The notes under the pieces were generated by a model. The model had not been told where the DNA came from and made no database searches. It saw only the letters and a program-made list of their open reading frames with translations. From an uncultured Bacteroidales bacterium (GTDB taxonomy: Bacteria > Bacteroidota > Bacteroidia > Bacteroidales > UBA932): a stretch of DNA of 37,237 nucleotides. The stretch lies in assembly GCA_946616385.1 (NCBI GenBank), contig CAMOIZ010000001.1:1-37237 (forward strand), written 5' to 3'. The translations under genes were made by a program, and so were the position numbers. Below are positions 1 to 37,237 of this stretch, in pieces (the stretch's first letter is position 1; every line of letters starts with the position of its first letter).

Positions 1-731
1 TTCAGCATGTTGGGCTGGAGATCCTGCAGGGACTGCCAGTTGCGAGTGAGGTTGCGGGCAGAGGCTCCATTGCAGATAATCGCACGTACATGGTCGTAAA
101 ACCCGGATTTGTCGTACAACAAGTCGAAGCCCAGATCCTTTATGAAACGACGGTAATTGTTCCTGTCGTACACTTCGCCTATGAACAGCATCTGCGGATA
201 TACCTTGCGCACCTCGGCGATCAGCCATTCAAGGAATTCCGGAGGCACCATCTCCACCATGTCGCAACGGAATCCGTCCACTCCCTTGTCTGCCCAGAAC
301 AGAAGGATTTCCAGCATCTTGCGGTATGTGTCGGGATGGGAGTAATCCACCTTCAGGGTGTCGGTCCAGTCATAATCGCAGTAGTTGCATTTCGGCAGGT
401 CCCGGCAGTCCGGACTGACATGATTGGGTACATAGTCGATTATGACCTTGAGCCCGGCTTTGTGAGTGCGGAGTACGAGCTTTTCAAACTCGTCCATGCG
501 AGCCTCGGGCCTGTCTGCAAGATAAGGATTCACATCGTGGTAATCCTCTATGGAATAGGGAGATCCGGGATCGCCCTTCACAAAGGGCTTCCCGCTTGCA
601 TGACGGATTACTCCGGTATACCATACAGCGGTGACGTTCAGGGATTTAAGATAAGCGAACGCCTTCGCGTCCCATTCCGAGAATTTGCCTTTGCCCCAGA
701 TTCTGGGAAGGACCTGATATATTACTTCCAT
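1..731 (-). CDS. GH13 alpha-amylase family glycosyl hydrolase (N-terminal part; runs off window start)
   Basis: Manual translation from ATG at 731 gives MEVIYQVLPRIWGKGKF...GSPYSIEDYHDVNPYLA...KVIIDYVPNH...GVDGFRCDMVEMV...FIGEVY, covering GH13 conserved regions I-III with catalytic Asp and Glu. Not in the ORF track because it has no stop within the window. Start overlaps the stop of the upstream methyltransferase gene. Confidence 0.9.
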   Translation of the reverse strand, partial: MEVIYQVLPRIWGKGKFSEWDAKAFAYLKSLNVTAVWYTGVIRHASGKPFVKGDPGSPYSIEDYHDVNPYLADRPEARMDEFEKLVLRTHKAGLKVIIDYVPNHVSPDCRDLPKCNYCDYDWTDTLKVDYSHPDTYRKMLEILLFWADKGVDGFRCDMVEMVPPEFLEWLIAEVRKVYPQMLFIGEVYDRNNYRRFIKDLGFDLLYDKSGFYDHVRAIICNGASARNLTRNWQSLQDLQPNML

Positions 732-1426
732 CTGCGCTTGAATTCAGAAACGGTAATGGCGGTTGCAACGGAAACGTTCAGCGATTCCGAACCTCCGCCG
801 AAAGAGGGTATCGTGAGCCGGCAGTCACACTCGGCGGCAACCTCCCGGCTGATGCCGTTGGCTTCGTTGCCCATTACTATCAGGCCTTCACGAGGGAGTT
901 CGGATGCATAAATGTCGCTGCCGTCCAGGAAGGTGCCGAAGACGTGCAGGCCGGCGGCGCGGAATTCCTTGCATTTCTCCACTATGTCGCAGTAAATCAG
1001 CTTCTTGCGGAAGATCGCGCCCATCGACGCCTGAACCACCTTCGGATTATATACTTCGACGCTGTCGGGGGAGGCGAAGATGCAGTCCACGCCGAACCAG
1101 TCGGCGATGCGGAGTATGGTGCCCAGGTTGCCGGGATCGCGCACGGAATCAAGGGCGAGGCACAGACCGCCCGGAACATGCTCCGAAGGAGCGGGCTTGC
1201 GGACCACGGCAACTACGGGGGATGGGGAACTCATGGTGCTGATTCGCTCCATCAGCTTTTCTCCGACTTCATCCCGGCGAATTATCCTGACTATCCCGAA
1301 GCCGGACGACTCCGCTTCTGCCACCAGTTTTTCACCTTCGACCAGGAAGAGTCCGGATTCGTCCCTGTATTTCTTTTCGTGCAGCGCACGGATCTGTTTC
1401 AACTCGTTGTTGCTGATAGTTTCCAT
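722..1426 (-). CDS. TrmH/SpoU family RNA methyltransferase
   Basis: SPOUT motifs LDSVRDPGNLGTILRIADWFG, GNEANGIS and ESLNV. Start moved to METISNNELK (ATG 1426) because the longer ORF overlaps the divergent gene and promoter. Confidence 0.92.
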   Translation of the reverse strand: METISNNELKQIRALHEKKYRDESGLFLVEGEKLVAEAESSGFGIVRIIRRDEVGEKLMERISTMSSPSPVVAVVRKPAPSEHVPGGLCLALDSVRDPGNLGTILRIADWFGVDCIFASPDSVEVYNPKVVQASMGAIFRKKLIYCDIVEKCKEFRAAGLHVFGTFLDGSDIYASELPREGLIVMGNEANGISREVAAECDCRLTIPSFGGGSESLNVSVATAITVSEFKRRWK

Positions 1427-1431
1427 CGCTG

Positions 1432-1478
1432 CAAAAATACATTCTAGGACAGACAAAAACAAATAATTGTTATATTTG
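1432..1478. promoter_or_regulatory. Divergent Bacteroidetes -7 promoter elements (TATTTTTG on - at 1432-1439; TATATTTG on + at 1471-1478)
   Basis: Both match the TAnnTTTG consensus in a 58-bp AT-rich gap between divergent start codons. Confidence 0.65.
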
Positions 1479-1484
1479 TAGAAT

Positions 1485-3656
1485 ATGAAAAAAACATTCC
1501 TGCTGGCCGTCATCTGCATCCTGTCTTTCTCTTGCAGCACTACCCGTGTGTTGGAAGAAGGGCAGTACAGGCTGGAAGGGAATACCGTCACGATCCTGGA
1601 CGATCCTGAGTTCGACACGGCTGAAGTCCGGAACTACATTCGCCAGAATGACGGAGACGGGGGTCTGCTCGGCTTCAACCCGTTTCTATATGTTTACAAT
1701 TTTTCAAAGAAGGACGGCCTCTGGCACAAACTCGGCACTCCTCCTGTAGTGTACGACGAAGGGTCGGTCGGAACTTCTTTGAACAATATTTCCAACAGAC
1801 TCCGCTATCTGGGCTACTACGATGCCAAGGTCGACAGCACCACTGTCCGCAAAGGGAAGAAAATCAAGGTGAATTACATCGTACAGTTGGGCGGGAGGCA
1901 CAAGATAGATTCCATCGCGTTCGAGGTGCCGGACTATGCTCCTTTCATCGAAGATTTCAGGGCCGACACCGCCGCTCTGCTGGCTAAGCTGAAAGGTGAA
2001 TTCCTTTCGGAACAGATGCTTGAAGAGGAAACCGTGCGTTCATCGGAAAGGTTCCGCAATCTAGGCTACTATTCCCTGACCAAGAACAACTTCTCTTTCG
2101 AGGCGGATACAGTAGGCGGGTACACCCTTCTCAAGTACAGGATAAGGGAGTACGAACGCAGCCAGTCGCCGGCCGGAGCTCAGCCGCTTAACAAATACAC
2201 GATAGGGAAGGTTTCCATCAACCTTCCGAAAGACCTGAAATTCCGCGAATCCGTACTCAAGGGCCTCAATACCGTGCAGCCCGGCCAGCCATACAGCGAA
2301 ACGAACGTCACTACCACCTACAACCGCTTTTCGTCGATCAAACTGTTCAACGGCGTGTCGGTGGAGATGACCCAGGCTGGGCCCGACAAAGTAGACTGCG
2401 ACATCAATCTTTCACGCTCTCCCGTGCAGGGCTTCAAGGTTAATCTGGAGGGTTCCACAAACTCCAGCGGTCTCATGGGTATCTCTCCGCAGATCAATTA
2501 CTTCCACAAAAATGCATTTCATGGAGGAGAGTGGTTCAATCTTGGTTTCAACGGCGATTTCCAGTTCAAGCTGAACGACGACACCCGGGCCACCGAATAC
2601 GGTCTTTCCGCAGGAATCAGTTTCCCTCGCTTCCTGGGACTTCCGTTCAGCATGTTCAGGCGTTCGTCCATCCCCAGGACCGAATTCAATCTTGCCTTCA
2701 ATCATCAGAACAGGCCTGAATATACCCGCAACGTCGCCTCCGTCAGCTTCGGCTATTCCGGCGCCACGCGGCACAACATCAGCTATCAGATATATCCGCT
2801 CCAACTCAATTTCGTAAAACTCTACAACCTGGACGCGGCCTTTCTGAAAACCCTTTCCAGGAATCCCTACATGCGTTATTCCTACATGGACCACCTCGAC
2901 GCTGGCATAGGTATGCTGTTATACTACAATTCCGCCAAAGAGATAGTCCCGAAGGATTCATATTATTTCCACCGTCTCGGCATCGACCTGTCGGGTAATG
3001 TGCTGAGCCTCTTCAATCGCTTCATGGACACCAACTCCGACGGTTCGTATCTTATCGGAGGTTCGCCCTATGCCCAGTACATCAGGGCGGAGTATTCACT
3101 CGGACGCACATGGCGCTTCGGCGAAGACAATAATCAGGGACTTGCCACCAGGCTGCTGGTGGGTGCGGGTTTCGCATACGGAAACTCTTCCGCACTGCCA
3201 TTCGAGAAACAGTTCTACGCCGGCGGAGCAAGCAGCATGAGAGGATGGCAGACGAGGGCCCTCGGCCCGGGATATTCCCCCAGGAACGACGCATTCATCA
3301 TTCCCAGCCAGACCGGAGACATGAAGCTGGAATTCAATCTGGAATACAGGTTCAGGATGTTCTGGAAGCTTGAAGGTGCGCTCTTTACCGATATAGGTAA
3401 CGTCTGGAATCTCAAGTACCAGAACACTGTCGACGACCTCAAGGGTGCCTTCCTGCTCGATGACTTCTTCAACAGCATGGCCGCCGACTGGGGTGTAGGC
3501 GTCCGCGTGAATCTGGAATTCATCTTGCTACGAGTCGATTTCGGCATGCAGTTGCGTGATCCTTCACTCTCCGAAGGCAGCAGGCTGATCGGGCCGCGTC
3601 AGTGGCTCAAGGGATCCAACAACGCGTTTCACTTCGGCATCGGATATCCTTTCTGA
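1485..3656 (+). CDS. BamA/TamA (Omp85) family outer-membrane lipoprotein with POTRA-like N-terminus
   Basis: Lipobox (LSFSC), Omp85 barrel motifs FYAGGASSMRGW..R.LGPG and FTDIGNVW, C-terminal FGIGYPF. Confidence 0.9.
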   Translation: MKKTFLLAVICILSFSCSTTRVLEEGQYRLEGNTVTILDDPEFDTAEVRNYIRQNDGDGGLLGFNPFLYVYNFSKKDGLWHKLGTPPVVYDEGSVGTSLNNISNRLRYLGYYDAKVDSTTVRKGKKIKVNYIVQLGGRHKIDSIAFEVPDYAPFIEDFRADTAALLAKLKGEFLSEQMLEEETVRSSERFRNLGYYSLTKNNFSFEADTVGGYTLLKYRIREYERSQSPAGAQPLNKYTIGKVSINLPKDLKFRESVLKGLNTVQPGQPYSETNVTTTYNRFSSIKLFNGVSVEMTQAGPDKVDCDINLSRSPVQGFKVNLEGSTNSSGLMGISPQINYFHKNAFHGGEWFNLGFNGDFQFKLNDDTRATEYGLSAGISFPRFLGLPFSMFRRSSIPRTEFNLAFNHQNRPEYTRNVASVSFGYSGATRHNISYQIYPLQLNFVKLYNLDAAFLKTLSRNPYMRYSYMDHLDAGIGMLLYYNSAKEIVPKDSYYFHRLGIDLSGNVLSLFNRFMDTNSDGSYLIGGSPYAQYIRAEYSLGRTWRFGEDNNQGLATRLLVGAGFAYGNSSALPFEKQFYAGGASSMRGWQTRALGPGYSPRNDAFIIPSQTGDMKLEFNLEYRFRMFWKLEGALFTDIGNVWNLKYQNTVDDLKGAFLLDDFFNSMAADWGVGVRVNLEFILLRVDFGMQLRDPSLSEGSRLIGPRQWLKGSNNAFHFGIGYPF

Positions 3657-3657
3657 T

Positions 3658-4947
3658 CTACTTTGTGTAATATTTGGGCCAGCAGGCCTGCAGATAAGCC
3701 TTCAGGGCATCTTCGTGCTTGTTGGGAGCAGGATGATAGAATACGTGTCCTTCAAGACCCGCGGGCATGAATTCCTGATCTACAAAATGTCCCGGATAGT
3801 CATGTGCATACTTGTATCCGTCGGAGTAGCCAAGTTCTGACATGAGCTTGGTGGGAGCATTGCGCAAGTGCAGGGGAACGGCGCGTGTCTTGTCGTCTTT
3901 GGCCACCTGCAGGGCTTCTTCCAGAGCCATATAGGAAGCATTGCTCTTTGGGGAAGAGGCCAGATACACGGTACATTCCGCAAGAGGTATCCTGGCTTCA
4001 GGCATGCCGATCTGGTTCACGACCTGGAAAGTGGCATTCGCCAGCAGCAGGGCATTCGGATTGGCGAGTCCGACATCTTCCGAAGCGCTAAGGCACAGGC
4101 GCCTTGCAATAAAAAGAGGATCTTCTCCTCCGTCCAGCATCCTGGCCAGATAATAAACCGCGGCATTTGGGTCGGATCCGCGTATGCTTTTGATGAACGC
4201 GGAGATGATGTCGTAATGCATTTCCCCGTCCTTGTCGTAGATGGCCACATTCTCGTTCAGGCAGGCGGTCACGGTCTTGTTGTCGACTACCGCCTTTTTG
4301 CTGCCGGCCTGGGAATCCACGACCAGTTCGAGTATATTCAAAAGCTTGCGCCCGTCGCCTCCGGACTGGCGGAAAAGAGCTTCGGTTTCCTTTACTTCTA
4401 TCTTACGTTCCTTCAGGATTTCATCGGTAGCCAAGGCCCTGTCGAGAAGCACTTTGAGATCGGCTGCCGCAAGGCTTTTGAGCACATAGACCTGACATCT
4501 GGAAAGAAGGGGAGTGATGACCTCGAAAGAGGGATTCTCGGTGGTCGCACCTATCAGCACCACCGTGCCTGCTTCAACTGCGCCGAGAAGAGCATCCTGC
4601 TGGGCCTTGTTGAAACGGTGTATTTCGTCGATGAACAGAACAGGTGCGGCGGTCTGGTTGAAAACACTTCCACCCTTGGCTGCGTCAATCACCTCCCGGA
4701 CTTCCTTGACTCCGGCACTGACTGCGCTCAAAGTGAAGAACTCCCTCTTGCAGGAATCTGCGATGATGCGTGCAAGGGTTGTCTTGCCCACACCGGGAGG
4801 CCCCCAGAGTATGAAGGAACTCAGGTTCCCGCTTTCGATCATATTCCGGAGTATGCATCCCTTGCCCACAAGATGCTGCTGCCCTACATAGTCGTCGAGG
4901 CTGTGAGGACGCATGCGTTCGGGAAGAGGAGGAAGAAGGCCGTTCAT
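3658..4947 (-). CDS. rarA: Replication-associated recombination protein A (MgsA/RarA AAA+ ATPase)
   Basis: ERMRP..LDDYVGQ, Walker A GPPGVGKTT, Walker B FIDEIHRFNKAQQD, GATTENPSF, SAFIKSIRGSD, SEDVGLA, VPLHLRNAPT. Confidence 0.96.
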   Translation of the reverse strand: MNGLLPPLPERMRPHSLDDYVGQQHLVGKGCILRNMIESGNLSSFILWGPPGVGKTTLARIIADSCKREFFTLSAVSAGVKEVREVIDAAKGGSVFNQTAAPVLFIDEIHRFNKAQQDALLGAVEAGTVVLIGATTENPSFEVITPLLSRCQVYVLKSLAAADLKVLLDRALATDEILKERKIEVKETEALFRQSGGDGRKLLNILELVVDSQAGSKKAVVDNKTVTACLNENVAIYDKDGEMHYDIISAFIKSIRGSDPNAAVYYLARMLDGGEDPLFIARRLCLSASEDVGLANPNALLLANATFQVVNQIGMPEARIPLAECTVYLASSPKSNASYMALEEALQVAKDDKTRAVPLHLRNAPTKLMSELGYSDGYKYAHDYPGHFVDQEFMPAGLEGHVFYHPAPNKHEDALKAYLQACWPKYYTK

Positions 4948-6086
4948 TATCTGATCTCCTTTTTATAAGAACGACGGCGTTTGTGCTGGATGCGGTCAAA
5001 ATCACCAAAGTGATTGCGAATACTGTGGTTGTCTTCCAACTCAGCATTGGTTTCAGCCCATTTCACGCCGAGTTTTTCGTATTTCTGGAACATGTCACAC
5101 ACCACGAGCGCCGTCACGCCAGAATTGCGCACGTCGGCCCTTGCGCCCATCAACAGAAGTTCAGCCCCTTCGCTATGCTTGATGAACAAGGCTTTGGCCA
5201 GATGCCACCAGCCGAAAGGGAAGAGACGCCCGCGCGATTTGATAAGGGCGTCTGCAAGGGAAGGCATGGTAATACCGAAAGCGACTATTTCGCCCTTGTC
5301 GTTCTCGACAGAAGTGATGTAGCGCAGGTCCAGAATCTTAAGGTAAAAACCTATGTACTTGTCTGCCAGGTTTTCCGGAAGCACGGTATATTCGTAAAGG
5401 TCTTTGTAAGAGTCGGTTATGAGAGAGAACAGCTTCTGTGCATAATTCTCTTTGCGGATGATCTTACGGGTTACGGGTCTGATCTTGAAATTGTTCCTCT
5501 CGGCAACGATCCGTGCTACCCGCGTAAACTTCTCGGGCATCGCTTCCGGTACGGTGATCCTGTATTCCAACCAGTCGGCATCCTTCTCGAAACCGAGGGC
5601 CTCGATGTGCTGCACATAGTAAGGATGATTATAAATGAGAGGCATGGTGCTCTGCTGGTCGAAACCTTCTACCAACATGCCTTCAGGATCGAAATCGGTG
5701 AAGCCGAGGGGGCCGACTATGTGTGTCATCCCATGGGCTTTTCCGAATTCTTCGACCTTGGCGATGAGGGCGGCGGAAACCTCCTTGTCGTCGATGGTGT
5801 CAAACCAGCCGAAACGCACTTCGTCATGCTTCCAGCGTTCGTTTGCCTTGTAGTTGATTATGCCTGCAATCCTGCCGACCGGCTTGCCATCGCGATATGC
5901 CATATAAAGCACTTGGTCGCAGAAATCCGATGCAGGATTCTTCTTTTCGTTGAGAGTATCCATCTCGTCGAAAACAATATTCGGCACATAGTATGGGTTA
6001 TGCCTATAAAGAGTCTCGGGGAAAAGGACAAACTTTCTCAATTCCGATCTCTTCGTGGAGTCGATCCTTACGATATCAACGCTCAT
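4947..6086 (-). CDS. GNAT-fold N-acetyltransferase (YghO-like conserved protein)
   Basis: GRIAGIIN, RFGWFDTIDD, GPLGFTDFDPEGMLVEGF, YNHPYY and PFGWWHL motifs typical of this family. Stop overlaps the rarA start. Confidence 0.8.
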   Translation of the reverse strand: MSVDIVRIDSTKRSELRKFVLFPETLYRHNPYYVPNIVFDEMDTLNEKKNPASDFCDQVLYMAYRDGKPVGRIAGIINYKANERWKHDEVRFGWFDTIDDKEVSAALIAKVEEFGKAHGMTHIVGPLGFTDFDPEGMLVEGFDQQSTMPLIYNHPYYVQHIEALGFEKDADWLEYRITVPEAMPEKFTRVARIVAERNNFKIRPVTRKIIRKENYAQKLFSLITDSYKDLYEYTVLPENLADKYIGFYLKILDLRYITSVENDKGEIVAFGITMPSLADALIKSRGRLFPFGWWHLAKALFIKHSEGAELLLMGARADVRNSGVTALVVCDMFQKYEKLGVKWAETNAELEDNHSIRNHFGDFDRIQHKRRRSYKKEIR

Positions 6087-6142
6087 GTCGCTTTAGATTT
6101 AGGTACAGTAACTTGCGAATTTATATTTTTTTGCGGAAAATA

Positions 6143-6163
6143 CAAAGTTAATTGCTAACTTCG
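6143..6163. promoter_or_regulatory. Putative divergent -7 promoter elements (TAACTTTG on - at 6143-6150; variant TAACTTCG on + at 6156-6163)
   Basis: Match or near match to TAnnTTTG in the AT-rich gap between divergent genes. Confidence 0.45.
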
Positions 6164-6183
6164 TGCGAAAACCTATACCTGTC

Positions 6184-6714
6184 GTGAAAATCCGGATTCT
6201 TGCTCTGACCATGTCATTTCTGCTCGCGGTGCAGTTCAATGCACACGCTCAGGGATGGTCGGCAGGATTATACAATTCTCTAAAAGGTATGGGAGTCAGC
6301 ATAGATTACAAGGCAAACGACGACATCTACAATTCCTTCACTCTGTTAGCCGACATGACAGGCATCTTCGGAGGCCGGTACACGGAGCCCGGAATAAAGA
6401 TGGTCTACCTGCATTACAACCGTCTCTCCGCCTTCAGCACGGAGCACGCCGATTTCGGCATTTTCCTCGCACCCGGAGCCAGCACCGGGCTGGTCAGGGA
6501 CCACGACACCGACAGCTTCGGCACCATACTCACGGCCGACATCGCTATCGCCTTGAATGCATGTTTCATCAGAAACATCGACATCGAGGTCGGATTCATG
6601 GCCGAGCTTGGATTCTTTGCCACAAGCACAGTCTCCGGCACCCAGATGAACATTTACGACAACGGCCTGCGCAAGGCCATGATTCCCAGTATCAAGCTAA
6701 TGTACCGATTCTGA
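6184..6714 (+). CDS. Hypothetical exported protein, probable small outer-membrane beta-barrel
   Basis: Signal peptide ending AHA-QG, alternating amphipathic strands, C-terminal KLMYRF. Start uncertain (GTG 6163, GTG 6184 or ATG 6211). Confidence 0.7.
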   Translation: MKIRILALTMSFLLAVQFNAHAQGWSAGLYNSLKGMGVSIDYKANDDIYNSFTLLADMTGIFGGRYTEPGIKMVYLHYNRLSAFSTEHADFGIFLAPGASTGLVRDHDTDSFGTILTADIAIALNACFIRNIDIEVGFMAELGFFATSTVSGTQMNIYDNGLRKAMIPSIKLMYRF

Positions 6715-7331
6715 TGAAAAAGACGGCCGCTTTCATAATGCTTCTCTTCCTGAGCCTGACGTCTCACGCCGGGGGGAGAGCTTTTCTCGACCGCTTCCAT
6801 CCCGGAATCGAATGGGGCTACAGTGCAACGCCGGCAAGGTATCATCACTTCAACTATCTCGACGAATCCATTGGTTTCCGTATCGACGAAGAAGCTTGGG
6901 AAAATGATTGCGTTTCGAATGCTTATTTCCTCGGTAAATTGTCTTTCGATATCAGCCGTTCCTTGAGAATCAGTGCCATAAGCGGCTATGAGGGCGTTGA
7001 TACCGGAGTTTGTGCCATTCCTCTCTCCGGACGGATGGAATATGCTTTCAGCGGCTTTGGAACAGACGGTTTCCTGGTTTTCGTAGGGGCCGGAGCAGCA
7101 TTCATCTCCGCCAACACAAGCAGGCAAGGCAATCGATTCGAAATCGGCGCCGGCTACCGCTATACGCTTGCTCCACACACCTCCCTTGGCATTCGCGTGG
7201 GCGGGAGGATGATTACGGATAAGCCGGACGTATGGGATCCGATCTCCGAACAATACATTTCAGAGCGCAATATCAAGCGTAACGACGCCAGATACTACGC
7301 TCTGGAAATAGGTATTGAACTATCTTTCTAG
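6714..7331 (+). CDS. Hypothetical exported protein, probable outer-membrane beta-barrel
   Basis: Real start MKKTAAFIMLLFLSLTSHA at ATG 6714, overlapping the upstream TGA. Strand-like segments FVGAGAAF and EIGAGYRY; C-terminal LEIGIELSF. Confidence 0.75.
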   Translation: MKKTAAFIMLLFLSLTSHAGGRAFLDRFHPGIEWGYSATPARYHHFNYLDESIGFRIDEEAWENDCVSNAYFLGKLSFDISRSLRISAISGYEGVDTGVCAIPLSGRMEYAFSGFGTDGFLVFVGAGAAFISANTSRQGNRFEIGAGYRYTLAPHTSLGIRVGGRMITDKPDVWDPISEQYISERNIKRNDARYYALEIGIELSF

Positions 7332-8611
7332 AAAAGCGCGTCTACCTTGGAAATGATTTCATCGGCAGGAAGGTCCGGACTCATCACGAGTTCAGGTTCG
7401 AGCAGATGATATCCTTTGCCCATTGCCTGGAGGGAACCACCTCCGGTGATGTTCAGCATGACCACATCCTGCTTGTTTACCTTGCCTTCGCGGACTGCGG
7501 TTGCAAGCGCATGGACTGCACAGGCCGGAGCCGGGAAGATGTCGTATCCCTCAAGGTTGCGGAACTGCAGGATCCAATAAATGATATCGTCGTTGCTTGC
7601 AAGGAAGGTGTCGCCGTTCGAGTCTTTAAGAGCATCGAAAAGGCCTCCGGCGAGGCTGTATGGAGGTTTGCGGTTGCTCAGGACCTTGGCGAGTATGCTT
7701 TCTGCCTGATGACGGCCGAGATCGGGATCCAAAGTTGCAAGCTCGCGCTTTCCGGCCTTCCATGAATCGTGAAGAAGAGTGAACGGCTTGTTCTGGGCGA
7801 CAAATATCTTCATCTTGGTGTTTCCGAACGACCCGTCCTCGATGAGACGGAGATTGTTCTCCCATGCGGCTATCGCGCCGGTGCCCGAGCCAACTGCCTG
7901 GAAATACGCATCAGGAATCTTTCCTATTGCTTCGACTGCAGAAAGGAGGGTTGTGCCCATGCCATCCCGCCTTGCCACGTTCTTTGCACCGCCTTCGGCA
8001 AAATAACGGGAATCCTGGCATATCTTGTCGCCGAGCGAGATGGCATCATAATAGTCGGAGCCATGGGGAGTAGCAACGAGTTTCACGCAGGAGTTGAGCT
8101 TGCGCCGGAACCAGAGGTCATGCTGATTGTCGAGGGGAACGCAGATGACGATGGGGATCAGGTTGTCGGAGCACACCTGGGCGAAAGCGCGGGCCGTATT
8201 TCCTGCGGACTGCACCACGAGGATACGCTTTTCTTTCTTGCTCATGCGGGCGCAGACGCTGAACGCCTCTGTTTCCTTGAATGAGCATGTCTGGAATTCG
8301 GCGCCGATTTCCGGATTGAAACCGGAAAAAGTGATGTATAGATTGTCCAGGCCCAGAAACTTGCCAAGCCCCTTGCTATGATATGTGACAGGGGCGCAGG
8401 AACGTTTGAGAGTGCGTTGGATCGGCATCCACTCGGCATATCTGTATAAGCCGTCGAGATCGACCCGCGGCGTGAACTTCTTGTTTTCGTAGACTGCGCG
8501 TACGAGGGAAGGGCTGGTCGCTTCGGGATCCGCGAGGGTCCAGCCTCTGTCTTCGAAAATGCGGCCGTCAGCCACATTCATGAGTTTGTACTTTGTTCCT
8601 TGGAACTTCAT
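7328..8611 (-). CDS. Cysteate synthase-like PLP enzyme (threonine synthase fold)
   Basis: TCSFKETEA (PLP lysine), SAGNTARAF, EGGAKNVARRDGMGT, YFQAVGSGTGAIAAWE, VLSNRKPPY and LNITGGG, recognised as cysteate synthase family signatures. Confidence 0.82.
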   Translation of the reverse strand: MKFQGTKYKLMNVADGRIFEDRGWTLADPEATSPSLVRAVYENKKFTPRVDLDGLYRYAEWMPIQRTLKRSCAPVTYHSKGLGKFLGLDNLYITFSGFNPEIGAEFQTCSFKETEAFSVCARMSKKEKRILVVQSAGNTARAFAQVCSDNLIPIVICVPLDNQHDLWFRRKLNSCVKLVATPHGSDYYDAISLGDKICQDSRYFAEGGAKNVARRDGMGTTLLSAVEAIGKIPDAYFQAVGSGTGAIAAWENNLRLIEDGSFGNTKMKIFVAQNKPFTLLHDSWKAGKRELATLDPDLGRHQAESILAKVLSNRKPPYSLAGGLFDALKDSNGDTFLASNDDIIYWILQFRNLEGYDIFPAPACAVHALATAVREGKVNKQDVVMLNITGGGSLQAMGKGYHLLEPELVMSPDLPADEIISKVDALF

Positions 8612-8623
8612 ATAGGTTCAGGT

Positions 8624-9556
8624 TTAAAGGGTTGCGAAAAGTTTGATCATGTATCCGACAAACACCAGCAGCAGAAGGCTAGCATCGAAACGGTCGAGCA
8701 AATCCTTCTTTCCGGTATAAACGCCGGTCCAGACAAGTATTATACTGAGGAATAATGCAGCATAGTCGTAGACATCCAGGCGGGCGAAACTCGTGGGAGA
8801 GATAACCGCGGACACACCCAGGATAAGAAGGAGGTTGAAGACGTTCGAACCCAGGATGTTGCCGAGGGCCATCTGGCTGCGCTTCTTTGCAAGGGCGACA
8901 ATGCTCGTGACGAATTCCGGCAGGGACGTGCCCATCGCAAGCACGGTAATGGCGATGAACTTGTCGCTGACACCGAGCATGCGGGCGATGGTCTCGGCGG
9001 AACTCACGAAAAGATTGCCGCCGAATATAAGGCATGCAAGACCTCCGAGAATAAGGATCACGGCATACACCAGGGGTATGTCTTTTGTTTCGTCCGGGGC
9101 AGTTTCCTCTACGGAATCGGTGCGGAAACTGTATAACAGATAGAATGCGAAAAGAACCAGAAGGATAATGCCGTCGGTGCGGGAGAGCCCTCCTTTGAAT
9201 CCGAGCGCTGCCACCACGAAAGTTACCAGTATGGTGAGGGGGATGTCGCGGAAATGATTCTGACGGGTGATGGCTACAGGAGCTATCATGGCCGAAACGG
9301 CAAGAATCATGGCTGTGTTGAAGATATTGGATCCGAAGACATTGCCTACGGCGATGTCGGAATTATGCGCGATGGCGCCGGAAACGCTGACGACGAGTTC
9401 CGGCAACGAAGTTCCGAACCCTACGATCACCAGGCCGATGACGAACTCGCTTATTCCGGTGCGGCGGGCGATGGAAGAAGCTCCGTCCACAAGTGCACTG
9501 GCCCCGCCAATAACCATGGCGAGCCCCAGCAGCAAAGCGATGATTTGAAGAAACAT
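8624..9556 (-). CDS. Calcium/sodium antiporter (YrbG, CaCA family)
   Basis: Duplicated alpha-repeats GTSLPE...GNVFGSNIFN and GTSLPE...GNILGSNVFN; about 10 TM helices. Confidence 0.93.
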   Translation of the reverse strand: MFLQIIALLLGLAMVIGGASALVDGASSIARRTGISEFVIGLVIVGFGTSLPELVVSVSGAIAHNSDIAVGNVFGSNIFNTAMILAVSAMIAPVAITRQNHFRDIPLTILVTFVVAALGFKGGLSRTDGIILLVLFAFYLLYSFRTDSVEETAPDETKDIPLVYAVILILGGLACLIFGGNLFVSSAETIARMLGVSDKFIAITVLAMGTSLPEFVTSIVALAKKRSQMALGNILGSNVFNLLLILGVSAVISPTSFARLDVYDYAALFLSIILVWTGVYTGKKDLLDRFDASLLLLVFVGYMIKLFATL

Positions 9557-9565
9557 AGTGTAAAG

Positions 9566-10975
9566 TTAGTCTTTTAATTTCAATTTGCAAACGTTCTCGA
9601 CATGCTGCGTGTGGGGGAACATGTCCACCGGCTGCACGGCGAGAATTTCATATTTATCGGCCATCATGGCCAGGTCGCGCGCCTGCGAGGCAGGATTGCA
9701 ACTCACATAGACGATGCGCCCCGGAGCGGCGTCGAGAATCACCTTGACTACGTCGGGATGCATTCCTGCGCGGGGAGGATCCACGATCATCACGTCCGGA
9801 CGGCCGTTCTCGGCAATGAAATCCGGGGTAAGTACGTCTTTCATGTCGCCCGCATAGAAAACGCAGTTGTCGATTCCGTTCGCAGCGGCGTTCACATTGG
9901 CATCGTCAATCGCTTCTTTTACATATTCTATGCCGACAACCTTGGATGCCATCCTGCTGACGAACTGGGCGATAGTGCCGGTTCCTGTGTAAAGGTCGTA
10001 GACCACCTCGTTCCCGGTAAGGGCGGCGAAATCCCTCGCGACCTTGTAGAGATTGCAGGCCTGCAGAGTGTTGGTCTGATAGAACGACTTGGGTCCGATC
10101 TTGAATCGGAGACCTTCCATGTTTTCGTAGATGGCATCGTCGCCTTTGTACAGTATGCAGTTCTGATCGGAAATGCTGTCGTTCAATTTCGGGTTTATCA
10201 CGTACCACAGGGAACTGATCTGCGGGAAGGCCTCGCTCAACGAGTCGAGGAAATCCTCGCGAAGAGCGAAGTCCCCGGCAAAGCAGGCTATCACCATGAC
10301 GGCTCCCGATTCGGCCGTACGCACGAACACGGTGCGGAAAACGCCTTTGTTCTCACGGATGTTATAGAAGGGAATCCCGTGATCCAGCATATAGGCCTTT
10401 ACAAAGAGCCGGATGGAATTGGATGGTTCGGGTTGGAGCCAGCATTCCTCAAGATCCAGCACTTTGTCGAAGAATTTGCCAACATGGAAACCAAGCCCGC
10501 ATCGCTGGGCATCCGTCAGGGATTCGGGATCCTCGTCCGGGAGTATCCACCTGCGTTCCGAGGCGGTGAACTCAAGTTTGTTGCGGTAAAATACAGTCTT
10601 TTCGGACGGAAGCGTAGGAAGTATCTCGGGAACTTCCAGATGACCTATGCGCACCAGCTGATCGTATACCTGCTGACGCTTGGCCTCTAGTTGAAGCCGA
10701 TAGGGGAGCGGCTGCCATTTGCACCCTCCACAAACGCCGAAATGCCTGCAGAATGGCTCCAGCCTGTCTTCCGATGGCTTTTTAATGGCCGTGATCACCC
10801 CTTCAAGATAATTCTTCTTTTTCTTATGTATGCGGATGTCGACGACATCGCCGGGCACTGCGAATGGTACGAAAACAACCTGGCCGTCGGGGCTATGGGC
10901 AATGGCCTTGCCTTCCGCGGCAACGGCCTCTATCTTGATGTCTTCTAATAAAATATCTACTCTTTTCCTTGCCAT
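9566..10975 (-). CDS. rlmD: 23S rRNA (uracil(1939)-C5)-methyltransferase
   Basis: TRAM domain, Fe-S motif CRHFGVCGGC, SFYQTN, DLYTGTGTI, VDPPRAG, YVSCNP, VDMFPHTQHVE. Confidence 0.95.
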   Translation of the reverse strand: MARKRVDILLEDIKIEAVAAEGKAIAHSPDGQVVFVPFAVPGDVVDIRIHKKKKNYLEGVITAIKKPSEDRLEPFCRHFGVCGGCKWQPLPYRLQLEAKRQQVYDQLVRIGHLEVPEILPTLPSEKTVFYRNKLEFTASERRWILPDEDPESLTDAQRCGLGFHVGKFFDKVLDLEECWLQPEPSNSIRLFVKAYMLDHGIPFYNIRENKGVFRTVFVRTAESGAVMVIACFAGDFALREDFLDSLSEAFPQISSLWYVINPKLNDSISDQNCILYKGDDAIYENMEGLRFKIGPKSFYQTNTLQACNLYKVARDFAALTGNEVVYDLYTGTGTIAQFVSRMASKVVGIEYVKEAIDDANVNAAANGIDNCVFYAGDMKDVLTPDFIAENGRPDVMIVDPPRAGMHPDVVKVILDAAPGRIVYVSCNPASQARDLAMMADKYEILAVQPVDMFPHTQHVENVCKLKLKD

Positions 10976-10986
10976 TTGAATCGTTG

Positions 10987-12468
10987 TTAGTTGCCAAGCA
11001 CGGCAGCTTTGCTCGAGAAAGCAGAGGCTTCGGCATCACTGAGATACTTGCAGTGGCTGTGACTGCTGATCGCCTTTCCGGAAAGGTCTTTGCTGCCATA
11101 TTCCTTCCACCCGGAAGTTGCACTCGCACTCGAGGGATTGGGAGCCGGGCTGGCATACCATCCTGTGCCGGAGATGACAGGAGCCATGACGCAATTGACG
11201 TAAGTCACATTGTCGTAATAGTCTTTGCTGCCCCCGGAACGGGCAAGATACATCGCGCCGTTCTTCACACCTTCAGCGGCAGTAAGTTTGCAATTGAGAA
11301 ATACGAATCCCTTGTCGGAAGCATTGTTTACACGGGCCTGCACTATGTAACCGACGGCATCCGCACGGATCTCGCAGTCTTCGAACAGACACGCTTTGGG
11401 ATAACCCCAGATGAAGTCGCAGCCACCGGAGACGAGGGAATTGTGCACATATACCCACCCTTTGCAGAGGAAGGTATCCTGAAGGGAATGCAGGCTACAG
11501 TTCTCAATCGTGAGATGACCGTTGTCGTTGTTGAAGTAGATGACTTCGGCCTGGCCCTTTTCCTCGCCGAAAGTGTTCTTGAGGGTAAGATTCTCAATGG
11601 TGAGATTGTCGCAGCTCTCTACAAGTATGACTCCCCGTCCGCCACAGGCGCCGATCGCATTCCCAACCGTAGGCCTGGCAGAAGAACTCGCCCCGCTGCC
11701 GTTGGCATAGCTTTCGTTGTTAGCATAGGCGATCACGCTTCCAGCGCGTGACGCTCCCTTGATGGTGAGATTGTTCTTGTCGCGGATGAAAACTGTCTCT
11801 TCATAAACTCCGTCGGCTACGCTGATGCTTACTTCGGCGGATTTGCCCAGGGAGGCGGCATAACTGACGGCACCCTGAAGCGTGCAGAAATCGGCATCGC
11901 CGGCAGCACTGACTTTAAGTTGCGACTTGGAGGCCGGCTTCGCCTTGGTCTTGATGGAAAGATCTCCCTTTTTCAGGCCGTCATGCGAAACGATTACCCC
12001 CTTGTCGATAGTTACGTAATACTCCTTCCCGAAATCCAGAACGCCGCTGTGAGGGCGGATGAGGAGCTTTTTGCCATCTATCCGCAAAGGAGTATAATGA
12101 ATTATGCGCCAGCGATTTGCGCATTTGACAGCATCGAGAAAAGTATGAAACTTGCTTTCTTTGGTGAGCTGCTCGGCCGGAATCATCTGACCGTCTTTGC
12201 GTACGCTTGCATTCGCCATGTCGGCAAGGTCTATCTCGTCGACGAGTTTGTCGGAGCTGTCGAATATGCAGATCTTGCCCGAATCGCCCAGAACGGGGGC
12301 GGAAGCAAGCGTCAGCACCACGGGAGCGTCGACGCACACTGCATCGGGTTCTTCCTGGACGGGAGTCTCGATCACGGGGTCGTCCTGCCCGCCGTCGCCG
12401 GGTTTGTCTTCGGAACCCGAGCATGCCAGCGCCACGATCGGAAGAAGGAGATAAAGCAGTTTTCTCAT
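10987..12468 (-). CDS. Pectinesterase (CE8) family lipoprotein with N-terminal accessory domain
   Basis: Lipoprotein signal MRKLLYLLLPIVALAC (ATG 12468). CE8-like motifs DGVYEE, GQAEVIY, LQDTF, GGCDFIWG, GFVFLNC, YLAR. Confidence 0.85.
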   Translation of the reverse strand: MRKLLYLLLPIVALACSGSEDKPGDGGQDDPVIETPVQEEPDAVCVDAPVVLTLASAPVLGDSGKICIFDSSDKLVDEIDLADMANASVRKDGQMIPAEQLTKESKFHTFLDAVKCANRWRIIHYTPLRIDGKKLLIRPHSGVLDFGKEYYVTIDKGVIVSHDGLKKGDLSIKTKAKPASKSQLKVSAAGDADFCTLQGAVSYAASLGKSAEVSISVADGVYEETVFIRDKNNLTIKGASRAGSVIAYANNESYANGSGASSSARPTVGNAIGACGGRGVILVESCDNLTIENLTLKNTFGEEKGQAEVIYFNNDNGHLTIENCSLHSLQDTFLCKGWVYVHNSLVSGGCDFIWGYPKACLFEDCEIRADAVGYIVQARVNNASDKGFVFLNCKLTAAEGVKNGAMYLARSGGSKDYYDNVTYVNCVMAPVISGTGWYASPAPNPSSASATSGWKEYGSKDLSGKAISSHSHCKYLSDAEASAFSSKAAVLGN

Positions 12469-12474
12469 AACATA

Positions 12475-12502
12475 CAAATATAATCAGATTTTATTATTTT
12501 TG
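12475..12502. promoter_or_regulatory. Divergent -7 promoter elements (TATATTTG on - at 12475-12482; TATTTTTG on + at 12495-12502)
   Basis: Both match TAnnTTTG inside a 39-bp gap between divergent ATGs. Confidence 0.65.
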
Positions 12503-12507
12503 TAGAA

Positions 12508-13959
12508 ATGATTGTCAACATTATACTTTACGTGCTCTTTGCCCTGCTGTTTACCGGCGTGGTGACAATCATCATTTTCGACAACGGAGAGTCCGGCACC
12601 AAGATGGGATGGCTGCTTGCCATCACCGTCCTGCCGGTGCTTGGAATCGTGCTTTACCTGATGTTCGGCATGAATTACAGGAATCATCCGTTCTTCCACA
12701 GGAGGCATCAGGCCGCGAACGACAAATTCCGCTCCGAATTCGACGGCAAAATGCAACGTCTGCTGACCGACGAAATGCCTTACGGAAGTCTGGATGAGCG
12801 TTTCCGTCCTCTTGCAGTGCTTCTTTCCAGAAACGAAACGGGCAACACCCTTTTTGCCGGAAACTCTTTCGAAATTATCACTTCGGGGGGAAGGAAAAGG
12901 GAATTGTTGCTTAAGGACATTTCCGAAGCTAAGGAATTCATCCATCTCGAGTATTTCCATTTCGGGAACGACAGCGGAGGCAGAGAAGTGCTCGAACTGC
13001 TCGAAAAGAAGGCGCGCGAAGGCGTGGAGGTGCGTTTCCTCAATGAAAACGTGGCCAATTTCCCCATACCGGCATCGTACTACAACAAGATGCGAAAGTC
13101 GGGAGTGGAAATGGTGCGCTTCACGAATACCAAGCTTGGCCTCCTCGACCTTCCCTTGAAACTCAACTACCGCAACCACAGGAAGGTGGTGGTGATAGAC
13201 GGACGCATCGGCTATACCGGCGGCATGAACATCAACAACAACTACTTCTACAGGTGGCGCGACACCCATCTGCGCATCGAAGGCAACGCCGTCGCCGCCC
13301 TTCAGACTTCTTTCCTGGATTCCTGGCTGACATCCGGCGGGACTCTGAAAAAGAGTCTTCCCGATTACTATAAGGAATTCAGCCATGTTCCCGACGGCCC
13401 TTTCAAAGACAAGCTCATGCAGATCGTGCCGGACGAATCCGACTCCAGATGGCCGCTTCTGCAGATGGCATACGAATGGATACTGCAGAATGCAAAGGAC
13501 TACGTCTATCTGCAGACCCCCTACTTCGCACCCCCGGAATCGTTGCTGAACGCCCTCAAAGGGGCTGCGCTCAGGGGTGTGGACGTCCGACTGATGTTCC
13601 CCGAGAAAGTGGATACCCCTCTGATGGGGGCGGCCAACAAGGCCTACTACCGGGAATGTCTCGAAGCCGGGGTACGCATTTTCGAGCGCAAGGGAGAGTT
13701 CATTCACTCGAAGACCATAGTCTGTGACGACTACATATCGCAGATAGGGACCACCAACATCGATGTCCGCAGTTTCAGCCTCAATCACGAACTGAATGCT
13801 TACATATACGACACGCAGACAGCACTGGCATGCAAGGATATTTTCCTGAAAGACCAGTCCATCTCGCAGGAAATCCTGCTCGATCCCTGGCTCGAGGAAC
13901 GCAAATGGTACCAGATGCTGCTCTCGAGAATACTCCGGCTATTTGCTGGAGTGCTTTGA
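12508..13959 (+). CDS. cls: Cardiolipin synthase
   Basis: Two N-terminal TM helices and two HKD motifs (NHRKVVVIDG..GYTGGMN; HSKTIVCDD...GTTNIDVRS); WRDTH; TPYF. Confidence 0.95.
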   Translation: MIVNIILYVLFALLFTGVVTIIIFDNGESGTKMGWLLAITVLPVLGIVLYLMFGMNYRNHPFFHRRHQAANDKFRSEFDGKMQRLLTDEMPYGSLDERFRPLAVLLSRNETGNTLFAGNSFEIITSGGRKRELLLKDISEAKEFIHLEYFHFGNDSGGREVLELLEKKAREGVEVRFLNENVANFPIPASYYNKMRKSGVEMVRFTNTKLGLLDLPLKLNYRNHRKVVVIDGRIGYTGGMNINNNYFYRWRDTHLRIEGNAVAALQTSFLDSWLTSGGTLKKSLPDYYKEFSHVPDGPFKDKLMQIVPDESDSRWPLLQMAYEWILQNAKDYVYLQTPYFAPPESLLNALKGAALRGVDVRLMFPEKVDTPLMGAANKAYYRECLEAGVRIFERKGEFIHSKTIVCDDYISQIGTTNIDVRSFSLNHELNAYIYDTQTALACKDIFLKDQSISQEILLDPWLEERKWYQMLLSRILRLFAGVL

Positions 13960-13972
13960 TTTTCAATTGATT

Positions 13973-15427
13973 ATGAAAAAGTATTTATTTTTCTTCCTTA
14001 TTGTTCTCTCCACTGTTTCCTGCAATAAGAATCCGCAGGACGAAAAGTGGAAATCGCTCGACGATACCTACAGGCAGAGGTATTTCGTGAATCAGTTTGC
14101 CTTCAACATGATGAATGTCTACTACCTTTGGAAAGACGAAATCCAGAACGGACTCAATGCCTGGAAAGGTTCGGAAGAACCGGTATCCAAAGTGAAGTCG
14201 CTCCGTTACAAGGATGCCCAAGGCAGAGATGTCGACAAATGGACAGTCCTTACCGACAACATCAAAGGAATGCAGGAACAGGTGGACGGTAACACCAAGT
14301 CGATGGGTATCGACTTCAGTTTGTATGCCGCCGGCGAAAACAATGAACGGGTGGCCGTGGTCGTGAATTTCACATACGAAGGAAGCCCTGCCGCCCTTGC
14401 CGGAATCAAGAGGGGAGATGTCATCGTGGCCATCGACGGCCAGACACTGACTCCGGACAACTATAAAGATATCATCAACGAAACGATTCTCGGCAGCAAA
14501 AGCGCCAAACTTGCTTTCAACGACGGAAGGGAAATAAGCCTGGAGCCCGTGCAGATGTACCTTAATCCTGTTGGCTGCCACAAGATCATAGAAAAGGAAG
14601 ACCGCAAGATAGGCTATCTCTTCTTCAGCAGTTTCACCCGCGACGCAGCAGCCGACCTGGTGAACGTATTTTCGGAATTCAACTACGCGGGCATCACGGA
14701 ACTTGTGCTCGACCTCCGCTACAACGGCGGCGGTTACATGCTTACTTCCGAGGTACTCGCCTCGATGATCGCACCGGAGAAGGTAGTCAATTCAAAATGC
14801 ATTTTCCAAAGAGATATCTTCAACTCGATACTCACCGAGACATGGGGAGAAGAATACACGCAGTTCAACACCGATTTCACCATCGAAGGCACTCTGGGGA
14901 ACTACGAGATCTCCACTTCCGGCGCAAATCCCAACATCGACAAGCTCACTGTGATCATGACCAAATCCTCGGCATCCGCGTCTGAAAGCACTATCTGCGG
15001 ACTAATGCCTTACATGGACGTGACGATCGTGGGACAGAACTCATACGGCAAATACTGCGGCGGCTACATCGTGGAGAGCAAGTACTGGTATGACCTCTAC
15101 AAGAACGAGCTGAGTGAAGATACTTACAACGCCGGAATCAAATACACCGACAACTGGGGTATCTACGTGATGGTTTCGCGCTATGCCGACAAAGACGGCA
15201 ACACTCCCTGCATGCCGGACGGATTCGAACCGGACATCAAGGTGGATGATGATCCCCTGGACGGATACGAACTGGGCGACGAGAACGAAACCATGCTCTA
15301 TACGGCCATAAACGGCAAGGCACCTGAAAGGAGCCGTTCCGGTCTGCGGAAGAAAGCTTCCGCCCCTCTGGAATTCCAGTTCGAAAGACCCACCATAGCA
15401 ATCAAGTCCAAACCATTTCATAAATGA
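13973..15427 (+). CDS. S41 family peptidase lipoprotein with PDZ domain
   Basis: Lipobox STVSC after MKKYLFF (ATG 13973); GSPAALAGIKRGD (PDZ); LDLRYNGGG; SASASE; YGK. Confidence 0.9.
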   Translation: MKKYLFFFLIVLSTVSCNKNPQDEKWKSLDDTYRQRYFVNQFAFNMMNVYYLWKDEIQNGLNAWKGSEEPVSKVKSLRYKDAQGRDVDKWTVLTDNIKGMQEQVDGNTKSMGIDFSLYAAGENNERVAVVVNFTYEGSPAALAGIKRGDVIVAIDGQTLTPDNYKDIINETILGSKSAKLAFNDGREISLEPVQMYLNPVGCHKIIEKEDRKIGYLFFSSFTRDAAADLVNVFSEFNYAGITELVLDLRYNGGGYMLTSEVLASMIAPEKVVNSKCIFQRDIFNSILTETWGEEYTQFNTDFTIEGTLGNYEISTSGANPNIDKLTVIMTKSSASASESTICGLMPYMDVTIVGQNSYGKYCGGYIVESKYWYDLYKNELSEDTYNAGIKYTDNWGIYVMVSRYADKDGNTPCMPDGFEPDIKVDDDPLDGYELGDENETMLYTAINGKAPERSRSGLRKKASAPLEFQFERPTIAIKSKPFHK

Positions 15428-17613
15428 AACGAATAACCATTCTGGCAGCGGTGCTGCTGAGCATAGTTTCGTGCACAAGCAAACAGGATTATACGGCGGA
15501 AGTCAATCCGCTGATAGGTTCAGGATTCCACGGACACGTATTCGTAGGAGCCAACGTACCCTTCGGTTTCGTACAGGCGGGGCCGACCAATGTCACCCAG
15601 GGCTGGGACTGGTGCTCCGGCTATCATGAATCCGATTCAACGGTAATAGGATTCTCGCATACACACTTGAGCGGAACCGGTTGCGGAGACCTGCTGGACA
15701 TTACCGTAATGCCGGTAGTGGGAGAGGATCTGACCTACGCCCGGGGCAGAAAGGACGATCCTTCCACCGGCCTCTGGTCGTACGCCGACAGGAGCAGGGA
15801 GATAGCCGAACCGGGATACTACAGCATCCCTCTCACACGCTATGGAATAGTTGCCGAAATGACTGCGGCCGCCCGCAGCGCGATCCACAGATTCACTTTC
15901 CCGGCTTCCGGGCAGAGCGCCGTGGTCATCGACCTCAAAAATGGCGGAAATTGGGATCACACCACCGAATCATTCGCTGAAATCGTAGGCGACAATGCTA
16001 TCCGCGGATGGCGCTTCTCCAAAGGCTGGGCGAAGAACCAGAAAATCTTCTTCTATGCCGAATTCAGCAAGGACTTCGCTGACAGCAAGCACATTTGCGC
16101 CAAAGACGATTACGGCAAGGATCAGGAAAGGTTGTATACCAGACTCGGATTCAAGACCGCTGAAGGGGAGCAGGTGCTAATGAAGATAGGTCTTTCGGCC
16201 GTAAGCATGGATGGTGCAAAGATGAACCTAGACACCGAGATCAGGGGATGGGACTTCGACAAAGTGCGCCGCGATGCGAAGGCGCTCTGGAACAAGGAAC
16301 TCTCTAAAATCCGTATCAATGCCGACGAAAAGACAAAGACCATCTTCTACACAGCTCTCTATCATACGATGATAGCTCCTTCGGTCTATAACGACATCGA
16401 CGGCAGTTACCGCGGTTCAGATGACCGGGTGTACGATAAGGCCGACTTCGAAAACTACACGACTTTCTCGCTCTGGGACACCTACCGCGCCGAAATGCCT
16501 CTGCTCTGCATCATCGAGCCGGAAAGGATGGACGATATGGTGGAGGCCATGCTCAAGATATGCGAACAGCAGGGTTTCCTGCCTATATGGCATCTGATGA
16601 GCAACGAGACCTACTGCATGCCCGGAGAGGCGGGCGTGATCGCCGTAGCCGACGCCATAGTAAAGGGCTTCGACGGGTTCGACCGAGAAGCGGCGTATCA
16701 GGCCCTCAGGAGCTCGCTGGACACGGTGGGCGTCGGTAACGAATTCCGCATCAAATACGGATTCGTTCCCTCCGACCTCTGCAAGGAGTCGCTGGGCAAG
16801 GACATGGAATTCGCCATCGCCGACGCCGCGGTCGCAAATGCCGCACGAGCCCTGGGCAAGCACGATGACGCCATCTTCTTCGACCTGCGCAGCCACAGCT
16901 ACCGCAACTACATGGACCCAGAAACCCGCTTCGCCCGCCCCAGGATGCTGGACGGCAGCTGGCGCACCCCCTTCGATCCTTTCGGACACATCAACACGGA
17001 CTACACCGAAGGCAATGCCTGGCAGTACTCCTGGCTGGCACCTCACGACGTGGACTGGCTGGTGGAATTCTACGGCGGCAGGGAGGGCTTCGAAGCCAAG
17101 CTGGACTCCCTCTTTACGGCACCATCCTCGCTTGAAGAAGGCGCCGCGCCGGACATATCCGGCATGATAGGCCAATACGTGCATGGCAACGAGCCCAGCC
17201 ATCATATTATCTATCTCTATACCATGCAGGGATTCCTCTGGAAAACCGCGGACAGGGCAAGGGAAGTGATGAGCACCCTTTACACCGCCGACCGTGCCGG
17301 GCTTTGCGGCAACGAGGATGTGGGACAGATGTCCGCCTGGTACGTGCTCTCCGCGCTGGGATTCTATCAGGTAGAGCCCGCTTCCACCCGTTTCTGGTTC
17401 GGAAGCCCCATAGTTGACGATGCGAAGATTGACGTGGGAGGAGGGAAGACTTTCAGCGTCATAGCCCGCAACAACAGCGAGACGAACAAATACATCCAGT
17501 CAGTAAAACTGAATGGCAAGCCATACAGCCTGCCATTCATAGATTACAGCGACATGAAGGCCGGAGCCAAACTCGAATTCGAGATGGGCGCCGAACCGGC
17601 CCTCTGGTATTAG
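15424..17613 (+). CDS. GH92 alpha-mannosidase
   Basis: GFSHTHLSGTGCGDL, FSLWDTYRA, YTEGNAWQYSW, YVHGNEPSHH, GNEDVGQMSAWYV; lipoprotein signal. Confidence 0.95.
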   Translation: MKRITILAAVLLSIVSCTSKQDYTAEVNPLIGSGFHGHVFVGANVPFGFVQAGPTNVTQGWDWCSGYHESDSTVIGFSHTHLSGTGCGDLLDITVMPVVGEDLTYARGRKDDPSTGLWSYADRSREIAEPGYYSIPLTRYGIVAEMTAAARSAIHRFTFPASGQSAVVIDLKNGGNWDHTTESFAEIVGDNAIRGWRFSKGWAKNQKIFFYAEFSKDFADSKHICAKDDYGKDQERLYTRLGFKTAEGEQVLMKIGLSAVSMDGAKMNLDTEIRGWDFDKVRRDAKALWNKELSKIRINADEKTKTIFYTALYHTMIAPSVYNDIDGSYRGSDDRVYDKADFENYTTFSLWDTYRAEMPLLCIIEPERMDDMVEAMLKICEQQGFLPIWHLMSNETYCMPGEAGVIAVADAIVKGFDGFDREAAYQALRSSLDTVGVGNEFRIKYGFVPSDLCKESLGKDMEFAIADAAVANAARALGKHDDAIFFDLRSHSYRNYMDPETRFARPRMLDGSWRTPFDPFGHINTDYTEGNAWQYSWLAPHDVDWLVEFYGGREGFEAKLDSLFTAPSSLEEGAAPDISGMIGQYVHGNEPSHHIIYLYTMQGFLWKTADRAREVMSTLYTADRAGLCGNEDVGQMSAWYVLSALGFYQVEPASTRFWFGSPIVDDAKIDVGGGKTFSVIARNNSETNKYIQSVKLNGKPYSLPFIDYSDMKAGAKLEFEMGAEPALWY

Positions 17614-18308
17614 ACCTTGAACAAAGCGCACAGGGCGTTCTCCAGGATATAGGCCAGGAGGACGCCCGTTATTATTGCCTGCCAGGGAAGGCCGGCGACC
17701 GCGACCACGATCACTACGATAGCAGCGATGCTGACAATGGCATAGCGCTTCATCTTCGTGACGGCATCGGCATGAATATCCTTGCCGAACTTGAGCGAGA
17801 ACATGGGAATCTCGCATACGAGAAGCCAGCAGAACAGGAGGACGAAGACGGGAATAATCCACACGCTCGCCAGGTGCAGGGTGCAGAATGATCCGCAGAT
17901 CAGGGCACAGGCAGGCGTGGGGAGCCCGATGAAGCTCTCGTGCTGACGTTCATCAAGATTGAACTTGGCGAGGCGCAGGGCGCTGAACACCGCAAGCAGC
18001 AGAGGCAACCAGGCCAGATTGTGCCAGAAACCCTCCACGGACTGGCCGTACCATTCGTACAGCATTACCGAGGGAAGGACTCCGAAACTGACAATGTCGG
18101 CAAGGGAATCCAGTTCCTTGCCGATTTCGGAATAAGCCCCGAGCAGGCGGGCCGCGAGTCCGTCACAGAAGTCGAAAACAACGGCTGCGAGCATGAAAAG
18201 AAAGGCGAGTTCCAGGTTTCTGCCGCCGAGCGTAAGTATTATGCCAATCACCCCGCAGAGAAGGTTCAGCGAGGTGATGGCGTTCGGAATATGTTTTCTT
18301 ACAGACAT
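17610..18308 (-). CDS. pssA: CDP-diacylglycerol--serine O-phosphatidyltransferase
   Basis: IPNAITSLNL; CDP-alcohol phosphotransferase motif DFCDGLAAR...GKELDSLADIVSFG; LRLAKFN; FIGLPTP. Confidence 0.92.
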   Translation of the reverse strand: MSVRKHIPNAITSLNLLCGVIGIILTLGGRNLELAFLFMLAAVVFDFCDGLAARLLGAYSEIGKELDSLADIVSFGVLPSVMLYEWYGQSVEGFWHNLAWLPLLLAVFSALRLAKFNLDERQHESFIGLPTPACALICGSFCTLHLASVWIIPVFVLLFCWLLVCEIPMFSLKFGKDIHADAVTKMKRYAIVSIAAIVVIVVAVAGLPWQAIITGVLLAYILENALCALFKV

Positions 18309-19502
18309 TTACTTGACTCCAATCTTCTTCTTGAGATCCTTGGGAAGAGCATCCTTGTGAAGGAGGATATCCAGGGTCTGGCCCTTGACATAATTCTCGG
18401 TAACGTACCAGATTCCCTTGTACTTGCTGTTGGTGCCCCAGGAGTTCTTCACCATATAGTATTTGGTGCCGAACTGATCGTGGGCGATACCGAAGATCTG
18501 CATTCCGTGGTCGTCGGTAATGGTCTTGTTGTCGAAGCCCTTCTGACGGAATTCCTGGTCAGGAACGATTTCGGCGGGAGCCTCTATGGGAGCGGGCTTG
18601 CCTTCTTCCTTGCCTACCCAGTGCTCCTGGTCGGAGCCGCCCTGCTTGGCAACGGCATTGGGATCGATCAGAACGCCGATTCCGTTGCGGGTGAAGCCGG
18701 GTTCACTCACATCGGCGCCCCATGCAGCGGTATAACCGGCACGGATGGCATCGTCCAGAACCTTCATGAACTCGTCGATAGGCACATTGAAAGCCTCGTC
18801 CCAGCGCCAGTTGTCGCTCACCTCGATTGCAAATGAAGTATAGAAAGGATGATGGGTGAAGGATGTGAGCGTAACATAGTCTTCGGGGTTGAACTTGAGG
18901 GCATCGCGATATGATGCGGGAGTGTACTTCTTTCCCTTGTATTCGAATTCCTCGGGGGCTTCGCCCAGATAGGCATTGAGGATGGCGTTCACACCGCTCT
19001 TCCATGCGGGAGTAAGTTTGCGGTTGGGATTCTTGACGATAGCGCTCACGTAGCCCTTGAGGGCTGCGTCAAGTTCGCTCTGCTCCGGAAGTTCGGTGCC
19101 GTAATTCAAGCCGCTGTAAACTTCCTGCGGCACAATGCCGTAATCCTTGATAACATGAAGCACGTCATCCGCCTCGCTGCCGGCCGCGAAATTCAGGCAA
19201 CCGTCCAGGCGGACATACTTGTCGGCACGGTCGGAGTAGGACTTGCCGACCACGAACATCTCGGAGAAATCGGGGTAATCCGCCTCGCTGCTGATCTTGT
19301 TGATGCGGATCACTTCGGACTCCACGAATCCAATGGTGGAAAACGCCCAGCAGGTGCCGCTGCGATGCTGGTTCTTCACGGGAGTAATCGGATTCTCCAC
19401 ATCGGTAGTAAATTGATACTCAGGCCATTTGATGTTTGCCTTCTGCGCGTAGGCAGAACTGAAGAGAAGCAGCATGGCTGCAATGATGGTCAACTTCTTC
19501 AT
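18309..19502 (-). CDS. pepC: Papain-like C1B aminopeptidase (aminopeptidase C), exported
   Basis: Signal peptide; NQHRSGTCWAF (catalytic Cys), DDHGM (His), VKNSWG (Asn). Confidence 0.88.
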   Translation of the reverse strand: MKKLTIIAAMLLLFSSAYAQKANIKWPEYQFTTDVENPITPVKNQHRSGTCWAFSTIGFVESEVIRINKISSEADYPDFSEMFVVGKSYSDRADKYVRLDGCLNFAAGSEADDVLHVIKDYGIVPQEVYSGLNYGTELPEQSELDAALKGYVSAIVKNPNRKLTPAWKSGVNAILNAYLGEAPEEFEYKGKKYTPASYRDALKFNPEDYVTLTSFTHHPFYTSFAIEVSDNWRWDEAFNVPIDEFMKVLDDAIRAGYTAAWGADVSEPGFTRNGIGVLIDPNAVAKQGGSDQEHWVGKEEGKPAPIEAPAEIVPDQEFRQKGFDNKTITDDHGMQIFGIAHDQFGTKYYMVKNSWGTNSKYKGIWYVTENYVKGQTLDILLHKDALPKDLKKKIGVK

Positions 19503-19504
19503 AT

Positions 19505-20701
19505 TTATCTTTCGTTATAAGTTAATAATGCTTTTTCGAGGATGTTCAATGCACGTTCGAGTGCATGAACTTCCAGGACATAGGCCACTCGGACCTGGTT
19601 GCGCCCCATTCCGGGAGTGCCGTAGAAAGGTTCCGCAGGAGTAAGCATCACGGTTTCTCCGTCGAGGCGGAAATCCGTAAGAAGCCATTTGCAGAAAGCG
19701 GTAGCATCGTCTACCGGCAATTCCGCAACCGTGTAGAAGGCCCCGTCAGGCTTGGGGGAGAATACTCCAGGTATGCGGTTGAGCCTGTCTATGGTATAGT
19801 TCCTGCGGGCAATATATTCCTCGCGAGTCGCCCTGAAATAATCGGGAGGACAGTTGATGGCACCGATCGCGGCGACCTGACCGAGTACAGGAGGGCAAAG
19901 ACGCGCCTGGGCGAATTTGGTAATCAGTGCCATGAGGTCCTTGTTCCTGCTCACCAGGGCACCTATACGGGCTCCGCAAAGATTGTATCGCTTGGATGCT
20001 GAATCGATCAGTATCACATTGTCGTCCATGCCTTCCAGCTGCAAGGCCGAGAAGTAGGGTTCTTCAGTATAGCAGAACTCACGGTAGGCCTCGTCGGAAA
20101 TGAGGAAGAGGTCGTGAGCCCGGCAGATATCCGCAATCGAGAGTATATCCGATTTGCTGTAAAGAACGCCGGAGGGATTGGACGGATTGCAAATGAGGAT
20201 GGCTTTGGTGCGCGGAGTGATGTGCGCCTCGATTTCGGCGGCGGAGGGGAGAGCGAACCCTTTCCTGATATCGGTATGCACCGCAACCACCTTCACTCCG
20301 TTCATCTTCGCCAGCGTATTGTAATTGCAATAGTAGGGCTCCATTACCAGGACCTCGTCACCCGGATCCGTGGCGGCATGGAAAACGAAACTGAGAGCTT
20401 CGCTGCCGGCCGTTGTGATCAGCACGTCGTCTACACCGACGTTGATCCCGACGCTGGAATAATACTTGGTGCAGAGAGCCGTACGCAATTCAATCATTCC
20501 TGCAGAATTGGAATATGCGAGGTGGTCGAACTTGAACCCGGCAAGCGCTTCCAGAGCGGAATCAGGAGACTTGATGTCCGGAGCACCGATGTTCAGGTGA
20601 TAAACTTTAACGCCGTCAGCCTTCGCCTTGTCGGCGAATGGCGTGAGCATCCGAATCGCAGATGCCGGGATGGCGGGTGCAGATCTGGAAATTGCGGGCA
20701 T
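19505..20701 (-). CDS. Class I/II PLP-dependent aminotransferase (aspartate aminotransferase-like)
   Basis: HLNIGAPD, CNPSNPSG, ISDEAY, SASKRY..CGARIG, GAFY, VRVAY. Confidence 0.92.
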   Translation of the reverse strand: MPAISRSAPAIPASAIRMLTPFADKAKADGVKVYHLNIGAPDIKSPDSALEALAGFKFDHLAYSNSAGMIELRTALCTKYYSSVGINVGVDDVLITTAGSEALSFVFHAATDPGDEVLVMEPYYCNYNTLAKMNGVKVVAVHTDIRKGFALPSAAEIEAHITPRTKAILICNPSNPSGVLYSKSDILSIADICRAHDLFLISDEAYREFCYTEEPYFSALQLEGMDDNVILIDSASKRYNLCGARIGALVSRNKDLMALITKFAQARLCPPVLGQVAAIGAINCPPDYFRATREEYIARRNYTIDRLNRIPGVFSPKPDGAFYTVAELPVDDATAFCKWLLTDFRLDGETVMLTPAEPFYGTPGMGRNQVRVAYVLEVHALERALNILEKALLTYNER

Positions 20702-20704
20702 GGA

Positions 20705-21010
20705 TCAGTCTTCTATCTGGAACAGATTCAGGAAACCGGTCATCATGAACACATTGCGGATGTCGTTGCTGATGCCTTTCACTATTACCTTTCCGCCTTT
20801 GGCCGCGGCCGCTTTGCGGAGAGTAAGGAATATTCTGAGTCCGGAACTGGAAATGTAATCCATCTTGCTGCAATCCAGCACGATGGTTCCTCCGGCGTCA
20901 TCCTGCACGCCTTCCAGTGTTTTACTGACCTCAAGCGAAGCCGGAGTATCCAGCCTGCCAACAAGTTCCACGATCGTAATGCCGTCTTTTTTATTGATAT
21001 TCACTTCCAT
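20705..21010 (-). CDS. STAS domain protein (anti-anti-sigma factor, SpoIIAA/RsbV-like)
   Basis: 101 aa; GRLD, VLDCSKMDYISSSGLR (phospho-acceptor Ser motif), VFMMTGF. Confidence 0.93.
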   Translation of the reverse strand: MEVNINKKDGITIVELVGRLDTPASLEVSKTLEGVQDDAGGTIVLDCSKMDYISSSGLRIFLTLRKAAAAKGGKVIVKGISNDIRNVFMMTGFLNLFQIED

Positions 21011-21013
21011 ATA

Positions 21014-23209
21014 TCAGATAGTTTTAGTCATGAAAAGAATGTTTTTGTCACCATCGCGCTTGTATTCTACGCTGTCCATGATTTTGCGTACGAGGAAGAT
21101 TCCCAGGCCGCCTATTTGCCTTTCTTCGACTCCAAGGGTGGTGTCGGCTTCAGGGGCCGCGGTAGGATCGAATGGCGTGCCGGAATCGCTGATGATGAAC
21201 TCCAGCTGATTGCTGCGAATTATTGCTTCGATGTCCACAAGGCCGTCGGTCTTGGGAGGGTAGGCATACATGATGACGTTGGTAACCGCCTCTTCCAGAG
21301 CGAGATTCAGATTCATTGCGCAACCCTGGTCGAGTCCGGCTTCGTCGGCTATGGTCTCCACGAATTCCGCCAACTGGGGAATCTGCTGGATGTCGTTGTG
21401 GAGGATCAGATGCCTTTCCTTCTGGTCGGGCAGCGACTCGGGCAGGAAATGGACGAAGAGCATGGTCATGTCGTCGCTTTGAGGAGCGTCACCCACGAAC
21501 TCGCGAACGGCTTCCTTAATGGCAACCATCTGATCGTCGGAACTGCGGCGCGTGGAAAGCACTTTGTCCATCCTCTTTTCGCCGAACAATTCGTGAGAGA
21601 GGTTTTCCGCCTCGGTAAGTCCGTCGGTATAAAGGAACATGGCATCGTCGTAATGCAAGTCGATCTCCTGTTCCTTGAAGTTGAAGCCCGGCATCACGCC
21701 GAGAGGCAGGTTGGCCTCGACCGGCAAAGGACGCTTGGCGTCGGTAAGCAGGATGGGCGCATTGTGCCCGGCGTTGCAGTATTTGAGATGTCCGGTGGCA
21801 AGATCGAGGATTCCTATGAAGAAGGTCACGAACATGTTGCTCTCGTTCACCTCCGACATGGAATCGTTCATGGTGGTGAGGATGCGCTGAGGAGATGACT
21901 CGTGCGCGGAAACCGTGCGGAATAGACTCCTGGTGACGGCCATCACCAATGAGGCGGGCACACCCTTGCCGCTCACGTCACCTATGCAGAAAATAAGTTT
22001 CTCGTCGCGGATATAGAAGTCGTAAAGGTCGCCGCCGACCTCCTTCGCGGGGACTATGGCTGCAGAAAGGTCGAGATCCTTCCTCTCCGGGAAAGGAGGG
22101 AAGATCTTGGGGATCATCGACATCTGTATTTCGCTGGCAATGTGGAGTTCGCTCTCGATGCGTTCCTTGCGGTCGTTGAGATCCATGAACTTCAACTGAT
22201 TGACCATCAGAGCCCTGAGTATGAGAATCAGCATCAGCAGACCGAGCAACTGGAGAAGTTTCACGATCAAGCCCATCCTGCGGATGTTGCCGTAGATCTC
22301 GGAATCAGGCACCATTATCGACATCGACCAGCCGGTTTTCTCGACAGGGGCGTAGAAGATGTGGGTGACATCTTTATTGTAACGGATGACTGCGCTGCCA
22401 CGTTCACCGGCGAGCATCGAACGGTTGACCCCGGAGAAGGCGGATGTGTCGTCCATGTCGGCGATCACCTCCTGTGCAGTCCTGCGCATGACCAGCGACT
22501 CCGCGGGGCAGACCATGATCTGGCCACTGCGGCTGATCATCATGCTGTAGGCGTTGGGATAAACCTGCACGTTGCCGACAAGATCGGTAAGCCAGTCGAG
22601 CGAGATGTCGGCGGTTAGAACTCCGGCGATGCGCCCGTATCTGTCACGCAGGGGATAGGAGTAGGTAGTCATCAGGATATCTCCGCCACCCACGTCGATG
22701 TATGGCTCTGACCAGTATCCGCACTGCTCTTCGAGAGGTTTTATGAACCACTCCTGAGCGGGATAATTGTATTCGTCGGTTGCAAGGCTGGAAACCCGTA
22801 TTCCGGTTTCGCCGGGGGCCTGAAAACAGTAAGGCGAGTAGAGGGGATGCTTCTTGTCGTATCCGGGCACCAGGGCGATGGTGGAACCGACGATCACGGG
22901 ATTGTTCTCGACGATGCGGCGCGAAACGGCATAGAGGCTGTCCGGCGTTTCTAGGGCCCACTGGGCGAGCCAGATGCTGTTCCGTACTGCGACCTCGGCC
23001 TGGTCGACGATGTTCACGATCTTGAGTTTGGTGGCTTCCAACTGGCTTTCGGCACGCCTCGTGGCCTCTTCCTTGATGCCCTTCTGCGAGAAATAGTACT
23101 GCACTATCCCCGTGGCCTCAAGGGTGATGGCGGCTACGATTACCAGAAGCAGACCGGCCCTTGCCGATTGCTTCAGGAAAACCTTGTTGACGGAATCTTT
23201 CAGTTTCAT
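21014..23209 (-). CDS. Membrane sensor fusion: dCache domain + SpoIIE/RsbU PP2C phosphatase + RsbW-like HATPase_c kinase
   Basis: TM - Cache (WF...WSEPYID...TADIS) - TM. PP2C motifs VGGDLYD, IGDVSGKG, FVT, NAGH, YTDGLTEA, SDDMT. GHKL motifs LEEAVTNVIMYAY, DSGTPFDP, GGLGIFLV. Confidence 0.92.
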   Translation of the reverse strand: MKLKDSVNKVFLKQSARAGLLLVIVAAITLEATGIVQYYFSQKGIKEEATRRAESQLEATKLKIVNIVDQAEVAVRNSIWLAQWALETPDSLYAVSRRIVENNPVIVGSTIALVPGYDKKHPLYSPYCFQAPGETGIRVSSLATDEYNYPAQEWFIKPLEEQCGYWSEPYIDVGGGDILMTTYSYPLRDRYGRIAGVLTADISLDWLTDLVGNVQVYPNAYSMMISRSGQIMVCPAESLVMRRTAQEVIADMDDTSAFSGVNRSMLAGERGSAVIRYNKDVTHIFYAPVEKTGWSMSIMVPDSEIYGNIRRMGLIVKLLQLLGLLMLILILRALMVNQLKFMDLNDRKERIESELHIASEIQMSMIPKIFPPFPERKDLDLSAAIVPAKEVGGDLYDFYIRDEKLIFCIGDVSGKGVPASLVMAVTRSLFRTVSAHESSPQRILTTMNDSMSEVNESNMFVTFFIGILDLATGHLKYCNAGHNAPILLTDAKRPLPVEANLPLGVMPGFNFKEQEIDLHYDDAMFLYTDGLTEAENLSHELFGEKRMDKVLSTRRSSDDQMVAIKEAVREFVGDAPQSDDMTMLFVHFLPESLPDQKERHLILHNDIQQIPQLAEFVETIADEAGLDQGCAMNLNLALEEAVTNVIMYAYPPKTDGLVDIEAIIRSNQLEFIISDSGTPFDPTAAPEADTTLGVEERQIGGLGIFLVRKIMDSVEYKRDGDKNILFMTKTI

Positions 23210-24036
23210 AATATGGAGGCTAGGGCCGCCCTGAATTCAGGCATCGGCCGTTTTGTGTCCCGTTCTATGATAATGGTCTTGAGCCCGGCATAAGGGCGTA
23301 TCAGTTCTTCGGCCTCCGCTATGCTTGTGCCTTCTCCGAAATAAGCCGGCACAAAACTCTGCCAGAACCTGATGGAAAGGGACTTAGGCATGTGGAAAGT
23401 CTCCTTGATAAAGGCCTCGTCGCTCAGGCAGCAGCAAACGAACACCATCCCTAAGTCGAAAAGGTGATTTCCGTAGCAGAAATCGCCAAGGTCGATGAAA
23501 TAGCGCTTGTCGCCGGCAAATATCGCATTGCTGAACTGAAGGTCGCCATGGATGGCGGTGGATTCGTCGGGAGTATCGGATATGAACTTGCCTATCTTGT
23601 CTTTTTCGGCACTGCTGAAGAAAGGATTAGCGGCAAGCAGGCGATAGTAGCGATCCTTGACGTTCTCAAACTGGGTGGTATCTACCTTGGTTGCGTGCAG
23701 CCCGAGGCACATCCGGGCGAATTCGGATGCGAACCGGTCCAGTTTTTCCGGTTCGTCCGCAGTTGCCCTGGAATAGGACTTCTTTCCAAGTATACGGTGG
23801 AAACGGATGCCGTAGCGTCCGTCTTCTGTGACCACGTATTCTCCCGGTTCGGGCGTTGGAATGCCCAGGTCATAGACCTTGCGGGCAAGCAGCATCTCAT
23901 CCAGCGGCTGCTGAATCTTGCCGGGGAAGTACAGCTTGAGCATCACGGACGGGTCCGTCTTGTGATCGTAGCTTTCGCCGTTTGCGCCTCCTCCCGAGAG
24001 GACATAGTCGTCGAGGGAAATTTTCAGTGCTTCCAT
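23206..24036 (-). CDS. APH/choline-kinase-fold phosphotransferase (TIGR02172-like)
   Basis: Gly-rich loop GGGANGESY, LKLY lysine, catalytic HGDLQFSN, metal-binding IDLGDF, FDLG. Confidence 0.85.
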   Translation of the reverse strand: MEALKISLDDYVLSGGGANGESYDHKTDPSVMLKLYFPGKIQQPLDEMLLARKVYDLGIPTPEPGEYVVTEDGRYGIRFHRILGKKSYSRATADEPEKLDRFASEFARMCLGLHATKVDTTQFENVKDRYYRLLAANPFFSSAEKDKIGKFISDTPDESTAIHGDLQFSNAIFAGDKRYFIDLGDFCYGNHLFDLGMVFVCCCLSDEAFIKETFHMPKSLSIRFWQSFVPAYFGEGTSIAEAEELIRPYAGLKTIIIERDTKRPMPEFRAALASIL

Positions 24037-24602
24037 ACCTGATTGATCAACGATTCGAATTCTTTGAATGCAAAAGTGTCGCTGAGATCACGGAGTGAAT
24101 CAGCGAGTCCACGGTAATGCCACTCGTGGTCGGCGGGATCCTTAGCGTGGAAAATGTTCCAGAAGGCATCTCCCATCACTGCGTAGTCCCTTGCAATGGC
24201 TCGCATGTTGGAGAGTTTGTCGCCCAGAGCGACGATCTTGGCATCGTGAGAGGCGCCGGCAAGACGGTCGATGGCCGCCTGCTTGCGGCTGCGCCAGCTG
24301 TCTTCCTCGCTCACGCCCTCTTCGAAAACATCGCTCTCCGAAGCCACCAGCCCGGCAATTCTAGGCCCGAATTCGCTGCGTAGTTCTTCGACTGTCACAT
24401 CGGTATCTTCCACGACGTCGTGAAGCACGGCGGCGGCAAGCAGTTCCTGATCGGAGGTCATGGTGGCCACTATCCCTGCGGCCTCCATGGGATGAATGAT
24501 GTAAGGGAACCCCTTGCCCCTGCGCTCGGTACCGGCGTGGGCTTTAACCGCGAAGATCGCAGCGCGGTCGAACAGGGAAGTGTCGAGATGCTTATTTGCC
24601 AT
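24024..24602 (-). CDS. Small alarmone hydrolase (Mesh1/SpoT-type HD domain)
   Basis: AH...R...PYIIHP, LHDVVEDT and DKLSN are the RSH hydrolase motifs; stand-alone 192-aa protein. Confidence 0.9.
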   Translation of the reverse strand: MANKHLDTSLFDRAAIFAVKAHAGTERRGKGFPYIIHPMEAAGIVATMTSDQELLAAAVLHDVVEDTDVTVEELRSEFGPRIAGLVASESDVFEEGVSEEDSWRSRKQAAIDRLAGASHDAKIVALGDKLSNMRAIARDYAVMGDAFWNIFHAKDPADHEWHYRGLADSLRDLSDTFAFKEFESLINQVWKH

Positions 24603-25233
24603 AATTGATATAGTTCAATATCAGTTCCACGGCTCCGTCCTCGGAGATATTGTCCATGTTGATTACGAGGTCGTAATTGCGGGAGTCGTAGCGGCTCTTG
24701 CCGGAATAGTGCGATACATAGTTCTCGCGCATCTTGTCGACCTTCGCGATCACTTCTTCAGCCTCTTTTTCACTGAGGTTCTGCTTCTCCATCACACGCT
24801 TGACACGGTTGACAGGCGATGCGGTGATGAACACGTCCACCTTGTTGGGGCAGTTCCTGAGCACGAAGAAACCGGAACGTCCGGCAATCACGCAAGAGCC
24901 TTCCTCGGCAAGTTGCATGAGGATTTCGGATTCTATGCGGAACACTCTGTCGCCAATGGTTTCGGACTGATAGATGTTCACCGTGGATCCAATCGCACCT
25001 GCCTGCGGCACAGGACTGACCTTCTCGAGAATGTCGGTGAGCCAGTTCTTCTTTTCGCCCTTGATCCTTTCTATGTTCTCGACCGAAAGGCCGAAAGTGT
25101 CGACCAGTTTGTCGATGAGCTGCTTGTCGCAATAGCGTACACCGAGTTTTTCGGCAAGCTTGCGTCCTACGGTACGTCCTCCGGATCCGACTTCGCGGCT
25201 GATGGTGATGACAAATTTTTCGTTGGTGTTCAT
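24592..25233 (-). CDS. Cytidylate kinase-like family P-loop protein
   Basis: ITISREVGSGGRTVGRKLAEKLG, GSCVIAGR, D..R..Y, YDLVIN match the Cytidylate_kin2-type pattern. Confidence 0.88.
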   Translation of the reverse strand: MNTNEKFVITISREVGSGGRTVGRKLAEKLGVRYCDKQLIDKLVDTFGLSVENIERIKGEKKNWLTDILEKVSPVPQAGAIGSTVNIYQSETIGDRVFRIESEILMQLAEEGSCVIAGRSGFFVLRNCPNKVDVFITASPVNRVKRVMEKQNLSEKEAEEVIAKVDKMRENYVSHYSGKSRYDSRNYDLVINMDNISEDGAVELILNYINYGK

Positions 25234-25243
25234 ATTCTGTAAA

Positions 25244-26299
25244 CTATTGGTTCATGAAAGGTAGGTCTTTGGCCTGTTCCATAAGTAATTCGGCCATGAA
25301 TTCGTTGCTTTCGGATTCTCCGTTGAGAGCGTCGAACAGGCGCTTGATGCCGGCCTTGCCCCATCCCATCTTGAGAATATAGGCGATGCAGAGGTCCTGC
25401 GGGCCGAGCGACGAGGATATGATGTCGAGGTCGGTAAGACCGATCTGGTAGCAGGCAATCTGGTAGGCACCGTCGGAAAAGGCCTTGATGAGTTTGTCGA
25501 TATCTCCCAAAGTCTTGAAATTCAAGGCCTTGAATACGGAAAGATACGGCATGAGGGATGTATCCTGAATCTCCGCCTGGTTCACGGCGGCAATTTTGCG
25601 GTTCAGCGGAGTGAAAGGCTCGAGGTCCAGATAGCTGCGGAACGTGTCGCCGTCGAGGGGGACCTCGTCCAGATTTCCGGAAGCGACCAACGCCTGAACC
25701 CTTCGGCGGTAATCGGTGAGTTCGGTGCGTATCAGACTGAACTGCTCGTCCACCAGTTCAAGCATGCCGGCAAGACGGCTCAGGTTGCGTAGATACTCTT
25801 TCGGTACCTCCACGCCGCTCTTGTAGCCGGTGTCGTGGTTCATGTTGGCCCAGGCATGCTGCAGGACTGTACGCATCTGTATTTCGAAACGGTAGGGGAA
25901 ACCCTTCACCGAACAGATGTAATGCAGTGACAGATAACCGAAGCTGTCGATTTCGTGAAGCTTGCGCTTGTCGACACTGTTGTCCCAGTCGACATCGAAA
26001 AGACGCTCTACGGCAGAGGCCACCTTGTCGACATCGTCGATGTAGAAAGTGATTACCCGCAGGCCCAGGATGTCGGTGATATCGGCGAGGGACTTGTATT
26101 TGGAACCCTTCAGCTCAAGTTTCCCGGCAAGGGATTCTTCGCTCTTGACCCTGTATTCGATAGCCGCCACAAGCAGACCGGCCTCGGCGAAAGTTTTCTT
26201 CAAAAGGTCGTAAACTTCCGTAGCCGTGTTGCGGAAGGAGGGGAGATTGTCGCGATATTCCTCGAGAATCGCCTGACAGTGTGGATCAAGTTGAGTCAT
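25244..26299 (-). CDS. Small alarmone synthetase (RelA/SpoT nucleotidyltransferase domain) with ~150-aa C-terminal extension
   Basis: RVKSEESL..K, DILGLRV, GYLSLHY and FEIQMRTVLQHAWA...HD.GYK form the complete synthetase motif set. No HD, TGS or ACT domains. Confidence 0.92.
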   Translation of the reverse strand: MTQLDPHCQAILEEYRDNLPSFRNTATEVYDLLKKTFAEAGLLVAAIEYRVKSEESLAGKLELKGSKYKSLADITDILGLRVITFYIDDVDKVASAVERLFDVDWDNSVDKRKLHEIDSFGYLSLHYICSVKGFPYRFEIQMRTVLQHAWANMNHDTGYKSGVEVPKEYLRNLSRLAGMLELVDEQFSLIRTELTDYRRRVQALVASGNLDEVPLDGDTFRSYLDLEPFTPLNRKIAAVNQAEIQDTSLMPYLSVFKALNFKTLGDIDKLIKAFSDGAYQIACYQIGLTDLDIISSSLGPQDLCIAYILKMGWGKAGIKRLFDALNGESESNEFMAELLMEQAKDLPFMNQ

Positions 26300-26307
26300 A
26301 TAACCTA

Positions 26308-26333
26308 CAAATTTAATAAAATGCTTAATTTTG
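26308..26333. promoter_or_regulatory. Divergent -7 promoter elements (TAAATTTG on - at 26308-26315 for the alarmone operon; TAATTTTG on + at 26326-26333 for mntP)
   Basis: Both match TAnnTTTG inside a 48-bp AT-rich gap. Confidence 0.65.
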
Positions 26334-26347
26334 CAAAAAAAAGATTG

Positions 26348-26926
26348 ATGTCATTTGTCGAAATACTGCTTGTCGCCATCGCCCTGGCCATGGACTGTTT
26401 CACGGTTTCGATCGTGAGCGGAGTCATTTCGCGCAAAGCGGCATGGGGGCCGGCACTGAGGATGGCCTTCCTGTTCGGTCTGTTCCAGGCACTCATGCCG
26501 GTCGCAGGATGGCTGGGCATTCACTTCTTCCAGGGATGGATAGAGTCATTCGACCACTGGATAGCATTCGGCTTGTTGTCATTCGTGGGAGGCAAGATGA
26601 TTTACGACTACTTCAAAGGGGAAGATGAAGTCGGATTCAATCCGAACAGCCTGCGCGCCCAGGTCGCCTTGGCGATCGCAACCAGCATAGACGCCCTTGC
26701 AGTGGGCATTTCCATGGCTTGCTCCGGTTATTCAACGGTAAGCACTCTTTACTTGCCCATCTTCATCATAGGGATTGTTTCATTCCTGCTGAGCATCTCC
26801 GGGTACTTCCTGGGCATACGATTCGGCAACTCCGTCGCAAAGCGCCTGAAACCGGAACTTCTCGGGGGACTGATCCTGATTGCAATTGGAATCAAGATCC
26901 TTCTGGAGCATCTGCTCTCTATTTGA
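26348..26926 (+). CDS. mntP: Manganese efflux pump MntP
   Basis: Real start MSFVEILLVAIALAMDCF (ATG 26348); FQALMP..GW, DHWIAF, ATSIDALAVG, ELLGGLILIAIG. Confidence 0.9.
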   Translation: MSFVEILLVAIALAMDCFTVSIVSGVISRKAAWGPALRMAFLFGLFQALMPVAGWLGIHFFQGWIESFDHWIAFGLLSFVGGKMIYDYFKGEDEVGFNPNSLRAQVALAIATSIDALAVGISMACSGYSTVSTLYLPIFIIGIVSFLLSISGYFLGIRFGNSVAKRLKPELLGGLILIAIGIKILLEHLLSI

Positions 26927-27284
26927 TTTTCTCCTTCAGGTGTTTATGTGAAGGATAATTGCCGATGTCGCCAAGAGCCTTGCGGCGCGCCTCATAGTAC
27001 TCATGACGGGCGGGATTCTCGGGGAACCAGCCGCGAAGCACACGCATCTCCTGCGAAAGGATTTCGTGAATGCCCCAGAAACAGGAGAAAGCCGCGGCTC
27101 CGAGTATCGTAGACCAAATCAGATTGCCCACGAACAGGGACCAGGCGGAAAAAATGCAGCCGGCGAGAGCAAGCACCCACCAACTCTTCTTACCCCAGTA
27201 ATACTCCATTTTTATGACAACGGGGTGGCAGATTCCTATGATTACGAAAACTGCGGCGCCAACAATAATACCACTGAAATTCAT
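26919..27284 (-). CDS. DUF4491-like small membrane protein
   Basis: MNFSGIIVG..F..IG..HP.VIKMEYY.G...W; WGIHE; RV..GWFPENP. Start at ATG 27284. Confidence 0.75.
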   Translation of the reverse strand: MNFSGIIVGAAVFVIIGICHPVVIKMEYYWGKKSWWVLALAGCIFSAWSLFVGNLIWSTILGAAAFSCFWGIHEILSQEMRVLRGWFPENPARHEYYEARRKALGDIGNYPSHKHLKEKIK

Positions 27285-27288
27285 GCAG

Positions 27289-27316
27289 CAAATATAAAGA
27301 GATTTTCTTATATTTG
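27289..27316. promoter_or_regulatory. Divergent -7 promoter elements (TATATTTG on - at 27289-27296; TATATTTG on + at 27309-27316)
   Basis: Both match TAnnTTTG in a 53-bp gap between divergent ATGs. Confidence 0.65.
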
Positions 27317-27337
27317 TAGCTTGTAGTAAAAGTTCGC

Positions 27338-28840
27338 ATGAAGACAATTCGCATTATCCTCGCACTCGCATTCTGGGTTGGGATAACCCTACTTTTCCTG
27401 GGGATTCCGGAATTGGCCAAATGGCTCGGATGGATGCCCAAAATGCAGTTCCTCCCGGCTGTTCTTGCAGTCAATCTCACCACGATTGCGATCGTAATCG
27501 TTTCATGCCTTCTGATCGGGCGTCTCTATTGTTCAACGGTATGCCCCCTGGGTGTTATGCAGGACGGCATTTCGCACATCAGCGTGCTCGTGAAGCGTAT
27601 GCGCGGGAACCGCAGGCCTTTCCGCCTTCGCAAAGAAATCAAATGGCTGCGCTACGGCATCTGGGTCCTTTTCGTGCTTGCCATTGTTTTCGGATTTCAG
27701 AGTTTCGTGGCGGTCCTGGCCCCCTACAGCGCCTACGGACGCATAGTGAACAGTATCCTGAACTTCAATGCCGGCACCGTGCTGATCGCTGCAGTCGCCA
27801 CCCTGCTTCTCACAGGCATACTGGCCTGGTTCACAGGCAGAGAATACTGCAATGAGGTCTGCCCTGTGGGGACGACGCTGAGCTTCTTCTCGCGTTTTGC
27901 GATTTTCCGTCCCGTAATCGATGCAGAAAAGTGCAAGAATTGCAAGGTTTGCGAGAACAATTGCAAGGCTGGGTGCATCGACATTGCCAATCACAAGATA
28001 GATTACAGCCGCTGCGTGGATTGCTTCGATTGCCTCGGCAACTGCAAATTCGACGCGCTGCACCTGAAGAACTACTACCGTAAAAGTGCGTCTGGCAAGT
28101 CGGAGGAGGCGTCCTCCTTTGAGACCGCTGCCACCCTCGGCACGCTGAGAGGGAGGGGCCCATCGCTCGCGATGGGAGGGGTCGAGCGGAGCGAGACGGT
28201 CGAGAAGGAGGAACCCTCCTCCGCCGTGAGTGGGCGTAGGGCTTTTATTGCCGGTGCTGCGATGGGGCTGACGGCGATTTCGCTTGATGCCCAGAGAAAG
28301 AAGACCGACGGGGGATTCGCGATTGTGGAAGACAAGACTGCCATCAAGCGCGAAACGCCACTCACGCCCCCCGGATCCGCCAGCATAAAAGACTTTTACA
28401 GCCGATGCACGGCATGCCAGCTCTGCGTCGCGGCATGTCCGAACGGTGTCCTGAGGCCATCTACCGGCATTGAGCACCTCATGCAACCCGAAATGGGCTT
28501 CGAGAAGGGCTATTGCCGCCCCGAATGCACAAGTTGCTCGGAGGTCTGCCCCAGCGGAGCCATCATCAAGATAACCAGAGAAGAAAAGACCCAGTACCAT
28601 GTGGGGTACGCTAGCGTCAACCGCGACCTCTGCGTGGCGGAACAAGGCACCAAGTGCGGCAACTGCGCCCGCCATTGCCCGACCGGAGCCATCCAGATGG
28701 TGGAATCGGCAAGCGGCTGCATGGTGCCTGCGGTCGATACCGAAATCTGCATAGGATGCGGAGCATGCGAGAACCTCTGCCCGTCGAGGCCGGTCAGCGC
28801 AATCACCGTAAACGGACGTCATAACCATCTAAACAGCTAA
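27338..28840 (+). CDS. Membrane polyferredoxin (NapH-like membrane part fused to NapG/MauM-like 4Fe-4S part)
   Basis: TM helices with GRLYCSTVCPLG and GREYCNEVCPVG; several CxxCxxCxxxC(P) motifs; internal SGRRAF twin-arginine-like motif; PPGS. Confidence 0.9.
   Translation: MKTIRIILALAFWVGITLLFLGIPELAKWLGWMPKMQFLPAVLAVNLTTIAIVIVSCLLIGRLYCSTVCPLGVMQDGISHISVLVKRMRGNRRPFRLRKEIKWLRYGIWVLFVLAIVFGFQSFVAVLAPYSAYGRIVNSILNFNAGTVLIAAVATLLLTGILAWFTGREYCNEVCPVGTTLSFFSRFAIFRPVIDAEKCKNCKVCENNCKAGCIDIANHKIDYSRCVDCFDCLGNCKFDALHLKNYYRKSASGKSEEASSFETAATLGTLRGRGPSLAMGGVERSETVEKEEPSSAVSGRRAFIAGAAMGLTAISLDAQRKKTDGGFAIVEDKTAIKRETPLTPPGSASIKDFYSRCTACQLCVAACPNGVLRPSTGIEHLMQPEMGFEKGYCRPECTSCSEVCPSGAIIKITREEKTQYHVGYASVNRDLCVAEQGTKCGNCARHCPTGAIQMVESASGCMVPAVDTEICIGCGACENLCPSRPVSAITVNGRHNHLNS
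28101..28223. repeat. 123-bp palindromic MITE/REP-like element in frame within the polyferredoxin gene
   Basis: 27-bp terminal inverted repeats (28101-28127 vs 28197-28223, 22/27 match) and an internal perfect 8-bp stem CCCATCGC/GCGATGGG (28159-28176). Length is a multiple of 3. Confidence 0.7.
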
Positions 28841-28843
28841 GAC

Positions 28844-30190
28844 ATGGACAGAAGAGACTTTCTCAGAATATCGGGTACAGGAGCAGCCGGGCTTGCAGCC
28901 GTGGCGGCAGGATGTGCCCCCAAGACCAAGGAAAGCAATCCAGCGACTCCGGGGAAGATGGTCTTCCGCGAGAATCCGGTGAACGGCGACAAAGTGTCTC
29001 TTCTCGGATTCGGCTGCATGCGCTGGCCCATGATCAAAGACGCCGACGGGAAAGAGATAATCGACCAGCAGGCGGTAAATGAGATGGTGGATTACGCCAT
29101 CGAGCACGGCGTGAACTATTTCGACACCTCGCCGGCATACCTGCAGGGATTGTCGGAGCGTGCCGCAGGCGAGGCCCTGAGCCGACATCCGCGAAGCAGC
29201 TACTACATCGCCACCAAACTTTCCAACTTCGGCGACCATAGCACGGAGGCCTCCATCAAGATGTACGAGGACTCCTTCAAGGAGATGAAAACGGACTACT
29301 TCGACTACTATCTCCTACACGCGATCGGCATGGGAGGCCGCCGCGCCTTCCAGACCAGGTACGTCGACAACGGCATGATGGACTTCCTCCTCAAGGAGAA
29401 GGAGAAAGGCCGCATACGCAACCTTGGATTCTCTTTCCACGGTGCGAAAGAGGCCTTCGACTCCTTCATGGAAATGCACGACACAGGCGAGTTCAAGTGG
29501 GATTTCTGCCAGATCGAAATGAACTACGTAGACTGGAAACACGCCGATGGAGTTCGCAACGTAAATGCCGACTATCTCTATGCCGAACTCGAAAAGAGAG
29601 GTATTCCCGTCGTGATAATGGAACCGCTGCTCGGAGGACGCCTCGCGAACGTGCCGGTCGGCATCTCGCGCCAGATGAAAATGCGCGAACCCGACAAATC
29701 GGTAGCGTCATGGGCCTTCCGTTTCTGCGGCAGCTATCCCGGAGTGATGTGCATCCTCAGCGGCATGACCTCGATGGATCCTCTGCTCGACAACCTGAAG
29801 ACCTTCGAGAACTTCGTCCCCCTTACCGAAGAGGAACTCGAATTCATGGAAAGGATGGCCGTGCAACTCAAGGAATTCCCCCTGGTGAATTGCACCGACT
29901 GCAAATACTGCATGCCATGCCCCTGGGGAATCGACATCCCGGGCATCTTCAAGCACTACAACACCTCTGTCACCAACGGCAGTTTCGCCCAGAGCAAGGA
30001 ACAGAAAGACTACCGGAAACTCCGCAACGCCTATCTGTCGAGCTACGACAAGGCAATCCCCACAGTGCGTCAGGCTGACCACTGCATAGGATGCGGCCAG
30101 TGCCTCATGCACTGCCCCCAGAGCATTGCTATACCGGACGAACTCCACCGCATCGACCAGTATGTAGAAAAACTCAAGCAAGAACTGTAA
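28844..30190 (+). CDS. Aldo/keto reductase with twin-arginine/lipoprotein-like signal and C-terminal 4Fe-4S motifs
   Basis: MDRRDFL...AAGC; LGFGCMR; NYFDTS..Y; IATKL; DYYLLH; MEPL.GG; CTDCKYCMPCP; CIGCGQCLMHCPQ. Confidence 0.92.
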   Translation: MDRRDFLRISGTGAAGLAAVAAGCAPKTKESNPATPGKMVFRENPVNGDKVSLLGFGCMRWPMIKDADGKEIIDQQAVNEMVDYAIEHGVNYFDTSPAYLQGLSERAAGEALSRHPRSSYYIATKLSNFGDHSTEASIKMYEDSFKEMKTDYFDYYLLHAIGMGGRRAFQTRYVDNGMMDFLLKEKEKGRIRNLGFSFHGAKEAFDSFMEMHDTGEFKWDFCQIEMNYVDWKHADGVRNVNADYLYAELEKRGIPVVIMEPLLGGRLANVPVGISRQMKMREPDKSVASWAFRFCGSYPGVMCILSGMTSMDPLLDNLKTFENFVPLTEEELEFMERMAVQLKEFPLVNCTDCKYCMPCPWGIDIPGIFKHYNTSVTNGSFAQSKEQKDYRKLRNAYLSSYDKAIPTVRQADHCIGCGQCLMHCPQSIAIPDELHRIDQYVEKLKQEL

Positions 30191-30194
30191 CTGT

Positions 30195-31328
30195 ATGAAA
30201 AAGAAAGCGACACCCATAATCATAGTGCTGCTGTTGCTTGCGGCCGGAGCCGTGCTTTACTTCTCGCTGAAGGGCAAGAAGGCACCGGTCGTAGCCGAGC
30301 CTCCGGTGCAATATGTGTCCGACATCATTTCAGGCATCGACTCCGACAGCCACAAGCTGATTTCGGAGTACGATCCGGCCGACTCCAAGAAAGCGATCTT
30401 CATTTTCGGATCCAAGTCCCGCACAAGCGACATCGCCCAGGCTTTGCTGGAGAGCGACGACTTCGACAACGTGGACGGTTCCTCAAAACCTGACGGGCTG
30501 AAAGACCTCGCAGGCGAGACGATCTGCACCGTCGCCAACTTCTCCAACTTCGGGGAAATGGTGAACGACGGCCGCCTCGACGACCTCAGGGAACTTACGG
30601 CCCGCAACGTGCTGGCAGCCATGGACACGCTCTGCTACGTCAGCCCGTACGACCGAAGCGGAATGGGCAAGAAGCCCCTCGCAAAGATGATCGTCCTGGG
30701 ATCCGCGTGCATGACGCAATACGGACGCTACGACATCGATTCCCTGTTCAGCGCGCTTGGCTGCAACATGCCGGTGATTTCGCCCATGCAGCTGATAGTC
30801 GACGAAGCCATAGAGTCGGCAAGAGGAAAGAAAGTGCTGAACGTTGGCGTGCTCGCCGGCAACGCACCTGTCGACCTCTATGCACCGTACATACGCAAAC
30901 AGGCCGCGAAGGCGCAGATCGACAGCGTGCTTTGCGTAGGATACAAAGTCCCAGCAGGGGAGGATCCGCTGCTGTCGTTCCTCGATCATTACGCCGAGTT
31001 CGGCATTACCAGTCCGCTGGACGTGATCCTGGTCGACGACATGAAAGTGGACATTTCCCAATTCAGGGCCAGCCTCGAGTTGATTACATCAGTAATGAAC
31101 GCCGAATCGCTGACATACGGCAACATGGTGTCTCCCAAATTCAAGGTGATAGATTCCCGCAGCCGCACCTGTCATGCCGTTTACGGCTTACTCAGGCAGA
31201 AAAACCTGTTTACACACTATATTTCTCAGCCACGCCTGCTCGACTACATGCTCATCACCCGCGAGGGCATCGACAAAGAGTTCATGCTGCTGCAGTACAA
31301 CGAAAGATATATTCCTAACGCCAATTAA
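30195..31328 (+). CDS. Membrane-anchored hypothetical protein, apparent degenerate Asp/Glu-racemase homolog
   Basis: N-terminal TM anchor. FDNVDG..KPDGL.D.AGE, LRELT and KMIVL..A recall the Bacteroidales glutamate-racemase-like scaffold, but the catalytic motifs are absent. Confidence 0.6.
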   Translation: MKKKATPIIIVLLLLAAGAVLYFSLKGKKAPVVAEPPVQYVSDIISGIDSDSHKLISEYDPADSKKAIFIFGSKSRTSDIAQALLESDDFDNVDGSSKPDGLKDLAGETICTVANFSNFGEMVNDGRLDDLRELTARNVLAAMDTLCYVSPYDRSGMGKKPLAKMIVLGSACMTQYGRYDIDSLFSALGCNMPVISPMQLIVDEAIESARGKKVLNVGVLAGNAPVDLYAPYIRKQAAKAQIDSVLCVGYKVPAGEDPLLSFLDHYAEFGITSPLDVILVDDMKVDISQFRASLELITSVMNAESLTYGNMVSPKFKVIDSRSRTCHAVYGLLRQKNLFTHYISQPRLLDYMLITREGIDKEFMLLQYNERYIPNAN

Positions 31329-32122
31329 TGTTCAAACTCACAATTACCCCTGAAGATATCGAGAAATTGGAGCTGACAAGCTTTCAGGGACAAATACACG
31401 TAATCAGCCGCCCGGGATGGGATTTTTCCAGGGCGATCGCTTATCTGAAAAAACAGAAAATACTTGGGTTCGACACCGAGACCAAACCTGTGTTCTCGCC
31501 GGGTCAGCACCACAACGGAGTAGCCCTGCTTCAGCTCTCCGGGCCCGACCAGGCCTTCCTCTTCCGCGTCCAGAAACTCGGAATGAGGGGCAGGCTTTGC
31601 TCGATACTCGCAAACCCCAATATCATAAAGGTGGGAGCGGCCGCTCTCGACGATGTGCGAGGCCTCCAGAAATACAAGGAATTCGAGCCGCGGGGCTTTG
31701 TAGACCTGCAGAAGATTGTATGGGAGTGGGGGATTCGCGACAAGAGCGTAAAGAAGATGGCCGCAAACATACTTGGCGTGCGCATCTCCAAGAGCCAGCA
31801 GCTCTCCAACTGGGAAGCCGAAACCCTGAATGAGCATCAGCAGAAGTACGCCGCCACCGACGCATGGATATGCAGGGAGATGTACCTGAAACTGCTCGAA
31901 TGCGAGAAACATCCCCTGAAACCGGAAGAGTTGCTGCCACCCGAACAGCAGCCGCTGGCGATACGCGACCCGGAAGCAGCCGAGAAGAAGAAACAGGAAA
32001 AGGCCGCAAGACGCGTGGAGGCCGAAGCCGCCAGGAAGAAATCGGAACAGAGAAAGCGCAGATATTACAACAGAAAGAAAAAGACGAACAATGACAAAGG
32101 TTTACCTGAAAAAGGGGCGTGA
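31328..32122 (+). CDS. DEDDy 3'-5' exonuclease (RNase D/WRN-like) with basic C-terminal tail
   Basis: GFDTETKP, LLQLS, KVG, FVDLQ, SNWE, YAATDAW. Confidence 0.92.
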   Translation: MFKLTITPEDIEKLELTSFQGQIHVISRPGWDFSRAIAYLKKQKILGFDTETKPVFSPGQHHNGVALLQLSGPDQAFLFRVQKLGMRGRLCSILANPNIIKVGAAALDDVRGLQKYKEFEPRGFVDLQKIVWEWGIRDKSVKKMAANILGVRISKSQQLSNWEAETLNEHQQKYAATDAWICREMYLKLLECEKHPLKPEELLPPEQQPLAIRDPEAAEKKKQEKAARRVEAEAARKKSEQRKRRYYNRKKKTNNDKGLPEKGA

Positions 32123-33284
32123 CGAATCGGTACGCCGCTTCCATCCCTGGGTTTTCTCGGGCGCAGTCGCACAAGTGTCGGGAAATCCCGCAGAAGGCGA
32201 CATAGTGGCAGTGTATTCGGCTGAAGGCGAGTATCTTGCATCCGGCCATTGGCAGATAGGATCAATCTCCGTGCGGATACTCTCGTTCGATGCGGATCCT
32301 GCGTCTCCAACTTTCTGGGAAGACTCCATCCGCGCGGCCTACGAGGCACGGAGAGCCATGGGGCTCACTGATTCCGGAACGACCAGCTGCTACCGTCTCG
32401 TGCACGGAGAGGGAGACGGCCTTCCCGGGCTGATAATCGACTGGTACGACGGCGTCTGTGTGCTGCAGGCCCATTCCGTGGGCATGTTCCGGGCCAAGAA
32501 CCAGATCTGCGAAGCCCTGAAAGCAGTGTATGGAGACGCTCTCAAAGCCGTCTACGACAAGAGCAGCGGCACAGCACCCTTCAAGGCGGGGCTGGAACTG
32601 GTGGACGGCTACCTTTGGAAGGCTCCCGGCTTTGAGTCGGGGGAGCAGGCTGTGCTTGAAAACGGCCATAAATTCCTCGTAAACTGGACAGAAGGGCAGA
32701 AGACCGGCTTCTTCCTAGACCAGCGCGAAAACCGCGCCCTGGTGGAACGTTACGCCCGTGGAAGGAACGTCCTCAATCTTTTCTGCTACACCGGAGGATT
32801 CTCCGTCTATGCTCTTGGCGGAGGTGCGGTGCACGTGGATTCCGTAGACAGTTCCGCAAAGGCCATGGCCATGGTAGACAGGAACATAGCGCTGAACGGC
32901 TTCGACTCCGGCCTGCACACATCGTATTGTGCCGATGCCATCGAACATCTGGCGTCCGTCGAAGACGGGAAATACGACCTTATAATCGTGGATCCTCCGG
33001 CATTCGCAAAGCACAGGGGAGCGCTGAAGAACGCCCTGCGCGCTTATCAGAGGCTGAATGCCAGGGCCATAGAAAAAGTAGCCCCCGGAGGATTCGTGTT
33101 CACCTTCTCATGTTCCCAGGTAGTAGACAAGGAATCTTTCGCTCTCGCCGTCTTTTCGGCGGCTGCAAGCACCGGACGCCGGGTCCGTATCCTCGACCGT
33201 CTCTGCCAGCCGGCAGATCATGCGGTGAATATCTACCACCCCGAAGGTGAATACCTCAAGGGGCTTCTTCTATATGTAGAATAG
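32091..33284 (+). CDS. rlmI: Class I SAM-dependent rRNA methyltransferase (RlmI/RlmK family)
   Basis: PUA domain HPWVFSGAV, RLVHGEGDGLPGL, GQKTGFFLDQRENR, LNLFCYTGGFS, DPPAF, FSCS. Confidence 0.9.
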   Translation: MTKVYLKKGRDESVRRFHPWVFSGAVAQVSGNPAEGDIVAVYSAEGEYLASGHWQIGSISVRILSFDADPASPTFWEDSIRAAYEARRAMGLTDSGTTSCYRLVHGEGDGLPGLIIDWYDGVCVLQAHSVGMFRAKNQICEALKAVYGDALKAVYDKSSGTAPFKAGLELVDGYLWKAPGFESGEQAVLENGHKFLVNWTEGQKTGFFLDQRENRALVERYARGRNVLNLFCYTGGFSVYALGGGAVHVDSVDSSAKAMAMVDRNIALNGFDSGLHTSYCADAIEHLASVEDGKYDLIIVDPPAFAKHRGALKNALRAYQRLNARAIEKVAPGGFVFTFSCSQVVDKESFALAVFSAAASTGRRVRILDRLCQPADHAVNIYHPEGEYLKGLLLYVE

Positions 33285-33288
33285 GGGC

Positions 33289-33828
33289 TCAGCGCTCCTT
33301 CTTGTGCAGCTTGCTGTAAAACTTTACACCACTCACAAGGCTGCCGAACTGCGACTTGGGCACGTCGGTCGCCCTGATGTATCCCTCTCTTTCCACGCTG
33401 AACATTAGCGAGTGGCTGAGAAGGGCTTTCCGGTGCGATACCTTCACGACCTCGAACTTGTCGTTCGGGAAACCGAAGGCGAGGCAGCCGATGAGTTCGA
33501 TCTCCGTACCGGGGGCCTGTTTGAAAAGTTCCTGCATCCTCTGCAGATTCGCGAGAGCCTCGGTGAGATTACTGCCGAGCGGAAGGAACAATTCGAAAGC
33601 AGGATCAAATAGAATCTGGACTACTTCGTCGCCGAATCCGAGATGTCCGACAGAGAGCCAGTAGGCATTTTTGCCGTCTTTCGGACTGTTGAAAACCTCA
33701 AACTCGCTTGCTACGTTTTCTTCGTCTTCAACGGTGGCAATTTCCAGTCTCTGGGGAATCTTGGACAACTGTGCATTAGCGTTCAGCGCCATCACAAGCA
33801 CGGTTAGAATGCAAAAAAACTTTTTCAT
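33289..33828 (-). CDS. Hypothetical exported protein
   Basis: Signal peptide MKKFFCILTVLVMALNANA-Q from ATG 33828; no recognisable motif. Confidence 0.7.
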   Translation of the reverse strand: MKKFFCILTVLVMALNANAQLSKIPQRLEIATVEDEENVASEFEVFNSPKDGKNAYWLSVGHLGFGDEVVQILFDPAFELFLPLGSNLTEALANLQRMQELFKQAPGTEIELIGCLAFGFPNDKFEVVKVSHRKALLSHSLMFSVEREGYIRATDVPKSQFGSLVSGVKFYSKLHKKER

Positions 33829-33862
33829 GCCTGAAAGATTTGCAATTATTGTACCAGTATTT

Positions 33863-34534
33863 TTATTCGATCTCCTTGCCGGCACCCCAGGCCTTTCCTA
33901 CAACATCTCCAAGAGCGCGGTAGCACACGCCTGCGGCATCGAAAACTATTGGTTTGAGAAGAGCGAGATCTACCTGGCCGGCCTCATTGAGAATGCTCTT
34001 GTCGGCGCTCTGGTTGACTACTTCGCCGATCAGGCATCCGTCCTTGAAACTGATGACCTTGCACTCGAGGGTGAGGGGGTACTCGTTGATGATGGGAGCG
34101 TTGACATTGGGGCTGGGGGTGACGGTGAAACCTGCCCTGGCAACTTTGTCGGGCACATTCTTGCCGCTCACCATTCCTAAATAGTCGCTCTCCTTGACGG
34201 TGCGCTCGTCGGCAAAGCTGACTGTGAAAGCTCCGGTGAGTTCAAGATTGTCGGTGGTCTGATGCTTGGAAAGGCTGATCACGATCTCCTTGGCATCGTA
34301 CTGACCGGCCCATGCGGCCATCATGACGTCGGGGTTCTTGTCTTTGTCCCAAGTGGCAATCATCACGCAAGGCTGAGGCGTGGTCACAAGGGCATGGTTG
34401 GGGCCGAAATTCTTGCGTCCGGCCACTTCCTGGAGTGGAGTGTTGTTCATGTTATCTGTTTGATTGTTGGTTTTGCCGGAATTTGTGCAACAGGCAAGTG
34501 CCAAAACAGCTGCGAACAGAGTGATGTGTTTCAT
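33863..34534 (-). CDS. Flavin reductase family (flavoredoxin-like) protein with lipoprotein-like N-terminus
   Basis: PQPCVMIAT, AFTVSFA, DYLGMVSG, APIINEYPLTLEC, IGEVV; N-terminal MKHITLFAAVLALAC. Confidence 0.88.
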   Translation of the reverse strand: MKHITLFAAVLALACCTNSGKTNNQTDNMNNTPLQEVAGRKNFGPNHALVTTPQPCVMIATWDKDKNPDVMMAAWAGQYDAKEIVISLSKHQTTDNLELTGAFTVSFADERTVKESDYLGMVSGKNVPDKVARAGFTVTPSPNVNAPIINEYPLTLECKVISFKDGCLIGEVVNQSADKSILNEAGQVDLALLKPIVFDAAGVCYRALGDVVGKAWGAGKEIE

Positions 34535-34552
34535 TTTTGTTCAGTTTTACGG

Positions 34553-34560
34553 CAAATTTA
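34553..34560 (-). promoter_or_regulatory. -7 promoter element TAAATTTG for the flavin reductase gene
   Basis: TAnnTTTG match 18 nt upstream of ATG 34534. Confidence 0.55.
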
Positions 34561-34821
34561 GTCGGAATACGGTAGAATTGCAATAGGGGGGATGGGGAAA
34601 TAGTGATTTGTGCGTGGACTTCATATTGTGCCAAGTCCAAAACCCTGTGTTTTTGTCCGGGGACCTGGCGCATTTTTCCCGTTTTTTGCTGCAGGTCCTG
34701 AAGAGGGGAGCAGTGCTTACACAGGAAGGGTTTCGTCCATAATAGGACGCATAAGATGTATAAAATATAGAAATATACCACATTTTTTGTAAATTCACGG
34801 ACTATAATCATTATCCGTCTT

Positions 34822-35019
34822 ATGGCACAACAGACATCCTACCCTTGCGAGAGCTGCAAGTTCCGCGCATCTTACGACAAGAATCCCAAGTCCTTGCTCG
34901 GGCGTTTCTGGCGCTGGCACATTAACTTCTGCCCGGGCTGGAAGAACTATTTCACCCATCAGGACGAGCAGACGAAGGCTGCGCTCCGGGAGAAATACCA
35001 TTTCGAGAAGTACAAGTAG
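34822..35019 (+). CDS. Small Cys/His/Trp-rich hypothetical protein (65 aa)
   Basis: ATG after an AT-rich region, 6 nt from the next gene. Pattern CESC..R..YD..P.S.LGRFWRWH..FCPGW..Y. Confidence 0.75.
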   Translation: MAQQTSYPCESCKFRASYDKNPKSLLGRFWRWHINFCPGWKNYFTHQDEQTKAALREKYHFEKYK

Positions 35020-35025
35020 AACAAC

Positions 35026-36156
35026 ATGCGATTGAATTTAAAGAAACTATTTGTCCTTGCCGCCATCTTCACAATATGCGGCTGCGTCACATCCTCGCTC
35101 GTTTCGTGCTCGAAAGGCGACGATGAGCACATCGTCCATTCCACACCCCTGCGCTCGATCATCACAGGCATGGACTATGGCGACGGAGTATTTGTCGTGG
35201 GGCACAAAAGCCCCGACTGTGATGCCGTCTGCTCGGCCATCACCTACGCCGACCTGCTGCAGCGTCTGGGGATCAACGCCCAGGCCCGGGTGGCGGGCAA
35301 GCTCATCTGCGAACCTCTCTATGTCATTCAGGAAGCAGGTATCAGCGCTCCTCCGATCCTGGAAGATGCCACTGGCCTGAACATGATCATGACCGACCAC
35401 AGCGAGTATGCGCAGGCGGTGAATGGCATGGCACAGGCCCGAGTCCTGCATGTCATCGACCACCATGGCACCGGCACAGTAACCACGGCGCATCCGCTGT
35501 TCTACTATGCCCTTCCTATCGGCTCCACCTGCACGATAATCGCTTCGATGTATGAAGAACTGGGCGAGAATCCCACGCCTACCCAGGCGCGGCTGATGCT
35601 CTCCGGCCTGCTTTCCGACACCGACAACCTTAAATCGACCACCACTACCGACACGGACCGCAAGTATTACTCCTGGCTGCTCGACCGCTCGGACATCACC
35701 GACGTTGAATCGTATTATGCCGCCATGAACAAGGCCCGGACCTCCTTCGACGGCATGACCGATGAAGATATCCTGCTCTCCGACTACAAGGAGTACGAGA
35801 TTGAGGGCGTGAAACTCGGCATCGGAAGTGTGCTCGCTAGCGAGAAACTGGGGGTTGAAGAGCTTTGCCGCCGGATGCGAGGGGTAATGCCCGCAGTCCG
35901 GGAGCAGCGTGGCCTCGACATGCTGTTCATGATGCTTGGAGACCGCGACGCGGGCCTCACCCACGTGCCCTTCTGCGGTGAAGGAGCAAAGATTGTTGCG
36001 GAGTACGCCTTCAAGAGTGCGGCCACGGAAGACGGCTGCATCGTCACGAGCTATATCCCCAGCCGGAAGGCCAATTTCGTCCCCGCCATAACGGAAGGGA
36101 TTGCTTATTGGAAGAATAAACCTGATGAGACTATGAAAATACACTTCCAGCCTTAA
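35026..36156 (+). CDS. DHH/DHHA2 family II (Mn-dependent) inorganic pyrophosphatase-like protein with lipoprotein signal
   Basis: GHKSPDCDA, TDHSE, IDHH, PIGSTCT, LLSDT, DYKEY, SRK; N-terminal hydrophobic segment ending LVSC. Confidence 0.85.
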   Translation: MRLNLKKLFVLAAIFTICGCVTSSLVSCSKGDDEHIVHSTPLRSIITGMDYGDGVFVVGHKSPDCDAVCSAITYADLLQRLGINAQARVAGKLICEPLYVIQEAGISAPPILEDATGLNMIMTDHSEYAQAVNGMAQARVLHVIDHHGTGTVTTAHPLFYYALPIGSTCTIIASMYEELGENPTPTQARLMLSGLLSDTDNLKSTTTTDTDRKYYSWLLDRSDITDVESYYAAMNKARTSFDGMTDEDILLSDYKEYEIEGVKLGIGSVLASEKLGVEELCRRMRGVMPAVREQRGLDMLFMMLGDRDAGLTHVPFCGEGAKIVAEYAFKSAATEDGCIVTSYIPSRKANFVPAITEGIAYWKNKPDETMKIHFQP

Positions 36157-37237
36157 TGCACCGCATCATCTTCCATATAGATGTGAACTCCGCGTTCCTC
36201 AGTTGGTCTGCGGTGAAGATGGTGCGCGAGGGGATGCCGGACATACGGCTGGTGCCTTCGGTGGTGTCCGGCGATCCTTCCGACCGCAGGAGCATCATCA
36301 CGGCCGCATCCATCCCTGCCAAGAAGCTGGGTATCAAGACGGCGCAGCCGGTGTCGATGGCGCTGCGCACATGCCCGTCGCTGGTGATTGTGAGAGGGGA
36401 CTGGGCCTGGTACAAAACCTGCTCGCAGGGCTTCATTTCCATCTGCCGGAGCTACTCCCCGGTGCTGCAACAGTTCTCCATCGACGAGTGCTTCATCGAC
36501 ATGACCTTCCGCTGCAAAGCGGGAAACGCCGTGGAAGTGGCCACCCGGCTCAAGGAAGAGGTAAAATCCAAGCTGGGATTCACAGTGAACGTGGGTATAG
36601 GTTCCAATAAGCTGCTGGCGAAGATGGCTTCCGACTTCGAGAAACCGGACAAAGTGCATACCCTCTGGGATAGCGAGGTGCAGGAAAAGATGTGGCCTCT
36701 GGGAGTGCGGGACCTTCTTTGGGTGGGGAAGAAGACCGAAGAACGCCTCACCGCGAACGGAATACATACCATAGGCCAGCTGGCACAACTCGGCATGGGC
36801 TCACTCACGCAATTGGTGGGGCAGAAGTTCGCCATGCAGCTGCACGAAAATGCCAACGGGCGGGACGACACCCCGGTGGAAACGGAGGTGCCCGAGGCCA
36901 AGAGTTACAGCGCCGAGCGCACCTTCTCCAAGGATCTGACGGATCCAAAGGACATCGACCGGGCGCTGTTCAATGTGGCCTGCATAGTCGCACACAGGAT
37001 CAGGCGCGACAAATTCCGGGCGTCGACGGTGTCGATGTTCATTAAATACAAGGACTTCTCGGTGGTGCAGAAGCAGTGCCGGACCGACCAGCCTACAGAC
37101 GTGACGGCCGTCATCCTGAACGAAGCCAGAAGGCTGCTCGCGGAGGTTTGGGACGGGCGGACTCCCATTCGGCAGGTGGGGCTTGGCGTGAGCAAACTCA
37201 CGCATGAATCGGCCATACAGATGTCCCTGTTCGAGGA
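36156..37237 (+). CDS. dinB: DNA polymerase IV (Y family); runs off window end
   Basis: Manual translation from ATG 36156 gives MHRIIFHIDVNSAFLSW...SIITAAS.PAK..GIKT...QFSIDECFIDMT...NKLLAKMASDFEKP...LLWVGKK, ending in clamp-binding-like QMSLF. Absent from the ORF track because there is no stop in the window. Confidence 0.95.
   Translation, partial: MHRIIFHIDVNSAFLSWSAVKMVREGMPDIRLVPSVVSGDPSDRRSIITAASIPAKKLGIKTAQPVSMALRTCPSLVIVRGDWAWYKTCSQGFISICRSYSPVLQQFSIDECFIDMTFRCKAGNAVEVATRLKEEVKSKLGFTVNVGIGSNKLLAKMASDFEKPDKVHTLWDSEVQEKMWPLGVRDLLWVGKKTEERLTANGIHTIGQLAQLGMGSLTQLVGQKFAMQLHENANGRDDTPVETEVPEAKSYSAERTFSKDLTDPKDIDRALFNVACIVAHRIRRDKFRASTVSMFIKYKDFSVVQKQCRTDQPTDVTAVILNEARRLLAEVWDGRTPIRQVGLGVSKLTHESAIQMSLFE

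What the first reader, a model, noticed from the sequence alone, without database searches (positions are those of the whole stretch)
20705..26299. Candidate undescribed signalling system: alarmone synthetase + hydrolase + two small-molecule kinases + sensor/PP2C/anti-sigma-kinase + STAS in one operon
Seen in sequence: six minus-strand genes in the order SAS, cytidylate-kinase-like, Mesh1-like HD, APH-fold phosphotransferase, dCache-PP2C-HATPase, STAS. Junctions are a 10-nt gap, 11-, 13- and 4-nt overlaps and a 3-nt gap, behind one TAAATTTG promoter element, and catalytic motifs look intact in every enzyme. Established: SAS/SAH enzymes make and break (p)ppGpp/(p)ppApp-type nucleotides; PP2C/RsbW/STAS trios form phospho-Ser partner switches. 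Inference: a writer, an eraser, two nucleotide or metabolite kinases and an extracytoplasmic sensor together suggest a dedicated nucleotide second-messenger circuit controlled by a periplasmic ligand, separate from ribosome-linked Rel. I do not recognise this combination as a characterised system.
Basis: partly seen in the sequence, partly recalled or inferred. Interest (0 to 1): 0.85.

Follow-up and report, generated by a model that had tools for sequence, protein, structure and literature searches.

The report
Phospho-switch docking on alarmone synthetase
Many rumen and gut bacteria keep a membrane sensor, its small phosphorylation-switch (STAS) protein and an enzyme pair that likely makes and destroys a stress nucleotide in one gene cluster, and the switch protein is predicted to dock on a special tail of the synthetase, which would be an undescribed way for an outside signal to control alarmone synthesis.

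Summary
The six genes, junctions and motifs are real, but the unit is not six genes. The conserved core is a tailed small alarmone synthetase (likely MixRel), STAS and an RsbW-type kinase, usually with PP2C and HD hydrolase. Of 50 de-duplicated loci: RsbW 45, STAS 44, PP2C 42, HD 40, APH kinase 40, cytidylate-kinase-like 7, sigma factor 1. In 36 same-genus genomes all 16 with the synthetase have STAS; 16 of 17 with STAS have the synthetase. The core recurs in Clostridia: STAS in 11 of 13 loci with the tail, 0 of 8 without. A complex model places STAS, phospho-serine face first, on the tail's most conserved segment (score 0.79, best control 0.02; mark reached by 116 of 157 solved, 2 of 215 mismatched pairs). 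Best reading: a sigma-less partner switch gating an alarmone synthetase, like SiaABC-SiaD. Binding, direction of control, product and kinase substrate are untested. The scan found this cluster before in other genomes. My literature searches found no description.

The parts
26308..26315 (-). TAnnTTTG promoter-like element 8 nt before the synthetase start, in a 45-nt gap shared with the divergent mntP gene
   Evidence: consensus recalled; not specific to this operon
25244..26299 (-). Small alarmone synthetase, 351 aa, likely MixRel subfamily: catalytic domain (aa 1-199) plus a C-terminal tail. Core.
   Evidence: Pfam RelA_SpoT 69.8 bits; fold closest to RelP/RelQ, Z 19; R50, K52, D76, Y122, E139, H155 invariant in 34 sequences; pattern matches mixRel rows of PMC7229694 Dataset S5
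25247..25702 (-). Helical tail domain of the synthetase (aa 200-351), no Pfam family; predicted STAS-binding domain
   Evidence: model pLDDT 91.7, pTM 0.87; interface
25397..25456 (-). Predicted docking segment (aa 282-301); T289, D292 and I293 invariant in 95 Bacteroidales sequences
24592..25233 (-). Cytidylate-kinase-like P-loop protein, 213 aa. Optional member.
   Evidence: Pfam Cytidylate_kin2 167 bits; 14 of 100 loci; 7 of 50 de-duplicated loci
24024..24602 (-). Small alarmone hydrolase (RSH-type HD domain), 192 aa. Usual member.
   Evidence: Pfam HD_4 75 bits; closest solved relatives 7qoe, 4yf1, 7qoc; 40 of 50 loci
23206..24036 (-). APH-fold kinase, TIGR02172-like, 276 aa, substrate unknown. 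Usual in Bacteroidales, mostly missing in Clostridia; found fused to synthetase or hydrolase elsewhere.
   Evidence: (226.2 bits against a cut-off of 228.2)
21014..23209 (-). Membrane sensor, 731 aa: two hydrophobic segments flanking a dCache domain (aa 41-310), PP2C phosphatase (345-590), RsbW-type kinase (598-731). Kinase and phosphatase are core; the sensor domain varies.
   Evidence: clostridial versions carry 5TM-LYT instead
20705..21010 (-). STAS switch protein, 101 aa; S55 (20846-20848) aligns with the SpoIIAA phospho-serine. Core.
   Evidence: TIGR00377 67.5 bits against a cut-off of 53.45; alignment to SpoIIAA; S54 and S55 invariant in 80 sequences; only STAS found in this 53% complete genome

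Best explanation
This is a conserved cluster of a membrane sensor with phosphatase and RsbW-type kinase domains, a STAS protein, a tailed alarmone synthetase and its hydrolase, in which unphosphorylated STAS is predicted to dock on the synthetase tail and likely switches alarmone synthesis on. Steps: (1) the RsbW domain phosphorylates STAS S55 and the PP2C domain reverses it (inferred from family knowledge; motifs shown); (2) a periplasmic ligand, possibly a small amine, tips the balance (inferred); (3) dephospho-STAS binds tail residues 282-301 and 322-338 with the face that carries S55 (predicted); (4) binding activates the synthetase (inferred; about 2:1 over inhibition); (5) the product is most likely (p)ppGpp (about 70%) and the HD enzyme resets it (inferred). 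The APH kinase is a Bacteroidales add-on acting on the same pathway, and the cytidylate-kinase-like protein and K+/H+ antiporter are optional.
For: Co-inheritance: synthetase in 16 of 36 same-genus genomes, STAS and PP2C each in those 16 plus G033, APH in those 16 plus G012, none of the four in 18. Linkage despite shuffled order: 33 of 37 fully flanked GTDB loci hold all five genes; sigma factor within 8 kb in 1 of 50. Second phylum: STAS in the locus for 11 of 13 clostridial synthetases with the tail, 0 of 8 synthetases without it. Complex model: score 0.79, best of 3 controls 0.02; the mark was reached by 116 of 157 solved complexes and 2 of 215 mismatched pairs (counts hold only roughly, own alignments); runs agree in at least 96% of contacts, partner pLDDT at least 88; D292, L291 and I293 touch S55. 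I had found segment 285-304 as the most conserved part of the tail (0.89 against 0.73-0.78) before the model was run. Residues 289-298 stay 60-70% identical in nine related clostridial proteins whose tails are 25% identical. For activation: RsbW and STAS stay beside the synthetase in loci where no PP2C is adjacent (L036, L092, L103, L233), which is safe if kinase action means off. Precedent: unphosphorylated SiaC binds and activates SiaD (PMC8457831).
Against: No binding, activity or phosphorylation has been measured. The STAS face used is the one STAS proteins generally use for partners, so the model may lean on that. Conservation of the predicted interface on the synthetase side is only 0.835 against 0.77 for the rest of the tail (p 0.065). 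In three clostridial proteins (L230-L232) the docking segment is only 20-30% identical, and two of them have no STAS in the locus. Six of 88 well-flanked loci lack a nearby STAS, though all six genomes have one elsewhere. Kin are not independent: nine of the 11 positive clostridial loci are close relatives. The opposite polarity has precedent: HsbD binds phosphorylated HsbA (PMC5085249). The G-loop tyrosine does not separate ppGpp makers from tRNA-modifying toxins (bioRxiv 2021.04.30.441581).
Confidence: 0.5

Rival explanations
1. Same docking, opposite sign: dephospho-STAS is an inhibitor (antitoxin-like) of an otherwise active or toxic synthetase; phosphorylation by the RsbW domain releases it and the HD enzyme is a second safeguard, as in three-gene FaRel modules.
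For: The complex model gives no sign of control. SAS + binding partner + SAH is the FaRel layout (PMC7229694). HD is kept in 40 of 50 loci. The catalytic domain hits PADLOC candidate PDC-S33 (E 2e-14, aa 11-151 only).
Against: Fold is closer to RelP/RelQ (Z 19) than to CapRel (11.7), Tas1 (11.2) or FaRel2 (8.2). Loci with kinase and STAS but no adjacent phosphatase would default to on. HD is missing from some intact loci (L068, L092, L120). Phage and plasmid hits are all under 60% identity and mostly cover only the catalytic domain.
Confidence: 0.25
2. STAS acts through another partner (the APH kinase, the antiporter or a distant sigma system), and the synthetase is only co-regulated; the predicted complex is a false pass.
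For: STAS-APH fusions exist in distant paralogues (L127, L129; weak STAS scores). APH fuses with the synthetase in both orders and with HD. G033 has STAS and PP2C without the synthetase. Only one complex job was available, so STAS-APH was not modelled.
Against: The STAS-RsbW-synthetase link persists where APH was not found (10 of 13 clostridial genomes). Synthetases without the tail had no STAS nearby (0 of 8). Sigma factor near 1 of 50 loci (profile from five sigma factors of this genome only).
Confidence: 0.15
3. One reading: a fixed six-gene circuit in which both small-molecule kinases feed or modify a dedicated nucleotide messenger.
For: The cytidylate-kinase-like gene recurs at different positions in the cluster (before the synthetase, after it, after STAS) at 52-63% identity, so it is a linked optional part. 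APH fusions tie that kinase to both RSH enzymes.
Against: Cytidylate-kinase-like gene in 2 of 37 fully flanked loci and none of the 13 clostridial loci. No substrate evidence for either kinase; best solved relatives of the APH profile are weak (E about 1e-5).
Confidence: 0.06

Closest known systems
SiaABC-SiaD of Pseudomonas aeruginosa (PMC8457831 abstract and section 8; PMC7647112 abstract)
   Same: PP2C phosphatase and kinase set the phosphorylation of a STAS-like protein; the unphosphorylated form binds a second-messenger synthase through the phospho-acceptor face and activates it; no sigma factor.
   Different: Output there is a diguanylate cyclase bound on a stalk helix. Here it is an RSH synthetase with a predicted docking tail, paired with its own hydrolase. 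Kinase and phosphatase are usually one polypeptide, and the acceptor is Ser. SiaA model scores 51.5 against a cut-off of 700.
HptB-HsbR-HsbA-HsbD of P. aeruginosa (PMC5085249 passages) and SypE-SypA of Vibrio fischeri (PMC8256260 passages)
   Same: One protein carries both phosphatase and kinase for a stand-alone STAS that is itself the output.
   Different: Input there is a receiver domain (recalled for SypE), not a periplasmic dCache. HsbD binds phospho-HsbA; SypA's target is unknown. No alarmone enzyme is involved.
RsbU-RsbV-RsbW-SigB and SpoIIE-SpoIIAA-SpoIIAB-SigF (PMC8256260 part 1 of 5)
   Same: Same three domain families; S55 aligns with SpoIIAA S58.
   Different: No linked sigma factor (1 of 50 loci); linked RSH enzymes instead.
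MixRel / MixSpo subfamilies and toxSAS modules of Jimmy et al. 2020 (PMC7229694 passages, section 6, searches in Datasets S2, S4, S5)
   Same: The catalytic-loop pattern matches rows labelled mixRel. Prevotella ruminicola 23, P. brevis P6B11 and Fibrobacter succinogenes S85 are listed with MixRel + MixSpo.
   Different: MixRel is not mentioned in the main text or in the flanking-gene dataset. No function, tail or STAS link is given. STAS rows in that dataset belong to the toxSAS and PhRel sheets.
RelP/RelQ small alarmone synthetases
   Same: Closest solved fold for the catalytic domain (Z 18.7-19.1, rmsd 2.0-2.5 A over 174-185 residues).
   Different: They lack the 150-aa tail; the YjbM model scores 50.7 against a cut-off of 320.

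Membership tests
Small alarmone synthetase (RSH) | RelA_SpoT catalytic domain with intact motifs, no HD/TGS/ACT | tested here: met
Small alarmone synthetase (RSH) | Makes (p)ppGpp | not testable with these tools
   Needs an assay; fold is nearest RelP/RelQ
MixRel subfamily | Placement by the authors' HMM or tree | tested here: inconclusive
   Read by eye: three mixRel rows share the loop pattern, and the Fibrobacter row closely matches module-type proteins; HMM not available
RelQ/YjbM equivalog NF053588 | Score above curated cut-off | tested here: not met
   50.7 against 320
toxSAS toxin-antitoxin module | Toxic synthetase neutralised by a neighbour | not testable with these tools
   Needs expression tests
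toxSAS toxin-antitoxin module | Two- or three-gene arrangement | tested here: not met
   Five to seven genes in most loci
Small alarmone hydrolase | Stand-alone RSH HD domain with intact metal and catalytic motifs | tested here: met
Small alarmone hydrolase | Subfamily (Mesh1-L, MixSpo) assignment | not tested
   MixSpo is suggested only by co-listing with MixRel in rumen species
TIGR02172 phosphotransferase | Score above curated cut-off | tested here: inconclusive
   226.2 against 228.2 over the whole model; Atlas neighbours carry that name
RsbU/V/W-type partner switch | PP2C, RsbW-type kinase and STAS with the conserved serine | tested here: met
RsbU/V/W-type partner switch | Linked sigma factor as output | tested here: not met
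   1 of 50 loci within 8 kb; none among window proteins scanned; unlinked sigma factors exist
SiaABCD | SiaA orthology | tested here: not met
   NF038263 51.5 against 700
SiaABCD | Diguanylate cyclase as linked output | tested here: not met
   No GGDEF among the six genes; a Cache-GGDEF gene does lie two genes upstream in one clostridial lineage
SiaABCD | Unphosphorylated STAS binds the output enzyme | tested here: inconclusive
   Predicted only
dCache_1AA amino-acid sensor | Arginine two residues before the pocket tryptophan | tested here: not met
   Q152 here; Q, K, M or L commonest in 125 homologues
dCache_1AM amine sensor | Full amine motif | tested here: inconclusive
   W154, F155, Y170, M180, T182 and D201 match by spacing, and 3LIB is the second-best solved relative; no counterpart seen for PctD W155 or R103/D133

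The most novel reading that the evidence does not exclude
A new class of signal-gated alarmone system spread over at least two and probably four gut phyla: interchangeable membrane sensors (dCache, NMT1-assisted dCache, 5TM-LYT) set STAS phosphorylation, STAS docks on a dedicated tail to switch a MixRel synthetase, and in Bacteroidales the fused or linked APH kinase converts the product into a nucleotide other than (p)ppGpp that serves as a private messenger, with the TrkA_C-bearing K+/H+ antiporter as a target.
Probability: 0.12. Interest if true: 0.92.

Novelty: new variant of a known kind. Interest (0 to 1): 0.75.

Why it matters
Small alarmone synthetases are known as constitutive or allosteric enzymes, or as toxins held by antitoxins. 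I found no report of one controlled by a receptor-driven phosphorylation switch. If the docking model holds, it gives a function to an unstudied synthetase subfamily and a new tail domain, names the missing target for a sigma-less STAS switch, and shows how rumen bacteria could turn an outside chemical into a stringent-type response without the ribosome. It is directly testable with two small soluble proteins and named residues (S55; D292, I293). Cultured rumen species are listed with MixRel + MixSpo (P. ruminicola 23, F. succinogenes S85), although I did not check their gene neighbourhoods.

Tried and rejected
(1) Tail as a mimic of the STAS phospho-site: a STAS-site profile scored the tail above only about 97-98% of background (14 of 618 genome ORFs and 31 of 1000 shuffles reached it), and the complex model explains the conservation as a docking site. 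Dropped. (2) Fold searches with the tail alone gave no clear match: Foldseek best E 1.4, VIA-align best Z 4.3 among 48,161 chains; Atlas best 0.77. This shows neither a new fold nor absence of relatives. (3) Co-transcription: contigs from sheep-gut RNA libraries bridge all five internal junctions, but neighbouring DNA is covered as patchily and one run spans the divergent promoter, so DNA cannot be excluded. Not used as evidence. (4) Promoter and terminator scan was at chance level (9 against 7.4; 9 against 9.5). (5) Mobility: 66 plasmid and 16 phage records hit, all under 60% identity and mostly the catalytic domain only; GC is flat across the cluster. (6) PADLOC: no hit for HD, APH, sensor or STAS; weak domain-level hits for the synthetase and the cytidylate kinase. 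(7) APH substrate: no close solved relative. T289 of the synthetase is Ala in the nine clostridial proteins lacking a close APH and Thr in the one that has it, but this is too few independent cases. (8) No synthetase-STAS fusion among 7 longer relatives (weak evidence). P0125 looks like a chimera with an amidohydrolase and was ignored. (9) A tree of 169 catalytic domains put all 45 motif-bearing sequences in one clade (support 0.97) that also holds 24 without the motif, many apparently truncated; not resolved further. (10) Literature searches with no description of the system; subscription-only papers are not covered, and Dataset S2 of PMC7229694 was cut when stored.


Full report
Observation. 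Pfam and NCBIfam agree with each label, and the APH protein is nearly a TIGR02172 member (226.2 against 228.2 bits). Catalytic motifs are conserved across 74-95 homologues per family. Tight spacing is not special here: three housekeeping genes follow STAS at gaps of 3, 2 and 0 nt, and all three accompany the module in only 3 of 100 loci. The genome is a 53% complete assembly, its relatives are mostly rumen Bacteroidales by record title, and it has two long RSH genes elsewhere.

What is conserved. In 100 loci anchored on the synthetase (the window, 19 regions of related genomes, the best 80 of 312 genome-contig hits; some short, some duplicates) PP2C was in 88, HD 87, APH 87, STAS 81 and the cytidylate-kinase-like gene 14. 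Of 37 GTDB loci with full 10-kb flanks, 33 hold all five, 25 a K+/H+ antiporter and 2 the cytidylate kinase. Of 17 fully flanked metagenome loci, 17 have HD, STAS and PP2C and 16 have APH. After keeping 88 loci with at least 6 kb on both sides and collapsing them at 85% identity to 50, the counts within 8 kb are RsbW 45, STAS 44, PP2C 42, HD 40, APH 40, antiporter 14, cytidylate kinase 7, tyrosine-phosphatase-like 5, sigma factor 1. Gene order varies widely, so this is more than inherited synteny. All six loci without a nearby STAS have one elsewhere in the genome.

Presence and absence. Among 36 same-genus genomes (61-98% complete) the synthetase is in 16. STAS and PP2C are each in those 16 plus G033, APH in those 16 plus G012 (for G019 only a distant paralogue), and 18 have none of the four. 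Kin are not independent, so no test is quoted. The module is patchy in the phylum: 6 of 401 genomes matched at E 1e-20, and only G135 besides the own genome had a full-length relative, again in the module.

A second phylum. A profile search found a large family of ~360-aa synthetases; only a subset carries the tail motif. Members with the motif are named from Olsenella intestinalis, Lachnospiraceae and Clostridiales; their neighbourhoods were not seen. A search of 399 genomes in the class of G460 gave 16 hits; proteins from these loci carry Clostridia, Oscillospiraceae and Lachnospiraceae labels. Of 13 loci whose synthetase has the tail, 11 have STAS in the locus (in L225 it is a second STAS 8 kb upstream, the contig ending after HD), and 10 have an RsbW and/or PP2C domain. 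Of 8 synthetases without the tail (three from this class, five from Bacteroidota), none has STAS, RsbW or PP2C nearby. Nine of the 11 are close kin. The clostridial sensor has 5TM-LYT in place of dCache. A TIGR02172-like kinase was not found in 10 of these 13 genomes, was weak in 2 and clear in 1. The irreducible core is therefore tailed synthetase + STAS + RsbW kinase.

Fusions. The APH kinase is fused after the synthetase (P0121, P0123, P0124), before it (P0122), after HD (L038, L241) and, in distant paralogues, after a weakly scoring STAS (L127, L129). This ties it to the pathway but gives no substrate.

Structure. The synthetase model (pLDDT 87.4, pTM 0.63) has a catalytic domain nearest RelP/RelQ (Z 18.7-19.1) ahead of CapRel (11.7), Tas1 (11.2) and FaRel2 (8.2), then a 41-residue helix and a tail that folds confidently alone (pLDDT 91.7). 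Segment 285-304 is the most conserved part of the tail (0.89 against 0.73-0.78). The one complex job, synthetase with STAS, was run afterwards and passed: score 0.79, best of 3 controls 0.02. The mark was reached by 116 of 157 solved complexes and 2 of 215 mismatched pairs (only roughly applicable, as my own alignments were used). Runs agree in at least 96% of contacts and partner pLDDT is at least 88. The interface is tail residues 245-251, 282-301 and 322-338 against STAS 54-62 and 80-101; L291, D292 and I293 touch S55, which aligns with SpoIIAA S58. A phosphate there would likely clash with D292 (inference). Residues 289-298 are 60-70% identical in nine clostridial tails that are 25% identical overall, but only 20-30% in three others. 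Across the whole predicted interface, conservation is clearly higher on STAS (0.878 against 0.685) and only marginally on the synthetase (0.835 against 0.77, p 0.065). The model supports binding; it does not show it.

Mechanism. Shown: the genes, motifs, linkage, fusions and conservation. Predicted: the STAS-tail complex. Inferred: that the RsbW and PP2C domains act on S55, that a ligand biases them, that dephospho-STAS is the binding form, and that it activates. I favour activation about 2:1 because RsbW and STAS stay beside the synthetase where no PP2C is adjacent (L036, L092, L103, L233), genomes can carry several PP2C paralogues, and SiaC works this way. HsbA-HsbD shows the opposite polarity is possible. 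The dCache pocket lacks the amino-acid motif arginine and has part of the amine motif, so a small amine is a lead only. In 14 of 100 loci an NMT1/THI5-type binding protein lies in the cluster, in most gene orders directly before the sensor.

Comparison and novelty. It works like SiaABC-SiaD but is not a member (SiaA model 51.5 against 700, no cyclase). The synthetase is likely MixRel, a subfamily catalogued in the datasets of PMC7229694 but absent from its main text and flanking-gene tables. The STAS review PMC8256260 has no mention of ppGpp or alarmones. Searches found no description; subscription papers are outside the library. Papers seen: PMC7229694 (passages, section 6, term searches in supplements), PMC3153485 (passages), PMC8457831 (abstract, section 8), PMC7647112 (abstract), PMC8256260 (part 1 of 5, passages), PMC5085249, PMC11245519, PMC10589655 and bioRxiv 2021.04.30.441581 (passages; its supplements are closed). 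Earlier notes of this scan describe the same cluster in other genomes; I count them as leads, not support. In the lines shown, none reports the docking model.

Verdict. Observation confirmed; interpretation partly supported. A real, widespread and apparently undescribed variant of the partner switch whose likely output is an alarmone synthetase. Interest 0.75.

Noticed in passing
L061:5878-7380 and 40 other loci: NhaP-type K+/H+ antiporter with a TrkA_C domain sits inside or beside the module in 41 of 100 loci, at several positions; absent from this window's cluster.
   Followed up: partly
L054:4785-5744; L138; L139: NMT1/THI5-like binding protein directly before a dCache-PP2C sensor, also in genomes of other families where the synthetase was not found, next to an amino-acid ABC transporter.
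   Followed up: partly
L136:7302-8102; L130; L124; L036; L190: Tyrosine-phosphatase-family (Y_phosphatase3) genes recur next to TIGR02172-like kinases or the module, suggesting a kinase/phosphatase pair on a shared substrate.
   Followed up: partly
L223:7632-8588, L223:2229-2855, L223:8592-10163: The clostridial cluster has two conserved genes with no Pfam hit (318 aa before the synthetase, 208 aa after the sensor), a Cache-HAMP-GGDEF gene and a second STAS.
   Followed up: no
L040:3090-5804: 904-aa RelA_SpoT-TPR-RyR fusion in G059.
   Followed up: no
L230:652-2145: RsbW-type kinase fused to an acyltransferase-3 domain between STAS and a PP2C gene.
   Followed up: no
L116: A contig in a record titled uncultured Ruminococcus sp. 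carries the six-gene cluster at 59-93% identity to the window; misbinning or recent transfer.
   Followed up: no
window 26300-26344: Overlapping divergent TAnnTTTG elements serve the synthetase and mntP in a 45-nt gap; similar back-to-back pairs lie near 12482/12495, 27296/27309 and 1439/1471.
   Followed up: partly
window 90-911, 4947-6086, 6255-7331, 30195-31328, 33289-33885, 36153-36788, 36801-37205: Long ORFs with no Pfam hit; the rest of the window is housekeeping.
   Followed up: no
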